Made by a program: the position numbers and the translations under genes. Below are positions 1 to 64,000 of a stretch of DNA of 64,000 nucleotides, piece by piece. The stretch spans positions 2,290 to 66,289 of the forward strand of contig DASSBR010000045.1 in NCBI GenBank assembly GCA_035698525.1. Reading direction: 5' to 3'. Source of the stretch: Gammaproteobacteria bacterium (GTDB taxonomy: Bacteria > Pseudomonadota > Gammaproteobacteria > Natronospirales > DASSBR01). The stretch's first letter is position 1; each line of letters starts with the position of its first letter. The notes beneath the pieces were generated by a model, which had not been told where the DNA came from, did no database searches, and saw only the letters and a program-made list of their open reading frames with translations.

Positions 1-3000
1 GCTGGTTTTGCCGCCCAGAACCAAATGCCGTTGCTCGATCGGCTGACCGAAACTGTTGTAGATCGTTTCACCGTGACCGCCAGCGACGCCACCAGCGCTG
101 ACATCGACGGTCACTGCGTAGGCGCCGTCGTCTCCACAGTTGGGACTGCATGACCCGTAAGTCCAATCGGTTTCGCTGCCATCCGGCCGTGCCTCTCTGG
201 TCTTGCGGCCGAAGTCGTCGTAAGTCCAACTCGTTGTATGGCCATTGACGTCGGTGATGCTTTGTCTGACGCCGAGAGCGCGGTTCCACGCTTGGCTGGT
301 TATCTGTCCCAGTGCATTGGTGACCGTTTCCGGAAAATCGTGCGCCGTGCCATAGCCGATGGTCGTGTGGCGGCCCGCTAACCCGCTGCCGGTGGCATCG
401 ACGCCGATTTTGTTGCCATAACCGCCGTAGGTGTAGGTTGTCGTCAGCGGAAGATCGCCGCCGTAGCCGACGGTGACGCTATCAGTGCGGCAGTAATTGG
501 TGTTGTTGACGTACTTGGTCTTCCGCGAAACCTGGCTCCGGGCAACGGTGACCTGCGTCGGCAGACCGAAGCACCAGTTGGCGCTGTCCTCGCTGTAATC
601 CGTGCCAATTGTCGTTTGATAATCCGGCCCGCCGCCGATCAAGGGATGGGTGATAATCGTCCGCTCCGTCAACTCTCCATAGGTGTTGTAGGTATTTGTT
701 GTCGTAACCCTCACGAGACCTGCGCCGTCGAGGTCATTGCGATTTTTGATCGCCTCGCCGACATAGGCAAACCACGCGTCGCTGTGTGTGGACGCGGAAC
801 CGTATGTTTCGAACTGGTTGCTGAGGGTAGTGTCGCTGAGAGTGGAACCATCGGACGCGGTTACCTTGACTTCAATCGGCATGCCGGCGGTCCGGTAATC
901 CTGCGAGTAATAAGTCGTCGTCTCGATGCCATTACGGCTGTCGCTGGCGGAGACCTCGGCAAAACCCAGAAAGCCGCGGCCCTGGACATTAAGCCGCGCG
1001 TCGGTGTAGTGATAGGTGATGGTGTAGTCGCCGGCAGGATCATTAGCGGCATATTTCGAGACGACGCTTAAAGGCCCCTGAATATCGATATCGGGAAATT
1101 CTGCGGGGATTATTGCGTCGTCTCCGGCTGTATAAACGCTGCCAGTAAGCAGCGCATATTCCGGGGCGAAATAGTTGCCCAGGCCGTCAGTGATGCGCGT
1201 CACGAGGTCAGGTGTGACGCCCTTGTGCAGACGGTAGTGCCAATTTCCGCCTGAAGCCCAGATGATGTCCGTCAAGCCGTCGCCATCAAAGTCGGCCGTC
1301 CGTATCACATCGGCATTGACCGGTGCGACCAGTGTTACCGTTCCGACCTTGTTCAAACTGATGCCGTCGGACAACAGGACATCCCAGATGTTGCTGTTGT
1401 CGCCCTCGGGCAGCAGGAGGTCGTCCTTGCCGTCGGCGTTGTAGTCCAGGATTAATGCGCTGGCGGTGCCTGTATAGCTCAGGCCGGTATCCGTCTCGAT
1501 TGCCCCGTTGTAGTCAAATGCCGTTTGAGCCGCTGTGCCAGGCATCGTGTAGAGGTTCGAGACATCATAGGCAGGTGGTTCTGGCTCAAGCCACACGGCA
1601 TCCGTAACGCCATCGCCATTGTAATTGAGCAAAATGGGGATGTTACCGTCGTTGCCTGAGACGTTGGCTTCATTGCCGAGCGTGCCGTTGCCGAGCAGGT
1701 AGGTCTCGTAAAACTTCTGATACCCGTGACAGGAGCCGAGCGGGAGATTACTGCAAAGTTGGATGCGGAACAGCATCCGGCGCCTGAGCGCGCCGCCCTT
1801 GAAATCGACAAACGCGCCGGCAAGCTGGCGGGGCGGCAAGTAGCCGTCGCCCAGAGTGTAGGTTGTGTCGCTGTTCAAGACAGCAGCCCCACCGAAACCG
1901 TTTGTGGAATTCAGCCGCCGGTGGAGCTTGTCATCGCTGTCGTTATAAACGAGATCGTCCAGCCCATCGCCATCAATATCGACCAAGTCATAACTGCCAT
2001 CATAGCCAGTATCGACTATGCCTGTGTCTTGTTTGGTAAAACCGCTGGCGCTGCCTTCAAGGATTCGCCAATAACCATAATATGGGACGATGAGGTCGGC
2101 GTTGTTGTCGCCGTTGTAACGCAGCGTTAGCGCGTGTTTATAGCCGATGGATTTAAAAGCAGTGGGGGTCGGTGATGAATCAAGCCCGCTGGCGGTGCCA
2201 AAGATAATGTTCCAGTTGCCGTCGTCTATTGGGTAGACGAGGTCGTCCCGTCCGTCGCCATTGACGTCCATTATGTGTACGTAACCAGGTGCAACCGCGA
2301 TTGGTCCGGGGTTGACGCTACCAAATCCTGACGTGCCGTTTTGCCAACTGATGGTAGTCGGCGGCAGGCAATCGCCCGGGCCACATTCTTTTACCTGCAT
2401 CAGCCTGCTGCGGTGCGTGGGGCTGCTGGTTTCGTAGGTGAGCGTGTATTGCTGGACCAGGCTTCCGTTGTAGTTGACCGTGATGCTGTGCAACCGCTGC
2501 GTTTGCTGGATACGGGTTCCGGCAACATAGCTGACAATGGCGTCGACCCCGGTGGGCAGGGCCTCGTAGGCGAACTCGACGGTGTGCGAGGGCGCAACCG
2601 AGCCGTGGCCTGTGTAGCTTACCTTCGTCGGGCGATAGTCACCGTTCGTGGCATCGTTGGCGTACTCGAAACTGATGAAATTGCCGTAGGGATCAGTGAT
2701 CTTATCCAGAACCCAGACCCGTACCGCCGAACCCGTCGCGTTGAAAACCCGGGCGTCCGCCGTTTTGCCGTATTCGTAGGTTTTGCCGTCTGGAGTCTCG
2801 ACAGTAAAGTACTGCGGACCAGTATCGGGCGTTGTCCCGGCGCCGCCCGACGTGTGCGATGTGATGCGGAAAAACTGCTCCCGCTCCGTGCGGTAAGTGG
2901 CGCCCTCGGCGCCATACGTACCGCTCTTCAGGCGAAGCTTGTTGCCGTCAAGGCAGAAACTGTCGCTGCTTGTGAACGTGACGACGCCCACTGTCCCATC

Positions 3001-3300
3001 CTCGGCAATGGTCTTGCCACATCGGGTAATGGCCGAAAAGCCGGCGAGCGACCACCCATACCCCGCCCAGCCGTTGCCGGCGCCACTACTGTAGGCCAGA
3101 CCGAGATGAGGAGTAAGACCGTTGATACCCGGAGGCAGGTTGATCGGAATGGAATAAGTCGCCGCCCCCGTTGGGGTAACGGCGAAATGGGCAGGAATGG
3201 CGCCCACCGCAGCCTCGGCCGGCCCGCTCGGGGCCAGCACCAGTCCGAGTAACAACGTTGACCCGCGAAAAATGCGGCCAATCGAGATCCTGATCCCCAT
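1..3300 (-). CDS. Secreted SpvB/TcdB/FG-GAP/RHS-repeat protein (polymorphic toxin / Tc-toxin B-C type), 5' part only; continues past the window start
   Basis: The minus frame is open from the ATG at 3300-3298 to position 1 (1100 codons). It is absent from the ORF track only because it has no in-window stop, and no other minus ORF is listed in that frame. My translation: MGIRISIGRIFRGSTLLLGLVLAPSGPAEAAVG (signal peptide), an SpvB-like N-terminus (TGAATYSIPINLPPGINGLTPHLGLAYSSGAGNGWAGYGWSL), Asp-rich FG-GAP/VCBS-like repeats (DVNGDGRDDLV, DIDGDGLDDLV, DYNADGKDDLL, DFDGDGLTDII), a TcdB-mid-like segment (NVQGRGFLGFAEV) and YD/RHS repeats (TSWTYDDFGRKTREARPDGSETDWTY). AAGGGA lies 8 nt upstream of the ATG. 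Confidence 0.8.
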   Translation of the reverse strand, partial: MGIRISIGRIFRGSTLLLGLVLAPSGPAEAAVGAIPAHFAVTPTGAATYSIPINLPPGINGLTPHLGLAYSSGAGNGWAGYGWSLAGFSAITRCGKTIAEDGTVGVVTFTSSDSFCLDGNKLRLKSGTYGAEGATYRTEREQFFRITSHTSGGAGTTPDTGPQYFTVETPDGKTYEYGKTADARVFNATGSAVRVWVLDKITDPYGNFISFEYANDATNGDYRPTKVSYTGHGSVAPSHTVEFAYEALPTGVDAIVSYVAGTRIQQTQRLHSITVNYNGSLVQQYTLTYETSSPTHRSRLMQVKECGPGDCLPPTTISWQNGTSGFGSVNPGPIAVAPGYVHIMDVNGDGRDDLVYPIDDGNWNIIFGTASGLDSSPTPTAFKSIGYKHALTLRYNGDNNADLIVPYYGYWRILEGSASGFTKQDTGIVDTGYDGSYDLVDIDGDGLDDLVYNDSDDKLHRRLNSTNGFGGAAVLNSDTTYTLGDGYLPPRQLAGAFVDFKGGALRRRMLFRIQLCSNLPLGSCHGYQKFYETYLLGNGTLGNEANVSGNDGNIPILLNYNGDGVTDAVWLEPEPPAYDVSNLYTMPGTAAQTAFDYNGAIETDTGLSYTGTASALILDYNADGKDDLLLPEGDNSNIWDVLLSDGISLNKVGTVTLVAPVNADVIRTADFDGDGLTDIIWASGGNWHYRLHKGVTPDLVTRITDGLGNYFAPEYALLTGSVYTAGDDAIIPAEFPDIDIQGPLSVVSKYAANDPAGDYTITYHYTDARLNVQGRGFLGFAEVSASDSRNGIETTTYYSQDYRTAGMPIEVKVTASDGSTLSDTTLSNQFETYGSASTHSDAWFAYVGEAIKNRNDLDGAGLVRVTTTNTYNTYGELTERTIITHPLIGGGPDYQTTIGTDYSEDSANWCFGLPTQVTVARSQVSRKTKYVNNTNYCRTDSVTVGYGGDLPLTTTYTYGGYGNKIGVDATGSGLAGRHTTIGYGTAHDFPETVTNALGQITSQAWNRALGVRQSITDVNGHTTSWTYDDFGRKTREARPDGSETDWTYGSCSPNCGDDGAYAVTVDVSAGGVAGGHGETIYNSFGQPIEQRHLVLGGKTS

Positions 3301-3383
3301 CGCCCCGATCCCTTTGCTTGGTTGTTATATCTAAACCTAGTCCGCCTTTCACATATTTTCAAGTCTTATTTGCGGCGACTCTT

Positions 3384-4427
3384 TCAGGACCGATTCGGTG
3401 CCCGCGCGCCAGCAGTCGCACCGCCTTTGCGGCGGCTCTTGCCGGCTAGGACGGTGGCGAGGCTTGCGGCGACGTCGGCGATGCCGTCCGCGGCGTGCAC
3501 TCGTGGCTTCCAGTCGAGCAGTTCCTGCGCCTTGCGGATGTCGGGGCGGCGGCGGGTGGGATCGTCGGTGGGCAGCGGCTCGAACACGATGGACGATGCG
3601 CTCCGCAGTTGCTTGAGGACCATCTTCGCGATGTCGAGGACGCTGTATTCCTCGGGATTGCCGAGGTTTAACGGGTGCGGGTAGTCGATCTGCATCAGCC
3701 GCGCGATGCCTTCGACGAGATCGGAGACGTGCTGTAGGCTGCGCGTCTGGGTGCCGTCGCCGTAGACGGTCAGCGGCTCGTCGGTCAGCGCCTGGCGGAC
3801 GAAGTTGGTGACGACGCGGCCGTCGTACGGGTCCATCCGCGCGCCGTAGGTGTTGAAGATGCGCACAACGCGCACCGGCAGGCCATGCTCGCGGTGGTAG
3901 CTCATCGTCATCGCTTCCGAATAGCGCTTGCCTTCGTCGTAGACGCTGCGCGGCCCGGTCGGATTGACGTTGCCCCAGTAACGCTCCGTCTGCGGGTGCT
4001 CCAGCGCGTCGCCGTACACTTCGCTGGTGCTGGCCAGCAGGAACTGCGCGCCATTGCGCCGCGTCAGTTCCAGCAAATGATGGGTGCCGATGCTGTTGGC
4101 GAGCAGCGTTTCCAGCGGCCAGCGCAGGTATTTGGGCGGCGAGGCGGGCGAGGCGAAGTGCATCACCCAGTCGATCTTCGCCTTGATTGCCAGCGGCTTC
4201 GTAATGTCGTGCTCGATGAATCGGAAACGCGGCTCGCGGTTCAGGTGGGCGATGTTGCCCGGGCGGCCGGTGATGAAGTTGTCGACGCCGATGACGCGGA
4301 AACCGTCATCGAGCAGGCGGTCGACCAGGTGGCTGCCGATGAACCCGGCAGCCCCGGCGACTAGTACCGTGTGCGGGCGCGCACCGGCGGAGGGGCCATC
4401 CTTGGCCCTCGATGAAATCACTCTCAT
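3384..4427 (-). CDS. UDP-glucuronate decarboxylase (UDP-xylose synthase-like extended SDR)
   Basis: Rossmann motif VLVAGAAGFIGSHL. YDEGKRYSEAMTMSYHREHGLPVRVVRIFNTYGARM closely resembles the UXS family signature. Start moved to the ATG at 4427 (MRVISS...), which has AAGGAAG 6 nt upstream; the track ORF start at 4475 is probably too long. Confidence 0.8.
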   Translation of the reverse strand: MRVISSRAKDGPSAGARPHTVLVAGAAGFIGSHLVDRLLDDGFRVIGVDNFITGRPGNIAHLNREPRFRFIEHDITKPLAIKAKIDWVMHFASPASPPKYLRWPLETLLANSIGTHHLLELTRRNGAQFLLASTSEVYGDALEHPQTERYWGNVNPTGPRSVYDEGKRYSEAMTMSYHREHGLPVRVVRIFNTYGARMDPYDGRVVTNFVRQALTDEPLTVYGDGTQTRSLQHVSDLVEGIARLMQIDYPHPLNLGNPEEYSVLDIAKMVLKQLRSASSIVFEPLPTDDPTRRRPDIRKAQELLDWKPRVHAADGIADVAASLATVLAGKSRRKGGATAGARAPNRS

Positions 4428-4647
4428 CGGCATCTTCCTTGCGCTGGCAGACTGCCGCGCGGTTCGACACTGCAAATCCCTTGCAACGTGGGTTCAATAT
4501 AGCATCTACCGGTCTCTGAACCTGCTGGGGTGGGTGCCTATAGAAAATGCCCGCAACCGCAGGCGCTTGCATCCGCTGGTGAATTAATTAACACTGATGT
4601 TGCGGAATCAGGGATCGAATTCCAAACAAAATGCAGGGAACGCGTAA

Positions 4648-5772
4648 ATGAAAAACATCCTTATAGCGGGTGGCGCCGGCTTCATCGGCTCACACCTCGC
4701 ATCGGAGTTGCTGTGTCACGGTTATCGCGTTCGCGTACTCGATAACCTGACCCCCCAGGTTCACGGGACCCAGATCGATGGGGGGCAGCGGCGCCCAACC
4801 TACCTTGACGATGACGTAGAACTCCGCGTCGGCGACGTGCGCGACCTCGCCACGGTGCGCGACGCGCTCGACGGCATCGACGGCGTGTTCCACCTGGCCG
4901 CGGCGGTCGGCGTCGGCCAGAGCATGTACCAGCTCGAGCACTACACGTCGACTAATAACGTCGGCACGGCGGTGTTGCTCGAAGCGCTGGCGCGCCAGCC
5001 GGTCAAGAAGCTCGTGGTCGCCTCGAGCATGAGCCTCTATGGCGAGGGCCTCTATCACGACGAGACCGGAGCCACCGTCATCGCGCGGCGCGATCGCGAA
5101 CAACTGGCGCAGCGCGATTGGGAACCGCACGGGCCCAACGGGGAATCGCTGACGCCGGCGCCGACACCGGAGTCCAAGTCGCCGGACCTGAGTTCGGTTT
5201 ACGCGCTGTCGAAGTTCGACCAGGAACGGCTCTGCCTGATGGTCGGCGAAGCCTATGGCATACCCGCGACGGCGTTGCGCTTCTTCAATGTTTACGGCCC
5301 CTACCAAGCGTTGTCGAACCCGTATACCGGCGTGCTGGCGATCTTCGCCTCGCGCTGTCTGAACGACAGCCCGCCGCTGATCTTCGAAGACGGCGAGCAG
5401 CGCCGGGACTTCGTCAGCGTCCGTGATATCGCGCGCGCATCGAGGCTCGCGTATGAGAGCGATGCCGCGGACGGCCAGGTCTTCAATATCGGCAGCGGGC
5501 AGGCATTCACAATTTGCGAGATCGCGCGGAAGATCGCCGCCGCGACCGGCAAGCCCGGTATCGAGCCGGAAATCACCGGCCGCTACCGCGTCGGTGATAT
5601 CCGTCATTGCTTCGCCGACATCACCCGCGCGCGCGAGACGTTCGGCTACGAACCCGAAGTCACGCTCGACGACGGCCTCGCCGAAATGGCGGCGTGGCTG
5701 GCGACCGCGCAGGCGGTAGACCGCGTCGCCGAAGCGAGCGCCGAACTGGTGTCGCGGGGGCTGACGCTATGA
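4648..5772 (+). CDS. NAD-dependent sugar-nucleotide epimerase/dehydratase (extended SDR)
   Basis: GGAGFIGSHL glycine-rich motif, YxxxK catalytic motif (YALSKFDQE), FFNVYGP. Divergent from the UXS-like gene. Confidence 0.8.
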   Translation: MKNILIAGGAGFIGSHLASELLCHGYRVRVLDNLTPQVHGTQIDGGQRRPTYLDDDVELRVGDVRDLATVRDALDGIDGVFHLAAAVGVGQSMYQLEHYTSTNNVGTAVLLEALARQPVKKLVVASSMSLYGEGLYHDETGATVIARRDREQLAQRDWEPHGPNGESLTPAPTPESKSPDLSSVYALSKFDQERLCLMVGEAYGIPATALRFFNVYGPYQALSNPYTGVLAIFASRCLNDSPPLIFEDGEQRRDFVSVRDIARASRLAYESDAADGQVFNIGSGQAFTICEIARKIAAATGKPGIEPEITGRYRVGDIRHCFADITRARETFGYEPEVTLDDGLAEMAAWLATAQAVDRVAEASAELVSRGLTL

Positions 5773-7769
5773 ACCGCCCCGACATCGGCGTGCTGGAGTG
5801 GTTCTGGCTGAACGATCACGAGCGCGTCGAAGCCGCGATCGCTGAAATTCGCAGGCTCAACATCCGCCACCTCCGCACCGGCCTGTCGTGGGCGGACTAC
5901 CTCACCGACGACGGCCCCGCGTGGTTCGACTGGCTGCTCCCGAAGCTGGCGAAGGAAGCCGAGTTGCTGCCCTGCTTCGTCTATACCCCGCCGTCGCTCG
6001 GCGAGGCGCCGGCCACCAATTCGCCGCCGCGCAATGCCAAGGACTACGCCGATTTTATGGATCTATGCATCGATCGCTACGGCAAGCACTTCGAAGCAGT
6101 CGAGTTGTGGAACGAGCCCAACAACCTGCGCCAGTGGGATTATGAACTCGACCCGCACTGGACCAAGTTTGCGGCGACGATCGGCGGCGCGGCCTATTGG
6201 GCGCGCAAGCGCGGCAAGCGCACAGTACTCGGCGGCATGTCGCCGATCGATCCGAACTGGCTCAACACGATGCGCGACCGCGGCGTGCTGGACCACATCG
6301 ACATCGTCGGCGTACACGGCTTTCCGGACAGCTACGACGTAAAACATCGGCCGTGGACCAGCCACTTGCGCCGCGTGCGCGAACAGCTCGCACATTACGG
6401 CCTTGGGGCGAAAGTCTGGGTCACGGAGGCCGGGTACCCAACCTGGCGCCACGATGACTTCCGCCAGCTCGAGGCGTTCGCGGACTTGCTTGCGCTGCCG
6501 GTCGAACGCGTTTACTGGTACGGACTGTCGGACCTGCCGGCGGAGCGCCCGTCCGACGCGGGCTTTCACACCGACCCGCGCGATTATCACTTCGGCATCA
6601 AGACGGCGAAGGGCCAGGACAAGCTGCTCGCCCGCTGCTGGGCCGAGCGCGGCGTGGAAGGCGTGCGGGCGATGGCGCGGTGGCCGGAAATCACCCTCGA
6701 ATCGAGCCAGGCGCCGGTGCTGATCACCGGCGGCGCCGGCTTCGTCGGCACGAACCTGGCGGCGCGGCTGGTCGGCGAGGGCCGGGCCGTGCGCATCCTG
6801 GACAACCTGTCGCGGCCGGGCGTGGAACGGAACCTCGAATGGTTGCGGCAGCGCTGCGGCAAGTCGGTCGAGTTCATCGCCGGCGACACCCGCAACACCC
6901 GCGTTGTCGACCGCGCCGTCGACGGCTGCACGCAGATATTCCACCTAGCCGCGCAGGTCGCCGTGACGACGAGCCTCGAAGACCCGCGCGCCGATTTCGA
7001 CGTCAACCTCGGCGGCACGCTGAACGTGCTCGAAGCGGCGCGTCGCCAGCCGCACCCGCCGGGCATCGTGTTTACTTCGACCAACAAGGTTTATGGCGAG
7101 CTGGGCGATGTAGCGCTCGACGAAGAACAGACCCGCTACTGCCCGCATGCGGCGCATATCGCGCGCGCCGGCATCGACGAAAGCCGCCCGCTCGACTTCC
7201 ATAGCCCGTACGGCTGCTCGAAAGGCGGCGCGGACCAGTACATCCTCGACTACGCGCGCTGCTACGGCCTGCCGACCGTCGTGTTTCGCATGAGTTGCAT
7301 TTATGGCCCGCACCAGTTCGGCACTGAGGATCAAGGCTGGGTCGCGCATTTTCTGATTCGCGCGCGCGACGGCCAGCCGATCACGATCTACGGCGACGGC
7401 AAACAGGTGCGCGACGTGTTGTTCGTCGAAGACCTCGTATCGGCGTTCCTGCTCGCGGAAAGCAACATTGCGAACCTCGCCGGACAGGCGTTCAACATCG
7501 GCGGCGGACCGAAAAACGCGATCAGCCTGCTGGAATTGATCGACGTGATCGAAGAGCTGCAGGGCGTAAAGCCGCGGCTCGACTTCGCCGGCTGGCGCAC
7601 CGGCGATCAGCCATGGTACGTCTCCGACACCACCCGCTTCGGCGCCGCCACCGGCTGGCGGCCGCGGGTCCGCATGCGCGACGGCATCGGCCGCCTGCAC
7701 GACTGGCTCGAAGGCGCCCGTTCCGGCGCGCGGACGCGGCAACGCCTGCGACAGGCCGTCGCCCCGTGA
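5769..7769 (+). CDS. Fusion protein: N-terminal clan GH-A (TIM-barrel) glycoside-hydrolase-like domain plus C-terminal SDR epimerase (CDP-paratose/tyvelose 2-epimerase-like)
   Basis: Start placed at the ATG at 5769 (MNRPDIGVLEWF...), which forms an ATGA overlap with the upstream stop; the Arg-rich extension from 5607 overlaps the previous gene. The N-terminal half carries the GH-A acid/base motif ELWNEPNN and the nucleophile motif VWVTEAGYP. The C-terminal half has VLITGGAGFVGTNL and SPYGCSKGGADQYILDY...MSCIYGPHQFGTEDQGWVAHF. No signal peptide. Confidence 0.7.
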   Translation: MNRPDIGVLEWFWLNDHERVEAAIAEIRRLNIRHLRTGLSWADYLTDDGPAWFDWLLPKLAKEAELLPCFVYTPPSLGEAPATNSPPRNAKDYADFMDLCIDRYGKHFEAVELWNEPNNLRQWDYELDPHWTKFAATIGGAAYWARKRGKRTVLGGMSPIDPNWLNTMRDRGVLDHIDIVGVHGFPDSYDVKHRPWTSHLRRVREQLAHYGLGAKVWVTEAGYPTWRHDDFRQLEAFADLLALPVERVYWYGLSDLPAERPSDAGFHTDPRDYHFGIKTAKGQDKLLARCWAERGVEGVRAMARWPEITLESSQAPVLITGGAGFVGTNLAARLVGEGRAVRILDNLSRPGVERNLEWLRQRCGKSVEFIAGDTRNTRVVDRAVDGCTQIFHLAAQVAVTTSLEDPRADFDVNLGGTLNVLEAARRQPHPPGIVFTSTNKVYGELGDVALDEEQTRYCPHAAHIARAGIDESRPLDFHSPYGCSKGGADQYILDYARCYGLPTVVFRMSCIYGPHQFGTEDQGWVAHFLIRARDGQPITIYGDGKQVRDVLFVEDLVSAFLLAESNIANLAGQAFNIGGGPKNAISLLELIDVIEELQGVKPRLDFAGWRTGDQPWYVSDTTRFGAATGWRPRVRMRDGIGRLHDWLEGARSGARTRQRLRQAVAP

Positions 7770-8893
7770 CGGCGGAGCGCGCCAGCATCCAGCGCGTGCT
7801 GATGACCGCCGACACCGTCGGCGGCATCTGGCAATACGCGCTGGAACTCGCACGTGGGTTGAGCGAGCATGGCGTGAACGTGGCGCTGGCGACGCTGGGC
7901 GAGCAGCCGAACGCTGAACAGCGGCACGCCGCGGAAGCGATTTCCGGTCTCACACTGCACACCAGCGACTGGCCGCTTGAATGGACGAACCCGCCGTCGG
8001 ACGAACTCGATCACGCCGGCGAATGGCTGCTCGGTATCACCGCCGACTTCAATCCCGACGTTGTGCATCTCAACAACTATTTCTATGGCGCGCTGCGCTG
8101 GCCCGCGCCGGTGATGGTCGTCGCGCATTCCTGCGTTTATTCATGGTTCGAGGCGGTGCACGGCGCGTTGCCGCCGGAAGAGAGCTGGGGGCGGTATCGA
8201 AAAGGCGTGGATCGCGGCATCAGCGGCGCGGACATGCTGGTCGCGCCGAGCGCGGCGATGCTCGCGTCGATGGAAAGATTCTACGGTCCGCTTCACAACA
8301 CCCGCGTCATTGCCAACGGCCGGCGCAGTGCAGAGTTCCGGCCGCGCAACAAGCGCGGGCGCATTCTCGCCGCCGGCCGGCTGTGGGACGAAGGCAAGAA
8401 TATCCTCGCCCTCGCCCGCGTCGCGCCGCGTCTCACCTGGCCAGTACGCCTGGTCGGCGACGTGCATCATCCGAGCGGCCGCCGCAGCCAGTTCACCAAT
8501 GTCGAGTGGATCGGCTCCGCCGGCAGCCGCCGCATTGCACGCGAGTACGCGTCGGCAGGCATCTATGCCCTGCCCGCGCGCTACGAGCCGTTCGGCCTGA
8601 GCATCCTGGAAGCGGCGCTCGCCGGCTGCCCACTGGTGCTCGGCGACATCCCGAGCCTGCGCGAAGTCTGGGGCCGCGCCGCGTTGTACGTGAAACCGGA
8701 CGATGAACGGGGCCTGGCGAACACGCTGAACAACCTGATCGACAGCCCGATGGAACGCCAGTCATGGGGCGTGCGGGCGCGGCATCGCGCACGCCGCTAC
8801 AGCGCGGCGCGCATGACCAAGGGCTACCTGCAAGCATACGGCGATCTGCTTGACGCGCGCGAAACCAACCGGCGCATGGAGGTTTTTGGTTGA
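7766..8893 (+). CDS. Glycosyltransferase family 4 (GT-B)
   Basis: In-frame GTG at 7766 forms a GTGA overlap with the upstream stop (an alternative ATG lies about 36 nt downstream). TADTVGGIWQY N-terminus; E-x7-E-type C-terminal motif YEPFGLSILEAALAGCPLV. Confidence 0.75.
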   Translation: MTAERASIQRVLMTADTVGGIWQYALELARGLSEHGVNVALATLGEQPNAEQRHAAEAISGLTLHTSDWPLEWTNPPSDELDHAGEWLLGITADFNPDVVHLNNYFYGALRWPAPVMVVAHSCVYSWFEAVHGALPPEESWGRYRKGVDRGISGADMLVAPSAAMLASMERFYGPLHNTRVIANGRRSAEFRPRNKRGRILAAGRLWDEGKNILALARVAPRLTWPVRLVGDVHHPSGRRSQFTNVEWIGSAGSRRIAREYASAGIYALPARYEPFGLSILEAALAGCPLVLGDIPSLREVWGRAALYVKPDDERGLANTLNNLIDSPMERQSWGVRARHRARRYSAARMTKGYLQAYGDLLDARETNRRMEVFG

Positions 8894-10020
8894 TGCGTAT
8901 CGTCATGTTCTATCACTCGCTGGTGTCTGACTGGAACCATGGCAACGCGCATTTTCTCCGCGGCATCGCGACCGAACTCATAGAGCGCGGCCATAACGTG
9001 TGCGTTTACGAACCGGCGAACGGCTGGAGCCTCAGGCACCTGCGGCAGCAACGGGGCAACGCCGCGATTGCCGCCTTTCACCAGCATTACCCGCGCCTCA
9101 AGACGCATTTTTATGAGCCTGATCGTGTTGACCTTGAACGCGCGCTGGACGGTGCCGATCTCGTGCTGGTGCACGAATGGAACGATCCGGCGCTGATCGG
9201 CCGCATCGGCCAGCACCGCGCGCGGCATCGCTACCGGCTGCTGTTTCACGACACGCACCATCGCTCGGTGTCCGACGCCGCCGGCATCGCACGCTGCAAG
9301 CTCGATGACTACGACGGCGTGCTCGCCTTCGGCGAAGCCATCCGCCAGCGCTACCTCGACGCCGGTTGGGCGCGGCACGTCTGGACCTGGCACGAAGCCG
9401 CCGACACGCGCGTATTCAAGCCGCTGCCCGACGAACCACGTGAACGCGATGTGGTCTGGATCGGCAACTGGGGCGACGGCGAGCGCGACCGGGAGCTGAA
9501 CGAATTTCTGCTCCAACCGGCCGCGGCGCTGAAACTCAGCGCGACCATCCACGGCGTGCGTTATCCGCGCCCGGTGTTGCGCAAGCTCAATGCCGCCGGC
9601 TTCGACTATCGCGGCTGGCTCCCCAACTTTGACGCGCCGCGGGCCTACGCGCGCCACCGCGTGACGGTGCATGTACCGCGCCGCCCTTACGCGCGCGCCC
9701 TCCCCGGCATCCCGACGATCCGCATGTTCGAAGCGCTGGCGTGCGGCATCCCGCTGGTCTCCGCGCCGTGGCAGGACTGCGAGCATTTATTCACGCCCGG
9801 CGAGGATTACCTGGTCGCGAAGAATGGCGCTGAAATGCGCAACCATTTGCGCACGATCCTCAACGAGCCGGAACGCGCGGCAGCGCTCGCCGCCCACGGC
9901 CGCCGCACGATTCTCGCCCGCCACACCTGCGCGCACAGGGCCGATGAACTGCTGGCGCCTGTCACACCGCAGACTGAAGAAATTCCGGACGCCCTCTCCC
10001 TAAGGAAGAGGGTTGGGTGA
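8893..10020 (+). CDS. CgeB-family (Glyco_trans_1_2 / DUF3880-like) glycosyltransferase, paralog 1
   Basis: MRIVMFYHSLVSDWNHGNAHFLRGIATELIERGH N-terminus. C-terminal RMFEALACGIPLVS...GEDYLVA...ILARHTCAHRADELL is typical of the CgeB-like family. The ATG overlaps the upstream TGA. The last ~10 codons are encoded by a degenerate REP copy. Confidence 0.7.
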   Translation: MRIVMFYHSLVSDWNHGNAHFLRGIATELIERGHNVCVYEPANGWSLRHLRQQRGNAAIAAFHQHYPRLKTHFYEPDRVDLERALDGADLVLVHEWNDPALIGRIGQHRARHRYRLLFHDTHHRSVSDAAGIARCKLDDYDGVLAFGEAIRQRYLDAGWARHVWTWHEAADTRVFKPLPDEPRERDVVWIGNWGDGERDRELNEFLLQPAAALKLSATIHGVRYPRPVLRKLNAAGFDYRGWLPNFDAPRAYARHRVTVHVPRRPYARALPGIPTIRMFEALACGIPLVSAPWQDCEHLFTPGEDYLVAKNGAEMRNHLRTILNEPERAAALAAHGRRTILARHTCAHRADELLAPVTPQTEEIPDALSLRKRVG

Positions 10021-10024
10021 GGGG
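9992..10024. repeat. Degenerate REP-like element copy
   Basis: ccctctccctaaggaagagggttgggtgagggg resembles the CCCCTCTCCC-N4-GGGAGAGGGG-N3-GGGTGAGGG family seen at 11090, 11173 and 62196. It spans the stop codon of the CgeB-like paralog 1 gene. Confidence 0.45.
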
Positions 10025-10033
10025 TGTCATGCC

Positions 10034-11212
10034 ATGAAAATCGCCTTCTTTGGTTCGAGTATCGTCTCCGCCTGGTGGAACGGCGCGGCAACCTATTACC
10101 GCGGCCTCCTCCGCGAACTGGCGGCGCTCGGCCACGACATTACCTTTTACGAACCGGCTGTTTTCGAGCGCCATCAGCACCGCGACATCGATGACCCGGA
10201 GTGGGCACGGATCGTCATTTACGCCCCGGACGATGTGCGCCGCATGCTGCACGACGCATCCGACGCCGACGTGATCGTCAAGGCCAGCGGCGTCGGCGCG
10301 AACGACGCCATGCTTGAGCGCGCCGTACTCACGCTCAAGCGACCCGACAACCAGGTCATCTTCTGGGATGTCGATGCGCCGGCCACGCTGGAGCGGCTGG
10401 AGCACGACCGGGACGATCCCTTCCGCGTGCTGGTGCCGGAGTACGACCTGGTGCTGACCTACGGCGGCGGCCCACCGGTCGTCGCTGCCTATGAGGGCTT
10501 CGGCGCGCAACGCTGCGTGCCGATTTATAACGCGCTCGACCGAACCACCCATTTCCCGGTTGAACCGGACGAACGCTTCATGGCCGATCTCGTCTTTATC
10601 GGCAACCGGCTGCCGGACCGCGAGGCGCGCGTCGACGAGTTCTTCTTCAACGCAGCCGAATGCTCGCCGCAACGACAATTCCTGCTCGGCGGCAACGGCT
10701 GGCAGGAACGCGCCGCGCCGGTCAATGTCCGCCTGCTCGGCCACGTCTATACGCGCGACCACAATGCGATTAACTCAAGCGCACTCGCCGTGCTCAACAT
10801 CAGCCGCGCGAGCATGGCGCGCGTCGGCTACTCGCCCGCAACGCGCGTGTTCGAGGCGGCCGGCGCGGGGGCATGTTTGATTACAGATGCGTGGACGGGA
10901 ATTGAAGAATTTTTTGAGCCGGGTGAGGAGATTCTGGTGGCGGAGTGCGGTGCCGAAGTTGCCGATCTGTTAAACGATCTGACTGCCGAAGATGCGCGGC
11001 GGATCGGCGACGCAGCGCTCGCGCGCGTGCGGGCGGATCATACGTATGCCAGCCGGGCCGCTGAAGTTGACGCGCTCCTCCGTTCCAGTCCCCTCTCCCT
11101 CCGGGAGAGGGCCAGGGTGAGGGTTCCCAGTAGCGACAACGCGTTGTATTACGACCGCCATCTCGAAACCGACCCTCACCCCAACCCCTCTCCCGAAGGG
11201 AGAGGGGCTTAA
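10034..11212 (+). CDS. CgeB-family glycosyltransferase, paralog 2 (3' end reads through two REP copies)
   Basis: MKIAFFGSSIVSAWWNGAATYYRGLLRELAALGH parallels paralogs 1 and 3. The C-terminal part has VFEAAGAGACLITD...GEEILVA...HTYASRAAEV. The tail SSPLSLRERARVRV...DPHPNPSPEGRGA is REP-encoded. Confidence 0.7.
   Translation: MKIAFFGSSIVSAWWNGAATYYRGLLRELAALGHDITFYEPAVFERHQHRDIDDPEWARIVIYAPDDVRRMLHDASDADVIVKASGVGANDAMLERAVLTLKRPDNQVIFWDVDAPATLERLEHDRDDPFRVLVPEYDLVLTYGGGPPVVAAYEGFGAQRCVPIYNALDRTTHFPVEPDERFMADLVFIGNRLPDREARVDEFFFNAAECSPQRQFLLGGNGWQERAAPVNVRLLGHVYTRDHNAINSSALAVLNISRASMARVGYSPATRVFEAAGAGACLITDAWTGIEEFFEPGEEILVAECGAEVADLLNDLTAEDARRIGDAALARVRADHTYASRAAEVDALLRSSPLSLRERARVRVPSSDNALYYDRHLETDPHPNPSPEGRGA
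11090..11123 (+). repeat. REP-like hairpin element (forward copy)
   Basis: cccctctccctccgggagagggccagggtgaggg: a 10-bp stem (cccctctccc/gggagaggg) plus a GGGTGAGGG tail. Near-identical to 62196-62230. Confidence 0.7.
11173..11207 (-). repeat. REP-like hairpin element (inverted copy)
   Basis: ccctcaccccaacccctctcccgaagggagagggg is the reverse-complement orientation of the same family. Together with 11090-11123 it forms a larger inverted repeat around a ~49-nt spacer. Confidence 0.7.
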
Positions 11213-11232
11213 GAGGGAGCGTCGGACAGAAA

Positions 11233-12321
11233 ATGAACATCGTCATTTTAGGCCTCTCCATCACCTCTTCCTGGGGCAACGGTCACGCCACCACCTACCG
11301 CGGCCTCGTCCGCGAACTGACGCGTCAGGGCCACCAAGTCCTGTTCCTCGAACGCGACATGCCGTGGTACGCGGCCGAGCGCGATCTGCCCGATCCGCCG
11401 TTCGGCGAGACGCGTCTGTACGATTCCGTCCCCACCCTCAAGCGCAGCCACGCCGATGCGATTCGTGCCGCCGACGCCGTCATCGTCGGTTCCTACGTGC
11501 CGGAAGGCGTCACCGTCGCCGAATGGGTGCTCGACAAGGCGCGCGGCTGCGTTGCGTTTTACGACATCGACACACCGGTCACACTCGCGAAGCTCGACGC
11601 CGGCGACTACGAATACCTGGAGCCGGAGCTGTTGCCGCGCTTCGATCTGTATCTTTCGTTCACCGGCGGGCCGGTGCTCAAACGGCTGGAAAACGACTAC
11701 GGCGCGCGCCGTGCGCGAGCGCTGTATTGCTCGGTTGATCCGGAAATTCATTATCCCACCCAGGCATCCGCCCGCTGGGATCTCGGCTATCTCGGCACCT
11801 TCAGCGTCGACCGCCAGGCGCGCGTCGACCGCCTGCTGCTTGAACCGGCGCGGCGCGCGGCGCAACGACGCTTCGCGGTCGCAGGCGCGCAGTTCCCGGC
11901 GGACACCGATTGGCCGGACAACGTCGAGCATATCCAGCACATCGCGCCAGCCGCGCACGGCGGCTTTTACAATGCGCAGCGCTTTACCCTGAACGTCACC
12001 CGCGATGCGATGATCGCCGCCGGGTTCGCGCCGAGCGTGCGCCTGTTCGAAGCAGCCGCCTGCGCCGTGCCGGTCATCTCCGACCGCTGGAACGGACTCG
12101 ACACGTTCTTTGAGCCTGAACGGGACATTCTGATCGCGGAAGATACGGACACTGTACTCGACTATCTGGACGAGTTGCCGGAACGGGAGCGCAAGGCGAT
12201 CGGCCTGCGCGCACGCGAGCGGGTGCTTGCCGCCCATACGGCCGCCCATCGCGCGCACGAACTGGTCGAATATCTGCGGTCAAGCCTGCCGCGTCGCGTT
12301 GCCAGCGCTGCAGCGCAATGA
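11233..12321 (+). CDS. CgeB-family glycosyltransferase, paralog 3
   Basis: MNIVILGLSITSSWGNGHATTYRGLVRELTRQGH; LFEAAACAVPVISD...ERDILIA...VLAAHTAAHRAHELV. Confidence 0.7.
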   Translation: MNIVILGLSITSSWGNGHATTYRGLVRELTRQGHQVLFLERDMPWYAAERDLPDPPFGETRLYDSVPTLKRSHADAIRAADAVIVGSYVPEGVTVAEWVLDKARGCVAFYDIDTPVTLAKLDAGDYEYLEPELLPRFDLYLSFTGGPVLKRLENDYGARRARALYCSVDPEIHYPTQASARWDLGYLGTFSVDRQARVDRLLLEPARRAAQRRFAVAGAQFPADTDWPDNVEHIQHIAPAAHGGFYNAQRFTLNVTRDAMIAAGFAPSVRLFEAAACAVPVISDRWNGLDTFFEPERDILIAEDTDTVLDYLDELPERERKAIGLRARERVLAAHTAAHRAHELVEYLRSSLPRRVASAAAQ

Positions 12322-13061
12322 ACGATCTCGCGACCCTCCAGTCGCCCGGCGCCTCGCCGCCGGGTCCGCTGGGCGACCAGTTGCAGCGCCTCGGCCCCTG
12401 GTTTCACAACCTGCATCTGCCGGGCGGCGTGCAAACGGCGCCCGATCATCCGCTGGGCGATTTTCCAAAGTTCAAATGGAAGGAAATCGCACCGCACCTG
12501 CCAAACGATCTACACGGCTGGCGGGTTCTCGACATCGGCTGCAACGCCGGCTTCTACAGTTTTGAACTTGCGCGCCGTGGTGCCAACGTGGTCGGCATCG
12601 ACGAAGATCTGCACTATCTCCGCCAGGCCCGATGGGTGCGGCGGCGCTTTGGCCTCGGCGAATGCGTCCGCTTCCGCCAGATGAGTGTTTACGAACTGTC
12701 GGGCTGGCAGGAAAGTTTCGACATGGTGCTGTTCCTCGGCGTGTTCTACCACCTGCGTTATCCGCTGCTGGCGCTCGACCGGATCGCGGCGAGAACGCGC
12801 CGCATGCTCGTGTTTCAGAGCCTGCGACTCCCCGGCGAGGCAGTGGCGACGGATGTGAAGGGTAAGGCGTATCTCGAAATTGACGATCTGGCGAAGCCGG
12901 ACTGGCCGCGCATGGCATTCGTGGAACATGACTTCGCCGGCGATGCGAGTAACTGGTGGATTCCGAATCGGGCGGCGATGGAGGCGCTGTTGCGGAGCGC
13001 GGGATTTAATATCGTCGCATCGCCTGCCAAAGGAACTTACGTTTGCGAGCCGAAGCGTTAG
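12318..13061 (+). CDS. Class I SAM-dependent methyltransferase, CmoB/DUF1698-like
   Basis: ATGA overlap with the upstream gene. WFHNLHLPGGVQT...WRVLDIGCNAGFYSFELARRGANVVGID (SAM motif I), FDMVLFLGVFYHLRYPLLAL, WWIPN, all typical of the CmoB-like/DUF1698 family. Confidence 0.7.
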   Translation: MNDLATLQSPGASPPGPLGDQLQRLGPWFHNLHLPGGVQTAPDHPLGDFPKFKWKEIAPHLPNDLHGWRVLDIGCNAGFYSFELARRGANVVGIDEDLHYLRQARWVRRRFGLGECVRFRQMSVYELSGWQESFDMVLFLGVFYHLRYPLLALDRIAARTRRMLVFQSLRLPGEAVATDVKGKAYLEIDDLAKPDWPRMAFVEHDFAGDASNWWIPNRAAMEALLRSAGFNIVASPAKGTYVCEPKR

Positions 13062-13747
13062 GGAACAAGAAGGTTGTCGGGGCGCACGTCCAATTGCTCC
13101 AGCCGCTGCGCCAGCAACTCCGGAAACCGCTTGTACCACGTCGCGTTGAGCGGCGACGGATGCGGCAGCGGATAAAGCCTCACCTGGCGCGACTCGCCGT
13201 CCGCCGACAACGCCACCTTCATCGTCGCCGTGTAACGATCCTCCCGCTGCCAGAAGGCGTCCAACGCCGCTCGCTCCTGCCGCGCTTTGCCGATGCCGAA
13301 CCAGAAAAACGCTTCCCGTCCGAGGACGATGATGTCCGCGCCGCGCCAGTGCTTCAGCAGCACTTCCATCATCAAATCGCAGAAGTTGCGTTTCACGCGC
13401 ATCGGCCAGGCTTTGTTGCCCACCGGCTTGTACGGAACAGTATTGGCCCAGAAGAAATGCCGGCCGACTTCGACCGACGCGGCAAAGTCCGGCATCTCGC
13501 GCCCGTATAGATACCGGTACGCCGCCGCGCGCACCTTTTGCCCGCCGGCACCGATGAACGGCATGCCGTGGCGCACCTCGTCGCCGCCGGGATCGCGTCC
13601 GAAAAAGGCAATGCGCGCGTTGGGGTCGCCGAGGCCGATGATCGGCTCCAGCGGGTCCTTGTTGAATTTCGCGTAGACAGCCTTGTCGATGTTCGCCAGT
13701 TCGCCGCCCTGCCGGCGAAATGCAGCGCGCAGCCTGTCGTCGATCAC
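13058..13747 (-). CDS. Uracil-DNA glycosylase superfamily protein (non-canonical motifs)
   Basis: Motif A-like FFGRDPGGDEVRHGMPFIGAGGQ and motif B-like LYPLPHPSPLN. Start set to the GTG at 13747, which forms a GTGA overlap with the GST stop; the track ORF start at 13879 would overlap the GST gene by 136 nt and has no better support. Confidence 0.6.
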   Translation of the reverse strand: MIDDRLRAAFRRQGGELANIDKAVYAKFNKDPLEPIIGLGDPNARIAFFGRDPGGDEVRHGMPFIGAGGQKVRAAAYRYLYGREMPDFAASVEVGRHFFWANTVPYKPVGNKAWPMRVKRNFCDLMMEVLLKHWRGADIIVLGREAFFWFGIGKARQERAALDAFWQREDRYTATMKVALSADGESRQVRLYPLPHPSPLNATWYKRFPELLAQRLEQLDVRPDNLLVP

Positions 13748-14439
13748 CGCTTCTGATATTGCATCGCGCCGAACATGATTTCCTTTTCCTGCTCGGTCAT
13801 GCCGCCTTCGCGCCTGTGCTCCTGCAGCACTTCGAGCCCGCGCTTCACCGCCGGGCGCTCGCCGACCTTCTCGAACCACGCCTTGACGTGCGGATAATCG
13901 TCCATCGGGAGGCCTTCCTTTTCATGGCCGCGCAGCCACGGCCAGATCGCGATGTCGGCGATCGTGTACTCGTCGCCGGCAAAATACGGCACTTGTGACA
14001 AGCGTTTGTCCATGACGCCGTAAATGCGCTTGCCTTCGTTCGTGTAGCGGTCGATTGCGTACTGGATTTTATCCGGCGCGTAATCGCGGAAATGATGAAT
14101 CTGCCCGATCATCGGCCCGACATGACCGACCTGGAAACACAGCCACGACAACATCTCGACGCGGGCGCGCGGATCGGCGGGTATGAAACGGCCGGTTTTT
14201 TCAGCGAGGTACGTCAGGATCGCACCCGACTCAAAGATGGAGATCGGATTTTTACCCGGTCCGTCCTGATCAACAATGGCCGGAATCTTGTTGTTGGGAC
14301 TGATCTTCAGGAACGCCGGCTTGAACTGGTCGCCTGCGCCGATGTCAACCGGGTGCGCCTCGTAGGCGAGCCGGGTCTCCTCCAGCATGATATGAGCTTT
14401 ATAGCCGTTCGGAGTCGTCCATGAATACAGGTCGATCAA
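13744..14439 (-). CDS. yfcG: Nu-class glutathione S-transferase (YfcG-like disulfide reductase)
   Basis: MIDLYSWTTPNGYKAHIMLEE...FLKISPNNKIPAIVDQDGPG...SIFESGAILTYLAEKTG...ADIAIWPW aligns by eye along its full length with E. coli YfcG. Confidence 0.8.
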   Translation of the reverse strand: MIDLYSWTTPNGYKAHIMLEETRLAYEAHPVDIGAGDQFKPAFLKISPNNKIPAIVDQDGPGKNPISIFESGAILTYLAEKTGRFIPADPRARVEMLSWLCFQVGHVGPMIGQIHHFRDYAPDKIQYAIDRYTNEGKRIYGVMDKRLSQVPYFAGDEYTIADIAIWPWLRGHEKEGLPMDDYPHVKAWFEKVGERPAVKRGLEVLQEHRREGGMTEQEKEIMFGAMQYQKR

Positions 14440-14480
14440 TTCGCTCTCCCGCGCCGTAAAGGATCAAGGATAACACGCGG

Positions 14481-15389
14481 TTATTTGCGCCGATCTTCCG
14501 CCACGTCCGCCTCGATCGCGACCTGTTGTTCGACAGCCGAATTGAACTCCGCCCCAACCAGCACGATCAGCGCCGAAATGTACAACCACAACAACAGCAC
14601 GACCACCGTGCCGACGGTGCCATAGACCTTGTTGTAATTCGCAAAGTGCGAGACGTAGAGCGAAAACAGTGCCGAGCCGATCAGCCACAGAATCGTTGCA
14701 GCGATCGACCCGTACACAACCCACCGCCACGCCGGCCGGCAGCGATCGGGCGCAAAGCGATACATGATGGCGACGCCGCCGAATATCAGCACGGCCAGAA
14801 CGGGCCAGCGAATCGCCGAAATGCCTTCGCGGAAAGCCGGGCCGAGGTGAAACTGGCCGAGCAGCGCTGGAATCACGACCACGCATACGAGCGCGACGAT
14901 CGCAAACAGAATCGACCCGATCGTGAACAGCAGGCTCAGACCCGCGCGGCGCAGGAATGTACGGGTTTCGCGTTCGCCGTAGGCGATGTTCAGGGCCTTG
15001 ATGATTGCCTGCGCGCCCTGGCGCGCACTCCAAAGCGTGAGCAGGAAACCAACGATGACGCTGATGCCCAGCGCACCGGCGGAACCGGATCCGGCGAGCG
15101 AGTGCGCCTGCCCCTGCAACAGGCTGGCCACGTTGCCGGGCAGCATGCCTGAGGACAGCAACTGCTGGACGTCGGCCGGATCGGCAATCAGCCCGTAGAC
15201 CGAAATCAGCGCCGTCAACGCTGGAAAGATGCCGAGCATGCCGTAAAACGCCACGCCAGCGGCAACCAGCGTCAGATTGTGCTCGCCGACGCCGCTGATG
15301 GTGCGTTTGAGCGCGGCCCGCCAGCCCGCCTTGGAGATATCGCGAGGCCGCGCGCCGGGCACGGTGCTACCGACTTTTTTGCGCAACAT
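14481..15389 (-). CDS. YihY/BrkB family inner-membrane protein
   Basis: Multi-TM protein with LVAAGVAFYGMLGIFPAL and LLWLYISALIVLVGAEFN, typical of the YihY family. Start chosen at MLRKKVGS (15389; 15401 also possible); the longer track ORF has an implausible N-terminal extension. Confidence 0.75.
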   Translation of the reverse strand: MLRKKVGSTVPGARPRDISKAGWRAALKRTISGVGEHNLTLVAAGVAFYGMLGIFPALTALISVYGLIADPADVQQLLSSGMLPGNVASLLQGQAHSLAGSGSAGALGISVIVGFLLTLWSARQGAQAIIKALNIAYGERETRTFLRRAGLSLLFTIGSILFAIVALVCVVVIPALLGQFHLGPAFREGISAIRWPVLAVLIFGGVAIMYRFAPDRCRPAWRWVVYGSIAATILWLIGSALFSLYVSHFANYNKVYGTVGTVVVLLLWLYISALIVLVGAEFNSAVEQQVAIEADVAEDRRK

Positions 15390-15525
15390 TGATGAGTGCA
15401 TTCCCTTGCCGGATATCGCGCGGGCCTCCGCCGCGCGCGAACTCTTGCTGGAGCGTTTCCACCGTAGCGCGGCGAGGTTGCTGCAACGTTGCGCTACGTC
15501 ACGGACTCGAGGGGCCGAAAGAAAA

Positions 15526-15972
15526 TCAGCTACGAAATTGCTGCCCCACTTCGACCAGCAGCCGACGAAGATCGCGGCTTGCGCCGGCGGCAACGCCCAG
15601 CGCAAGTCCTAGCGCGACAGCACCTTTCGGATGGCTGAAGATTGAGCGGCTGATATCTGAATCCAGGCGGGTATCGATCTCGGTTTCGATCTGATCGGCC
15701 CACGTTTGCGGATCCTTGAAGCGGTTGACCTGATGCTTGAGCCCATGATGCCAGCGGGTGAACGCGCCGACAATCATCGTGAACAAGCCCGCGCCAATGA
15801 ACGCCCCGCCGCCGGTTGCGAGTGCAGACGCCCACGGCGGCAGGCCGAACGCGGCGATGAGACCGCGATACAAGGCGTAGGCGAGAAACGCCACCCCCGC
15901 CATCGCGATGAGAATCGAAGTGCCTGTTACCGTAATCGCGACAGCAATCGGCAAAGGCCTTTTTTTAGCCAC
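15526..15972 (-). CDS. YqjE-like (holin-X/phage_holin_3_6-type) small membrane protein
   Basis: 148 aa with two long hydrophobic helices, immediately downstream of a YqjD/ElaB-like gene as in the E. coli yqjD-yqjE arrangement. Confidence 0.5.
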   Translation of the reverse strand: MAKKRPLPIAVAITVTGTSILIAMAGVAFLAYALYRGLIAAFGLPPWASALATGGGAFIGAGLFTMIVGAFTRWHHGLKHQVNRFKDPQTWADQIETEIDTRLDSDISRSIFSHPKGAVALGLALGVAAGASRDLRRLLVEVGQQFRS

Positions 15973-15984
15973 GACCGCAGCCGG

Positions 15985-16260
15985 CTATTTTCGGTCGAGA
16001 AGTTTGCCGAGCACAAAGCCAACGCCGAAGGCCGTCAGCACGCTGATCAGCGGGCGTTCCTCGATCTGTTCCTCGACGGCGGCGGCGCCGCGCTCGGCCT
16101 GGTGGCGCACTTTTTCGCCTGCCTCGCGCGCCCTTGCGTAGCCCGCGCGGGCCTGCGATTCAGCCTGGCGCTTGATCGATTCGGCGAGCGATTTGATGTC
16201 GGATCTGAGCGCATCCACATCGCCCTTCAGCGCGTGGATGTCCTTTTCGTGGTCGGCCAT
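15985..16260 (-). CDS. DUF883 family membrane-anchored ribosome-associated protein (YqjD/ElaB/YgaM-like)
   Basis: 91 aa: a coiled, charged N-terminus (DIHALKGDVDALRSDIKSLAESIKRQ) and a C-terminal anchor RPLISVLTAFGVGFVLGKLL, as is typical for ElaB/YqjD. Confidence 0.7.
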   Translation of the reverse strand: MADHEKDIHALKGDVDALRSDIKSLAESIKRQAESQARAGYARAREAGEKVRHQAERGAAAVEEQIEERPLISVLTAFGVGFVLGKLLDRK

Positions 16261-16396
16261 ATGGCAACCTCCATGTTCATTCGTTGTACGTCCATGTTCC
16301 CTGAATGTTCAGGATATTACTTTTATAGCACAGCGTCAGGAACGTGGCTATTGTGCTAGAGTTTGCCCGACCATGGAAACCGCAAGGCTGAAGACG

Positions 16397-16810
16397 ATGC
16401 GATGGATCATTGCCGCCCTGGCGACAGGTGCCGTGTTGCTGACCGCCGGTTGCGGAAACTGGGTTGAAGTCAAACCCGCCGCCCGCGACGTCACCGTACT
16501 CGATCTTTCCCAGGCAGCGAACTGCCAGCGTCTCGGGACCAGCAGTGCCGCCGTTCAGCAAAACGCCGGCTTCTTTGCCCGCAACCCGCAGGCGGTCGAC
16601 GCGGACCTCGTCAACCTCGCCCGCAACGACGCGGTCAAGATGGGCGGCAATGCGGTCGCTGCCCTCGAGCCGAGAAGCCAGGGGCATCAGCGTTTCGGCA
16701 TCTATCGCTGCGGCGCCGAACAGCTCAGCCGTCGCGCCAATGCGGAACAGCCCGCCAATGACGACGACGTCACGGGCATCAAGACCATTCCTTACCAGCC
16801 ACCGCAGTAA
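16397..16810 (+). CDS. Lipoprotein, DUF4156-like
   Basis: MRWIIAALATGAVLLTAGC lipobox. C-terminal ARNDAVKMGGNAVAAL...FGIYRC resembles DUF4156. An alternative ATG lies at 16373. Confidence 0.55.
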   Translation: MRWIIAALATGAVLLTAGCGNWVEVKPAARDVTVLDLSQAANCQRLGTSSAAVQQNAGFFARNPQAVDADLVNLARNDAVKMGGNAVAALEPRSQGHQRFGIYRCGAEQLSRRANAEQPANDDDVTGIKTIPYQPPQ

Positions 16811-16831
16811 ATTCAGGTCTTATTCGCTGCG

Positions 16832-16858
16832 GAAGATTGTCAGAAAGTGACAATCTTC
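16832..16858. promoter_or_regulatory. Perfect 11-bp-arm palindrome containing TGTC/GACA, ~95 nt upstream of the pilA sigma-54 promoter (candidate PilR-type UAS or terminator of the lipoprotein gene)
   Basis: gaagattgtca-gaaag-tgacaatcttc. A second small palindrome, ccgcc-tgtca-ggcgg, lies at 16890-16904. Confidence 0.3.
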
Positions 16859-16936
16859 GTCACCTCAACTGCGAACTGCATCACGTTTTCCGCCTGTCAG
16901 GCGGCTTGAACCGGCCACATTAGCCCCCGCCAAACT

Positions 16937-16952
16937 TGGCACGATACTTGCT
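16937..16952 (+). promoter_or_regulatory. Sigma-54 (-24/-12) promoter of pilA
   Basis: TGGCAC-gatac-TTGCT matches the TGGCAC-N5-TTGCW consensus exactly, 72 nt upstream of the pilA ATG. Type IVa major pilin genes are classically RpoN/PilR dependent. Confidence 0.7.
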
Positions 16953-17023
16953 TGGTATATGGACCAAGAAGCGGAGGTGAGCCGTTTCTAACTATTTTTT
17001 CACCACGGTTTGGGAGTGGGAGC

Positions 17024-34537: not shown

Positions 34538-35406
34538 TTCCAGTCGCTGAATATCTCCGTCAAACGCCCGCGGTGCTGTATATCGTCGCGGCCCTCCTCG
34601 GCCTGCTCGTCGGCAGTTTCCTGAACGTCGTCATCTACCGCCTGCCAGTCATGCTCGACCGGGCCTGGCGGCGCGAGGCTGGTGAAGAACCGCCTGCCGA
34701 CGAAGAACCGTTCAACCTCGCCGTGCCGCGCTCGCGCTGTCGACAATGCGGCCACCTGATCGGAGCGTGGGAGAACATTCCGCTGATCAGTTTCGCGCTG
34801 CTCAAGGGGCGCTGCCGGGACTGCAAGACGCGCATTTCTATACGTTACCCGGCCATTGAATTCCTGAGCGGCGCCCTGTCGGTAATCGTCGTGTGGCAGT
34901 TCGGCGTCAGCGCTGAAACGCTCGCCGCGCTGTTCCTCACTTGGTCGCTGATCGCGCTCGCGTTCATCGACATCGACCACCAGTTGCTGCCGGACATAAT
35001 CACGCTGCCCGTGATGTGGCTGGGTCTCGGACTCAGTCTGTTCTGGACCGAAGGCAGCTTCTTCGCTTCGCCACGTGCTGCGATCATCGGCGCGATCGCC
35101 GGCTACGGCAGTCTGTGGCTGGTATTTCATGCCTTCAAGCTTGCTACCGGCAAGGAAGGCATGGGCTACGGGGATTTCAAGCTGCTGGCGCTGCTCGGCG
35201 CGTGGCTGGGTTGGCAGTTGCTGCCGCTGATTGTGCTTCTCGCCGCGGGCGTGGGTGCGGTGGTCGGCATCAGCATGATTCTTCTGAAGCGCCTGCAGCG
35301 GGAAACGCCGATTCCGTTTGGCCCCTATCTTGCCGCCGCCGGATGGCTTGCAATGCTGTGGGGGCATCCCATTATGCAAGCGTATCTGACCACGATGGCG
35401 CGGTGA
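34534..35406 (+). CDS. pilD: Prepilin peptidase / N-methyltransferase PilD
   Basis: GLLVGSFLNVVIYRLP, CRQCGH...CRDC zinc motif, catalytic GYGDFKLL. A TTG start overlaps the pilC stop. Confidence 0.9.
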   Translation: MIPVAEYLRQTPAVLYIVAALLGLLVGSFLNVVIYRLPVMLDRAWRREAGEEPPADEEPFNLAVPRSRCRQCGHLIGAWENIPLISFALLKGRCRDCKTRISIRYPAIEFLSGALSVIVVWQFGVSAETLAALFLTWSLIALAFIDIDHQLLPDIITLPVMWLGLGLSLFWTEGSFFASPRAAIIGAIAGYGSLWLVFHAFKLATGKEGMGYGDFKLLALLGAWLGWQLLPLIVLLAAGVGAVVGISMILLKRLQRETPIPFGPYLAAAGWLAMLWGHPIMQAYLTTMAR

Positions 35407-35409
35407 TCA

Positions 35410-36006
35410 GTGCTGCGCGTCGGTCTGACCGGCGGCATCGCTTGCGGCAAATCGGCCGCGGCCGCTGAGTTTGCACGACTTGGTGTACCGATCGTCGACG
35501 CCGACGAAGCAAGCCGCGACATCACGGCGCCCGGTTCGCCCGTCCTGCCGGAACTTGCGGCGCTCGTTCCGCGCGAACCGCTGATCGTCAACAAAGCGCT
35601 CGACCGCAAGCGGCTGCGGCAGTTGATGTTCGCGGACCCCACGTTGCGCCAGCGGATTGAAGCCATTCTTCATCCGCGAATTATCGAAAAGATGCGCGCC
35701 GACATCGCAGCGATGAACGGCGATTACGTCATTGTCGCCATTCCACTACTGACAGAAGCCGGCGTATCGGATCTCGTGGACCGGGTATTGGTGCTCGATT
35801 GCCCGGAAGCAGTTCAGATTGAGCGGCTCATGCGGCGGGACGGTGAGACGAAGGAAAGCGCGCGGCGCATTCTCGAGGCACAGGCGACGCGGGAGGAGCG
35901 GCTCGCGCTGGCGGACGATGTAATCGACAACAGCGGTGCGTTGAACGAACTGCGAGCGGCGGTTGGCGAGCTTCATCGGCGCTATCGATTCATTGCGCGC
36001 GGTTAA
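35410..36006 (+). CDS. coaE: Dephospho-CoA kinase
   Basis: VGLTGGIACGKS P-loop. GTG start. Conserved pilD-coaE synteny. Confidence 0.9.
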   Translation: MLRVGLTGGIACGKSAAAAEFARLGVPIVDADEASRDITAPGSPVLPELAALVPREPLIVNKALDRKRLRQLMFADPTLRQRIEAILHPRIIEKMRADIAAMNGDYVIVAIPLLTEAGVSDLVDRVLVLDCPEAVQIERLMRRDGETKESARRILEAQATREERLALADDVIDNSGALNELRAAVGELHRRYRFIARG

Positions 36007-36014
36007 GTCCAAGT

Positions 36015-38066
36015 TCACGACGTGTCACCGTTGACCCATGGCAAATTTGCCCCAATAGCATTGCTGGTCACCGCCTGAAGGTGCACTTCCAGCGCTGTGG
36101 CGAGCGATCTGGCGAATGTTGCGCTCAGATGCCGTTCATCGCGGAACACCACCATGCCGTTTCGTTCAGCACGGCATTCGCCATCTGGACAGACGGCATC
36201 GTTCATGTCAACGACACTCACGTTCATGAAGTTGTCGGCTGCCATTTGCAGGGCCCGGTACACTACGTCGCTGCGAGCGCTGGCGGCCGGCGCGACGCAG
36301 GCGCTTTTGGGTGACAGCGCCATGTAAAGCCAGCTGCGTGGCGCGAGGCAAGCAGGACCATTGAATGGTAAAAGAGGAGTCGAACGCAGAATATAGATGT
36401 GCTCCGCGGCGCTGCTGATTGCCTGCAATACGCGAGTTGTCCCGCCGATCCATTGCTTCCGAGTAAAGTCGTAAGTAAATGTCGATCCAAGAATAATGAC
36501 ATCCGGCTTGAGGCCGGCTACGACCTTCAAAGCGCTCCGTCTCCATTTAGCACAGTTGGCATAGATACGATGGATGCGCTCGTAGTAGAGCGGAACGTCC
36601 ACCATCGGGCACGAGGATTTCGTCAGCACAAGTAACCGCCAACCGGGCTTGTTGAATGCTTCCAAAATGGCGGGGAACCACTGCAGGGCGACACTATCGC
36701 CCATGGCGACCGCGGTATGCCCTGCATTTCTATCACCAAATCCACAGACGTGTACTTCCGCGCTGTGATACCAATCGTCGCAACCCATGTGATAAATCAC
36801 GGGCGCATCGTTCGCTGCTTGCAGATACTTCAGTTGTGCGGGCTGGGTGAGTTGATTCATTGCCGCGCCGTTCCACTGCACGGCCAATATCACGGCGACC
36901 GCCATCAAGACCAAAGATGAACTTACCGCCAGCCGCGGTCGCGCGATGATACGCGCGCTGCACCGAATCGGCGTCTCTACGAATCGATACGAAGCCGTTG
37001 CCAAAATGAACGACAGCGTGACCAGAGCAAGCCGAATCCATGGATTTGCTTCATTGACGAGTGAAGCGCCCAGCAACAGCACGGGCCAGTGCCAGAGATA
37101 CCATGAATAGGATACATGACCGACCGCCTGCATCGGGCGCAGCGACAACAATTTGCCGATACCGGCTCGTGGCGATGCCGCACCGGCAGCCAGCACCGCT
37201 GCGGTGCCAACAGCAGGCAGTAATGCCCACAGCCCGGGATAAGGCATGTTGCCATTCAGTAATAGCGCCGACGCAACGATCAGCGCCAAACCTAGCACGC
37301 CCGCCACACGGTACAGCGCAGTGCGAACGGCGGACTTCGCAGTCTGATCGCCTCGCGCAGCCGTTGTTGCCGGACTGCCGAAGAACAGAAACACCAGCGC
37401 CCCGAGCGCGAACTGCCACGCGCGAGACGGCATCATGTAGAACCCCAATCGCGGTGCGTGGTGGGTCCAGAAGACACACACCACCAGGCTGAGGGCGAAA
37501 ATGGCGGCCATTGCCCATTTCAGCCAGCGAAGGTGTCGCAGCCGTTTAGCGCCTTCCCACGCACCCAGCACAAACACAAGGAACAGCGGCCACACCAGGT
37601 AAAACTGTTCTTCGACACCGAGAGACCAAGTGTGCAGAAACAAGTTGGACTTGGCGCCAGGGCTGAAATACGCGAGCTTCGCGAACGCAAAATGAAAGTT
37701 ACTCAACCAAGCCGCCGCGCTCCTGGCGGCCGCGGCTTGCCCGATTTGCGCCTCCGGCGTGATCAGCAGCGAGCCCAATACGCCGCAAGTTCCGAGCATC
37801 AGCAGCAGGGCGGGCAGTAACCGGCGGAGGCGCCGCGCGTAAAAGACGGCAAAGCGCATGTCGCGGGTTGACTGAATTTCCCGTACCAGCAGGCCGGTGA
37901 TGAGATAGCCGGACAGAACAAAAAAAACATCCACCCCGACGAAGCCGCCGGCTAGCCACGTCACTTTGGCATGGGCCGCTACTACCAACAGGATGGCGAC
38001 GGCGCGCAATCCTTCAACATCGCTACGGTAACCGAGGCGATAGGTAGAGTTCGACTCTGGTGACAC
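36015..38066 (-). CDS. OafA/OatA-like acyltransferase-3 with C-terminal SGNH domain
   Basis: N-terminal YRSDVEGLRAVAILLVVAAH and ~10 TM helices, plus a C-terminal soluble SGNH-like domain (AVAMGDSVALQW...). 683 aa. Confidence 0.8.
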   Translation of the reverse strand: MSPESNSTYRLGYRSDVEGLRAVAILLVVAAHAKVTWLAGGFVGVDVFFVLSGYLITGLLVREIQSTRDMRFAVFYARRLRRLLPALLLMLGTCGVLGSLLITPEAQIGQAAAARSAAAWLSNFHFAFAKLAYFSPGAKSNLFLHTWSLGVEEQFYLVWPLFLVFVLGAWEGAKRLRHLRWLKWAMAAIFALSLVVCVFWTHHAPRLGFYMMPSRAWQFALGALVFLFFGSPATTAARGDQTAKSAVRTALYRVAGVLGLALIVASALLLNGNMPYPGLWALLPAVGTAAVLAAGAASPRAGIGKLLSLRPMQAVGHVSYSWYLWHWPVLLLGASLVNEANPWIRLALVTLSFILATASYRFVETPIRCSARIIARPRLAVSSSLVLMAVAVILAVQWNGAAMNQLTQPAQLKYLQAANDAPVIYHMGCDDWYHSAEVHVCGFGDRNAGHTAVAMGDSVALQWFPAILEAFNKPGWRLLVLTKSSCPMVDVPLYYERIHRIYANCAKWRRSALKVVAGLKPDVIILGSTFTYDFTRKQWIGGTTRVLQAISSAAEHIYILRSTPLLPFNGPACLAPRSWLYMALSPKSACVAPAASARSDVVYRALQMAADNFMNVSVVDMNDAVCPDGECRAERNGMVVFRDERHLSATFARSLATALEVHLQAVTSNAIGANLPWVNGDTS

Positions 38067-38205
38067 GATCCTGGCTCCCCGTGCTGATCGTTAGTTCGTC
38101 CGAACTTGTCGGCCGGAAAATAGTGACATATCACGAACAAAAGGTCCATTGGTACGCCCGCTGCTGCCATTTGCCGAAACAGCTTTCTAAGTGGACAATA
38201 CAGTC

Positions 38206-39015
38206 ATGCGATCAACCGTCTCGGAACGCGAGCAAGAAGCCGCGGCAACCGAATCAATTATCTACGAGCAACCGCTGACCGAGCGGGTGCGAACTTTCCT
38301 GCGCCTCAAATTCCTGCTGAGCCAGACCGAGCAATATGCGCGGTCGGAAAGTGCGTGGGATAGTCGGACGGCAATAGCCGCCCTGCTTGATATCGCTGAC
38401 ATGCTGACGCGCGGCAACGCGCGCGGCGAAGCGCTCAAGGAGCTCGACTCGCAGATCGGCGTGCTCGCGTTGCTGCGCGACAATCCGGACGTGGATAACC
38501 CGCGCCTGCTCGGGGTGCTTCGCCAGCTCGAACGCCTGAAAGCAGAACTCAGCGACCGCAAGGGACCAGCCGGGCAGCGGCTGCGCGACAATGAGTTCCT
38601 CAGCGCCATCAAACATCGCAGCGCAATTCCCGGCGGTACGTGTGAGTTCGATCTGCCCGGCTATCACTTCTGGCTATCGCAACCGACCGAACGGCGAGCA
38701 ACGGACATCGATGCCTGGCTCAAGGAACTCGCGCCGCTGCACGAGGCGATCTCGGTGCTGCTCGATCTGAATCGCCAGAGCGCGGATGCGGTTCCGCAAG
38801 TCGCCGAGGACGGCGTTTTTCAATATGACATGCGCAACCAGTCGAACTGCCAACTGATTCGCGTGCTTTTGCCGGCCGCTTCCAAAGTCTTTCCTGAAAT
38901 CAGCGGCGGCCGCCATCGCGTAACGATTCGCTTCTTCGACCGGCCCGACATCAACGCCCGCCCGAGGCAGGTCGATTACGATGTCGATTTCGACTTGATG
39001 TTATGCCACCTGTAA
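38206..39015 (+). CDS. zapD: Cell division protein ZapD
   Basis: [21 protein letters not shown] parallels E. coli ZapD (LFEHPLNEKMRTWLRIEFL). coaE-zapD-yacG synteny. ATG at 38206 (GTG at 38191 possible). Confidence 0.85.
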
Positions 39016-39188
39016 GTGACCCTGCGCCGCACGAAGTGCCCTGCCCGCAGTGCGGACGGCTGGTGGAATGGTCGGAAGCTGCCCCGTTTCGGCCGTTTTG
39101 CAGCGAGCGGTGCCGGTTGATTGATCTGGGGGAATGGTTTGACGAGAGTCATGCGATTCCGGGGGACGAAGGAGATGAGGGGAGCTAA
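39003..39188 (+). CDS. yacG: DNA gyrase inhibitor YacG (zinc finger)
   Basis: CPQCGR...[17 protein letters not shown]. Confidence 0.85.
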
Positions 39189-40132
39189 AGCAGAAATCGT
39201 ATCCCCGCTATGCCTTGCCCGCTGAGGCTTTGCACACGTGCCACGTCGCCCGGCGTCATCCCACCAATCGCATAGGCGGGCAGATTGCTGGTCGCGACGA
39301 GATTCTCGAAGCCATCCCAGCCCAGTACGGGCCCGTCAGGGTGACTCGACGTCGGCTGCACCGTTCCGATGAAAACGTAATCCAGCCCCAGCCGGTTTGC
39401 GTGCCGGACTTCCGCCGCGCTGTGACACGATGCACCAATCCAGCCGGAGAACTCCGGTCGCGCGTTCAGCGCCATTAACTGCCGTGCACTCACGTGCAGC
39501 CCGTCGGCGTCAAGCAGGCCCGCTTCAGTCGCCTCGCCATTCCAGATAAACAGCACGCGCTGTTCGCGGCAGATATTACGCACCGCCCCGCCCAGGCCGA
39601 TTCGGTCCACGTCCGCCGGAAGCCGGCATTGCAGCATCGGCACGCCGTTCCGGATTGTCTCGTCAATCTGCTGCAGCCATGCATCAATGTTTTCCGCTGG
39701 CGCGGGCGTAACCCAACAGCGTTCAGGGAGACTCAGGGCCGCAACAATGGGCCGATCCGCTTCGAGTAAGTCGCAGTCGGGCAGCTTTTGAATTGGCATC
39801 CACGCGAGCGGCTGTCCTTCGAGCGGCCGCGGTGTACCGCGATATTTTCCAACGCGAAAAATATCCAGATCGACAGAGAGTTCAGGATAGTCGTGATGCA
39901 GGCGAATGAGCGGTGTGGCCTGTTCGACCTCGACGCCCAGTTCCTCGCGCAGTTCGCGCTTCAGCGCTTCGGTTGGCGATTCGCCGCCGAAGAGCTTGCC
40001 GCCGGGGAATTCCCAGCGGCCCGGCATCGGTTTGTTCCGCGGGCGTTGGGCCAGGAGGATGTCGCCGGCTGGGTTCTGCAGAACGCCAGCGACTACTTTG
40101 ATAGTTTGTTCCCGTTTCGCAGGAGAGATCAC
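39185..40132 (-). CDS. mutT: Nudix (MutT-type 8-oxo-dGTP diphosphatase) fused to a thiamine-phosphate-synthase-like (TMP-TENI) domain
   Basis: Nudix box [25 protein letters not shown]-terminal ThiE-like [10 protein letters not shown]...[14 protein letters not shown]...AIGG. Start set to the GTG at 40132, forming a GTGA overlap with the secA stop. secA-mutT synteny. Confidence 0.8.
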
Positions 40133-42825
40133 AGCCGCCCGTGGCACTGCTTGTATTTCAAGCCCGAGCCGCAGGGACAAGGTTCGTTTCGCCCGACTTT
40201 GCGCTCGCTGCGCACATACGTCTGAACCCGCTCCGGCTCCTGTTGCGGCTGTTCCGGATCACCGGTCGCGGTCGGCGCCTGCGCATGCTCGAACTTCATT
40301 TTCTGCTCGCGCCGGCGCTGGGCTTCCACGGCTTCAACATCTTCGCTCGCCACCCGCACCTTGCTCAGGATCGAGATCGTCTCGAACTTGATGCGGTCGA
40401 GCATGGTGGCGAACATCTCGAAGGCTTCGGTCTTATAAGCCTGCTTCGGATCGACCTGCGCATAGCCGCGCAGGTGAATGCCCTGGCGCAGATAGTCCAG
40501 CGCGCCGAGGTGTTCCTTCCAGTGCTGGTCGAGAATCTGCAGCATGATCTGCTGCTCGAACTGACGCATGACGGGTGCGCCGACAGCTTCTTCCTTCTGC
40601 CTGTAAATGGCTTCGATCTCGTTGAGGATTCGCTCGCGCAACGTCTCTTCATGCAGCGACGTATCCTCTTCGAGCCAATGTCCGATGTCGGCATTGAACT
40701 CAAACTCGCGCGCGAGCGCGTCACTCAGCCCCTTGACGTCCCACTGCTCTTCCATGCTGTTTGGCGGAACGTATTCGCTGATAACGCTGTTCACAACATC
40801 GTCGCGAATCGCCTCGATGATTCGCGACACATCCTTGGCTTGCATCAGCTCGTCGCGCTGTTCGTAAATCACCTTACGCTGGTCGTTGGCGACGTCGTCG
40901 TATTCGAGCAACTGCTTGCGGATATCGAAGTTGTGGCCTTCGACCTTGCGCTGCGCGTTTTCGATTGCCTTCGTGACCCACGGATGTTCGATCGCTTCGC
41001 CTTCCTGCATGCCGAAACGCTGCATCAGCGACTTGACCTTGTCCGACGCAAAAATGCGCATCAGGTTGTCTTCGAGCGACAGGTAAAAGCGGCTGGAGCC
41101 GGGGTCGCCCTGTCGGCCGGAACGGCCGCGAAGCTGGTTGTCGATACGGCGCGACTCGTGCCGTTCGGTGCCGATAATGTGCAGGCCGCCCGCGTCCAGC
41201 ACCTGTTGATGCCGCTTTTTCCATTCGGCGCGCACGCGTTCCTTGCCGACTTCGTCGTCGCCCACCTTGGCCAACTCGGCGTCCATGCTACCGCCGAGCA
41301 CGATGTCGGTGCCGCGGCCGGCCATGTTGGTCGCAATGGTGACCTTGCCGGGCCGGCCCGCCTCCTCGACGATCTGCGCTTCGCGCTCATGCTGCTTCGC
41401 GTTCAGCACGTCGTGCGAAACGTTTCTCTTCTTCAGCAGCCCGGACAGGTATTCCGACGTTTCGATCGACGTCGTTCCGACCAGCGCCGGCTGACCGCGT
41501 TCCTGGCAGTTACAAATGTCCTCGATGATTGCGTCGAACTTGTCCTTGGTGGACAGGTACACCTGGTCCGCCCGGTCGTCGCGAATCATGGGCTTGTTGG
41601 TCGGAATAACGACGACTTCGAGGCCGTAAATTTCCTGGAACTCGAACGCTTCGGTATCGGCCGTGCCGGTCATGCCCGAAAGCTTGTGATACATGCGGAA
41701 GTAGTTTTGGAACGTGATCGAGGCGAGCGTCTGGTTCTCCGCCTGAATCTGGACCTTTTCCTTGGCCTCGACCGCCTGGTGCAAGCCTTCGGACCAGCGG
41801 CGGCCGGGCATCGTGCGGCCGGTGAACTCGTCGACAATGACGACTTCGCCGTTATTGACGATGTAATCGACCTCGCGCTGGAACAGCGCGTGCGCGCGCA
41901 GTGCCGCGTTGACGTGATGCATCAGACTGATGTTCGAGGCATCGTACAGGCTCTCGCCGCTGGATAGCAGGCCGGCCTCGATCATCATCTTCTCAACTTT
42001 TTGATGGCCGTCCTCGGTCAGATAAACCTGCTTCTGCTTTTCGTCGACCGAATAGTCGCCCGGGCCGTCTTCCTCTTCCTGGCGCGTGAGGCGCGGAATC
42101 AGGCGATTGACCTTGACGTACAACTCGGTATTGTCGTCCACCGCGCCGGAAATGATCAGCGGTGTGCGCGCCTCGTCGATCAGAATCGAGTCCACCTCGT
42201 CGACGATCGAATAATGCAGCGCGCGTTGCACTTTGTCTTCCGGCCCGAAGGCCATGTTGTCGCGCAGGTAATCGAAGCCGAATTCGTTGTTGGTGCCATA
42301 GGTGATGTCGGCCGCGTAGGCATCGCGCTTCTCGGCCGGATCCTGCTGCGTCAGGATGACGCCGACGGTCATGTCCAGGGCCTCGTACACCGGCCTCATC
42401 CATTCGGCGTCGCGGCTGGCGAGATAGTCGTTGACAGTCACCAGATGCACGCCCTTGCCCGGCAGCGCATTCAGGTAGACCGCGAGCGTTGCCATCAGCG
42501 TCTTGCCTTCGCCGGTGCGCATTTCAGCGATCTTGCCCTGGTGTAGCACTATGCCGCCGATCAACTGCACGTCGAAGTGGCGCATGCCGAGATGGCGCTT
42601 GGACGCCTCGCGCACTGCGGCGAAGGCTTCCGGCAGCAGATCGTCGAGGCTCTCGCCGGCGGCGAGGCGCTCGCGGAATTCGACCGTTTTGGCCTTGAGC
42701 GCCGCTTCGTCCAACGCCTCGAAATCGGCCTCGAGTGCGTTAATTCGCTCGACCTGGCGGCGCATCGATCGAACGATCCGGTCGTTGCGGGTTCCAAAAA
42801 TCTTTTTGACTACGCTTGCTACCAT
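40129..42825 (-). CDS. secA: Preprotein translocase ATPase SecA
   Basis: 898 aa. MRTGEGKTL Walker [21 protein letters not shown]-terminal zinc motif [14 protein letters not shown]. Confidence 0.97.
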
Positions 42826-42871
42826 GTCATTACCAAGTCTGCCCCCCTCCCGCCGGGAGCCCTCATCCTAA

Positions 42872-42892
42872 CCTTCTCCCGAAGGGAGAAGG
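42872..42892. repeat. Degenerate REP-like hairpin
   Basis: ccttctccc-gaa-gggagaagg preceded by ccctcatcc. A diverged relative of the CCCTCACCC...CCCTCTCCC-N4-GGGAGAGGG family, in the secA upstream intergenic region. Confidence 0.4.
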
Positions 42893-42933
42893 GACAAGAA
42901 TTGCCTGAACCGTGAGATGCCGAAAAGCGGGCG

Positions 42934-43854
42934 TCAGTTGCCGCGAACGAACTTCAGCGGATTAATCTCGCGCCCATGATACAGCACTTCCAAATGCACA
43001 TGCGGACCGGTCGAATGCCCGGTCGAGCCCATCAGCGAGATCACCTGGCCTTTGGCGACCGCCTCGCCCACTTTGACCAGTATCTTCCTGTTATGACCGT
43101 AGCGGGTGGCGTAGCCATGACCATTGTCGACCTCGACAAGGTTGCCGTAGCCGTACCACGGACCCGCCCAGGTCACGATTCCGGCGGCGATCGCGTGCAC
43201 CGGCGTGCCCTTTTTGCCGGCGAAATCGATGCCGGGATGAAAACCGGACCGACCAGTGATCGGGTCAACGCGCCGGCCGAAGTACGACGAAATCCAGCCA
43301 CCCTTGATCGGCCGCCCCGACGGGTGCATCTCATTTTGAAGATTGCGGTGCATGAGGATGTTTTCAAGCGCGGAAAGCTGATGGCCGAGGCCGCGAATGG
43401 AACTGGAGGCGCTGGAAAGGGAATTGAGCAATGCGGAGTCTTGAACCGGCGTTGCTGGCAGATCGATCTCGGGTCCGCCTTCAGCAGGCGGTTCGTCGAA
43501 ATTGAACTCGCCCGGATCGAGACCGGCCATCTTGATGAGTTCGCGGCCGAGGGCGTTCAGGCGGATAATGTGTGCCTGCATTTCGCCGACGCGGCCGGAA
43601 AGCGCGGCGATGCTGGCGCGGGTATGATCTTTTGCGGCTTGCACCGAGCGTTGTTCGGCCGCGATGCGATTCTTCCAGGCGTCGATTTGCGCAAGCGACG
43701 CCGATTCGCTTAAATGGCGTCCACTGAACATGCCGACCGTGAAAACGGCGGCGACAATCGCGATGCCCACGAGCAGGGACGGCAACAGGAAGCCCAGGCG
43801 CGTAGCATCGTACTGCCGGCGGCGACCGGCGCGCGAAATCAGGATTATATTCAT
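42934..43854 (-). CDS. M23 family metallopeptidase (murein DD-endopeptidase-like) with N-terminal membrane anchor and coiled coil
   Basis: HPGIDFAG...GYGNLVEVDNGHGYATRYGHN...STGPHVHLEV (HxxxD and HxH motifs). Start at MNIILISRAG (43854). Confidence 0.8.
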   Translation of the reverse strand: MNIILISRAGRRRQYDATRLGFLLPSLLVGIAIVAAVFTVGMFSGRHLSESASLAQIDAWKNRIAAEQRSVQAAKDHTRASIAALSGRVGEMQAHIIRLNALGRELIKMAGLDPGEFNFDEPPAEGGPEIDLPATPVQDSALLNSLSSASSSIRGLGHQLSALENILMHRNLQNEMHPSGRPIKGGWISSYFGRRVDPITGRSGFHPGIDFAGKKGTPVHAIAAGIVTWAGPWYGYGNLVEVDNGHGYATRYGHNRKILVKVGEAVAKGQVISLMGSTGHSTGPHVHLEVLYHGREINPLKFVRGN

Positions 43855-43869
43855 GGCGATCGAATCACG

Positions 43870-44301
43870 ATGAAGCCCCATTCCCGTCATCTGTTGCAGG
43901 CATCCGGGCCTCACCTGACGCGGCTCGTGCAACGCGCGCAGGCTCTCGATCGTCTTACCGCGGCGGTACGGACTCTCCTGACGCCCGCCGTCGCAAGCCA
44001 CTGCCGCGGCGTTTCGCTAGGCGATCGATCCTTGACAATATTCGTCGATAATCCAGTTTGGACTACCCGGGTTCGTTTTTATCAGAACGACATCCGCAAT
44101 GGGCTTAAACGGCAATTCAAGACCGATGTGCGGCGCATCCAGGTCAAGGTAATGCCGCGCCGCTTCGGCCCGCCCGCCCCGCAGAACGAGCCGCGGCGGA
44201 TGACGGCGGCGACTCGCGATTTGCTGCGCACGACCGCGGACGGGATAGATGATCCTGAGCTTGCGGAAGCGCTGCGGCGGTTGGGGCGTTATTCCGAATA
44301 A
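43870..44301 (+). CDS. DUF721 (DciA-like) protein
   Basis: 143 aa. [31 protein letters not shown] resembles the DUF721 core. Typical position between lpxC and secA in gammaproteobacteria. Confidence 0.65.
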
Positions 44302-45200
44302 ACCGGCGCCATGTACGAAATCGGCGCGGCGCGGTGATCCTTGAATGTTACTTCTTCCCAGGCGCTCCGGTCGGCCAGCAGCGCGCGCAGAATCGCGTTG
44401 TTGAGGCCATGCCCCGATTTATACGCACTGAACGAACCGATCAGGCTGTGGCCGAGCAGATACAGGTCGCCGATCGAGTCCAGCACCTTGTGCTTGACGA
44501 ACTCATCTTCGTAGCGCAGCCCGTCTTCGTTGAGAATGCGGAAGTCGTCCAGCGCGATCGCGTTGTCGAGCGACGCGCCCAGCGTCAGGTGCCGCTCGCG
44601 CAGCATCTCGATGTCGCGCATGAAACCGAACGTACGCGCGCGGCTGACTTCCTTGACGAACGACGTCGTCGAGAAATCGATAATCGCCGTCTGGCTGTGC
44701 TTCTTGAAAATGGGGTGATCGAAGTCGATCTCGAGCGCGACCTTGAAGCCGTCGAACGGCTCGAAGCGCGCCCACTTGTCGTCCTGTTCGACTTCGATGC
44801 TTTTCTTGACGCGAATGAATTTCTTCGGCGCACCCTGTTCCTCGATACCGGCAGACTGGATCAGGAACACAAACGGACCGGCGCTGCCGTCCATGATCGG
44901 CACTTCCGGGGCGCTCAAATCGACATAGGCATTGTCGATGCCGAGGCCGGCGAACGCGGAGAGCAGGTGTTCCACGGTGGAAACGCGGACGCCGTTCTGG
45001 ATGAGCGTGGTGCCGAGGGTGGTTTCGCCGACATTGGTGGCGGTGGCCGTGATGTCCACCGGCTCGTCGAGATCGATGCGCCTGAAGACAATGCCGCTGT
45101 TCACTGCCGCCGGCCTGAGCGTCATATAAACCTTTTCGCCGGTATGCAGCCCCACGCCGGTAGCGTGAATGGTATTCTTCAGCGTGCGTTGTTTCAGCAT
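44289..45200 (-). CDS. lpxC: UDP-3-O-acyl-N-acetylglucosamine deacetylase
   Basis: [31 protein letters not shown]...HHKVLD-type region [17 protein letters not shown]. 303 aa. Confidence 0.95.
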
Positions 45201-45415
45201 GTCGAACCAGTAGCCTCGCTCATGGACATGTTCGCCAGTTTATCGTCGACTCGCGGATCAGTCCGTTGACCGGTAGGCAGTTCTTAAATGGCGCCTGTAA
45301 CGAGCCCTTGAGCCCGTTGACAGGCGGCGCCCATGCTGCCAGCGCAATCGGGGTCGAGTAGCGTAACATAGTCCATAAAACTGTCGCAAGTCCCTGATTC
45401 GTGGTCTCTTCCTGC

Positions 45416-45442
45416 GACCCCTCTCCGGCCGGGAGAGGGGTC
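45416..45442. repeat. REP-like hairpin downstream of ftsZ
   Basis: gacccctctcc-ggccg-ggagaggggtc, an 11-bp perfect stem with the same CCCTCTCC/GGAGAGGG core as the other copies. Confidence 0.5.
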
Positions 45443-45465
45443 CGGGAGCACGAGTGAGACTGTCT

Positions 45466-46617
45466 TCAATCCGCCTGCCGCCGCAGGAATGCCGGAATGT
45501 CGAGGTAATCGGCATCCTTGTCCGGCAGGTCGGCCAGCCGATCGCCCACCGCCTTGCGGCGGATCACGGTCGGCTTGTCCAGCTCGGCGTAGTCGGCCTT
45601 TCCCGGCTTCGGCGGCACGATCTTGATCTTCGGCTCGACGGGCTTGTTGACCCGCATGTGGTGGCCGCCGAGCCCGGTGGCCACCACCGTGACGCGAATC
45701 TCCTTGCTCATCGCCGGGTCGATGACCGCGCCGACCACGACGGTCGCGTCGTCGGAGGCGAACTCCTTGACCGTGTTGCCGACTTCCTCGAACTCGCCGA
45801 TCGCCATGTCCATGCCGGCGGTGACGTTGACGAGGATGCCGCGCGCGCCGGCCAGGTTGACGTCTTCGAGCAGCGGGCTCGCGATGGCCGATTCGGCCGC
45901 CTCGCGGGCACGATCCTCGCCGGACGAAATGCCGGAGCCCATCATCGCCATGCCCATTTCGGACATGACCGTGCGCACGTCGGCGAAGTCGACGTTGATC
46001 AGGCCGGGCCGGGTGATCAGTTCGGCGATGCCCTGCACCGCGCCGAGCAGCACGTCGTTGGCGGACTTGAACGCGTCCAGCAGCGAGGTGCCGGCGCCCA
46101 GCACGGAGAGCAGCTTCTCGTTCGGGATCGTGATCAGCGAATCGACGTACTTGCCGAGTTCCTCGATACCCTGCTGCGCCACCTGCATGCGCTTGTTGCC
46201 CTCGAACGGGAACGGCTTGGTCACCACCGCGACGACCAGAATGCCCAGTTCCTTCGCCACCTGCGCGACCACGGGCGCCGCGCCGGTGCCGGTGCCGCCG
46301 CCCATGCCGGCGGTGATGAACACCATGTCGGAGCCTTCGATCACCTCGACGATCCGCTCGCGATCTTCCATCGCCGCCTGCCGGCCGACTTCCGGGTTGG
46401 CGCCCGCGCCAAGGCCCTTGGTCATGCTGCTGCCGATTTGCAGCGCCGTCTTGGCGTTGCTGTTCCGCAGCGCCTGGGCGTCGGTGTTCGCGCAGATGAA
46501 ATCCACGCCTTCGATACCGGTCGAGATCATGTGGCGCACGGCGTTGCCGCCGCCGCCGCCGACCCCGACGACCTTGATTACAGCGCTTTCGCTGTTGCCA
46601 TCCATTAATTCAAACAT
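45466..46617 (-). CDS. ftsZ: Cell division GTPase FtsZ
   Basis: [10 protein letters not shown], tubulin signature [11 protein letters not shown]-terminal [14 protein letters not shown]. Confidence 0.97.
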
Positions 46618-46662
46618 GGTGCTGTCTCCTCGTGCTCGCCTGCTCTGCCTGATGTAAAAAAA

Positions 46663-47898
46663 CTAAAAGTTGCCCTGGAACCACTGCTTCATCCGCTGCC
46701 ATACGTCCTTCACCCCTGACTTCATCGGTGGCGCCGCCGACCGCTGATGCGCGCTTTGCCCGCCAAACAGCAGGAGACCGACGCCCGTGGCGTGGATCGG
46801 GTTGCGAACCACGTCCACGAGGCCGGTCACGTGCTGAGGCACCCCTAAACGAACCGGCGCGTGGAATACTTCTTCCGCCAGCTCAACCGCCCCCTCCATC
46901 TTCGAGCTGCCGCCGGTCAATACGACGCCGGCGGCGATCATGTCCTCGAATCCGCTTCTGCGAAGCTCCGCCTGAATCAGGCTGAACAATTCCTCGTAGC
47001 GCGGCTCGACGACCTCGGCCAGTGTCTGTCGCGCCAGCCGCCTCGGCGGGCGCTCGCCGACACTCGGCACTTCAATGGTTTCATCGGCGCTCGCGAGCTG
47101 CGGCAGCGCGCAGGCGTACTTGAGCTTGATTTCCTCGGCGCAATGCGTCGGCGTCCGGAGCGCCACCGCGATGTCGTTGGTCACCTGGTCGCCGGCGATC
47201 GGAATGACTGCCGTGTGGCGAATCGAGCCGTCGGTAAAGATCGCGATGTCAGTGGTGCCGCCGCCGATATCGACCAGGCACACGCCCAGATCCTTTTCGT
47301 CCTCGGTCAGCACCGAATGGCTCGATGCCAGCTGTTCGAGGATGATGTCGTCGACTTCGAGCCCGCAGCGGCGCACACACTTGATGATGTTCTGCGCGGC
47401 GGAGAGCGCGCCGGTCACCATGTGAACCTTGGCTTCAAGCCGGACGCCCGACATGCCGATCGGCTCGCGCACGCCGTCCTGCTGGTCGATGATGAATTCC
47501 TGCGGCAGGATGTGAAGAATCTTCTGATCGGCCGGAATCGCCACCGCGCGCGCCGCGTCGATTACCCGGTCGATGTCGCCCTGCGTCACTTCCTTGTCGC
47601 GGATCGCGACGATGCCGTGCGAATTCAGGCTGCGCACGTGACTGCCGGCAATGCCGGCGTAAACCGAATGAATTTCGCAGCCTGCCATCAACTCGGCTTC
47701 CTCGACCGCGCGCTGGATCGACTGCACGGTCGACTCGATATTGACGACCACGCCTTTCTTCAGGCCGCGCGAAGGATGCGAACCGATGCCGATGATTTCG
47801 ATGCCACCGTCCGGCCGGATCTCTCCAACGATGGCGACCACCTTGGACGTGCCGATATCGAGACCGACGATCAGACGCTTCTCGGGTCTTTTAGGCAT
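46663..47898 (-). CDS. ftsA: Cell division protein FtsA
   Basis: LIVGLDIGTSKVVAIVGE, VDIGGGTTDIAIF. Start at MPKRPEK (47898); the track ORF extension overlaps ftsQ. Confidence 0.95.
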   Translation of the reverse strand: MPKRPEKRLIVGLDIGTSKVVAIVGEIRPDGGIEIIGIGSHPSRGLKKGVVVNIESTVQSIQRAVEEAELMAGCEIHSVYAGIAGSHVRSLNSHGIVAIRDKEVTQGDIDRVIDAARAVAIPADQKILHILPQEFIIDQQDGVREPIGMSGVRLEAKVHMVTGALSAAQNIIKCVRRCGLEVDDIILEQLASSHSVLTEDEKDLGVCLVDIGGGTTDIAIFTDGSIRHTAVIPIAGDQVTNDIAVALRTPTHCAEEIKLKYACALPQLASADETIEVPSVGERPPRRLARQTLAEVVEPRYEELFSLIQAELRRSGFEDMIAAGVVLTGGSSKMEGAVELAEEVFHAPVRLGVPQHVTGLVDVVRNPIHATGVGLLLFGGQSAHQRSAAPPMKSGVKDVWQRMKQWFQGNF

Positions 47899-48658
47899 GT
47901 GTCTTCCCCACCTTTTCAAAATTGGATTTCCAACCGACCGCGAAACCGTTGGTGTAGCGCAGGTCGATGTAAGCCGCTTCGGCAAGGCGCGCGCCCAGCA
48001 CGCGCGGCACGATTTCAACGAAGCGTTGTAAATTCCGCTCAACCTCGTCACGGCCGAGGCGCAAACTGAGGCCGCTGGCGAGCGTGGCACGCCAGGCGCC
48101 ACGCGCGTCCAGACTCAGACCGGCGAGCTTGAGCCCGTTTGTTCCGAGCCGCGCGCTCATCGTTCGCCAGCTCGCGAGTACGCGCTGCGCGCTGTCGGCG
48201 GGCCCTGAAAGATGCGGCAGGTCTTTCGTGTCGGCCGGTGCGACGCGCGTGAATTCGACGCCGTCCGCGTTAATCAGCCCGCTCCCGTCCCAGCGCGCCA
48301 CCGCACGCTGCTCGCGCAATTCGACCTTCAGCGTCGATGGCCATTCGAGCCGCACGGCCGCATCCGCGACCCACGGCAATGCGACAACAGCTTCGCGAAT
48401 CTCATCGAGGTCGACGCGAAAAAAGCCGCCATGCAGATACGGCTTGACCGCCGCCCGCACGTCTGCCGGATCGACGCGCCTGAAGTCGCCGCCGACGACC
48501 AGCTCCGTCAGGCTCGGCCCCCAGTCCGCATAGCGTGCCCACTGCCAGCCGACAAGGCCGACGGCAATCAGCGCGGCGGCCAGAACCGCGGCGAGGAAGT
48601 GCCGGATTCTGAGGCTCTTCACCTGCGGCTGATTGGTCTTGGCGCGTGGCTTCACCAT
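47891..48658 (-). CDS. ftsQ: Cell division protein FtsQ
   Basis: Single TM (FLAAVLAAALIAVGLVGW) followed by a POTRA domain (VADAAVRLEWPSTLKVELREQRAVARW). The ATG at 48658 abuts the ddl stop. Confidence 0.85.
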   Translation of the reverse strand: MVKPRAKTNQPQVKSLRIRHFLAAVLAAALIAVGLVGWQWARYADWGPSLTELVVGGDFRRVDPADVRAAVKPYLHGGFFRVDLDEIREAVVALPWVADAAVRLEWPSTLKVELREQRAVARWDGSGLINADGVEFTRVAPADTKDLPHLSGPADSAQRVLASWRTMSARLGTNGLKLAGLSLDARGAWRATLASGLSLRLGRDEVERNLQRFVEIVPRVLGARLAEAAYIDLRYTNGFAVGWKSNFEKVGKTHA

Positions 48659-49608
48659 CAAACCGCCCCCCGCTCGACAAAACTCGTCTCCAGAATCCGC
48701 CAGCACAGCGCGCCGAAGTCGATCCCGACCGCCTTCGCCGCCATCGGCACCAGACTGTGGCCGGTCATTCCGGGCACCGTATTGCCCTCGATCAGCCACG
48801 GCTGACCGTTGGCATCGAGGATGAAATCCATCCGCCCCCAGCCGCTGCCGCCGAAGGCCTCGAACGCCCGCAGGCACATCTCTCCAAGCTCGCGTTCCTG
48901 CGCCTCGGTCAATCCGCACGGGCAGAAGTAACGCGTGTCGTCGGAAAAATATTTCGCGTCATAGTCGTAAAAATCGTGCGGCGTCTCCATCCGCACGATC
49001 GGCAGCGCTTCGCCGTCGAGCACCGAGCAGAAGTATTCGCCGCCGGTGATCCAGCGTTCGGCTATGACCAACTCGTCGCGATCGCGTGCGCCGCGGTACG
49101 CGGCTTCGATATCTTCCTCGCGGGTCAAGTGCGTGACGCCAATGCTCGACCCTTCGCGGGCGGGCTTGACCGCGACCGGGCAGCCGACCAGCCCCACGAA
49201 CGCACGCAGTTCTTCAACGCTGCGAACCTGTGCATAGGCCGGCGTCGGCAAGCTGAGCGTCTGCCAGACCTGCTTGGTGCGCAGCTTGTCCATCGACAGC
49301 GCGGAGCCGAGTACGCCGCTGCCGGTGTAGGGAATGCCGATCAGTTCCAGCAGGCCCTGGATCGTGCCGTCTTCGCCGTCGCGGCCGTGCAGCATGATGC
49401 AGGCGCGGTCGAAGCCGCCGTTGATGAGTGCCATGACGCCGTCGTCTTGCGGATCGACCGGGTGCGCATCGATTCCCTGCTCGCGCAGCGCCGCAAGTAC
49501 GGCCTGGCCGCTTAGCAGCGAAATCTCGCGCTCGGCCGACGTCCCGCCCAGAACAACGGCGACGCGACCGAATTTGCGCGGATCCCGAATGGACTCAGTC
49601 ACCGTCAT
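48658..49608 (-). CDS. ddl: D-alanine--D-alanine ligase
   Basis: VAVVLGGTSAEREISLLSG, ATP-grasp, EGNTVPGMT. Confidence 0.93.
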   Translation of the reverse strand: MTVTESIRDPRKFGRVAVVLGGTSAEREISLLSGQAVLAALREQGIDAHPVDPQDDGVMALINGGFDRACIMLHGRDGEDGTIQGLLELIGIPYTGSGVLGSALSMDKLRTKQVWQTLSLPTPAYAQVRSVEELRAFVGLVGCPVAVKPAREGSSIGVTHLTREEDIEAAYRGARDRDELVIAERWITGGEYFCSVLDGEALPIVRMETPHDFYDYDAKYFSDDTRYFCPCGLTEAQERELGEMCLRAFEAFGGSGWGRMDFILDANGQPWLIEGNTVPGMTGHSLVPMAAKAVGIDFGALCWRILETSFVERGAV

Positions 49609-50513
49609 GCATCATCCTCCGCGCTGCCGATAATCCGCACTTCGGGCGTCAGCTCGACGCCGAATTTCGCCTTGACCTCGGCCTGCACCCTAAGCAGTAA
49701 CGTTTCGATATCCGCGGCGGTCGCGCCCCGGTCGTTCAAAATGAAATTCGCGTGCTTGTCGGAGACCACCGCACCGCCGACGCGCCGGCCCTTCAACCCG
49801 GCCGCCTCGATCAGCCGTGCGGCGTGATCGCCCGGCGGATTGCGGAAGACCGAGCCGCAGCTCGCCGCGGCCACCGGCTGAGTCGCGTTGCGCCGGGCCA
49901 GCAGCATCTTCACGCGCTCGCGACTCATGCCGGGGTCGGGCGAAAACCTGAACCGGCCCGCGAGGAACCATTCCTCCGCCGGCGCATGTACCGACCGGTA
50001 GCCGATCCTGAATTCCGCCGCCGGGCGAACCCGGATGGCGCCGTTGCGGTCGATCGTTTCAACCGCCTCGACCCGTTCCCAGGCCTCGCCGCCAAACGCA
50101 CCCGCATTCATGGCCAGCGCGCCGCCGATCGTGCCGGGAATGCCGGCGAAGAAATCGCCACCGGCCAGCCGCCAGTTGACGCAGTGGCGCGCGAGCTTGG
50201 CGCAGGGGACGCCGGCTTCGGCGCGCACGCGCCCGCGGCCGTCGTGCTCGATGGCCGAGAGCGCGCCGTGCGTCGCGATCACCGTCCCGGGGAGGCCGCC
50301 GTCGCGCACCAGCAAGTTGCTCCCGAGGCCCACCCAGTGAATCGGCTCGTCGATCGGCAGCGTGACGAGGAAGTTGATCAGGTCGTCGCGGTCTGCCGGC
50401 TTGAACCAGCGTTGCGCGCGGCCGCCGGCGCACCACGACGTGTGCTTCGCCATCGGCTCGTTCTCGCGCAGCAGCCCACGAATTTCCATGTTGGTGCGCT
50501 TTGCGGCGATCAC
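49605..50513 (-). CDS. murB: UDP-N-acetylenolpyruvoylglucosamine reductase
   Basis: FAD-binding [37 protein letters not shown]. Confidence 0.9.
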
Positions 50514-51919
50514 GATGCACGCTCCACGCCGAGCCGTTCGGGCAGCGTCGCCGCCACCGACCCGATGTCGCCCGCGCCCAGTGTCAGCACCACGTCGCCA
50601 TCGGCGATGACTGCCGCCAGCGCCTCCGGCACGTCGCTACTGGCGGCGACGAACACAGGATCGACCTTGCCGCGATTGCGGATGGAGCGCGCCAGCGCCC
50701 GCGAATCGGCGCCGGCGATCGGCTGCTCGCCGGCCGGGTAAACCTCCGTCAGCAGCAGCACGTCGACCTCCGCCAGCACTTCGGAAAAGTCCTCGAACAG
50801 ATCGTGCGTGCGGGTGTAGCGATGCGGCTGAAACACCACCACCAGGCGGCGGCCGGGCCAGCCGTCGCGTACTGCCGCGAGGGTCGCGCGAATTTCACGC
50901 GGATGATGGCCATAGTCGTCCAGCGCGAGCACGGTGCCGTGCGCGGTGGCGATGTCGCCATAATTCTGCAGCCGCCGGCCGATGCCTTCGAAGCGCGCCA
51001 GCGCGGTGGCGATGGCCGCGTCCGGCACATCCAGCTCGCGCGCGATCGCGATGGCCGCGAGCGCGTTGGACACGTTGTGACGGCCGGGGAGATTCAACGT
51101 CACCGGCAGCGGATCGCGGTCGCGGAATCGCACCTCGAAGCGGGTTCGCGTGCCGTCGCTCGCGAGATCGGCCGCGCGCACGTCGGCGTCGGTCTCCAGC
51201 CCGTAGGACACGATCGGACGGCTCACTTCCGGCAGCAGCGCGCGCACTTCGGGATCGTCGAGGCACAGCACTGCCAGACCGTAAAACGGCAGGTGATGCA
51301 GGAATTCGAGAAAGCTCGCGCGCAGCCGGTTGAAGTCGTGGCCGTAAGCGCCGAGGTGATCGGCGTCGATGTTGGTAACCACCGCCATCATCGGTTGCAG
51401 GTGCAGGAACGAGGCGTCGCTTTCGTCCGCTTCGGCGACGAGGTAACGGCCCGCTCCCAGCCGCGCGTTGGCGCCGGCGCTGGTGAGCCGGCCGCCGATC
51501 ACGAACGTCGGGTCGAGCCCCGCTTCGGCGAGAATGCTGGCGACCAGGCTCGTCGTCGTCGTCTTGCCATGAGTGCCGGCGACGGCGATCCCCTGCCGGA
51601 AACGCATCAATTCGGCGAGCATCTCCGCGCGGCGCACCAGCGGAATGCGGCGCTCGCGCGCGGCGGCGGCTTCGGGATTGTCCGTTCCGATCGCGGTCGA
51701 CGTGACAACGCAGTCGGCCTCGACGACATTCGCGGCATCATGGCCGAGAGCGACCTTCACGCCCAGCGACTGCAGGCGTCGCGTGGCCGCGTTGGTGGAC
51801 TGATCGGAGCCCGACACCTCGTAGCCGAGGTTGTGCAGCACCTCGGCGATGCCGCTCATGCCGACACCGCCGATGCCGATAAGATGGATATGCTGGATGC
51901 GGCCCATGCGATCTTTCAT
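50510..51919 (-). CDS. murC: UDP-N-acetylmuramate--L-alanine ligase
   Basis: [30 protein letters not shown]. Start at MKDRMGRIQ (51919), an ATGA overlap with the murG stop. Confidence 0.93.
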
Positions 51920-52995
51920 GCCGCCTCCTTCGCCGCGTCGAGGCAGGCTTGCGCCAGGTCGCGCGCCGCGTTCGGACGTGCGAACGTTCGCGCGGCCTCG
52001 GCCATGCACTGCAAACGCGGACGGTCGCTGCACAGTTCGCGCAGCATTGCGGCAAGCGCCTCGGCCGTCAGCGTCTGCTGCGCCATGATGACAGCCGCGC
52101 CGCGCCCGGCGAGGTGCTCGGCATTGCGCGTCTGGTGGTCGTCGACGGCGGCGGCGAATGGCACCAGCACCGCACCGAGGCCGGCGGCCGCCAGTTCGGC
52201 GATAGTCAATGCGCCGGCGCGGCAGACGGCGAGGTCGGCCCAGCCGTAGGCGGCGGCGACATCGTCGACGAAAGCCTCGACACGCGCCTCGACGCCCGCC
52301 TCGTCATAAGCGGCAGCAGCCCTGTCTAAATGGCGCTCCCCGGCCTGATGCCAGACCTCGGGCCGTGCGTCCGCAGGCAGCATCGCGAGCGCTTTCGGTA
52401 AGGTCTCGTTCAGAATGGACGCACCCTGGCTGCCGCCGAAGATCAGCAGCCGCACCCGTCCGGCGCGGCCGGCAAAGCGTTCGGACGGCGCGGGCATTGC
52501 CGCGACCGTGGTGCGCACCGGATTGCCTACGCAGCGCGCGCGGCGGCCTGGCGGGAAGCTGCCCGGAAAGCCTTCGAGGACGGTCGTTGCGAAACGTGCC
52601 AGCACACGATTGGTCATGCCCGGCACGGCGTTCTGCTCGTGAATAACGAGCGGCCGGCGCGAGAGCCAGGCCGCGATGCCGCCGGGGCCGCTGGCGAAGC
52701 CGCCCATGCCCAGCGCCACTGCCGGGCGCAACTTGCGCACGATCGACAATGCGCCGGAAAGCGCGCGCCCCAAGTTCAGCGGCGCGCCGAGGCGCGTCGC
52801 CCAGCCCTTGCCGCGCAATCCGCCCACGCCGATCCAGTGGATCGGGATGCCGGCAGCCGGGACCAGCCGCGCTTCGAGGCCGCGGCGCGTGCCCATCCAG
52901 GCGATTTCGCAACCGTCGCGGCGGAGTTCTTCGGCGGCTGCGAGAGCCGGGAAGACGTGCCCGCCGGTTCCTCCAGCCATGATCAGCACTCTCAT
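51916..52995 (-). CDS. murG: Lipid II-forming UDP-GlcNAc transferase MurG
   Basis: [24 protein letters not shown]. The ATG at 52995 overlaps the ftsW stop. The 799-aa track ORF is an upstream open-frame artefact. Confidence 0.93.
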
Positions 52996-54185
52996 GACCT
53001 GGCTCCGCGTTTGCGCGCCGTCGCCGGCCGCCCCACCGACTCGCATTCCCGCTGCACGCGCAAAATCAACGCCACCGACGCTGCAGTGACGATGACGCTG
53101 CTGCCGCCATAACTCATCAGCGGCAAGGTCAACCCCTTGGTCGGCAGCACGCCCATGTTGACGCCGATATTGATGAACGCCTGCAGCCCAATCCACAGGC
53201 CGAGGCCGCAGGCGATGAAAGCGCCGAAATCCTTGCCCTGACGTGCAGCCGTGCGGCCGATGGCGAACGCGCGCCAGGTGATACCGAGGTACAGGCCGAT
53301 GACGGCGACCGCGCCGATGACGCCCAGTTCTTCGGAAATGACGGCGAACAGGAAATCGGTATACGCCTCCGGCAGGTAAAACAGTTTTTGCACGCTTTCG
53401 CCGAGGCCGACGCCAAACCAGCCGCCGCGGCCGATGGCGATCAGCGACTGCGTGAGCTGAAAGCCGTCGTTGAACGGGTCGGCCCACGGGTTCAGGAACG
53501 CGGTCAGCCGGTCCATGCGGTAGGGCGACGACCAGGCCAGCACCGCGAGCGCGGCAAGCACCAGCAACAGCAGCAGCGTGAAGTGCCGGAGCCTCAGGCC
53601 CGCGAGGAACATCATCGCCAGCGCCGTCGCCATCATGACCGCCGCGGCACCGAAGTCCGGTTCCATGAGCAGCAGGAACGCGGCGCACACCAGCACCGAC
53701 ATCGGCTTCAGAAAACCGACGAAGCTGCGGATGTCGTCGCGGCGATGCACGAGATAGCCGGCGAGATATACGAAGATCAACAACCGCGCCGGCTCGGAGG
53801 CCTGCCCGCCAAACGGGCCGATGTCGATCCAGCGCATGCTGCCGTTGACGCTGCGGCCGATGCCGGGGACCAGCACCAGCATGAGCAGCGCGATTGCACC
53901 GACCAGCATCAGGAAGCGCGAACGTTCCCACCACGCGAGCGGCAGTTCGTAAACGACGAAGGCCGCGACCAGGGCCAGCACGACGTACACCGCCTGGCGT
54001 TGCATGAAATAGAACGGCTGACCGACGTCGCGCGCCGCCAGCGCAATCGACGCCGAACCGACCATCACCACGCCGAGCAACAGCAACGTCAGCGCCATGC
54101 CGGCGAGCCAGGCGTCCGGCATCGGCCGGCGCGCGCCGCCGGCGACCGCGCGCTGCCGGCTCCCGGCCTGCAGGATGGCGGCCAT
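52992..54185 (-). CDS. ftsW: Lipid II flippase / peptidoglycan glycosyltransferase FtsW (SEDS)
   Basis: 10-TM SEDS protein. PEAYTDFLFAVISEELG, LPTKGLTLPLMSYGGSS. The start at 54185 abuts the murD stop. Confidence 0.9.
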   Translation of the reverse strand: MAAILQAGSRQRAVAGGARRPMPDAWLAGMALTLLLLGVVMVGSASIALAARDVGQPFYFMQRQAVYVVLALVAAFVVYELPLAWWERSRFLMLVGAIALLMLVLVPGIGRSVNGSMRWIDIGPFGGQASEPARLLIFVYLAGYLVHRRDDIRSFVGFLKPMSVLVCAAFLLLMEPDFGAAAVMMATALAMMFLAGLRLRHFTLLLLLVLAALAVLAWSSPYRMDRLTAFLNPWADPFNDGFQLTQSLIAIGRGGWFGVGLGESVQKLFYLPEAYTDFLFAVISEELGVIGAVAVIGLYLGITWRAFAIGRTAARQGKDFGAFIACGLGLWIGLQAFINIGVNMGVLPTKGLTLPLMSYGGSSVIVTAASVALILRVQRECESVGRPATARKRGARS

Positions 54186-55534
54186 CAGGCGGCGAGCCTC
54201 CGCACGGCGGCGACAAATGCGTCGCCCCGCGCTTCGTAACTGGCGAACATGTCGAAGCTGGCGCACGCGGGCGCCAGCAGTACCCAGTCGCCCGGCCGGG
54301 CCAGCGCGGCAGCACGGGTCACGGCGTCTTCCATGCCCGCGGCGTGTTCGTATGGCACGAGGTCTTCGAGCGCGGCGGCGATGCGGTCGGCATCGCGGCC
54401 GATCAGCACCACGGCGCGCGCGCGGCCGGCGAGCGCCCGGGCGAAGTCGGCGAACTCCTGGCCCTTGCCGTCGCCGCCGGCGATCACGACCAGCGGCGCG
54501 TCCGCACCGACGATCGCCGCGACCGCCGCGCCGACATTGGTGGCCTTGGAATCGTCATACCAGGCGACACCGCCCGCCTCAGTCACGAAGCGCATGCGAT
54601 GCGGCAAGCCGCGGAAGTCGACGAGAATGTCGATCATCGCCTCGCGCGGCAGATCGACCGCCTCGCCGAGGGCCAGCGCCGCCAGTGCATTGGCATGGTT
54701 GTGCCGGCCGCGAATCTTGAGTTCGGCGGTCGGCATGATTTTTTCGGAGCCGCGCGCGAGCCATCCGCCGGTGTCGGTTTCGATGATGCCGTATTCGTCG
54801 GCCGCCGGCGCGCCGAGACCGAAGCGGATAGTCCGGCGCTTCGATTCCGCCATCGCCAAAACGCGCGAATCGTCGCGATTGACGACGCTGACCGCGGCGT
54901 CGTAATAGATGCGCGCCTTGGCGGCGGCGTATTCGTCGACATTGCGATAGCGGTCGAGATGATCCGGCGTCACGTTCAGCACCACCGCTGCCGCGAGCGG
55001 CAAGCGGTCCGTCGTTTCAAGCTGAAAGCTCGACAGTTCCAGCACGTACAGATCGGGCTCCGCTTCTTCCAGCAAATCGAGCACGGGCGTGCCGATATTG
55101 CCGCCGAAGCGCACGTCGCGGCCGGCGCGCTCCGCCATCAGCCCGAGCAGCGTTGTGACGGTGCTCTTGCCGTTGGTGCCGGTGATACCGACCACCGGCG
55201 CGCGGGCTTCGCGGGCAAACAATTCAACGTCGCCGCAGACTGGCAGACCGAGCGCGCGCGCCCGCAGAATGAACGGCTCCTGGGAAGACACGCCCGGCGA
55301 GACAATCACGAAATCGGCATTGGCGAGCGCATCGGGCGAATAGCCGCCGACAAACAGCGCCACATCCGGCAGTTCAGCCTTGAGTGCGGCCAGTGCCGGC
55401 GGTTCGGCGCGATTGTCGGTCACAGCCACGGCATAGCCGCGCCGCGCCAGGAAGCGCGCGCTGGCCAACCCGGTCTTGCCGAGACCGATGATCAAGCCTT
55501 TTTTCCGCGCCTGTTGCAATGCCGCCTCCATCAC
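54185..55534 (-). CDS. murD: UDP-N-acetylmuramoylalanine--D-glutamate ligase
   Basis: [29 protein letters not shown]. Confidence 0.93.
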
Positions 55535-56613
55535 CGAATCTTGAGCGTCGAGAGCCCCACCAGTACCAGGATCACCGTGATGATCCAGAAACGTACAATC
55601 ACCTTGGGCTCGGCCCAGCCCTTGAGCTCGAAATGGTGATGCAGCGGCGCCATCCTGAAGATGCGTTTTCCGGTCAGCTTGTAAGAGCCGACCTGCAGAA
55701 TCACCGAGAAGGTTTCCATGACGAACACGCCGCCCATGATGAACAGCACCAGCTCCTGGCGGACGATGACGGCGAGCAGGCCGATCGCCGCGCCAAGCGC
55801 GAGCGAGCCGATATCACCCATGAAGACTTGCGCCGGATAGGTGTTGAACCACAGGAAGCCGAGACCCGCGCCGACGATCGCGCCGCAAAAGACGACGACT
55901 TCGCCCGCGCCGCGGATGTAAGGAATTTCGAGGTATCGGGCGAACAGCACGTTGCCGGCCGCGTAGGCAAACACCCCGAGCGCTGCGGTAATCAGCACCG
56001 CCGGCATGATCGCGAGGCCGTCGAGGCCGTCGGTCAGGTTGACCGCGTTGCTGCTGCCGACGACCACGAAGTAAACCACCGGAATATAAAGCGCGCCGAG
56101 CGCGACGTGGATCTGCTTGAAGAACGGCACGATCAACTGCGTCTCGGCCGGCGTGCTCGCCGAATAGTACAGTGCGATCGCGAGCCCAAGCGCCGCAATC
56201 GACTGCATCATATATTTGCTTTTCGCCGGCAGGCCGCGGGAATTCTTGAAGGCGAGCTTCAGGTAATCGTCGACGCCGCCGATCAGGCCGAACATGACCG
56301 TCACGCAAATCAGCGCCCACACGTAGCGGCTGGACAGATCCGCCCACAACAGCGTGCCCAGCGCGACCGAGAGCAAAATCAGGCTGCCGCCCATCGTCGG
56401 CGTGCCGGTCTTCGCAAGGTGCGATTGCGGCCCAAGTTCGCGGACGTGCTGGCCGATCTGGTAAAGGCCAAGGCGGCGTATGAAGGCGGGGCCGGCGAAC
56501 AACGACAGCGCCAGCGCCGTCAGCGCGCCGAGGATCGTCCGTACCGTCAGGTACCGGAATACATGAAAGCCGCTGTGGAACTGCGTGAGATAGTCGGCCA
56601 GATACAACAACAT
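55531..56613 (-). CDS. mraY: Phospho-N-acetylmuramoyl-pentapeptide transferase
   Basis: [49 protein letters not shown]. Start at 56613. Confidence 0.95.
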
Positions 56614-56775
56614 GTCAGTGGCCCTCCCCGCCAATACCTTGCGGTCTCGCCGCGTCTTGCCGCGCCTGTCTGCGTTGCAGCTCCTCGCCATAGCTACGGC
56701 TATGACTCGTCGCCGCGCCTTGCCAGCCACGCCAATACGCAGCCGAGCCCATCAAGTTATTGGCGCAGAGGGCCA

Positions 56776-58281
56776 CTAGTGTTCCTCCAGCCAGGCTCGA
56801 ACCGCTTTGCGGTCGTCGAACGGGCGGTGCTCGTCACCGACGATTTGCGCCGTCTCGTGACCCTTGCCCGCGACCAGCACGACGTCGCCGGCTTGCGCTT
56901 CGGCCAGCGCGCTGGCGATCGCGTCGCGCCGGTCGTGCTCGACGCGAACGGCGGCGCCAGCCGGAAAGCCGGTGAGAATGCCCGCCACGATGGCGGCGGG
57001 ATCTTCATGACGTGGGTTGTCGTCGGTGATCACGCAGGTATCGGCATGCCGCGCCGCGACCGCGCCCATCAGCCGGCGTTTGCCGCGATCGCGGTCGCCA
57101 CCACAGCCGAACACCACGATCACCCGACCGGTCGCATGCTCGCGCGCGGCGGCGAGCGCCTTTTCGAGCGCGTCCGGCGTGTGCGCGTAGTCAACCAGCG
57201 CCAGCGGCTGGTCGCCGCCGCCGAAGGGTTCCATGCGCCCACTCGCGGCGCGCGCGCCGCCCAGTACACGCACCGACGCGTCGTACGGCTTGCCGAGCGC
57301 CAGCAGCGCCCCCACCACCGCAAGCAGGTTCGAGGCGTTGAACGTGCCGATTACCGGGCTTGTCACCGTGGCGCGGCCCCAGTCGCCATCGATCTCGAGT
57401 TCGATTCCGCGGGTCGTCGCGCGCACCGTGCGGGCGCTGAGCAGCATGCACGACGGCGGGGACTTTTTGCCGTCGAGCGTGTAGCCGATGGCGGTCACGC
57501 CAGGAGCCAGGCGGTTCATCAGCACGGCGGCGAACGGATCGTCGAGATTGATCACGGCTGCGCTCAGGCCGGGCCACGTGAACAGCCGCGCCTTGGCCTC
57601 GCCGTAAGCCATCTGGCTGCCGTGATAGTCGAGATGGTCGCGCGTCAGGTTGGTGAACACGGCGACGCGAAAGCCGACCGCTTCGAGCCGGCCCTGGTCG
57701 AGGCCGTGGGACGAGGCTTCCATGGCGACAGCGGCGGCGCCCTCGTCGCGGAACTTCGCCAGCAACCGCTGCACGGTCACCGCGTCGGGCGTCGTCATGC
57801 CGGTAGACGACAACTGCGACGGCCAGCCCGAGCCAAGCGTGCCGATCACGCCGGTGGGTGCGGAGAGTTGAGACAGCGCTTCGGCCAGCATGACCACGGT
57901 GGTGGATTTGCCGTTGGTGCCGGTGACGCCGACGACGTCCAGCGCCGCCGATGGTTCGCCGTAAAAGCGACCCGCTATCTGACTCGCGCGCCGGGCGAGA
58001 TCGGGCACTTCAATTGCGGCGACGCGGCCAGGCAGGCCGGGAGCGACGCCGGCCTCCGGTTCCCAGGCGATAGCGGCCGCGCCACGCGCGATGGCGATGT
58101 CGGCGAACTCCAAGCCATGATGCTGCGTGCCGCGACAGGCGAGGAACAAACCACCCGGGACCACCTGCCGGCTGTCCAGTGTGACGCCGGCGATGGGCCG
58201 GTCAGCACCGACAGGCACGGCGCCGAGACCTTCGAGCAGTTCGCCGAGCCAGACGGTACGAGACATTGTCGGCGCCACCAT
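56776..58281 (-). CDS. murE: UDP-MurNAc-L-Ala-D-Glu--2,6-diaminopimelate ligase
   Basis: MurE-specific motifs MEASSHGLDQGRL, FTNLTRDHLDYHG, VDYAHTPDALEKAL, GCGGDRDRGKRRLMG, TDDNPRHEDP, GKGHE. The ATG at 58281 abuts the ftsI stop (alternative ATG at 58266). Confidence 0.9.
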   Translation of the reverse strand: MVAPTMSRTVWLGELLEGLGAVPVGADRPIAGVTLDSRQVVPGGLFLACRGTQHHGLEFADIAIARGAAAIAWEPEAGVAPGLPGRVAAIEVPDLARRASQIAGRFYGEPSAALDVVGVTGTNGKSTTVVMLAEALSQLSAPTGVIGTLGSGWPSQLSSTGMTTPDAVTVQRLLAKFRDEGAAAVAMEASSHGLDQGRLEAVGFRVAVFTNLTRDHLDYHGSQMAYGEAKARLFTWPGLSAAVINLDDPFAAVLMNRLAPGVTAIGYTLDGKKSPPSCMLLSARTVRATTRGIELEIDGDWGRATVTSPVIGTFNASNLLAVVGALLALGKPYDASVRVLGGARAASGRMEPFGGGDQPLALVDYAHTPDALEKALAAAREHATGRVIVVFGCGGDRDRGKRRLMGAVAARHADTCVITDDNPRHEDPAAIVAGILTGFPAGAAVRVEHDRRDAIASALAEAQAGDVVLVAGKGHETAQIVGDEHRPFDDRKAVRAWLEEH

Positions 58282-59999
58282 CAAGACGTATGCCCCAGGT
58301 GCACCACGGCAGCCGTGGTCTCGCCCGAAATGTCGTCCGGCGGCACGTCGAGAATCCGCATCGCACCGGACATGACTTCCGCGAACACCGGGGCGGCGAC
58401 CAGGCCGCCGTAATAGTCGCCCTTGCTCGGGTCGTTCATGATCACACACGCAACCAGACGCGGTTGCTCTGCCGGAATCATGCCGCAAAACACGCCGGTG
58501 TAATCGTCCGCCGAATAGCCGCCGTCGACCGCCTTGTGCGAGGTGCCGGTCTTGCCGGAAACGCGGTAGTTCGGCACTTCGGCAAGCGTGCCGGTGCCCG
58601 GATCGGTGACGACGGTTTCGAGCATCATGCGCAGGTTGTCGGCGACGTTCTCGGGCATGACGCGACGCCCGGGCGGCGGGTTCTCAAGGCGCAAAAACGA
58701 GATCGGACGCAAAATGCCGCCGGTTGCGATAGCGGCATAAGCGCGCGTGAGCTGCAGCGCGGTGACGGACACGCCGTAGCCGTATGATACTGCCGCCTGC
58801 CCCGCGCGATGCCAGTCGCGGTACGGGCGCAGCACGCCGGTGCGCTCGCCGGGAAAGCCGCTGCCGGTGTAATGTCCGAAACCGAGCGCGTGATACGTTT
58901 TCCACATGTGCTTCGGCGTCAGCGACAGCGCGATTTTGCTCGCGCCTACGTTGCTCGACTTTTCGAGCAACGTCGTCAGCGTGATAAGGCCGTAGTCGCG
59001 GTGATCACTGATCGTGTAACCGTCGACGACAATCCAGCCGGGCGTCGTATCGACCGTGCTTGCAGGCGTATAGCGATCGGTTTCGAGCGCGGCGGCAATC
59101 GTGAACGGCTTGAAGCTCGAACCGGGTTCAAACACGTCCGTCACCGCGCGGTTGCGATACAGTGCCGCATGAAAATCATTGCGGTTGTTCGGGTTGAAGG
59201 CCGGCTGGTTCGCCATCGCGATGACTTCGCCGGTGTTCGGATCGAGCACAACGATCGAACCGGACTTCGCGCCCTGCTTCTCGACTTCGGCCTTGAGATC
59301 GCGGTAGGCGAGATACTGGATTCGCAGGTCGATGCTGGTGGTGAGGTTGCGGCCCGGCTTCGGATCGCGGAGGCTCGCAACCTCCTGGATTATGTGCCCA
59401 AGCCGGTCGCGAATCACGCGTTCGGCGCCCGGCTTGCCGTGCAGCCAGTCGTTGTACGCCAGCTCCAGCCCTTCCTGGCCGATATCGTCTATGTTGGTGA
59501 AGCCGAGCACGTGCGACACCACTTCGCCGGCCGGGTAGTAACGGCGGTATTCGTGTTCGACGTGGATGCCTTCGAGGTTGAGCGCCAGCACCTTGCGCGC
59601 ATCGGCGGGGCTCATGTCGCGGTTCAGGTAAACGAACTGGCGATCGGGATGCGTCGTGACGGCCTTGCGCACCGCGGCTGCAGGGATATTGAGCGCGTTC
59701 GCCAACTCGCCAATTTGATCCGTCGCGGTGAAATCCTGCGGATTGACCCAGATCGAATCCACCGGCGTACTGACGGCGAGCGGACGGCCGTTGCGGTCGG
59801 TAATCATGCCGCGGTGCGCGGGAATTGGCACCACGCGTAAATGCCGCATCGCGCCCTGGTCGAGCAGAAACGCGTTATTGAAAATTTCCAGGCTGAACGC
59901 GCGCCACGCGAGTCCGGCCGCAACCAGCACGAAACCCGCGACGACGACCACGCCGCGCCACCCGGTGCCCGGCATCGTTGCGGTGCTCTCCCCGCTCAT
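58281..59999 (-). CDS. ftsI: Peptidoglycan D,D-transpeptidase FtsI (PBP3)
   Basis: N-terminal TM, SSFKP (SxxK), SSN, KTGT motifs. Confidence 0.93.
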   Translation of the reverse strand: MSGESTATMPGTGWRGVVVVAGFVLVAAGLAWRAFSLEIFNNAFLLDQGAMRHLRVVPIPAHRGMITDRNGRPLAVSTPVDSIWVNPQDFTATDQIGELANALNIPAAAVRKAVTTHPDRQFVYLNRDMSPADARKVLALNLEGIHVEHEYRRYYPAGEVVSHVLGFTNIDDIGQEGLELAYNDWLHGKPGAERVIRDRLGHIIQEVASLRDPKPGRNLTTSIDLRIQYLAYRDLKAEVEKQGAKSGSIVVLDPNTGEVIAMANQPAFNPNNRNDFHAALYRNRAVTDVFEPGSSFKPFTIAAALETDRYTPASTVDTTPGWIVVDGYTISDHRDYGLITLTTLLEKSSNVGASKIALSLTPKHMWKTYHALGFGHYTGSGFPGERTGVLRPYRDWHRAGQAAVSYGYGVSVTALQLTRAYAAIATGGILRPISFLRLENPPPGRRVMPENVADNLRMMLETVVTDPGTGTLAEVPNYRVSGKTGTSHKAVDGGYSADDYTGVFCGMIPAEQPRLVACVIMNDPSKGDYYGGLVAAPVFAEVMSGAMRILDVPPDDISGETTAAVVHLGHTS

Positions 60000-60265
60000 G
60001 GTTTCACCACCACGCGCTGGATTTTTTGCGGCACGTGCATGTCGAGCTTTTCACGCGCAACCTGCTGGATGCGCGCGTGCGTCGCCCAGGTGCTTTCCTC
60101 GAGCTGCAGCCGGCCCCATTCAACGTTCAGCTTGTCGCGCTGCTGGCGCAACTGCTGCAGTTGTGCGAACAACGTGCGGTTGCGCCACACGGTATGCACG
60201 ACCCCGAGCGCCGATACGACCAGCGCCAGCGCCAACGCCGCGTTGATGAGCATGGAGGCCTTCAT
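59996..60265 (-). CDS. ftsL: Cell division protein FtsL
   Basis: 89 aa. [20 protein letters not shown] plus a coiled coil ([25 protein letters not shown]). ATGA overlaps on both sides. Confidence 0.8.
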
Positions 60266-61212
60266 GCACGCTTCTCCACGACGCGCAACCGCGCGCTGCG
60301 GGCGCGCGGATTGGCCGCCAGCTCCGCCGCGCCCGGCGTCACGGCCTTCAGCGGCCGGGCAAAAACCGGCGGCACGAAATGATGCGCACCAAGTCCTCGC
60401 GGCGCGTCCGGCGCTGCCCTGGCCTTGGCGCGCATGAAGCGCTTGACGATGCGATCCTCGAGAGAATGAAACGTAATGACGCACAACCGCCCGCCGCCTG
60501 CCAGCACGCGCGGCGTCTGCTCGAGCACATCGCGCAACTCGTCCAGTTCGCGATTAATGAAAATCCGGATAGCCTGAAACGCCCGCGTGGCGGGATGCTT
60601 GTTGCGTTCGCGCGTCGGTACGGCGCGGGCGACCAGCGCGGCCAGTTCAGCAGTGTCTTCGATGGGCTTTTCGAGCCGCGTCTGGCAGACGGCGCGGGCA
60701 ATGCGGCGAGCAAAACGCTCCTCGCCGTAGTCACGAATGACTTCGGTGATTTCATCTTCCGGCGCGCGCGCGAGCCATTCGGCGGCGGATTCGCCGGTGG
60801 AGGGATCCATCCGCATGTCGAGCGGACCGGCGGCGCGGAAGCTGAAGCCGCGGGCGGAGTCGTCGAACTGCGGCGACGAGACACCAAGGTCGAGCAGAAT
60901 ACCGTCGACCTGTCCCGCCACGCCCATGTTCCCTGCCATCCGCTCGAGCATCGTGAATGCTCCGTGAAACGCCGTCACGCGTTGATCCTGTTCAGCCAGT
61001 TGCCGGGCGGCGATCAGCGCCTCCGGATCCTTGTCGATAACCAGCAAACGCCCGTTCGCCCCGAGTTGCGCCAGAATGGCGCGACTATGGCCGCCGCGAC
61101 CGAAGGTGCCATCGACATAGACACCGTCGGAACGGATTTGAAGCGCGGCGACAGACTCGTCAAGCAGGACCGGCGCATGTTCCCCTGGTTGGTCATGCCG
61201 CCGCTCATTCAA
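60262..61212 (-). CDS. rsmH: 16S rRNA (cytosine1402-N4)-methyltransferase
   Basis: [45 protein letters not shown]. Confidence 0.95.
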
Positions 61213-61661
61213 AGCGACAACCGGGCCAGTTCTTCCGGCAGCGACTCATCCTCGTCGGCTTCGTCAATCCAGACGTCGCGGCGTTCGGTCCACGTGTCTT
61301 CGTCCCACAGCTCAAACTTGTTGCCCTGTCCGATCAGCACCACGCGGCGATCGAGCGACGCGAATTCGCGCAGCGGCGCGGGCAGCAGCACCCGGCCATG
61401 GCTGTCGAGTTCGAGATCCGTCGCGTGACCCATCAACAGGCGCTGCAGTCGCCGCGACTGTTTATTCAGGCCCGATAATCTGACAAGCTTTTGCTCGAGT
61501 TCTTCCCAATCCGGCAGGGGGTAAAGCAACAGGCAGCGGTCGTAGTCGACGGTGATGACCATTTGGCCCGCGCAGCGTTGGGCAAGACCATCCCGATAGC
61601 GAGTCGGAATCGCCAGTCGCCCTTTGGCATCCAATGCCAGGGTATTGACGCCGCGCAACAT
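61209..61661 (-). CDS. mraZ: Transcriptional regulator MraZ
   Basis: [23 protein letters not shown] and a second SpoVT-AbrB-like repeat [15 protein letters not shown]. Confidence 0.95.
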
Positions 61662-61670
61662 TTTGACTTA

Positions 61671-61734
61671 CTCCACCACTGCCCACTTTTTCCCACCTGG
61701 CGACACTATAGGGAGCGGATGCCGGGGCTGTCAA
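61671..61734 (-). promoter_or_regulatory. mraZ/dcw promoter (TTGACA-N18-TATAGT) with three MraZ-box direct repeats
   Basis: On the minus strand: TTGACA (61734-61729), TATAGT (61710-61705), then TGGGA (61695-61691), TGGGC (61685-61681) and TGGAG (61675-61671) at exactly 10-nt spacing. This matches the known TGGGN-N5 repeat operator of MraZ. Confidence 0.65.
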
Positions 61735-61877
61735 GGGATTTTGCTTGCGGGTTTTCCTTAATTTTGCTTTTGGGTCAGGGACTTACGTGGGGTGGGATGG
61801 TATTGGTTGTGGGTTCTGGTTGGAAATCAGGGGGTTGTGGGTTTTAATTGTTAGTTTACCTTAGCTATAGGGTTTTG

Positions 61878-62149
61878 TTCCGCCTGCGGCGGAATTGATT
61901 GGGTGCCGGTCTCGGCCGGCGGCCGAGTTACTTTCCTTTCGGGGAAAGTAACCAAAGCCACTGCTCCTAACGCTTGGTCCAAAGTGCATCCTGCACTTTG
62001 GACTTCCCGAAGATCGGGCGAAAAAACGGGGCCGGAACCAAACTCCGGCATCCCTGCCCTCAAACATGGTTCCTTGTTTCCCCGCTTTTTCGCCCGATCT
62101 TCGGCTGCGCTCCATGTCGCGGGAGAAGAAGCCGGCCGTCGTGGCCGGC
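61878..62149. other. Array of six consecutive perfect or near-perfect stem-loops (candidate structured RNA or nested palindromic elements)
   Basis: Hairpins: 61878-61894 (ttccgcc/ggcggaa), 61911-61927 (ctcggcc/ggccgag), 61927-61952 (gttactttcc/ggaaagtaac), 61977-62003 (gtccaaagtgca/tgcactttggac), 62007-62104 (~24-bp arms ccgaagatcgggcgaaaaa.cgggg with the inner pair ggaacca/tggttcc), and 62131-62149 (gccggcc/ggccggc). Confidence 0.5.
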
Positions 62150-62195
62150 AAGAATGGAAAAGAAATTTATCCGCTCATCCTGCCTTCATCTTGCT

Positions 62196-62230
62196 CCCCT
62201 CTCCCTTCGGGAGAGGGGCTGGGGTGAGGG
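62196..62230 (+). repeat. REP-like hairpin element
   Basis: cccctctcccttcgggagaggggctggggtgaggg, the best copy of the family, 19 nt downstream of the maf stop. Confidence 0.7.
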
Positions 62231-62248
62231 TGCCCCAATGCGAACGGG

Positions 62249-62824
62249 TCAAAAAGCACGCAAACCATAATTGGCCAACAACTCCGCCGTCTCGCACAAT
62301 GGCAAACCCACCACCCCCGAATAACTCCCATCGAGCTGCGCGACAAAAATCGCCGCCCGTCCCTGAATTGCATAGGCACCAGCCTTGTCGTCGCCCTCCC
62401 CGGCTCGCAGATAGGCATCAATTTCGTCGGCGCCAATGTCACGAAAAACGACCCGGCTCCGGCTCAACGCACTTTGCGTGCGGGCGCCGTCGGTTACCGC
62501 AACCGCAGTCAAAACGTCATGCGCCCGCCCCGCCAGCCGTGTGAGCATGTTCCGCGCTGCTGCGCGATTCACCGGCTTGCCGAGTATGTCACCGTCGACG
62601 ACGACAGTGGTGTCCGCGCCCAGCACAACCGTATCGGCGCGATTGACGGCAATCGCGCCCGCTTCGGCTTTCGCACGCGCCAGCCGGATGACGTAATCTT
62701 CGGGCGCTTCATCCGCGCGACGGCTTTCGTCGACATCCACCGCCAGTCGCTCGTGCGCCAGATCGATCTGGCACAGCAACTCATGTCGTCGTGGCGATTG
62801 CGAGGCGAGATACAGCTTAGGCAC
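62249..62824 (-). CDS. maf: Maf-like nucleoside triphosphate pyrophosphatase
   Basis: LYLASQSPRRHELL, VLGADTVVVVDGDILGKP, GAYAIQG. Confidence 0.85.
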   Translation of the reverse strand: MPKLYLASQSPRRHELLCQIDLAHERLAVDVDESRRADEAPEDYVIRLARAKAEAGAIAVNRADTVVLGADTTVVVDGDILGKPVNRAAARNMLTRLAGRAHDVLTAVAVTDGARTQSALSRSRVVFRDIGADEIDAYLRAGEGDDKAGAYAIQGRAAIFVAQLDGSYSGVVGLPLCETAELLANYGLRAF

Positions 62825-63287
62825 GGTGATAAGGATGCCCCTGCAAAACGGTCCAGGCGCGATACAAGGCTTCCGCGACCACCACCCGCGCCAGCGCGTG
62901 CGGCAACGTCAGCGCCGATAGCGACCAGCGCCATTCGGCACGCTGCAGACAGTCAGGGGCGAGGCCGTCGGGGCCGCCGATCATGAAGACGCGGTCGCGG
63001 CCGTCCTGCAGCCATTCGCCAAACCGCTGCGCGAGGCCTTCTGTGGTCAGCGCACGGCCGCCAATATCCAGTGCGATGGCCTGGTCGTCCGGCTTGATGT
63101 GTTCCAGCATGCGCTTGCCTTCAAGCATGGTCGCGCTTGATGCACGCTGCGCCTTTGAACGATGGGGGAGTGGAATCTCGGTGAGCGACATGGCGCATTC
63201 GTGCGGCAATCGCTTCGCGTATTCCTCGAATCCGGCGTCGACCCAACCGGGCATCCGGTTGCCGACCGCGAGGATACGCAGATTCAT
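62817..63287 (-). CDS. rlmH: 23S rRNA (pseudouridine1915-N3)-methyltransferase
   Basis: MNLRILAVGNRMPGWVDAGFEEYAKRL, FMIGGPDGL, HALARVVVAEALYRAWTVLQGHPYHR. Confidence 0.92.
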   Translation of the reverse strand: MNLRILAVGNRMPGWVDAGFEEYAKRLPHECAMSLTEIPLPHRSKAQRASSATMLEGKRMLEHIKPDDQAIALDIGGRALTTEGLAQRFGEWLQDGRDRVFMIGGPDGLAPDCLQRAEWRWSLSALTLPHALARVVVAEALYRAWTVLQGHPYHRA

Positions 63288-63649
63288 CCGCGGGCTTCGC
63301 CGCTCGCCGAATGCAGGGATGGGCGCGCGTCAACGCTCCAGAGTTTTTCGAGGTTATAGAACTCGCGCACGCGCGGCAGCATGACGTGAACGACGACGTC
63401 GTTCAAATCCAGCAGTATCCACTCGCCCCCCTGCTCGCCTTCAACGCCCAGCGGCTTGATGCCGGCGTCTTTCGCCGCGCCAAGCACGGCCTGCGCAATC
63501 GCGCGCACATGCCGGTCCGAGTTGCCGCTCGCAACGATCATGATGTCGGTAATGGCCGTCGCACCGCGCACGTCCAGTACCTTGATATCGACCGCCTTGA
63601 GATCGTCAAGCGCGGTCACCGCCAGGTCTTTGAGTTCATCTGCTGTCAT
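63284..63649 (-). CDS. rsfS: Ribosomal silencing factor RsfS
   Basis: DDLKAVDIKVLDVRG.TAITDIMIVASGNSDRHVRAIA, WILLDLNDVVVHVM, YNLEKLW. Confidence 0.9.
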   Translation of the reverse strand: MTADELKDLAVTALDDLKAVDIKVLDVRGATAITDIMIVASGNSDRHVRAIAQAVLGAAKDAGIKPLGVEGEQGGEWILLDLNDVVVHVMLPRVREFYNLEKLWSVDARPSLHSASGEARG

Positions 63650-64000
63650 TGAGTCTCCGCGTACAAAGCGTGGTTCATAATCAACGTCCTCACCTCCTCG
63701 GGCAGCAGATAGCGGACATCGCGGCCGGCCGCGATGATGTCGCGAATCTCTGTCGAGGAAATTTCCAGTTGGGTTACGGCTTGCAAAAAAATCAGGCCGG
63801 CCTTGCGCTCGCCGAGTTGCGCCGGGTCGTATGTCTGGTGGGCGGCAACCAGCGAACTGAGTTCGCCCTCGGCCTGCAGATGCCAGCCGGGCCGGTGGGC
63901 GACGACGAGGTGCGCGAGGTCCAGCAACTCGCGCCAGCGGTGCCAGCTCGCAAGACCGAGGAACGCGTCCATGCCGACGATCAGCGCCAGCGGCGTGTCG
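63646..64000 (-). CDS. nadD: Nicotinate-nucleotide adenylyltransferase, 3' part (5' end beyond the window)
   Basis: The frame stays open to the window end (…LALIVGMDAFLGLASWHRWRELLDLAHLVVAHRPGW...ISSTEIRDIIAAGRDVRYLLPEEV). nadD-rsfS-rlmH synteny. Confidence 0.85.
   Translation of the reverse strand, partial: DTPLALIVGMDAFLGLASWHRWRELLDLAHLVVAHRPGWHLQAEGELSSLVAAHQTYDPAQLGERKAGLIFLQAVTQLEISSTEIRDIIAAGRDVRYLLPEEVRTLIMNHALYAETQ

Follow-up and report, generated by a model that had tools for sequence, protein, structure and literature searches.

A self-contained cassette of sugar epimerases, CgeB-type glycosyltransferases and a TIGR04290 methyltransferase that may build a methylated oligosaccharide or glycoside in the cytoplasm

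[quoted passage not shown] This cluster is the closest analogue of, and a functional precedent for, a gene cassette found in a 64-kb window of gammaproteobacterial DNA (the window being the whole stretch analysed). Both are cytoplasmic and export-less, and combine GT-B glycosyltransferase, endo-glycosidase and SAM-dependent methyltransferase functions. The cassette differs in having four transferases, a GH39-like glycosidase and dedicated NDP-sugar epimerases, in its single methyltransferase of a different family (TIGR04290), and in its distribution, since MMP belongs to mycobacteria whereas the cassette recurs in soil bacteria of at least 13 phyla, with orthologues about 55-65% identical between phyla. 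ManT (7QSG) is sixth among the structural matches of one modelled cassette transferase (C3; TM 0.72) and comes second when another (GT4) is compared by sequence, but at 13% identity has nothing but the fold in common. Our literature search gave no paper describing the cassette, in agreement with the original prediction, made from this sequence, that the gene combination is uncharacterised. We tentatively favour, at somewhat below even confidence, a cassette that makes a defined methylated oligosaccharide or glycoside in the cytoplasm, perhaps on a cyclitol; the intracellular methylated glycoconjugate originally proposed is consistent with everything seen.

Seven tightly packed plus-strand genes occupy 4648-13061, with a UXS gene running divergently (Table 1). 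An ORF check of the window recovered all eight reading frames where the original prediction had placed them, and domain matches bore out its gene content. None of the cassette proteins has a membrane segment (19-residue Kyte-Doolittle window, threshold 1.6) or, as also predicted, a signal-like N-terminus, which argues for the cytoplasmic reading. Neither a sigma-70 consensus nor an Rfam element was found in the divergent intergenic region.

Table 1. Features of the cassette and its junctions, in window coordinates.
Feature	Position	Strand	Basis or remark
G0, UXS (UDP-glucuronate decarboxylase, by sequence)	3384-4430/4475	-	PF01370 + PF16363; likely start ATG near 4430
Divergent intergenic region, 172 bp	4476..4647		Presumed promoters of UXS and operon
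G1, SDR1 (GalE-like NDP-sugar 4-epimerase-type)	4648-5772	+	PF01370, 172 bits
G2 N-terminal domain, GH39-like (clan GH-A), predicted	5769..6710	+	Orthologue profile and AF2 model vs PslG
G2 C-terminal domain, CDP-tyvelose-2-epimerase-like SDR	6711..7769	+	315 bits to 9RL0 and 1ORR
G3, GT4 family GT-B glycosyltransferase	7766/7802-8893	+	PF13439, PF13579, PF13692, PF00534
G4, CgeB-type glycosyltransferase paralogue 1 (C1)	8890-10020	+	PF13524, 135.9 bits
REP-like element, G4/G5 junction	9990..10025	+	Gives G4 its end and stop codon
G5, CgeB-type glycosyltransferase paralogue 2 (C2)	10034-11212	+	PF13524, 130.7 bits
REP-like inverted pair between G5 and G6	11088..11208		Long hairpin
G6, CgeB-type glycosyltransferase paralogue 3 (C3)	11233-12321	+	PF13524, 133.5 bits
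G7, TIGR04290-family SAM-dependent methyltransferase	12318-13061	+	TIGR04290, 328.5 bits; PF08003/DUF1698, 68.5 bits

Together the seven genes make up a self-contained unit. In a conservation sample of 51 loci from other species, each with at least 9 kb of upstream flank, a search for the gene neighbourhood found C1-C2-C3 in order in 41, joined by the GT4 gene in 40 and by GT4 and both SDRs in 35. The flanks vary in every genome: in one locus (L086) the same seven genes have a restriction-modification system on one side and genes for a patatin and a penicillin amidase on the other, and other copies adjoin phenylacetate catabolism, chemotaxis or acyl-CoA genes. The hosts are outer-membrane bacteria and also Actinomycetota and Chloroflexia (L068, L069, L081), and the acceptor would therefore not be specific to one envelope type.

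The operon contains no gene for a flippase, polymerase or priming transferase, and none was found in seven Pfam-annotated homologous neighbourhoods or among the flanking ORFs of 81 loci when these were clustered all against all. The predicted lack of export machinery thus extends to related clusters, which are not always accompanied by export or polymerase genes, and in so conserved and self-contained a cassette this supports cytoplasmic synthesis. Two observations count against it, namely an MsbA-like ABC exporter that recurs downstream in 7 loci and, 6.6 kb downstream in the window, a GT2/GT4/Wzx/pyruvyltransferase/acyltransferase cluster (19.6-30.3 kb). The latter would supply the export genes if the cassette were an ordinary exopolysaccharide or O-antigen module, and PslG, the closest relative of the glycosidase domain, does come from an exopolysaccharide operon. 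We consider such a module very improbable, as the Wzx-type cluster lies beyond five unrelated genes, of which three run on the opposite strand, no other genome examined has such a cluster beside the cassette, and the glycosidase domain lacks a signal peptide and forms one protein with a NAD-dependent cytoplasmic enzyme. Surface-polysaccharide loci are typically variable, in contrast to a cassette that is nearly invariant across phyla.

The ABC exporter would also suit a membrane-anchored glycolipid or lipid-linked glycan, built on the cytoplasmic face by peripheral GT-B enzymes on an acceptor of the diacylglycerol, phosphatidylinositol, hopanoid or lipid A-core type and flipped by housekeeping or unlinked transporters. 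GT-B/GT4 enzymes such as PimA and PimB', which work without a membrane segment, appear among the matches, and the lipooligosaccharide outer-core loci of Acinetobacter, which are likewise flippase-free, contain PF13524 proteins, a point against our favoured reading. Such a lipid product nevertheless seems unlikely, because the cassette lacks genes for lipid synthesis or a CDP-alcohol phosphatidyltransferase and keeps about 55-60% identity across phyla whose envelopes differ greatly, Actinomycetota and Chloroflexia included, while soluble phosphatases and a cytoplasmic glycosidase::NDP-sugar epimerase fusion better suit soluble intermediates.

The divergent gene G0, judged by its alignment with human UXS1 (341 bits, E 5e-101), should be a bona fide UDP-glucuronate decarboxylase. 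It adjoins the cassette in just 8/51 loci and is accessory rather than core, so that of the original argument from UXS to a pentose-containing product the enzyme stands but the pentose is weakly founded. SDR1, with orthologues in 40/51 loci, has an insertion of about 45 residues ahead of its YxxxK motif, and its nearest solved relatives, matched in two pieces around this insertion, are UDP-glucose, UDP-GlcA and UDP-HexNAc 4-epimerases. The N-terminal 314 residues of G2, which precede its SDR, have no Pfam match. Their top match by both sequence profile and fold is PslG, a GH39 endoglycosidase encoded in the Psl operon of Pseudomonas (profile of 24 orthologues, E 5e-8; AF2 model of pLDDT 89.8, Foldseek E 5e-17, TM 0.73-0.75). 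The orthologues all keep W114-N115-E116 and nearly all keep P117 and T219-E220, and the catalytic glutamates of the NEP and TE motifs are conserved, as in PslG. The domain is thus predicted to be a cytoplasmic retaining glycosidase, GH39-like and of clan GH-A, unlike PslG in its SDR fusion and its place outside any export system, and only about 21% identical to it. Over its whole length, the C-terminal half of G2 aligns with CDP-tyvelose 2-epimerase (9RL0 and 1ORR; 315 bits, E 5e-93), with the motifs STNKVYG (vs TDE in 4,6-dehydratases) and YGCSK, and is probably an NDP-hexose C2 epimerase; enzymes of the CDP-tyvelose 2-epimerase kind include a CDP-glucose/CDP-mannose 2-epimerase from Thermodesulfatator atlanticus (PMC7851689, PMC13098431). 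In contrast to CDP-tyvelose 2-epimerase, the G2 enzyme is joined to a glycosidase-like domain and has no 3,6-dideoxyhexose pathway nearby. The GH::SDR fusion that had been predicted is therefore upheld by profile and model, and the broader term epimerases can be sharpened for one of the two. This fusion is widespread, and triple SDR1::GH::SDR2 fusions also occur; together with C3::methyltransferase and Cge::Cge fusions seen elsewhere, they tie the parts of the cassette to one another.

The closest solved relatives of the GT4 enzyme are sucrose-phosphate synthase, ManT, PimA, GlgA and MshA. The three consecutive paralogues that follow were rightly assigned to the CgeB family, each matching Glyco_trans_1_2 (PF13524; 136, 131 and 134 bits, cutoff 25) with no DUF3880 match in any, and the predicted N-terminal signature, S..W.NG.A...RG, is kept among them and in about 50-60 orthologues of each. 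They are only 27-33% identical to one another, while C1 orthologues in other phyla retain 51-66% identity and are always first of the three; low paralogue identity, high orthologue conservation and shared motifs fit three distinct conserved catalytic roles. The AF2 model of C3 (pLDDT 94) has a GT-B fold with sucrose-phosphate synthase, MshA, PglA, ManT and BshA as top matches. Sucrose-phosphate synthase, MshA, ManT, BshA, tetrahydrobiopterin glucosyltransferase and GlgM, all among its best matches, have soluble small-molecule or cytoplasmic glycan acceptors, which favours a soluble product, although GT-B structural neighbours are skewed to readily crystallising enzymes, and this counts against the argument.

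Public annotations name proteins of this type CgeB, after the spore maturation protein of Bacillus subtilis with which they share PF13524. CgeB works on a surface layer made of protein, the Bacillus spore crust, which also counts against the favoured reading and would suit direct cytoplasmic glycosylation and methylation of a coat, pilin, flagellin or S-layer protein. Such an activity could be accommodated by the window's type IV pilin gene, which lies 4 kb downstream of the cassette, and by cyst formation in Ramlibacter, another host (PMC3164672). It is nonetheless quite unlikely, as no conserved candidate substrate protein lies beside the cassette amid its changing flanks, the pilin neighbourhood is not conserved, and phosphatase, kinase-like and cyclitol-type accessory genes would be left unexplained. 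In contrast to CgeB, the cassette proteins form a fixed trio in a biosynthetic setting and in non-sporulating hosts.

The methyltransferase G7 had been described as CmoB-like/DUF1698. A DUF1698-type relative it is (PF08003 cutoff 23.8), but its identification as a CmoB tRNA-type enzyme was rejected (74.5 bits, cutoff 209). It shares with CmoB, the tRNA U34 carboxymethyltransferase, a Rossmann core, a GV(L/F)YH.R.P motif and the equivalent of Tyr200, but lacks its first ~60-85 residues; compared by eye, the Lys91 position is an invariant His in the G7 family and Arg315 has no evident counterpart. Its genomic context, too, is glycan synthesis rather than tRNA modification. G7 exceeds the cutoff of 300 for the curated NCBIfam family TIGR04290 (meth_Rta_06860, a hypothetical equivalog) and is 100% identical to an NCBI protein titled 'TIGR04290 family methyltransferase', so that the family is already defined, by a name with no substrate or function attached. 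The gene for its founder, Ramlibacter tataouinensis Rta_06860, belongs to a copy of this cassette.

The accessory genes suggest an acceptor that is a phosphorylated cyclitol or polyol. A Zn-ADH and a GFO/IDH/MocA dehydrogenase accompany the cassette in 33/51 loci and are lacking from the window, whose operon is a reduced form; they are IolM-like and IolG-like, with matches far under the curated cutoffs (84.8 vs 450 and 103.5 vs 355, respectively). Inositol-1-phosphate synthase (I1PS), histidine phosphatase (12 loci, several phyla), UDP-glucose dehydrogenase and a NadM-Nudix-like gene also recur, and a HAD phosphatase is seen. The I1PS gene is divergent and adjacent in L001, L011, L026, L033, L074, L083 and L084, an adjacency that would also suit phosphatidylinositol glycosides; it is mostly limited to one clade, and no such gene lies within the window. 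These restrictions and the sub-cutoff IolG and IolM matches count against the cyclitol-based, cytoplasmic reading. A second architecture (L038) runs I1PS, GH-like, histidine phosphatase, TIGR04290-like methyltransferase and second methyltransferase; a related form (L080) runs I1PS, GH-like, MT, GT9 and MT, and in L056 I1PS and histidine phosphatase lie upstream of the MT.

Under the cytoplasmic oligosaccharide or glycoside reading, the operon would represent a horizontally spread, wholly cytoplasmic cassette in a form reduced to seven genes. The 4-epimerase-like SDR and the tyvelose-epimerase-like C2 epimerase would tailor nucleotide sugars, to which the neighbouring UXS could in this genome add UDP-xylose. 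GT4 would glycosylate a small acceptor, after which the anciently diverged CgeB-type paralogues may each add one specific residue or linkage, and the TIGR04290 enzyme would O-methylate or cap the product. The epimerase-fused GH39-like domain could trim or recycle the glycan, for example by making primers. With the fuller cassettes, the acceptor would probably be an inositol-derived cyclitol or other phosphorylated polyol, dephosphorylated later, and the product may serve soil bacteria as a protective or storage solute.

The near-complete translational coupling originally predicted holds for G1/G2 and G6/G7 (ATGA) and G3/G4 (TGATG), and for G2/G3 if GTG 7766 is the start (GTGA overlap; otherwise a 32-nt gap precedes ATG 7802). 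It fails at G4/G5 and G5/G6, where gaps of 13 and 20 nt lie within REP-like repeat insertions. The exact REP pattern is absent throughout the loci of the closest relatives (L002 and L003); here it is matched at 11091 and 11186, in a hairpin with a folding energy of -77.6 kcal/mol (z = -8.3). By tblastn extents, homology of G5 to its orthologues stops near 11080, and its final ~45 codons are REP read-through.

The last gene of the operon, G7, encodes a methyltransferase that scores 328.5 bits (E 1.7e-98) over model positions 3-226 of 226 of TIGR04290, membership of which is defined by a whole-protein score of at least the curated NCBIfam cutoff of 300 bits. The original prediction had typed this protein as CmoB-like, but its scores against the CmoB models fall far below their cutoffs (74.5 bits for NF011650, cutoff 209; 71.5 bits for TIGR00452, cutoff 275), and the alignment is restricted to the core of the protein, residues 51-185. 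These curated cutoffs, together with the genomic context, rule out CmoB identity and tRNA modification for G7. Among the residues that we take to bind carboxy-SAM in E. coli CmoB (Lys91, Tyr200 and Arg315), the equivalent of Tyr200 is invariant; by eye, outside the HMMER alignment, the Lys91 position appears to be His in G7, and a counterpart of Arg315 is not evident. The context-defined subfamily for which the original prediction proposed to look is TIGR04290, which has had a curated model and a name for years: a protein identical to G7, from a Gammaproteobacteria MAG, is already named 'TIGR04290 family methyltransferase' by NCBI, and the original TIGRFAMs entry, as we understand it, mentions neighbouring glycosyltransferases. 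At the locus of the founding member, Rta_06860 of Ramlibacter tataouinensis (L001), the genes run SDR-SDR-ADH-GFO-GT4-3xPF13524-MT, ADH being a Zn-ADH, GFO a GFO/IDH/MocA dehydrogenase and MT the methyltransferase, and the window keeps this order minus ADH and GFO.

Homologues of G7 form more than 8000 protein clusters at 90% identity among the matches listed and collapse at 50% identity to only 182 representatives (E <= 1e-30), so the family is tight. Scanning one genome per species gave at least 589 loci with this marker methyltransferase, the true number being higher. The best 80 of these, and six more found by exact-protein look-up, were analysed by tblastn with the proteins of the window and the Ramlibacter accessory proteins, and gene order and content were counted in the 51 loci that extend at least 9 kb upstream from the methyltransferase. 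The conserved neighbourhood for which the original prediction proposed a search is there: orthologues of the three CgeB-type genes G4, G5 and G6 (C1, C2 and C3) stand in the same order in 41 of the 51, accompanied by the GT4 in 40 and by the GT4 and both SDRs in 35. Both dehydrogenases, ADH and GFO, occur in 33/51 loci, the GH-like domain, free or fused, in 29/51, UXS in 8/51 and inositol-1-phosphate synthase in 7/51, and the most frequent order is SDR1-(GH)-SDR2-ADH-GFO-GT4-C1-C2-C3-MT. The cassette spans at least 13 phyla, its hosts including Pseudomonadota (alpha, beta and gamma), Bacteroidota, Gemmatimonadota, Acidobacteriota, Planctomycetota, Verrucomicrobiota, Cyanobacteriota, Armatimonadota, Desulfobacterota, Myxococcota, Fibrobacterota, Binatota, Actinomycetota and Chloroflexota; judging only from names, many appear to be soil MAGs or arid-soil isolates. 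The window has the reduced form that lacks ADH and GFO, as do its close relatives (L002 and L003) and the loci L005, L070 and L086; no homologue of ADH, GFO, NUDIX or inositol-1-phosphate synthase occurs anywhere in its 64 kb. Natural fusions (P0363, P0373, P0126, P0131, P0265 and P0269) include C3::MT, Cge::Cge and SDR1::GH-like::SDR2 (~1080-1100 aa). The cassette genes are passed on as one unit, by inheritance and by transfer, to bacteria whose envelopes are unrelated, and since the marker methyltransferase nearly always lies in the same cassette, a conserved and evidently useful metabolite is made. In a more distant subfamily the methyltransferase is fused to TPR repeats (P0403, P0410 and P0447, listed with the fusions).

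All eight genes of the original prediction, the operon and its divergent neighbour G0, were confirmed by ORF listing and translation (see table). Overlaps join G1/G2 (ATGA), G3/G4 (TGATG) and G6/G7 (ATGA), and also G2/G3 (GTGA) provided that the start is GTG 7766, whereas the tight coupling claimed for almost the whole operon does not extend to G4/G5 and G5/G6, which hold insertions of a REP-like palindromic element with the consensus CCCCTCTCCCTyCGGGAGAGGGGyTGGGGTGAGGG. Six copies occur in the window against 0.02 expected, one of them at G4/G5 and an inverted pair between G5 and G6; the pair folds at -77.6 kcal/mol (z = -8.3) and is read through by the G5 frame, adding ~45 non-homologous codons (…SPLSLRERARVRV…PSPEGRGA). 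In L002 and L003, which come from the closest relatives, the REP pattern has no exact match. A promoter scan found no sigma-70 consensus in the divergent intergenic region, and Rfam searches for a riboswitch or leader RNA gave sub-threshold noise only, including the REP hairpin scored as 'miRNA'. G7 (stop at 13059-13061) and a convergent gene of the uracil-DNA-glycosylase superfamily overlap by 4 nt, leaving no space for a terminator. GC along the window (1-64000) ranges over 0.53-0.69, the cassette at 0.64-0.67 standing above its immediate flanks at 0.58-0.61, which is consistent with horizontal acquisition.

Features of the window and of homologous loci (L numbers) with their coordinates
Feature	Position	Strand	Description
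G0	3384-4430/4475	-	extended SDR (Pfam, NCBIfam)
G1 (SDR1)	4648-5772	+	extended SDR, ~45-aa insertion
G2 (GH-like, SDR2)	5769-7769	+	N-terminal 314 aa without Pfam match, then SDR
G3	7766/7802-8893	+	GT4
G4 (C1)	8890-10020	+	PF13524 Glyco_trans_1_2, 135.9 bits
G5 (C2)	10034-11212	+	PF13524, 130.7 bits
G6 (C3)	11233-12321	+	PF13524, 133.5 bits
G7 (MT)	12318-13061	+	class I methyltransferase, PF08003/DUF1698, 68.5 bits
REP-like copies	9990-10025, 11088-11125, 11170-11208, 42872-42892, 45419-45439, 62197-62217		palindromic element
Uracil-DNA-glycosylase-superfamily gene	13058-13879	-	convergent with G7
Type IV pilin gene	16952-17518
686-aa ORF	17567-19627		no Pfam match
Wzx-type glycan cluster	19666-30330 (19.6-30.3 kb)		GT2, GT4, methyltransferase, Wzx-like flippase, PhyH dioxygenase, radical-SAM::polysaccharide-pyruvyltransferase fusion, GT4, GT2, Acyl_transf_3
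L009 (Gemmatimonadales)	2492-12150		extended cassette
L038	7139-12604		second architecture: inositol-1-phosphate synthase, GH-like, histidine phosphatase, TIGR04290-like methyltransferase, second methyltransferase
L080	4245-9692		related form: inositol-1-phosphate synthase, GH-like, methyltransferase, GT9, second methyltransferase
L001	10810-11814		NadM-Nudix-like gene
L082	10842-11888 (and 8638-9999, UDP-glucose 6-dehydrogenase gene)		NadM-Nudix-like gene
L083	10795-11823		NadM-Nudix-like gene

The three CgeB-type paralogues were correctly recognised, all of them passing the Pfam gathering score of 25 bits for PF13524 (Glyco_trans_1_2). DUF3880, present at the N-terminus of B. subtilis CgeB, was in contrast undetected in G4, G5 and G6 at E <= 0.01. 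The model of G6 (pLDDT 94) is a GT-B fold and in structural comparison comes closest to sucrose-phosphate synthase, MshA, PglA, ManT, tetrahydrobiopterin glucosyltransferase, BshA and GlgM. That the cassette glycosylates a protein directly, in the manner of CgeB, is quite unlikely. C1-C3 are only 27-33% identical among themselves and keep the same motifs, which implies an old triplication with each copy individually constrained; orthologues are ~55-65% identical between phyla.

The sugar-nucleotide enzymes are SDRs of recognisable type. G0 aligns with human UXS1 over residues 21-317 (341 bits, E 5e-101) and is on sequence grounds a predicted genuine UDP-glucuronate decarboxylase; NCBIfam apparently has no standalone UXS equivalog, and the closest models all score below cutoff, the bifunctional UDP-4-keto-pentose/UDP-xylose synthase model giving 89.5 against a cutoff of 294. 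Among solved structures G1 is nearest to UDP-hexose and UDP-hexuronate 4-epimerases, the match falling into two parts on either side of the insertion. The C-terminal half of G2 has dTDP-glucose 4,6-dehydratase as its top NCBIfam match, but a 4,6-dehydratase was rejected, since the protein carries STNK and not TDE and matches the CDP-tyvelose 2-epimerases 9RL0 and 1ORR from end to end (315 bits, E 5e-93) with the catalytic motifs S-T-N-K and YxxxK aligned (STNKVYG and YGCSK); it is accordingly classed by alignment as a putative CDP-tyvelose 2-epimerase-like SDR. The T. atlanticus enzyme 9RL0, which is the best match, interconverts CDP-glucose and CDP-mannose (PMC7851689, PMC13098431). The N-terminal domain of G2 has no Pfam match, and only one of 24 orthologues touches Pfam GH39 (PF01229), with an E of 0.06. 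A profile of the 24 orthologues nevertheless finds the GH39 enzyme PslG (E 5e-8), and the AlphaFold (AF2) model (pLDDT 89.8) is a TIM barrel matching PslG with E 5e-17 and TM 0.73-0.75. W114-N115-E116 is invariant and P117 and T219-E220 nearly so, and the domain has the (beta/alpha)8 barrel, NEP acid/base Glu and nucleophile Glu of clan GH-A. It is GH39-like rather than filed as a member of GH39, and is presumably an active, cytoplasmic retaining glycosidase.

The operon has no priming phosphoglycosyl transferase, flippase or ABC transporter, polymerase or synthase, or export component, which bears out the absence of export genes first predicted, and thus differs from Wzx/Wzy-, ABC- and synthase-dependent polysaccharide loci, whose export set it lacks. 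The same holds in the seven homologous neighbourhoods annotated with Pfam, where no flippase, polymerase, priming transferase or outer-membrane export protein was found and where the flanks are wholly different: inositol-1-phosphate synthase and an acyl-CoA synthetase in Ramlibacter, phenylacetate catabolism or a chemotaxis operon in other genomes, and a restriction-modification system and a patatin gene in L086, whose seven-gene copy has the same content as that of the window. An ordinary exopolysaccharide with export genes unlinked to the cassette is very unlikely. Flanking ORFs in 81 loci were clustered for recurrent families only, the crude longest ORFs including many antisense shadows in this GC-rich DNA; each non-cassette family occurs in at most 12/81 loci, and the sole recurrent transporter is an MsbA-like ABC exporter (7/81). 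No protein of the cassette has a signal-like N-terminus or a hydrophobic 19-mer of 1.6 or more. Another reading, in which the product is a glycolipid anchored in the membrane and built on its inner face, is unlikely.

The cassette consists of soluble enzymes throughout: two or three that tailor NDP-sugars, four GT-B transferases, one SAM methyltransferase and one retaining glycosidase. All of the components come from known superfamilies, and their enzymology is conventional. We tentatively favour, with somewhat less than even confidence, a cytoplasmic glycoside or oligosaccharide pathway in which the GT4 would begin the chain on a small acceptor, C1, C2 and C3 would add one defined residue each, the methyltransferase would modify or cap the product and the glycosidase would trim or recycle it. 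The remaining probability lies with functions other than those named here. The inositol-1-phosphate synthase, phosphatases and weakly IolG-like and IolM-like dehydrogenases (GFO and ADH) among the accessories suggest that the acceptor in most lineages is a phosphorylated cyclitol or polyol that is dephosphorylated later, a scheme also followed in the synthesis of mycothiol, glucosylglycerate and sucrose. A histidine phosphatase flanks the cassette in 12/81 loci of several phyla (L009, L015, L016, L024, L029, L034, L038, L039, L045, L047, L056 and L072), and in L056 both this phosphatase and inositol-1-phosphate synthase lie upstream of the methyltransferase. L038, confirmed gene by gene, has a second architecture without CgeB-type genes, and L080 a related form without the phosphatase. 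Further adjoining accessories are a sugar-1-phosphate nucleotidyltransferase (5/81), a HAD-IIIA phosphatase, a fourth CgeB-type gene with a free GH-like gene, UDP-glucose dehydrogenase and a NadM-Nudix-like gene. The family of the 623-aa protein of L009, which by eye has phosphoribosyltransferase-like and kinase-like regions, recurs in 12/81 loci (L009, L012, L015, L021, L024, L032, L034, L039, L042, L059, L072 and L073).

Functionally, the cassette comes closest to the mycobacterial MMP cluster, in which a GT-B mannosyltransferase, a primer-making endomannosidase and methyltransferases are all cytoplasmic (PMC9883506). The likeness is one of organisation and not of membership: homology to the MMP/MGLP proteins ManT, MmpH, MeT1 and MeT3 is lacking, ManT being matched at the level of fold only (13% identity), and the MMP/MGLP methyltransferases are of a different family from G7. 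A more specific proposal, which we regard as rather doubtful, is that the product is a small molecule not described before, a tri- or tetrasaccharide that bears a methyl cap and in most lineages sits on a cyclitol, and that it serves as a cytoplasmic desiccation or osmotic protectant or as a carbon reserve; the cassette would be exchanged horizontally among bacteria of soils and drylands, in at least 13 phyla, C1-C3 would form an ordered assembly line, and the GH39-like domain would recycle product to primers, as in the 'partially conservative replication' of MMP. Should the product prove to be a methylated glycoside or oligosaccharide of the cytoplasm, intracellular glycans that are polymethylated or capped would extend beyond the mycobacteria and be common among soil bacteria, and the TIGR04290 family, the CgeB-type transferases outside sporulation and the GH39::tyvelose-epimerase fusion would gain their first biochemical roles. 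Full-text literature searches, which covered TIGR04290, CgeB, Glyco_trans_1_2/DUF3880 and the genome papers of Ramlibacter, did not turn up any paper that deals with the cassette, its product or its CgeB-type enzymes. The seven-gene minimal form of the window is small enough for transfer to a laboratory host, so the question of the product is directly testable.

Several observations concern individual loci and the surroundings of the cassette. An anti-phage defence island, prompted by the restriction-modification flank of L086 and a weak GT4-conflict match, was rejected when the PADLOC models returned only a generic methyltransferase-core match to G7. Beyond the methyltransferase, the extended cassette of L009 continues with a 623-aa protein without Pfam match, a HAD-IIIA phosphatase, a free GH-like gene, a sugar-1-phosphate nucleotidyltransferase, a fourth CgeB-type gene, a histidine phosphatase, an MsbA-like ABC exporter and an aminotransferase; the 623-aa protein has no homology to the 673-aa, likewise Pfam-less protein downstream of the methyltransferase in L082. 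In Burkholderiales copies the methyltransferase is followed by the NadM-Nudix-like gene, with cytidylyltransferase-like and NUDIX domains (220 bits against a cutoff of 397), and L082 has a UDP-glucose 6-dehydrogenase gene between C3 and the methyltransferase. In the window itself, unrelated genes (UDG, GST, BrkB, DUF4156 and pilin) part the cassette from a conventional Wzx-type glycan cluster of lower GC (53-56%); a link between the two was rejected, the cluster not being conserved with the cassette and never lying beside it in the other genomes examined. Its radical-SAM::polysaccharide-pyruvyltransferase fusion is an unusual protein of 790 aa. Just upstream of this cluster, the type IV pilin gene is followed by a 686-aa ORF that could be a pilin-modification or pilus-associated gene.

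Follow-up and report, generated by a model that had tools for sequence, protein, structure and literature searches.

A conserved bacterial gene cassette encodes a predicted clan GH-A barrel fused to a TyvE-like sugar-nucleotide epimerase

In a stretch of 64,000 nt from a Gammaproteobacteria bacterium (GCA_035698525.1, DASSBR010000045.1:2290-66289; here called the window), we found a gene for a protein of 666 aa in which a GH-A barrel, a linker and a TyvE-like SDR follow each other (5769..7769, plus strand; the features below are on the same strand unless stated otherwise). Sequence and structure models indicate that this fusion is a two-domain cytoplasmic protein, consisting of a clan GH-A barrel and an SDR of the NDP-sugar C2-epimerase type. 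The gene occupies the second position in a membrane-free operon of eight genes, which overlap tightly and are translationally coupled, and it belongs to a gene cassette that recurs in many bacterial phyla.

The fusion is encoded by a single uninterrupted ORF. Its ATG at 5769 overlaps the stop codon of the upstream gene (ATGA), a GGGGG run lies approximately 9 nt 5' of this ATG, and the stop codon is a TGA at 7767-7769. The AF2 model of the full-length protein has a pLDDT of 95.2 and a pTM of 0.92. According to the secondary structure of the model, the barrel is connected to the SDR by a helix (residues 286-303) and a short linker, which together correspond to residues 286-315 (6624..6713), and the pLDDT falls to 86 in the block 301-310 only. 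Neither a signal peptide nor a transmembrane helix is evident from the sequence and a Kyte-Doolittle scan, whose 19-residue means do not exceed 1.46; the chain reaches strand 1 of the barrel already at residue 5. The initial annotation had proposed a single gene at 5769-7769 without a signal peptide, the product of which carries the motifs ELWNEPN, WVTEAGYP, GGAGFVGTNL and YGCSK. The continuous reading frame, the predicted cytoplasmic location and the places of all four motifs bear this out.

Based on DSSP, Foldseek and a family profile, the N-terminal domain (residues 1-285; 5769..6623) is a minimal (beta/alpha)8 barrel of clan GH-A (4/7), which is related to GH39 and has PslG as its nearest match. 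Eight strand-helix units are present in the AF2 models (pLDDT 94-95; 93.9 for the domain modelled alone), with the strands at residues 5-10, 34-40, 65-71, 110-113, 151-154, 179-184, 215-221 and 247-251. At E<=0.001, Foldseek retrieved 372 matches in the PDB, and GH-A barrels make up nearly all of the 50 best; PslG ranks highest (E 7e-17, TM 0.73) and is followed by other GH39 barrels and by those of GH2, GH5, GH42, GH53 and GH79. At the sequence level, the family profile aligned with the whole barrel of PslG (E 1.7e-9), with 5JVK (E 2.5e-5) and weakly with XynB of GH39 (E 0.006-0.02), while the single sequence matched PslG weakly (E 0.027). No Pfam match was obtained for the domain even at E<=10, Glyco_hydro_39 included, and none in NCBIfam; some relatives have faint Pfam matches to Glyco_hydro_1, Glyco_hydro_cc or Glyco_hydro_53. 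In the structures of PslG, XynB and IDUA the barrel is accompanied by a C-terminal beta-sandwich domain. In our model, the barrel is followed by the single helix and then by the Rossmann fold from residue 316, without such an appendage, and stand-alone relatives comprise 310-350 aa only.

The assignment to clan GH-A, which was originally made from the two catalytic signatures, is upheld by the fold and by the location of both signatures at the expected strand ends. In ELWNEPN (residues 112-118; 6102..6122), Asn115 and the putative acid/base Glu116 directly follow strand 4 and align with N164-E165 in the VWNEPN motif of PslG. In WVTEAGYP (residues 217-224; 6417..6440), the putative nucleophile Glu220 is at the C-terminal end of strand 7 and aligns with E276 in the WSTEWG motif of PslG. 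The E165Q/E276Q variant of PslG is catalytically inactive (PMC4928890). Among 76 fusions, E116 is kept in 73 and E220 in 74. Further, E112, W114 and N115 are kept in 75-76, D161 and K285 in 75, while R36, E112, D128, H183, D255 and D269 are invariant. Residues characteristic of clan GH-A are an Arg in strand 2, a His and a Tyr in strand 6 and a Trp in strand 8. The clan-wide residues R36, H183 and W250 are conserved in the fusions, but the residue following H183-G184 is an invariant Phe (HGFP) and not the usual Tyr. The NEP and TE motifs are also retained in stand-alone and circularly permuted relatives of the barrel.

Since both catalytic Glu residues are kept in the great majority of the fusions, most of them are probably active enzymes. 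However, both residues were lost in two lineages, L052 (E116A, E220A) and L066 (E116S, E220Q), although their barrels are 48-49% identical to that of the window. In a third lineage, L051, E116 is replaced by Lys, and the resulting WNKPK is found in L051, P0047 and P0067. Since these lineages retain the domain, catalysis must be dispensable somewhere. With regard to the roles suggested at the outset, namely a transglycosylase, a trimming enzyme or a binding module, the retention of the catalytic residues speaks for a catalytic role in most lineages, with the exception of the two lacking both Glu residues.

The C-terminal domain (residues 316-666; 6714..7766; Pfam Epimerase 4e-50) is predicted to be an extended-SDR NDP-sugar C2-epimerase of the TyvE family. 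Its best PDB sequence matches are the CDP-tyvelose 2-epimerases TaTyvE (9RL0, E 6e-93) and StTyvE (1ORR, E 1e-91) of the family SDR1E, with about 46-50% identity over the whole domain, and the Foldseek superposition with 1ORR has a TM of 0.94, an rmsd of 1.5 Å and 46% identity. With these E values and those of the profile and Foldseek matches to PslG, both relationships are well beyond chance. The NAD-binding GxxGxxG motif is located in GGAGFVGTNL (residues 321-330; 6729..6758), and its glycines G321, G324 and G327 are invariant in 76/76 fusions. The sequence STNK (7077..7088) includes TNK (438-440), the equivalent of Thr124-Asn125-Lys126 in TaTyvE (kept in 75/76 fusions), and YGCSK (residues 481-485; 7209..7223; also kept in 75/76) provides the catalytic Tyr481 and Lys485. 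The catalytic triad consists of T438, Y481 and K485, which are kept in 75-76 of the 76 fusions. The TyvE beta-hairpin is present in the AF2 model (strands 450-452 and 457-459), and the nucleotide contacts KQVRD and RxxDQ are conserved. These elements, together with the Gln of the closing loop, are all shared with TyvE (PMC13098431). The full-length match, the triad and the structural similarity agree with the initial description of a complete extended SDR most like CDP-paratose/tyvelose 2-epimerases.

There are also differences from TyvE. In the substrate-closing loop GTEDQGW (7320..7340), Gln522 corresponds to Q205 of TaTyvE, and Asp521 is kept beside Glu520 (the positions of Asp204 and Tyr203, respectively), but Glu520 replaces the cytosine-capping Tyr203. 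The roles of the TNK segment, Y203, D204 and Q205 were described for TaTyvE (PMC13098431). Both TaTyvE and StTyvE have TYDQGW in this loop, while the signature (T/N)EDQGW was found in 75/76 fused and 120/120 unfused cassette SDRs (195/196). In the sugar pocket, to which the TNK segment and Q205 also contribute, the VAM segment of TyvE reads VAV at residues 397-399, which is a conservative change. The loss of the cytosine-capping Tyr suggests that the nucleotide specificity may differ from CDP. The genomic context differs too: the genes for CDP-3,6-dideoxyhexoses, rfbF, rfbG, rfbH and rfbS, are absent from the operon in the window and from the 80 related loci, and genes for a UDP-xylose synthase and a 4-epimerase-like SDR are found instead. 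Considering both substitutions and this context, the physiological substrate is probably neither CDP-paratose nor CDP-tyvelose.

The initial annotation had placed the fusion in a biosynthetic operon, and it is indeed surrounded by tightly overlapping sugar-building genes. The first gene of the operon (4648..5772) encodes an SDR similar to UDP-hexose 4-epimerases, which has an insert of about 40 aa and a split Pfam Epimerase match (best PDB matches 4zrm and 6wjb); such a gene is the immediate upstream neighbour of the fusion in 78/80 loci. Downstream, a GT4 glycosyltransferase gene (7766..8893; Glyco_transf_4 and Glycos_transf_1), which is conserved in the cassette, may start at GTG 7766, GTG 7796 or ATG 7802. 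Then follow three genes for CgeB-like glycosyltransferases (PF13524) at 8890..10020 (Pfam 1e-39; 70/80 loci), 10013..11212 (5e-38; 69/80) and 11233..12321 (7e-39; 65/80); for the first of them, no relative was found in a PDB sequence search. The last gene (12318..13061) encodes a methyltransferase of the family TIGR04290 ('meth_Rta_06860'; NCBIfam 328.5 bits, cut-off 300), which is present in at least 52/80 loci. In the divergent orientation, a UDP-glucuronate decarboxylase (UDP-xylose synthase) is encoded at 3384..4475 on the minus strand (PDB 2b69 and 4gll, E 6e-101). Its ortholog in Rhizobium etli is likewise annotated as UDP-glucuronate decarboxylase, and the gene adjoins the cassette in 31/80 loci. 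Elsewhere in the window, at higher coordinates, there is a polysaccharide cluster of the Wzx type, from which the eight-gene cassette is separate.

Related loci number more than 587 and stem from at least 10 phyla. The conservation of the fusion in homologous operons, which had been proposed as a check, was found throughout: it is located in the same cassette in 80/80 related genome loci, also from at least 10 phyla. This cassette consists of the 4-epimerase-like SDR, the GH::SDR fusion, GT4, the three CgeB-like glycosyltransferases and the TIGR04290 methyltransferase, and its gene order, which all 80 loci share, is also found in R. etli p42b; the R. etli ortholog of the fusion is RHE_RS22270. 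Frequent additions are a Zn-dehydrogenase, a Gfo/Idh/MocA oxidoreductase and the UDP-xylose synthase. No nucleotidyltransferase is encoded in the cassette, and no transporter, flippase, polymerase or lipid-carrier gene is conserved across the 80 loci. The fusion was initially regarded as unexpected; it is indeed a real fusion in a biosynthetic operon, but its architecture is widespread. In databases it is labelled only as 'NAD-dependent epimerase/dehydratase' or 'CDP-paratose 2-epimerase', and our literature search retrieved no paper on the fusion and no activity, substrate or product for any member of the cassette.

Some cassettes harbour an unfused SDR. In three of the four such loci examined, a circularly permuted GH-like gene is located in a neighbouring divergent operon, while no GH-like gene exists within 10 kb of the L088 cassette. 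The permuted relatives, for example in Ramlibacter tataouinensis TTB310, belong to the same barrel family, carry the same catalytic motifs and adjoin the same cassette. They differ by their strand order (4-8, then 1-3) and by being encoded as a separate gene, which shares its operon with the genes for inositol-3-phosphate synthase and a histidine phosphatase. Counting against the function favoured below are the L088 cassette, the losses in L052 and L066, E116K in L051 and the Phe at the place of the strand-6 Tyr.

We favour, with about even confidence, the view that the barrel is a cytoplasmic retaining beta-glycosidase or transglycosidase which processes the glycan of the cassette and is tethered to the enzyme making a C2-epimerised donor. 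The cassette would build a methylated oligosaccharide or glycoconjugate that is soluble or faces the cytoplasm and possibly contains a pentose, and the SDR domain would supply a C2-epimerised donor sugar. The barrel would then cleave or transfer a beta-D/alpha-L-type linkage of the product by double displacement, and the fusion would keep both activities equimolar and co-located. The role of the barrel could be trimming, control of chain length or recycling, as it is thought for PslG and other hydrolases from polysaccharide operons. One point against this view is that GT4 enzymes are retaining and form alpha-linkages; a beta-linked substrate would need the CgeB-like transferases, which are uncharacterised. 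PslG of Pseudomonas aeruginosa (CAZy GH39; 4ZN2, 5BX9, 9G17), the best match to the N-terminal domain in structure and sequence, with E165 and E276 aligning to NEP and TE, is also encoded in an operon for polysaccharide biosynthesis and not in a catabolic one. However, the identity to the window domain is only about 22%, and the latter lacks the beta-sandwich, a signal peptide and a membrane anchor, has no Pfam GH39 match, carries Phe instead of the strand-6 Tyr and is fused to an epimerase. By the logic of the gene setting alone, the mycobacterial MmpH is similar: it is a cytoplasmic hydrolase whose gene accompanies those for the biosynthesis of methylmannose polysaccharide, an intracellular methylated glycan.

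Other explanations have to be weighed against this proposal. The same conserved retaining machinery could also serve synthesis, if the glycosyl-enzyme at Glu220 were resolved by another sugar or a cyclitol instead of water and a linkage of the product were built, branched or rearranged in this way. The biosynthetic setting in all 80 loci would fit, net hydrolysis looks wasteful where the cytoplasm holds the nascent product, and the inositol-3-phosphate synthase and histidine phosphatase encoded with the permuted form could supply an acceptor. We nevertheless consider such a synthetic transglycosidase possible but unlikely: four glycosyltransferases are already encoded in the cassette, no sequence feature here distinguishes transglycosidases from hydrolases, and neither the window nor the 80 fused loci contain the inositol genes. 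That the barrel is mainly a non-catalytic module, which binds the acceptor or growing glycan or organises the epimerase oligomer and the glycosyltransferases, appears rather doubtful to us. It would explain the well-conserved barrels of L052 and L066 and the WNKPK proteins, is consistent with the failure of the Pfam GH models to recognise the barrel, and the high pTM of the AF2 model suggests a fixed interface between barrel and SDR. But in at least 10 phyla both Glu residues and the whole NEP/TE context persist in at least 96% of the fusions, as well as in the stand-alone and permuted relatives. Without selection on catalysis this would be difficult to account for, and the losses resemble secondary events that gave rise to pseudo-enzymes.

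A covalent fusion also suggests consecutive steps on one substrate. In the manner of PseG, NeuC and LegG, the SDR might carry out the C2 epimerisation of an NDP-sugar, whose sugar-nucleotide bond the barrel might then hydrolyse, freeing the sugar for a later step. The lack of a nucleotidyltransferase and the NadM/Nudix gene carried by Ramlibacter-type clusters are in line with this idea. However, NDP-sugars are axial (alpha-D/beta-L) glycosyl phosphates, while the known retaining enzymes of clan GH-A, GH39 included, act on equatorial (beta-D/alpha-L) glycosides. Further, the enzymes known to hydrolyse NDP-sugars in this manner have the GT-B fold, and the four glycosyltransferases of the operon need activated donors; we therefore regard this explanation as very improbable. 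Finally, an error in sequencing or assembly could have joined two neighbouring genes, and many homologs in databases are indeed split or truncated by frameshifts (e.g. P0005, P0013, P0025, P0047 and L002). In 7 of 81 related loci the ORFs are shorter, some being ended by the contig end and some apparently by a frameshift. But the reading frame is continuous in the window, both halves form one ORF of more than 600 aa in 74/81 loci, this ORF measures 650-730 aa in 74 independent assemblies, among them finished Rhizobium etli plasmids, and a library clustered at 50% identity contains representatives of 625-716 aa. An artefact was rejected on these grounds, its probability being practically negligible, and separate genes in a corrected assembly, considered at the outset, are not what the independent assemblies contain.

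The next-best fold matches after PslG are the GH39 beta-xylosidases (XynB: 1W91, 1UHV, 6YYH) and the GH39 enzyme of B. cellulosilyticus (5JVK). They belong to the same clan, but are catabolic enzymes with extra domains and weak sequence similarity. Based on the UDP-xylose link of the cassette, a xyloside-type substrate is conceivable for the barrel. Support for such a link to xylose comes from the UDP-xylose synthase gene beside the cassette and from the preference of TaTyvE, for which the step from CDP-lyxose to CDP-xylose is 14-fold faster than that from CDP-mannose to CDP-glucose (PMC13098431).

The fusion is encoded by one open reading frame of 666 codons at positions 5769..7769 (+), which ends in a TGA stop. 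Its ATG shares the sequence ATGA with the stop codon of the upstream SDR gene, and a G-rich stretch lies approximately 9 nt upstream. A longer frame with a TTG start at 5607 was rejected, since it adds an Arg/Pro-rich leader located within the upstream gene and since homologs begin at the position of the ATG. The motifs quoted in the initial annotation were all found, namely ELWNEPN at residues 112-118, WVTEAGYP at 217-224, GGAGFVGTNL at 321-330 and YGCSK at 481-485. No 19-residue window of the protein reaches transmembrane-like hydrophobicity (maximum 1.46), and strand 1 of the barrel is entered at residue 5. Thus, nothing suggests secretion, in line with the earlier statement that a signal peptide is missing. 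An exact-sequence lookup of the protein matched no record.

Residues 1-316, when searched alone, had no Pfam match even at E<=10 and no NCBIfam match at E<=1, and the family assignment of the barrel is therefore based on PDB profile and fold searches. In a single-sequence search of the PDB, the GH39 enzyme PslG of Pseudomonas aeruginosa was the sole match, and a weak one (E 0.027); already this alignment places NEP and TE at the catalytic glutamates of PslG, the standard inactive variant of which is E165Q/E276Q (PMC4928890). When 32 family members were combined into a profile, it matched PslG across the entire barrel with an E value of 1.7e-9 and, more weakly, a second GH39 structure (5JVK, 2.5e-5), GH1 beta-glucosidases and GH39 xylosidases. 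Highly confident AlphaFold2 models (pLDDT 95.2 and pTM 0.92 for the full fusion, pLDDT 93.9 for the barrel domain alone) contain eight strand-helix units, in which Asn115-Glu116 directly follows strand 4 (110-113) and Glu220 lies within the end of strand 7 (215-221). Clan GH-A, to which the domain had been assigned from its motifs, is defined by this geometry. Foldseek returned PslG as the top match (E 7e-17, TM 0.73, 22% identity), followed by other GH39 members and then by GH2, GH5, GH42, GH53, GH35 and GH79 barrels. However, the barrel is minimal and lacks the beta-sandwich domain of GH39 enzymes, being followed by one helix and then the SDR; it has no Pfam GH39 match; and at the position following the strand-6 His, where Tyr is usual in the clan, it has Phe. 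Because of these three differences we call it GH39-related and PslG-like and not a GH39 member.

In the fusion, Pfam recognises residues 317-640 only, as Epimerase and GDP_Man_Dehyd. The likeness to CDP-paratose/tyvelose 2-epimerases noted before was borne out by comparison with solved structures: the SDR domain matches the two crystallised CDP-tyvelose 2-epimerases, TaTyvE (9RL0) and StTyvE (1ORR) with E values of 6e-93 and 1e-91, while the next-best structures, 4-epimerases and dehydratases, are much weaker (best 2.5e-36). Its predicted structure superposes on 1ORR with a TM score of 0.94 and an rmsd of 1.5 Å at 46% identity. According to a 2026 study of TaTyvE, the functional features of this enzyme are the catalytic triad, the TNK and VAM segments, the closing-loop Gln and a beta-hairpin (PMC13098431). 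The window SDR keeps the Thr/Tyr/Lys triad, the TNK segment, the closing-loop Gln and the TyvE-specific beta-hairpin, and has VAV in place of VAM. Since nearly all of these features are kept, the domain is predicted to be a TyvE-type C2-epimerase by mechanism, in a clade of its own. [quoted passage not shown] The position of Tyr203 is occupied by Glu in the window SDR, whose closing loop is at 7320..7340 (residues 518-524). This loop, TYDQGW in the characterised CDP-tyvelose 2-epimerases, reads (T/N)EDQGW in 75 of the 76 fused orthologs and in each of the 120 unfused relatives of the cassette type. The exchange of Tyr for Glu hints at a nucleotide specificity unlike that of the CDP-tyvelose 2-epimerases. 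Genes for CDP-dideoxyhexose synthesis were not found in the genomic context of the SDR domain.

Relatives were sought in one genome per species, and at least 587 loci encode them. The closest (84-85% identity) are from metagenome-assembled genomes (MAGs) of soil Gammaproteobacteria, followed by Alkalilimnicola, Ectothiorhodospiraceae and Coralloluteibacterium, which makes a gammaproteobacterial origin of the window probable. The fusion also occurs in further Pseudomonadota (Rhizobium, Cereibacter, Paracoccus, Falsiroseomonas, Cellvibrio), in Bacteroidota (Pontibacter, Dyadobacter, Pedobacter, Salinimicrobium) and in Cyanobacteria, Planctomycetota, Verrucomicrobiota, Armatimonadota, Chloroflexota, Desulfobacterota, Myxococcota, Actinomycetota and Acidobacteriota. 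It is present on finished Rhizobium etli plasmids, for example as RHE_RS22270 on p42b of strain CFN42, which is annotated only as "NAD-dependent epimerase/dehydratase family protein". The initial annotation had asked whether the fusion is conserved in homologous operons or whether the halves are separate genes. In all 80 loci retrieved a TyvE-like domain directly follows the barrel, and in 74 of the 81 loci examined both form one open reading frame of more than 600 residues; the other seven have shorter frames, some ended by the contig edge and some apparently frameshifted. Thus, an assembly artefact is refuted, and we consider it virtually out of the question. Among 1.84 billion cluster representatives, 219 match at E<=1e-30, and with the limit set to E<=1e-10 the number rises to 2,668; these include full-length fusions of 625-716 aa and stand-alone proteins of 310-350 aa. 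The idea that many homologs stand alone, suggested by the first protein search, in which fusions did not exceed 553 aa, was rejected, since full-length fusions are present in the genome loci and in the representative library. Many fused homologs of that first search are truncated or have frameshifted tails (proteins P0005, P0013, P0025 and P0047; locus L002, 10001..12065), and some "stand-alone" matches, such as P0013, are broken fusions. The JGI name "CDP-paratose 2-epimerase" is found even on barrel-only fragments and was evidently carried over from fused genes.

Among 76 full-length fusions, the putative acid/base E116 is present in 73 and the putative nucleophile E220 in 74, while R36, E112, D128, H183, D255 and D269 at the barrel rim are invariant; stand-alone barrel relatives keep the same motifs. 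To judge from this conservation, catalysis by the barrel is under selection. A few fused orthologs lack one or both catalytic residues in an otherwise conserved barrel. A Planctomycetales MAG (L052) has WNAANS and ITAAG, corresponding to E116A and E220A; a Bryobacteraceae MAG (L066) has WNSPNH and ITQTG, corresponding to E116S and E220Q; and in a Chthoniobacterales MAG (L051) and in proteins P0047 and P0067 the acid/base Glu is replaced by Lys (WNKPK). By their sequences, these fused orthologs look like pseudo-enzyme derivatives.

The gene for the fusion comes second in a compact operon, the junctions of which are -4, +38 or overlap, -4, -8, +20 and -4 nt. The first gene (4648..5772) encodes an SDR that resembles UDP-hexose 4-epimerases and has an insert of approximately 40 aa. 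Downstream of the fusion follow a GT4 transferase, three paralogous PF13524 "CgeB-like" GT-B transferases and a methyltransferase that exceeds the curated TIGR04290 threshold; this family takes its name from a Ramlibacter gene. A divergently transcribed gene encodes a UDP-glucuronate decarboxylase (UDP-xylose synthase, UXS; E 6e-101 to human UXS1). The cassette gene order is found again in all 80 loci, and frequent additions are a Zn-dependent dehydrogenase (59/80), a Gfo/Idh/MocA oxidoreductase (47/80) and UXS (31/80). The attachment of UXS, and sometimes of UDP-glucose dehydrogenase, provides a link to xylose, and GH39 includes beta-xylosidases. Further, TaTyvE turns over CDP-Lyx/CDP-Xyl 14-fold faster than the hexose pair (PMC13098431). 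Across the 80 loci there is no conserved flippase, polymerase, priming transferase, exporter or nucleotidyltransferase; the last was sought to identify the NDP, and the neighbour found in R. etli is not conserved in other loci. Export of the product by the neighbouring Wzx-type cluster (17.5-31.5 kb) was rejected as a general feature, since this cluster lies beyond unrelated UDG, GST and BrkB genes, has a lower G+C content and is unlinked to the cassette elsewhere. With no conserved membrane or export genes and a separate Wzx cluster, the cassette, as far as its gene content tells, appears to work wholly on the cytoplasmic side.

A separate TyvE-like SDR gene with 65-69% identity to the window domain exists in Ramlibacter tataouinensis and at two other loci. 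There, the GH-like gene is located in an adjacent divergent operon between the genes for inositol-3-phosphate synthase and a histidine phosphatase, so that, by gene arrangement, an unfused barrel is still linked to the cassette; at one cassette with an unfused SDR (L088) no GH-like gene was found within 10 kb. In this stand-alone form the barrel is a circular permutant, in which strands 4-8 (equivalent to 108-293) precede strands 1-3 (4-105). Permuted barrels keep both catalytic motifs and recur in Betaproteobacteria and Bacteroidota. Their genes were located in R. tataouinensis CP000245 (L003, 6527..7474, -), at L004 (6571..7512, -) and L087 (6337..7263, -), and in Dyadobacter (L053, about 2328..3206, +), where a fused copy is also present; at the first three of these four loci the inositol-3-phosphate synthase/GH-like/histidine phosphatase operon lies beside the cassette with the unfused epimerase. 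Further permuted relatives are proteins P0282, P0316, P0327, P0331 and P0365. Ramlibacter-type cassettes end in a NadM-like nucleotidyltransferase/Nudix gene (L003 18378..19382; L004 19628..20665) and also contain UDP-glucose dehydrogenase (L003, L004); both genes, as well as those for inositol-3-phosphate synthase (Ino1) and histidine phosphatase, are absent from the window and the 80 fused loci. With the inositol-related genes missing there, CDP-inositol was dropped as a general explanation. Two Tepidisphaeraceae MAGs carry, besides the fused copy, a second, unfused GH-like gene of normal strand order with approximately 42% identity to the window barrel at the far end of the cassette (L015 11971..12858; L041 15709..16581). 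A further subfamily of 420-455 aa (P0336, P0350, P0353 and similar proteins) has the motifs ELWNEWN and WLTEYG, is extended at the N terminus by approximately 60 residues and contains an insertion ahead of strand 7; no Pfam match was obtained for the three named proteins.

By sequence and model, the fusion is a cytoplasmic protein of two domains; one has the retaining GH-A apparatus intact, and the other is an oxidoreductive C2-epimerase of the TyvE type, likewise intact. Its operon is conserved, membrane-free and rich in glycosyltransferases. Motifs, the AlphaFold2/Foldseek fold, the TyvE match and the conserved fusion thus uphold both the original observation and its structural interpretation. 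We give about even chances to a reading in which the SDR supplies a donor and the barrel processes the methylated glycan of the cassette. The SDR domain would provide a C2-epimerised NDP-sugar, while the barrel would attack a beta-D/alpha-L-type linkage of the glycan by double displacement, resulting in trimming, length limitation or recycling, akin to the roles proposed for PslG and other operon-encoded hydrolases; their fusion would secure 1:1 co-localisation of the two activities. That the barrel is instead a synthetic transglycosidase seems unlikely to us, and its chemistry would be the same as that of hydrolysis, from which it is inseparable by sequence. A mainly non-catalytic barrel, serving for binding or as a scaffold, is suggested by the lineages without catalytic glutamates; with at least 96% conservation of the catalytic residues in the other lineages, we consider it improbable. 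Hydrolysis of the NDP-sugar itself by a "hydrolysing epimerase" is very improbable for stereochemical reasons known from the family, since NDP-sugars have an anomeric geometry opposite to that of GH-A substrates.

A far-reaching joint reading combines an unrecognised cassette glycan with the fusion as a new bifunctional enzyme, and we regard it as improbable. The glycan, an oligosaccharide or glycoconjugate, would be located in the cytoplasm, carry O-methyl groups and contain a pentose; it would occur in bacteria of at least ten phyla, inositol-anchored in the Ramlibacter-type variants. The TyvE-like domain, its nucleotide specificity switched by the exchange of Tyr203 for Glu, would catalyse a C2 epimerisation hitherto unknown in nature, for example of UDP-xylose to UDP-lyxose. 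The minimal GH39-like barrel, including its circularly permuted form, would found a new cytoplasmic GH family or subfamily and be the processing transglycosidase or hydrolase of the pathway.

Hydrolases within polysaccharide biosynthetic operons, such as PslG, BcsZ, PelA and AlgL, are a recurring puzzle. To our knowledge, the well-studied ones all act outside the cytoplasm; the fusion family would place a PslG-like barrel inside it, covalently joined to a donor-sugar epimerase. The wide conservation of the cassette, from Rhizobium and Cereibacter to Bacteroidota, Cyanobacteria, Planctomycetota and Actinomycetota, together with the lack of export and lipid-carrier genes, suggests that its glycan is widespread and located either inside the cell or in the inner leaflet. 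Both domains are of known kinds. The fusion is not categorically new and is already recorded in public databases, where its names are generic or misleading; the labels "CDP-paratose 2-epimerase" and "GDP-mannose 4,6-dehydratase" conceal the hydrolase domain. We found neither the fusion nor the cassette described in the literature that we searched. The cytoplasmic family of minimal PslG-like barrels, its natural circular permutants, the obligate association of this family with a TyvE-like clade of its own and the pan-phylum cassette around the fusion appear to be undescribed. A compact GH-A scaffold of approximately 285 residues with natural permutants could be of practical use, and a C2-epimerase clade with an altered nucleobase cap is of interest for engineering UDP-/GDP-sugar C2-epimerases. 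Tractable hosts for knock-outs exist, above all R. etli CFN42 with plasmid p42b.

Elsewhere in the window, three plus-strand ORFs had no Pfam match at E<=0.001: 2341..3252 (303 aa), 15706..16359 (217 aa) and 17567..19627 (686 aa). The first, just upstream of the UDP-xylose synthase gene, had no NCBIfam match either. The Wzx-type polysaccharide cluster, a separate unit with a G+C content of 53-58%, comprises genes for a GT2 (19666), GT4 transferases (20539, 27091, 30340), a flippase (22510) and an acyltransferase-3 (29116), and a 790-aa ORF (24722..27094, +) with an N-terminal radical-SAM and a C-terminal polysaccharide pyruvyl-transferase domain. It is followed by genes for an MshE-type T2SS/T4P ATPase (T2SSE and MshEN domains) and a T2SSF platform protein (31582..34537, +) and, on the opposite strand, for an AT3-SGNH O-acyltransferase (36015..38066, -).

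What the first reader, a model, noticed from the sequence alone, without database searches (positions are those of the whole stretch)
56614..56775. murF is missing from its canonical slot between murE and mraY in an otherwise complete dcw cluster
The cluster reads mraZ-rsmH-ftsL-ftsI-murE-[162 bp]-mraY-murD-ftsW-murG-murC-murB-ddl-ftsQ-ftsA-ftsZ-lpxC. Nearly every junction is a 1-4 nt overlap.
The single ligase gene between ftsI and mraY is clearly MurE (DNPR, TNLTRDHLDYHG, DYAHTPDAL motifs), not MurF or a MurE-MurF fusion (501 aa).
murE-murF-mraY adjacency is one of the most conserved arrangements in Proteobacteria, and MurF is essential for adding D-Ala-D-Ala.
The 162-bp spacer contains a short minus-strand ORF ([45 protein letters not shown]). 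Its TGA lies 1 nt before the mraY ATG. It could be a relic of a deleted murF whose coupling to mraY was retained; that reading is speculative.
Basis: partly seen in the sequence, partly recalled or inferred. Interest (0 to 1): 0.55.

Follow-up and report, generated by a model that had tools for sequence, protein, structure and literature searches.

The report
Hairpin insert where murF long gone
The cell-wall gene murF is absent from its usual place between murE and mraY, but this is an old trait shared by a whole group of uncultured soil Gammaproteobacteria. The 162-base spacer is a long hairpin-forming insertion found only in this genome, not a leftover of murF.

Summary
On the minus strand, murE (58281..56776, a MurE by NCBIfam) is followed by 162 bp and then mraY (56613..55531). 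No fourth Mur ligase lies anywhere in the 64-kb window.

The interpretation does not hold. Seven other assemblies of the same clade (MurE 59-77% identical) place the murE stop 0-2 nt from the mraY start. murF therefore left this slot before the clade diversified, and misassembly is implausible. At least four other gammaproteobacterial lineages show the same murE-mraY adjacency.

The spacer has no similarity to MurF. It is one imperfect palindrome: 62 base pairs, RNA energy -110 kcal/mol, z = -9.6, with 25-nt terminal inverted repeats. Removing 161 nt restores the relatives' junction (CAC TGA C ATG). The small ORF is a read-through of this insert that ends at the ancestral murE stop codon, and it lacks coding composition.

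I found no second copy in the window, related loci, JGI metagenomes, plasmids, E. coli genomes or 5.8 billion proteins. The insert resembles ERIC/YPAL-type hairpin elements in form only.

The stem buries the mraY ribosome-binding site. Modelling suggests a ribosome terminating on murE frees it.

Where murF now sits could not be determined. Overall this is ordinary gene-order variation plus an orphan hairpin insertion.

The parts
56776..58281 (-). murE (UDP-MurNAc-L-Ala-D-Glu:meso-DAP ligase), 501 aa. NCBI annotates 496 aa from the internal Met (HET6725408.1). The stop codon is TAG at 56778..56776.
   Evidence: NCBIfam TIGR01085 scores 499 bits (cutoff 257) and NF001124 scores 495 (cutoff 476); the MurF model is below its cutoff. 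P0001 is 100% identical.
56616..56778 (-). Long imperfect hairpin (palindromic insert). It has 62 base pairs (38 G-C, 17 A-U, 7 G-U). Its first base is the T of the murE TAG and its last paired base is the G of the TGA before mraY. Relative to clade relatives the insert is 161 nt (56618..56778, or equivalently 56617..56777).
   Evidence: The sense RNA folds at -110 kcal/mol with z = -9.63; the antisense RNA at -78 with z = -5.26; as DNA z = -9.27. The insert is absent from 7 clade relatives.
56753..56777 (-). 5' terminal inverted repeat of the element (sense strand AGTGGCCCTCTGCGCCAATAACTTG).
   Evidence: the repeat finder pair I1, 25 nt, 88% complementary. The pattern matches twice in the window against 0.03 expected.
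56617..56641 (-). 3' terminal inverted repeat of the element (sense strand CAAGGTATTGGCGGGGAGGGCCACT). It contains the mraY Shine-Dalgarno sequence.
56623..56627 (-). mraY Shine-Dalgarno GGAGG, 9 nt upstream of the ATG, buried in the basal helix of the hairpin.
   Evidence: Sequence. The probability of being unpaired is 0.001 in free mRNA and rises to 0.2-0.4 when 9-15 nt after the murE stop are held single-stranded.
56615..56617 (-). TGA that ends the small ORF, inferred to be the ancestral murE stop codon. It lies 1 nt before the mraY ATG.
   Evidence: Junction comparison with L001, L103, L104, L102 and L099.
56615..56776 (-). 53-codon ORF across the element, judged non-coding.
   Evidence: GC at codon positions 1/2/3 is 0.67/0.61/0.69, against 0.61-0.74/0.40-0.53/0.81-0.84 in murE, mraY and murD. 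There is no NCBIfam hit, no homologue among 5.8 billion proteins at E <= 10, and no counterpart in relatives.
55531..56613 (-). mraY, 360 aa, starting at ATG 56613 (MLLYLADYL...).
   Evidence: TIGR00445 scores 436 bits (cutoff 192). The N-terminus aligns with relatives from residue 1.
44289..61661 (-). dcw cluster mraZ-rsmH-ftsL-ftsI-murE-mraY-murD-ftsW-murG-murC-murB-ddl-ftsQ-ftsA-ftsZ-lpxC, without murF.
   Evidence: NCBIfam scans. There is no fourth Mur ligase in the window.

Best explanation

1. Old event. In the ancestor of a clade of uncultured soil Gammaproteobacteria, murF left the dcw cluster. On a rough MurE tree this clade is sister to a Steroidobacteraceae-like group. After murF left, murE became directly coupled to mraY (stop codon, 0-2 nt, start codon). 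murF is presumed to lie elsewhere in these genomes; that is inferred, not shown.

2. Recent event. On the branch leading to this genome only, a 161-nt imperfect palindrome was inserted between the last sense codon of murE and its stop codon. The insert's first bases supply a new in-frame stop for murE (CAC|TAG), so MurE keeps its length. The old TGA-C-ATG junction now sits at the 3' foot of the hairpin. The 53-codon ORF is an accidental read-through of the insert.

In the polycistronic dcw mRNA the insert folds into a 62-bp stem. The base of that stem brings the murE stop codon next to the mraY ribosome-binding site and buries the site.

My proposed mechanism is an inference from thermodynamic modelling. 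A ribosome terminating at the murE UAG melts the basal helix and frees the mraY Shine-Dalgarno sequence. Translational coupling would then survive the 162-nt separation, which would explain why the insertion is tolerated inside an essential operon. Effects on mRNA processing or stability, as described for ERIC and Correia hairpins, are possible but untested.

In architecture the element belongs with bacterial MITE-like hairpin repeats. No second copy was found, so mobility is not shown.
For: Slot empty across the clade:
- L001 (MurE 77% identical), L103 (76%), L104 (74%), L099 (68%), L100/L101 (66%), a JGI contig (63%) and L102 (59%) all have mraY starting 0-2 nt after murE.
- None has a fourth Mur ligase within 10 kb.
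- These come from independent assemblies and pipelines (NCBI TPA MAGs, ENA, JGI, Logan).
- The clade is monophyletic in a neighbour-joining MurE tree and the window is nested inside it.

Insertion:
- The alignment with L001 shows one clean gap of about 160 nt.
- The MurE C-termini have equal length (PFDDRKAVRAWLEEH* against PFDDREVVRSLLRGC*).
- The relatives' junction stop-N-ATG/GTG is recovered by deleting 161 nt.

Hairpin:
- Folding energy is -110 kcal/mol, z = -9.63, and no shuffle did as well.
- The terminal inverted repeats are 25 nt.
- The palindrome is imperfect (about 12% mismatch in the arms), which argues against an assembly fold-back.

Not MurF: HMM scores are negative in all six frames.

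Not coding: codon-position GC is flat and there are no protein homologues.

Strand asymmetry:
- The sense RNA is 32 kcal/mol more stable than the antisense RNA.
- There are 7 G-U pairs and no A-C mismatches.
- All eight 1x1 mismatches are purine-purine.

Coupling model: the Shine-Dalgarno unpaired probability is 0.001 in free mRNA and 0.2-0.4 with a ribosome footprint on the murE stop.

Context:
- The same window holds two other long intergenic hairpins of about 105-125 nt with different sequences.
- Relative L100 carries a 299-nt structured spacer at another dcw junction.
- Comparable elements and their effects on mRNA are reviewed in PMC2229807.
Against: - No second copy of the element was found anywhere, so membership of a repeated or mobile family is not shown. 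Places searched: the window, 106 related loci, JGI metagenome contigs by inverted-repeat pattern (18 single-arm chance hits), plasmids and E. coli genomes, Rfam and 5.8 billion proteins.
- Only 64 kb of this genome could be read.
- There is no clean target-site duplication. There is only an 11-nt imperfect direct repeat, GGAGGAACACT / GGAGGGCCACT (9 of 11 matching), whose second copy lies inside the stem.
- The hairpin is a singleton, so there is no covariation evidence for a selected RNA structure.
- The strand asymmetry could reflect base composition or mutation bias.
- The coupling mechanism rests on folding predictions alone.
- murF was not located for any clade member, despite a homologue search, a representative search and cluster look-ups.
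Confidence: 0.7

Rival explanations
1. The spacer is a relic of a deleted murF. It would keep the murF start (coupled to murE) and the murF end (coupled to mraY).
For: - The GTG overlaps the murE TAG, and the TGA lies 1 nt before the mraY ATG.
- The ORF ends in ...GGEGH*, which loosely recalls MurF C-termini such as ...ANGGH* or ...EGHRH* in relatives. That similarity is what a Shine-Dalgarno sequence embedded in the last codons would produce anyway.
Against: - An HMM of 54 MurF sequences gives negative scores in all six frames.
- All seven other clade members have a 0-2 nt junction. With the window nested in the clade, a relic would need at least four independent precise deletions.
- A relic of two unrelated gene ends has no reason to be a 62-bp self-complementary stem.
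- The TGA-C-ATG junction matches the murE-mraY junction of relatives.
Confidence: 0.03
2. The palindrome arose locally, for example by template switching or inverted duplication at the murE-mraY junction. On this view it was not inserted as a pre-existing repeat or mobile element.
For: - It is a sequence singleton in everything searched.
- The murE 3' end (GGAGGAACACT) and the element's 3' end (GGAGGGCCACT) are near-identical.
- The element's 5' end is the inverted complement of both, with a local palindrome centred on CT|AG (pair I4).
Against: - The inner roughly 140 nt match nothing else in the window, so no local template is visible.
- The arms have diverged by about 12% with indels, which fits an older element better than a fresh duplication.
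- The genome carries other long intergenic hairpins.
Confidence: 0.2
3. The hairpin is a selected cis-regulatory RNA, such as an RNase III or RNase E processing site, an mRNA stabiliser or an attenuator. It would set the ratio of murE-side to mraY-side expression, rather than being a tolerated neutral insertion.
For: - The sense strand folds 32 kcal/mol better than the antisense strand.
- There are 7 G-U pairs, no A-C mismatches, and only purine-purine mismatches including tandem G-A.
- The mraY Shine-Dalgarno sequence is fully sequestered.
- ERIC and Correia hairpins are reported to affect the stability of flanking mRNA (PMC2229807).
Against: - It is present in one genome only, and seven relatives do without it.
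- There is no covariation and no Rfam family.
- There is no U-tract, so it is not an intrinsic terminator.
- Of the other two hairpins in the window, one is more stable on the antisense strand, so orientation bias is not general.
Confidence: 0.15
4. The 53-codon ORF encodes a real small protein, translationally coupled to murE and mraY.
For: It is an open frame with the start overlapping the murE stop and the stop adjacent to the mraY start.
Against: - Codon-position GC is flat, unlike the neighbouring genes.
- There is no family hit and no homologue at E <= 10.
- It is absent in all relatives.
- The opposite strand has an equally long ORF (55 aa) simply because the DNA is palindromic.
Confidence: 0.04
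5. This is an assembly artefact: either murF was collapsed out, or the hairpin is a chimeric fold-back.
For: The source is a short-read metagenome-assembled genome (NCBI 'MAG TPA').
Against: - The same murE-mraY adjacency appears in eight independent assemblies from different projects.
- The palindrome is imperfect, with bulges, and neither arm copies flanking sequence, unlike fold-back artefacts.
Confidence: 0.02

Closest known systems
YPAL / RU-2 palindromic repeats of Yersinia (168 bp), as summarised in PMC2229807
   Same: Similar size (161-165 nt against 168). It is not A+T-rich, has no TA termini, and folds into one long stem-loop. It sits between co-transcribed genes. YPAL target duplications vary from 3 to 26 bp and lie at or next to dyad symmetry. 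That resembles the 11-nt imperfect repeat and local palindrome at this site.
   Different: There is no sequence similarity to anything in E. coli genomes or plasmids. No second copy is known. The host lineage is different. The duplication is imperfect and overlaps the stem.
ERIC / IRU (127 bp) and Correia / NEMIS (about 107-155 bp) hairpin elements
   Same: These are non-coding imperfect palindromes of 100-200 bp with terminal inverted repeats. They are co-transcribed with flanking genes. Their RNA stem-loops are reported to influence mRNA stability or RNase III/E processing (PMC2229807).
   Different: Those families are multi-copy, mostly A+T-rich, and flanked by TA. This element is 65% G+C, has no TA duplication, and is a singleton in all data searched.
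Canonical proteobacterial dcw cluster (mraZ-rsmH-ftsL-ftsI-murE-murF-mraY-...), and MurE-MurF fusions (PMC10214165)
   Same: All other genes are present in canonical order with overlapping junctions. By E-value the best hit of MurE is the MurE half of the fusion model.
   Different: murF is absent from the slot. This is also true in at least four other gammaproteobacterial lineages: L015; L032 with L057 and L061; L060; and L016. The protein is not a fusion (501 aa, covering positions 26-498 of 965).
Translational coupling through melting of an inhibitory mRNA helix by the upstream ribosome (a classical mechanism; from general knowledge, not tested here)
   Same: The downstream Shine-Dalgarno sequence is sequestered in a helix whose other strand lies within the footprint of a ribosome terminating on the upstream gene.
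   Different: Here the two strands are 150 nt apart and belong to an inserted palindrome. There is no experimental evidence.

Membership tests
MurE (TIGR01085 / NF001124) | Whole-protein score above the curated cutoff, with full-length coverage | tested here: met
   499 bits against a cutoff of 257.3, and 495 against 476, covering residues 26-500.
MurE (meso-DAP type) | DNPR motif in the C-terminal domain (knowledge-based marker of DAP-adding MurE) | tested here: met
   DDNPRHED is present in the translation.
MurF (TIGR01143) | Score above the cutoff for any ORF in the window | tested here: not met
   The best score is MurE at 99.6 bits against a cutoff of 288.6. The MurF HMM gives at most 87 bits in the window against 570-860 for true MurF.
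MurF remnant in the spacer | Any frame of 56614-56775 aligns to a MurF profile | tested here: not met
   hmmsearch with --max against six frames gives scores of -2.9 and -3.2.
MurE-MurF fusion (NF008896) | About 950 aa covering both halves, with a score of at least 1023 | tested here: not met
   521 bits, covering profile positions 26-498 of 965 only.
Bacterial MITE-like hairpin repeats (ERIC, Correia, YPAL, RPE class) | Size about 100-200 bp, with no protein-coding capacity | tested here: met
   The insert is 161 nt. The ORF lacks coding signature and homologues.
Bacterial MITE-like hairpin repeats | Terminal inverted repeats and a long stable stem-loop | tested here: met
   25-nt inverted repeats at 88% complementarity; 62 bp, -110 kcal/mol, z = -9.6.
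Bacterial MITE-like hairpin repeats | Filled site against empty site in related genomes | tested here: met
   Seven clade relatives have the empty junction.
Bacterial MITE-like hairpin repeats | Multiple copies in the genome or in relatives | tested here: not met
   There is no second copy in the 64-kb window, 106 loci, JGI metagenomes, plasmids, E. coli genomes or the protein database.
Bacterial MITE-like hairpin repeats | Target-site duplication | tested here: inconclusive
   There is only an imperfect 11-nt direct repeat, GGAGGAACACT / GGAGGGCCACT (9 of 11), and its second copy is part of the stem.
Bacterial MITE-like hairpin repeats | A cognate transposase or IS with matching inverted repeats | not testable with these tools
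   This needs the complete genome.
Intrinsic terminator | G+C-rich stem followed directly by a U-tract | tested here: not met
   No terminator-like site was called at the hairpin. The stem is followed by GACAUGUUGUUG.
Any Rfam 15 family | A hit at or near the gathering score | tested here: not met
   The best hit is 16 bits against a gathering score of 40, and it lies outside the hairpin.

The most novel reading that the evidence does not exclude
The whole clade (MurE at least 59% identical to this one) may have no canonical murF anywhere in its genomes. The D-Ala-D-Ala addition step would then be carried out by a non-orthologous or highly divergent ligase. My searches found no murF within 10 kb of the cluster in eight assemblies, none in this 64-kb window, and none attributable to the clade in two database searches. 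This reading is therefore not excluded, though those searches were poorly suited to find a relocated copy. A weaker novel reading is that the hairpin is a purpose-built device that gates mraY translation on murE termination.
Probability: 0.03. Interest if true: 0.85.

Novelty: new member of a known kind. Interest (0 to 1): 0.3.

Why it matters
The murE-murF-mraY order is often used as an argument for assembly-driven constraint on Mur gene order (PMC10214165). This work shows a whole family-level clade of soil Gammaproteobacteria, and at least four further lineages, in which murF has left the cluster and murE is directly coupled to mraY. That is a modest but real counter-example, and a warning for annotation pipelines that flag murF as "missing".

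The hairpin shows that a tightly coupled essential operon can accept a 161-nt insertion when the insert's own geometry keeps the upstream stop and the downstream start side by side. If the coupling model were confirmed, it would be a clear natural example of an inserted palindrome that preserves, or gates, translational coupling.

Neither point changes current understanding of peptidoglycan synthesis.

Tried and rejected
- **Locating murF.**
  - phmmer and an HMM found nothing over the window or over every locus lacking murF in the slot.
  - A homologue search with the MurF of the nearest in-slot outgroup (L030) returned only Steroidobacteraceae-like proteins at 72% identity or above.
  - The representative search returned about 150 clusters at 40-58% identity. 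Cluster look-ups of the ten best were Chromatiales, Salinisphaera, Spiribacter and Algiphilus. None had an accession near HET6725408.
  - The top representative's cluster (P0394) proved to be an ordinary in-slot murF (L105).
- **Exact look-up of the window's own proteins.** MurE, MraY and P0001 are not indexed, so the remaining 94 kb of the source contig could not be read.
- **Second copies of the element.**
  - blastn against the window and loci found nothing.
  - The inverted-repeat pattern scan of JGI metagenomes gave 18 hits. All were single-arm, with no partner arm within 300 nt, so I treat them as chance.
  - A six-frame peptide search found nothing.
  - Plasmids and E. coli genomes gave no match.
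  - Rfam gave no match.
- **An apparent 'SRS...GGH*' resemblance** between the ORF and MurF C-termini. I rejected it after the HMM test. The shared Gly/Glu-His-stop reflects a Shine-Dalgarno sequence embedded in the last codons.
- **Hairpins as a general feature of murF-less junctions.** The gaps in L016 (56 nt), L032 (113 nt) and L060 (272 nt) show no comparable single hairpin.
- **Literature searches** for reports of murF outside the dcw cluster returned nothing useful.
- **Promoter or terminator inside the spacer.** None was found.

Full report
**1. Observation**

The dcw cluster lies on the minus strand. NCBIfam scans identify mraZ, rsmH, ftsL, ftsI, murE, mraY, murD, ftsW, murG, murC, murB, ddl, ftsQ, ftsA, ftsZ and lpxC in that order between 61661 and 44289.

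The only ligase between ftsI and mraY (58281..56776, 501 aa) passes the MurE models. TIGR01085 scores 499 bits against a cutoff of 257, and NF001124 scores 495 against 476. It fails MurF (99.6 against 288.6). It matches only the MurE half (positions 26-498 of 965) of the MurE-MurF fusion model.

murE ends with TAG at 56778..56776 and mraY starts at ATG 56613 (MLLYLADYL...). The spacer is therefore 56614..56775, 162 bp, as reported.

The minus-strand ORF exists. It has 53 codons from a GTG that overlaps the TAG by one base, and its TGA lies one base before the mraY ATG.

No fourth Mur ligase occurs anywhere in the 64-kb window.

**2. How unusual is the empty slot?**

A scan of GTDB species representatives with the window's MurE returned 80 loci. 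In 73 of them both murE and mraY were visible.
- 66 have 1.35-1.6 kb between the two genes, filled by a MurF scoring 570-860 bits.
- 7 have a gap of -3 to 272 nt and no MurF within 10 kb.

The closest relative by far, L001 (MurE 77% identical; all others 54% or less), is one of the seven.

A homologue search then showed that the window's MurE is NCBI protein HET6725408.1. It comes from a "MAG TPA Gammaproteobacteria" contig of 157,982 nt. The search also revealed a graded series of relatives at 76, 74, 68, 66, 66, 64, 63 and 59% identity before a plateau at 55% or less.

I retrieved contigs for six of these: L103, L104, L099, L100/L101, a JGI contig and L102. In every one, mraY starts 0-2 nt after the murE stop and the rest of the cluster is canonical.

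In a neighbour-joining MurE tree these sequences and the window form one clade, with the window nested inside. The clade is sister to L015 plus a Steroidobacteraceae-like group that keeps murF in the slot.

The other loci without murF in the slot fall in at least four separate places in the tree:
- L015;
- L032 with L057 and L061, which look Coxiellaceae-like;
- L060, a Methylotetracoccus MAG next to a Methylococcaceae locus that has murF;
- L016, a Chromatiaceae MAG next to Thiococcus and Thioalkalicoccus loci that have murF.

So the empty slot is real. Eight independent assemblies agree, which rules out a local misassembly. It is old, and it has arisen repeatedly in Gammaproteobacteria.

**3. 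What the 162-bp spacer is**

Aligning the window junction with L001 gives a single clean gap of about 160 nt.

The MurE C-termini are the same length (…PFDDRKAVRAWLEEH* against …PFDDREVVRSLLRGC*). The relatives' junctions read TGC TGA C GTG (L001, L103), CGC TAA C ATG (L104), CGC TGA T ATG (L102) and CAA TAA G GTG (L099).

Deleting 161 nt from the window (minus-strand TAGTGGCCC…GGGCCAC) gives CAC TGA C ATG, the same layout. Two conclusions follow.
- The TGA one base before mraY is the ancestral murE stop.
- The present TAG was created by the first bases of the insert.

The insert is a single imperfect palindrome.
- Its terminal arms are 56753-56777 and 56617-56641 (25 nt, 88% complementary).
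- The arm pattern occurs twice in the window against 0.03 expected.
- The whole sequence folds into one stem of 62 pairs: 38 G-C, 17 A-U and 7 G-U.
- As sense-strand RNA the energy is -110 kcal/mol (z = -9.63; no shuffle folded as well). As antisense RNA it is -78 kcal/mol (z = -5.26). As DNA z = -9.27.
- All eight 1x1 mismatches are purine-purine. There are two tandem G-A/G-A loops near the tip, and no A-C mismatches.

This asymmetry favours the mRNA strand. With a single sequence, however, I cannot separate selection from base-composition or mutation bias.

The arms differ by about 12% and contain bulges, and neither arm copies flanking DNA. That is not what a fold-back assembly artefact looks like.

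**4. Not a murF relic and not a gene**

An HMM built from 54 in-slot MurF proteins of relatives gives negative scores against all six frames of the spacer. A visual resemblance of the ORF's end (…GGEGH*) to some MurF ends (…ANGGH*, …EGHRH*) has a simpler cause. A Shine-Dalgarno sequence for mraY is embedded in the last codons of whichever gene precedes it.

The window is nested in a clade whose other members have the compact junction. A relic would therefore need at least four independent precise deletions, whereas an insertion needs one event.

The ORF has flat GC across codon positions (0.67/0.61/0.69). Its neighbours show 0.81-0.84 at the third position and 0.40-0.53 at the second. It has no family hit. 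No protein among 5.8 billion matches any of its six-frame translations at E <= 10. The opposite strand carries an equally long ORF simply because the DNA is palindromic.

**5. Is it a member of a repeat family?**

In architecture it fits the bacterial MITE-like hairpin class reviewed in PMC2229807. That class has these features: 100-200 bp, terminal inverted repeats, a long stem-loop, placement between co-transcribed genes, and filled against empty sites among relatives.

It is closest in style to YPAL/RU-2, which is 168 bp, not A+T-rich, lacks TA ends, and has variable target duplications at dyad-symmetric targets. At the insertion point there is an 11-nt imperfect direct repeat, GGAGGAACACT…GGAGGGCCACT (9 of 11 matching), and a local palindrome (pair I4). 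The second copy of the repeat is part of the stem, so I do not call it a target duplication.

I found no second copy in any of these:
- the window;
- 106 loci;
- JGI metagenome contigs, where 18 hits to the 18-specified-base arm pattern all lacked a partner arm;
- plasmids and E. coli genomes;
- Rfam.

Two observations make an insertion of this general kind unsurprising here.
- The window has two other long intergenic hairpins with unrelated sequences, at 62003-62108 and 11087-11210 (z about -8 to -9).
- Relative L100 has a 299-nt structured spacer between ftsW and murG.

**6. How it probably works**

This section is inference. The hairpin lacks a U-tract and was not called as a terminator, and no promoter-like site lies in it. 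Transcription should therefore read through.

The stem's first base is the U of the murE UAG. Its 3' foot contains the mraY Shine-Dalgarno GGAGG (56627-56623), 9 nt before the AUG.

In the free mRNA the probability that this site is unpaired is 0.001. Holding 9-15 nt downstream of the stop single-stranded, as a terminating ribosome would, raises it to 0.2-0.4.

I therefore propose that mraY translation depends on ribosomes finishing murE. The palindrome folds the 162 nt out of the way and keeps the stop and start codons adjacent in space. That would explain why the insertion is tolerated in an essential, tightly coupled operon. Effects on mRNA stability or RNase processing, as reported for ERIC and Correia elements, are possible.

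**7. What remains open**

I could not find where murF lies in this clade. The exact-sequence index does not hold the window's assembly.

The cluster encodes Ddl, MraY and every other step. I therefore expect a relocated murF elsewhere in the genome. The alternative, no canonical MurF at all, is not excluded but is unlikely (about 3%).

**8. Verdict**

The "relic of a recent murF deletion" interpretation is rejected.

What is there is an ancient, clade-wide and recurrent gene-order variant, plus a genome-specific orphan hairpin insertion that recreated the murE stop and left the ancestral stop/start junction at its foot. Interest is modest at 0.3: a new member of known kinds, with a testable coupling mechanism.

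Noticed in passing
window 62003-62108 (intergenic, upstream of mraZ): A second long hairpin with 25-nt arms (96% complementary) around a smaller internal stem. The minus-strand RNA folds at -71.6 kcal/mol (z = -8.3). Its sequence is unrelated to the murE-mraY element. It could be a terminator or REP-like element between the maf/rlmH operon and the dcw promoter region.
   Followed up: partly
window 11087-11210 (intergenic between two plus-strand genes): A third long palindrome, built from GGGAGAGGG/CCCTCTCCC hairpins plus GGGTGAGGG/CCCTCACCC arms. It folds at -77.6 kcal/mol on the plus strand and -90.5 on the minus strand (z about -8.4 to -9.0). It resembles REP-type repeats common in soil proteobacteria.
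   Followed up: partly
L102 10283-12648 (Logan SRR33769964 contig, clade member with MurE 59% identical): In this relative murC is followed directly by ddl, so murB is also missing from its usual slot. A second Mur-pathway gene has therefore left the cluster in one branch of the clade.
   Followed up: no
L100 15133-15432 (GCA_973789685.1); also the JGI 3300048101 contig at 14837-15109: A spacer of about 270-300 nt lies between ftsW and murG in two clade relatives, where the window has an overlap. The L100 spacer folds into a large inverted-repeat structure (-162.5 kcal/mol, z = -2.3). Other dcw junctions in this clade have therefore also taken insertions.
   Followed up: partly
L015, L016, L032, L057, L060, L061 (murE-mraY junctions): Six further gammaproteobacterial loci lack murF between murE and mraY. 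They include Coxiellaceae-like, Methylotetracoccus and Chromatiaceae MAGs. Their junctions range from a 4-nt overlap to 272 nt, and they fall in at least four separate places on a MurE tree.
   Followed up: partly
window 20500-31500: A lower-GC stretch (0.50-0.57 against about 0.65 elsewhere) encodes polysaccharide-synthesis genes. These are several GT4 glycosyltransferases, a methyltransferase, a Wzx-like flippase, a radical-SAM/pyruvyl-transferase fusion and an acyltransferase. pilB- and pilC-like genes follow at 31.5-34.5 kb. This may be a horizontally acquired surface-polysaccharide island.
   Followed up: partly
window 17519-19624 (+): A 702-codon open frame with gene-like third-position GC (0.72) has no Pfam hit at E <= 1e-5.
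   Followed up: no

Follow-up and report, generated by a model that had tools for sequence, protein, structure and literature searches.

A conserved array of dissimilar hairpins upstream of mraZ in uncultured soil gammaproteobacteria, probably a lineage-specific structured RNA

The spacer between maf and mraZ in a gammaproteobacterial genome was found to contain a run of about 290 bases of near-perfect hairpins, six of them, no two of which are alike. This array is probably a new lineage-specific structured RNA without a known RNA family, and the changes it has accumulated among relatives make it appear to have been selected to fold as a single strand of gene-sense polarity. The array is situated in a stretch of 64,000 nucleotides (64 kb), which was analyzed as a whole and is referred to below as the window. 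The genes nadD, rsfS, rlmH, maf, mraZ, rsmH, ftsL and ftsI occur in that order, all on the minus strand, which is the sense strand of the array. Read on this strand, the order is maf, a REP copy, the array, a C-rich tract, the mraZ promoter and mraZ, the array being upstream of the promoter:

62249-62824, minus strand: maf
62248..61662, minus strand: spacer between maf and mraZ, 587 nt
62196..62232: REP-family copy between maf and the array, not part of the array, with a 10-bp REP-type stem at 62196-62218
61735..61866, minus strand: tract between the array and the mraZ promoter, C-rich, G-poor, unstructured and rut-like by base composition
61734..61705, minus strand: near-consensus mraZ promoter, TTGACA-N18-TATAGT
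61698..61672, minus strand: GTGGG-N5-GTGGG-N5-GTGGA repeats, 3' of the mraZ promoter
61672..61734, minus strand: region of the mraZ promoter and GTGGG repeats, kept in all relatives
61209-61661, minus strand: mraZ

The GTGGG repeats we take to be MraZ boxes, by analogy with E. coli Pmra. The sense strand of the C-rich tract (61866..61735, 130 nt) contains 36-40% C and 5-12% G, and this skew is stronger in array-bearing than in array-less relatives. Between the array and the mraZ promoter an IHF-like motif, WATCAR-N4-TTG (61824-61837), is invariant; both the motif and the promoter are equally conserved in relatives without the array. The REP copy reads CCCCTCTCCC-N3-GGGAGAGGGG followed by CTGGGGTGAGGG and is absent from the homologous block of the related loci L002 and L162. 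The REP family of the window (CCCTCTCCC-N3-GGGAGAGGG followed by GGGTGAGGG) has about six copies in the 64 kb. The array differs from it in sequence, as the first-pass annotation had held, and the REP element which that annotation placed next to the array is indeed there. No tRNA or tmRNA was found in the window, and no rnpB according to Rfam.

Perfect hairpins cover 0.386 of the interval 61878-62149, which is the highest value of any 272-nt stretch in the window (the next being 0.283) and exceeds that of the best mraZ-upstream stretch in 133 other loci (median 0.085). Folding of 61870-62230 gave z-scores of -9.1 for the minus and -9.3 for the plus strand against 100 shuffles, none of which (0/100) was as stable. 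Hairpin coverage and folding thus bear out the dense stem-loop array first described between maf and the mraZ promoter. All the stems then listed were recovered, including those at 61878-61894, 61911-61927, 61927-61952, 61977-62003 and 62131-62149. The arms of the long hairpin at 62007-62104, which were put at about 24 bp, measure 25 nt with 96% complementarity and enclose ggaacca/tggttcc. Two of the earlier statements needed amendment. The absence of a U-run after any stem holds for five hairpins but not for the first, after which UUCUUCU follows on the minus strand, and the stem at 61911-61927 is present but competes with GCCGG-loop-CCGGC at 61905-61920, a pairing better conserved in relatives. 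From 5' to 3' on the sense strand the modules are the following:

62124..62149, minus strand: hp1, GCCGGCC-ACGAC-GGCCGGC (62149..62131), a 7-bp G+C stem, then UUCUUCU (62130..62124)
62105..62123, minus strand: conserved single-stranded linker of 19 nt, sense CCCGCGACAUGGAGCGCAG
62007..62104, minus strand: long hairpin, 98 nt
62007-62031 / 62080-62104, minus strand: closing stem of the long hairpin, 25 bp
62034-62040 / 62067-62073, minus strand: inner stem of the long hairpin, 7 bp
62047-62058, minus strand: apical short stem of the long hairpin, with the sense hexaloop AGGGAU
61977..62003, minus strand: P3, a perfect 12-bp stem with a 3-nt loop and the sense apex CAGGAUG, a CsrB-type motif
61963..61973, minus strand: P3a, a small 4-bp hairpin, imperfect in the window
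61926..61953, minus strand: P4, a 10-bp stem (11 bp with a G.U pair) with the loop CCGAAA
61905..61927, minus strand: hp5, two competing stems, CUCGGCC-GCC-GGCCGAG at 61911-61927 and GCCGG-loop-CCGGC at 61905-61920
61878..61894, minus strand: hp6, a 7-bp stem UUCCGCC-GCA-GGCGGAA, the 3' end of the block

The MraZ protein of the window is 100% identical to that of an uncultured gammaproteobacterial MAG (P0001). The closest relatives of the window are uncultured soil gammaproteobacteria, known as MAG lineages, with 75-83% MraZ identity. A block homologous to 62154..61870 of the window was detected in at least four other MAG lineages, directly upstream of the mraZ regulatory region. It is of full length in L002 (DASSJY01), L162 (GCA_035701285.1) and L163 (GCA_035698405.1), the last two representing one lineage, while L183 and L185 carry only its 3' part on contigs that start inside the array; the Logan contigs L164-L171 begin inside the array as well. 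The six hairpins have the same order and the same site in every carrier. The upstream neighbour varies, being maf in the window and rnpB in L002 and L162, where the array starts 20-50 nt past the rnpB 3' end; the block therefore travels with mraZ and not with maf, and the synteny break in the window's genome falls exactly at its 5' edge. An rnpB gene upstream of mraZ is common to many gammaproteobacteria; among the loci compared here it adjoins the array in L002 and L162 and adjoins mraZ in L172 and L188. The array is not itself RNase P RNA, for which Rfam gave no match in the window.

Several close relatives do without the array, which is therefore dispensable. In L172, L188 and L194, rnpB is followed by a single terminator and mraZ; in L186/L187 a spacer of 227 nt separates maf from mraZ, and in L193 a spacer of 293 nt separates an AraC-family gene from mraZ. 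A tree of concatenated MraZ-RsmH-FtsL-FtsI groups the carriers with L186 nested among them; such neighbour-joining trees are weakly supported and were used only for the clustering of carriers and for at least one likely loss (L186). The simplest history suggested by these loci would be one gain followed by occasional loss, and the array appears to be a lineage-specific element, vertically inherited and, as far as the window and related loci go, confined to a single locus. A MraZ-anchored scan of JGI metagenomes, in which the best hits had 68-77% MraZ identity, yielded neither the array nor a closer relative. Hairpin arrays of unrelated sequence upstream of mraZ elsewhere were also considered and rejected, as the loci in question have rnpB and a single strong terminator and no array.

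The four full-length sequences, from three independent lineages, were scored against a consensus of eight local helices, and 97.5% of the cells expected to be paired were found to be paired. Thirteen pairs have changed on both sides, a number that rests on few independent events (four sequences, three lineages), compared to 3.9 +/- 1.6 in shuffled alignments, none of which (0/500) reached 13. A control with slid partners gave 0-1 such pairs, and RNAalifold agrees with the covariation count. Covariation was observed in the inner stem, the apical stem, P3a and hp6 alike. The covariation check proposed for relatives thus finds an orthologous block kept with compensatory changes.

At the 5' edge of the conserved block, hp1 scored as terminator-like on the minus strand. 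The same hairpin, without a single change, comes after rnpB in L002 and L162; its tail reads UUCUUUU in L002, where it is terminator-like as well. A similar hairpin is the rnpB terminator of L172, a relative without the array (CGGCC-GCGAT-GGCCG followed by CAUUUUUU). Among the hairpins of the array only hp1 has the form of an intrinsic terminator, that is, a G+C-rich stem-loop followed by a U-run. In the long hairpin, 22 of the 25 closing pairs are invariant and two have changed on both sides, with 99% paired across the four homologues; a C-G/G.U to G-C/U-A switch is found at the top of this stem. The inner and apical stems covary, with G.U on the sense strand only, and the apical loop conforms to ANGGAN in all four homologues. 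One pair of P3 is G-C in the window and L002, G.U in L162 and A-U in L163, and a U.G is also present in P3 of L162 and L163. P3a, which is imperfect in the window, is perfect in L002 (GCGA/UCGC) and L162 (GCUC/GAGC), with two of its four pairs changed on both sides.

The 3' modules have changed more freely. Four pairs of P4 are altered on both sides in L002 (GGUUACUUUCC to GCCUACUUUUG with matching partners), while its central 6 bp (TACTTT/AAAGTA) are invariant and the outer and inner positions vary; a possible outer extension contains conserved U.G pairs. Of the two stems of hp5, GCCGG-loop-CCGGC (61905-61920) is the version kept in relatives, GGGGG/CCCCC is present in L185 where others have CCGGG/CCCGG, and the loop holds GGA in three of five lineages. 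Finally, L002, L162, L183 and L185 all retain a hairpin at hp6 in which some pairs differ (GCCGCC/GGCGGC, GUCGCC/GGCGAC).

Wobble pairs add a polarity to this pattern. Across helices 1-7, G.U or U.G cells occur at 11 pairs on the gene-sense strand, about seven of which can be read as separate changes, and A.C or C.A cells, the wobbles of the opposite strand, are absent from the same helices. Such a bias favours a single-stranded sense form, which would most simply be RNA. By itself it is no proof of RNA, since single-stranded DNA hairpins tolerate the G.T wobble too. Taken with the orthologous position and the compensatory changes, the sense-strand wobbles are in line with the structured non-coding RNA that the first-pass annotation had offered as one of three options.

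Identity between genomes was also calculated region by region, as window versus L002 and window versus L162 respectively. Fourfold-degenerate sites of mraZ and rsmH are 59-60% and 65-67% identical, coding DNA 78-81%, the spacer between the array and the -35 element 56% and 61%, and the mraZ promoter with its MraZ boxes 76% and 87%. The array as a whole reaches 84% and 87%. Among its parts, hp1 shows 92-94%, the closing stem of the long hairpin 92%, the apex of that hairpin about 78%, P3 91-97% and the 3' part past P4 (hp5 and hp6) 52-60%. The portion from hp1 to P3 is about 92-97% identical between genomes, which is above the mraZ promoter/operator (76-87%), and the linker at 62105..62123 is 81-89% identical among three lineages, far above the neutral level. 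The 5' two-thirds of the block thus appear, on these comparisons, to be under strong purifying constraint. P4 is 68% identical between the window and L002, its stem being saved by the four compensated pairs, and the 3' third of the block is 52-71% identical with its stems kept. Recent transfer of the whole block is unlikely, because this third has diverged to near-neutral levels. Unpaired positions are conserved at 0.80-0.87 and paired ones at 0.84-0.90. The near-invariance of arms, loops and linkers suggests a sequence-specific protein or nucleic-acid partner.

Database and pattern searches returned no counterpart of the array. Rfam 15, applied to the whole window at gathering thresholds, gave no match (RNase P, 6S, CsrB/RsmZ and sX4 included), so the element stays clear of every known family; within 61400-62500 at E up to 10 only sub-threshold hairpin look-alikes appeared (mir-3926 with 34 bits versus a threshold of 82, sX4 with 18 versus 70, ROSE_3 with 19 versus 43), and even at that E-value there was no Csr/Rsm match. 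No second copy of any module was found in the 64-kb window by searches allowing up to 3 mismatches, by blastn-short, by an nhmmer profile or by the covariance model R1, nor were there further module copies in about 830-890 kb of related loci. The profile and covariance-model searches covered 194 loci and the window and found only the training sequences and contigs starting inside the array. The arm pattern had no match in viral contigs, and the array had only a 39-nt chance match among plasmids. The exact arm pattern was not matched in genome contigs, a pattern that would miss the variant arm of L002, and the exact P3 palindrome was not matched in metagenome contigs.

A protein-coding block was rejected, as 1-nt indels among the window, L002 and L162 break every frame; two translated frames of the array had no relative among 5.8 billion proteins, which is weak negative evidence. 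On neither strand was a conserved sigma-70 promoter found within the block or immediately before it, and any transcription of the block would therefore most likely come from upstream.

The reading that we tentatively prefer, though at somewhat less than even odds, is that the block is a clade-specific structured RNA, transcribed from the upstream gene (maf here, rnpB in relatives), which insulates the dcw promoter. Under this reading hp1 and its U-rich tail would stop most transcription from the upstream gene, and we assume that some transcription continues through hp1. The read-through RNA would fold into very stable hairpins, among which the closing stem, at 25 bp, has by its structure the length that RNase III requires of a substrate, an unbroken RNA duplex of about two turns (20 bp or more). 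Cleavage there would sever the upstream from the downstream RNA, and the remaining stems would block 3' exonucleases. The 130-nt C-rich, G-poor tract could then serve as a Rho loading site; judged by composition, 61866..61735 is a stretch of the rut type (80 nt or more, C-rich, G-poor and weakly structured). The net effect would be to keep upstream transcription out of the MraZ-controlled dcw promoter. An insulator or processing region had been proposed before, and the terminator-like hairpin upstream and the C-rich, G-poor tract downstream fit such a role, which we infer from the layout. As a general kind of element the block is familiar, belonging to the structured RNAs of intergenic regions or to the elements of terminator regions; its phylogenetic range is narrow and its function putative. 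The insulator model leaves the near-invariance of arms, loops and linkers unexplained. Insulation alone would not require conserved loops and arms, and their conservation points to sequence-specific recognition.

A different origin, which we consider unlikely although it accounts for several features, is that of a relic or domesticated mobile palindrome (MITE, REPIN or PATE-like) whose insertion site was the U-tract of an ancestral rnpB terminator, its hairpins being kept perfect by palindrome correction at the DNA level and not by RNA function. In size and shape the 98-nt hairpin is like a REPIN or a small MITE, its 25-nt inverted arms being highly conserved and its interior more variable, and the stems are unusually perfect for RNA. 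Furthermore, in L162 a TTCTTCT direct repeat, partly kept in L002, lies on either side of the ~250 nt that follow hp1, and the empty sites of L186, L192 and L193 read TTCTT(CTT)-AAGG. Presence and absence in the clade are patchy, and the repeat would allow precise deletion, which would explain the losses. However, the repeat, a U-tract of low complexity that is degenerate in both L002 and the window, may be a coincidence. Inverted ends are confined to the 25-nt arms of the 98-nt hairpin, the ~250-nt segment that is present or absent having no terminal inverted repeats, and no target duplication surrounds the 98-nt hairpin (GCGCAG|CCGAAG...CTTCGG|GAAGTC). The nested MITE or repeated palindrome of the first-pass annotation fares poorly in the searches, where no second module copy turned up in the window, in the related loci (~890 kb), in viral contigs or in plasmids, compared to about six REP copies in the window alone. 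In addition, hairpin order and site are fixed in every carrier, the 3' third has drifted to 52-71% with its stems kept, and strand-biased wobble intermediates would be unexpected under symmetric correction of DNA.

Recognition by CsrA/RsmA would offer a reason for the conserved loops. That the block is a small RNA acting in trans or sequestering a protein, such as an RNA specific to this lineage that binds CsrA/RsmA through GGA presented at two apices, is in our view quite unlikely, although its highly conserved loops and linkers would suit a protein-binding RNA. The P3 sense apex reads CAGGAUG or CAGGGAUG across homologues, and that of the long hairpin CAGGGAUG, CAUGGACG or CAGGGACG on a stem that covaries. 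With both strands of the window included, only four apices have CA(N)GGA(Y)G above a stem of 4 bp or more, and two of these belong to the array. These motifs agree with the CsrB repeat, CAGGA(U/A/C)G, and with the consensus obtained by SELEX, RUACARGGAUGU, each of which occurs in hairpin loops (PMC7652899). The resemblance to the Csr/Rsm sponge RNAs (CsrB, CsrC, RsmX/Y/Z) extends to the multi-hairpin layout with CAGGAUG-type apices. Sponge RNAs, however, have many GGA loops and the array only 2-3; the array also has very long stems, and the 12 bp beneath the P3 loop are far more stable than typical CsrA sites. GGA counts show no clear strand enrichment (6-11 sense versus 5-6 antisense), and the motif was spotted after the fact. 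Nor does the array have a promoter of its own, its own U-tract terminator, a Csr/Rsm Rfam match or a GacA/UvrY box: TGTAAG-N6-CTTACA does not occur near it, and its seven matches elsewhere in the window are at chance level.

In a CsrA-binding version, Rho-dependent termination upstream of the dcw promoter might be tied to CsrA, and there is precedent for CsrA control of Rho access (PMC4052769). The full form of this idea, an undescribed non-coding RNA or riboregulator that is recognised sequence-specifically, with CsrA/RsmA as the candidate, and that gates Rho-dependent termination before the MraZ-controlled dcw promoter, seems to us very doubtful.

We give least credence to a regulatory region of the dcw promoter acting as DNA, with protein-binding or cruciform palindromes brought to Pmra by an IHF-like bend: the conservation of both stem and loop sequence, the invariant central 6 bp of P4 (TACTTT/AAAGTA), the invariant WATCAR-N4-TTG between block and promoter and the constant distance class of the block upstream of mraZ would suit it, but changed positions stay complementary (4/4 in P4), which is not required of a duplex operator, the strand-biased wobbles imply a single-stranded form, 25-bp arms 48 bp apart are unlike any operator, and the IHF-like site and promoter are just as conserved where the block is missing.

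With the insulating structured RNA as the preferred reading, a comparison to known systems shows partial likeness to several. The array resembles REP, BIME and REPIN sequences in being intergenic, at the 3' end of an operon and composed of stable palindromic hairpins, and its 98-nt hairpin recalls a REPIN in having two inverted arms of ~25 nt around a variable spacer. Arrays of REP sequences can make the upstream mRNA more stable and reduce read-through. Those families, however, comprise tens to hundreds of copies of a unit, whereas the six hairpins here differ from each other, without a second copy of any of them in the window or in the related loci. The Correia/NEMIS MITEs of Neisseria, of about 100-150 bp with inverted ends of ~25 nt, are multi-copy and have a TA duplication; they are transcribed into long hairpins that are cleaved by RNase III and influence the expression of neighbouring genes. 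The 98-nt hairpin is similar to them in length (about 100 nt) and in its inverted ends (~25 nt), but is single-copy in the sequence searched, has no flanking duplication and is embedded among five other hairpins.

Multiple terminator-like repeats are reportedly found downstream of E. coli rnpB, as described by Reed and Altman in 1983. The block is similar to these repeats, and to tandem terminators of stable RNAs, in that it follows rnpB in relatives and starts with a terminator-like hairpin. It differs in having no sequence relationship to them, in that its hairpins are not one repeated unit and only hp1 has a U-rich tail, and in that rnpB is gone from the window while the block remains.

The reach of the finding is limited to a handful of uncultured MAG lineages with close relatives that have no such block, and the function proposed is a putative one. 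A dense cluster of palindromes is, on this example, not necessarily REP or MITE debris. If the block is a functional RNA, it would represent a new structured-RNA family without an Rfam counterpart, located where a stable-RNA or housekeeping operon gives way to the promoter of the dcw (division and cell-wall) cluster, a strategic position. Its sequence constraint, higher than that of the MraZ operator, implies a specific partner and a real contribution to fitness in the carriers. Should gating by CsrA prove true, a global post-transcriptional regulator would be linked to transcription of the division and cell-wall cluster.

The region between mraZ and the hairpin array (window 61878-62149, on the maf side of the mraZ promoter) contains the following features, the sense strand being the minus strand:

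61672-61734, sense strand, mraZ promoter TTGACA-N18-TATAGT, with the direct repeats GTGGG-N5-GTGGG-N5-GTGGA just downstream.
61735-61866, sense strand, tract strongly enriched in C (as much as 40%) and poor in G (as little as 5%).
61782-61788, plus strand acttacg, sense CGTAAGTnnCTG, short motif.
61824-61837, plus strand aaatcagggggttg, IHF-like motif (consensus WATCAR-N4-TTG).

The promoter and its GTGGG-type repeats are kept in nearly all of the ~190 fetched loci, which span many gammaproteobacterial lineages. The C-rich tract includes two copies of AACCCACAACC, and its skew is more pronounced in relatives that carry the array than in those that lack it. The sense form of the IHF-like motif, CAAC-N4-(C/A)TGATTT, shows no variation across all close relatives, those lacking the array included, and the mraZ -35 lies ~90 nt downstream of it. 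The acttacg motif sits closer to the mraZ -35, about 50 nt upstream, and is likewise invariant in every close relative. It resembles one half of a GacA box, the second half being absent.

The upstream neighbour of mraZ differs among the loci. RNase P RNA (rnpB) is found directly upstream in four relatives, at these positions of the respective loci:

L002, 2112-2487, rnpB.
L162, 2062-2445, rnpB.
L172, 2373-2750, rnpB.
L188, 2296-2654, rnpB.

No rnpB was found in the whole 64-kb window, where the nadD-rsfS-rlmH-maf operon adjoins the array in its place. In L186/L187 maf is next to mraZ as in the window, but without the array.

Other palindromic sequences of the window are:

9992, 11091, 11186, 42872, 45419 and 62197, REP-type family CCCTCTCCC-N3-GGGAGAGGG, often followed by GGGTGAGGG.
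16832-16858, 24821-24843, 40801-40828 and 58948-58973, isolated perfect hairpins with 10-11-bp stems.

The REP-type family numbers about six copies in the window, one of them between maf and the array. One of the four isolated hairpins falls within the ftsI reading frame.

Within the array, each arm of the long hairpin (62007-62104) carries a GATC (window 62012-62015 and 62096-62099), and both are unchanged in all homologues. Just three differences, all in stems, separate the near-identical arrays of L162 and L163, two loci encoding the same MraZ protein: the stems of L163 are perfectly paired, whereas those of L162 contain one U.U and two G.U pairs. These differences could be due to population variation or to consensus error.

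L164-L171 and L183-L185 are independent short-read (Logan) contigs from several samples, and every one of them starts within the array, at the hairpins P4 (61926..61953) or hp5 (61905..61927). The breaking of assemblies at this site is due to the palindromes or to local strain variation, and such breaks may conceal the element in other data sets.
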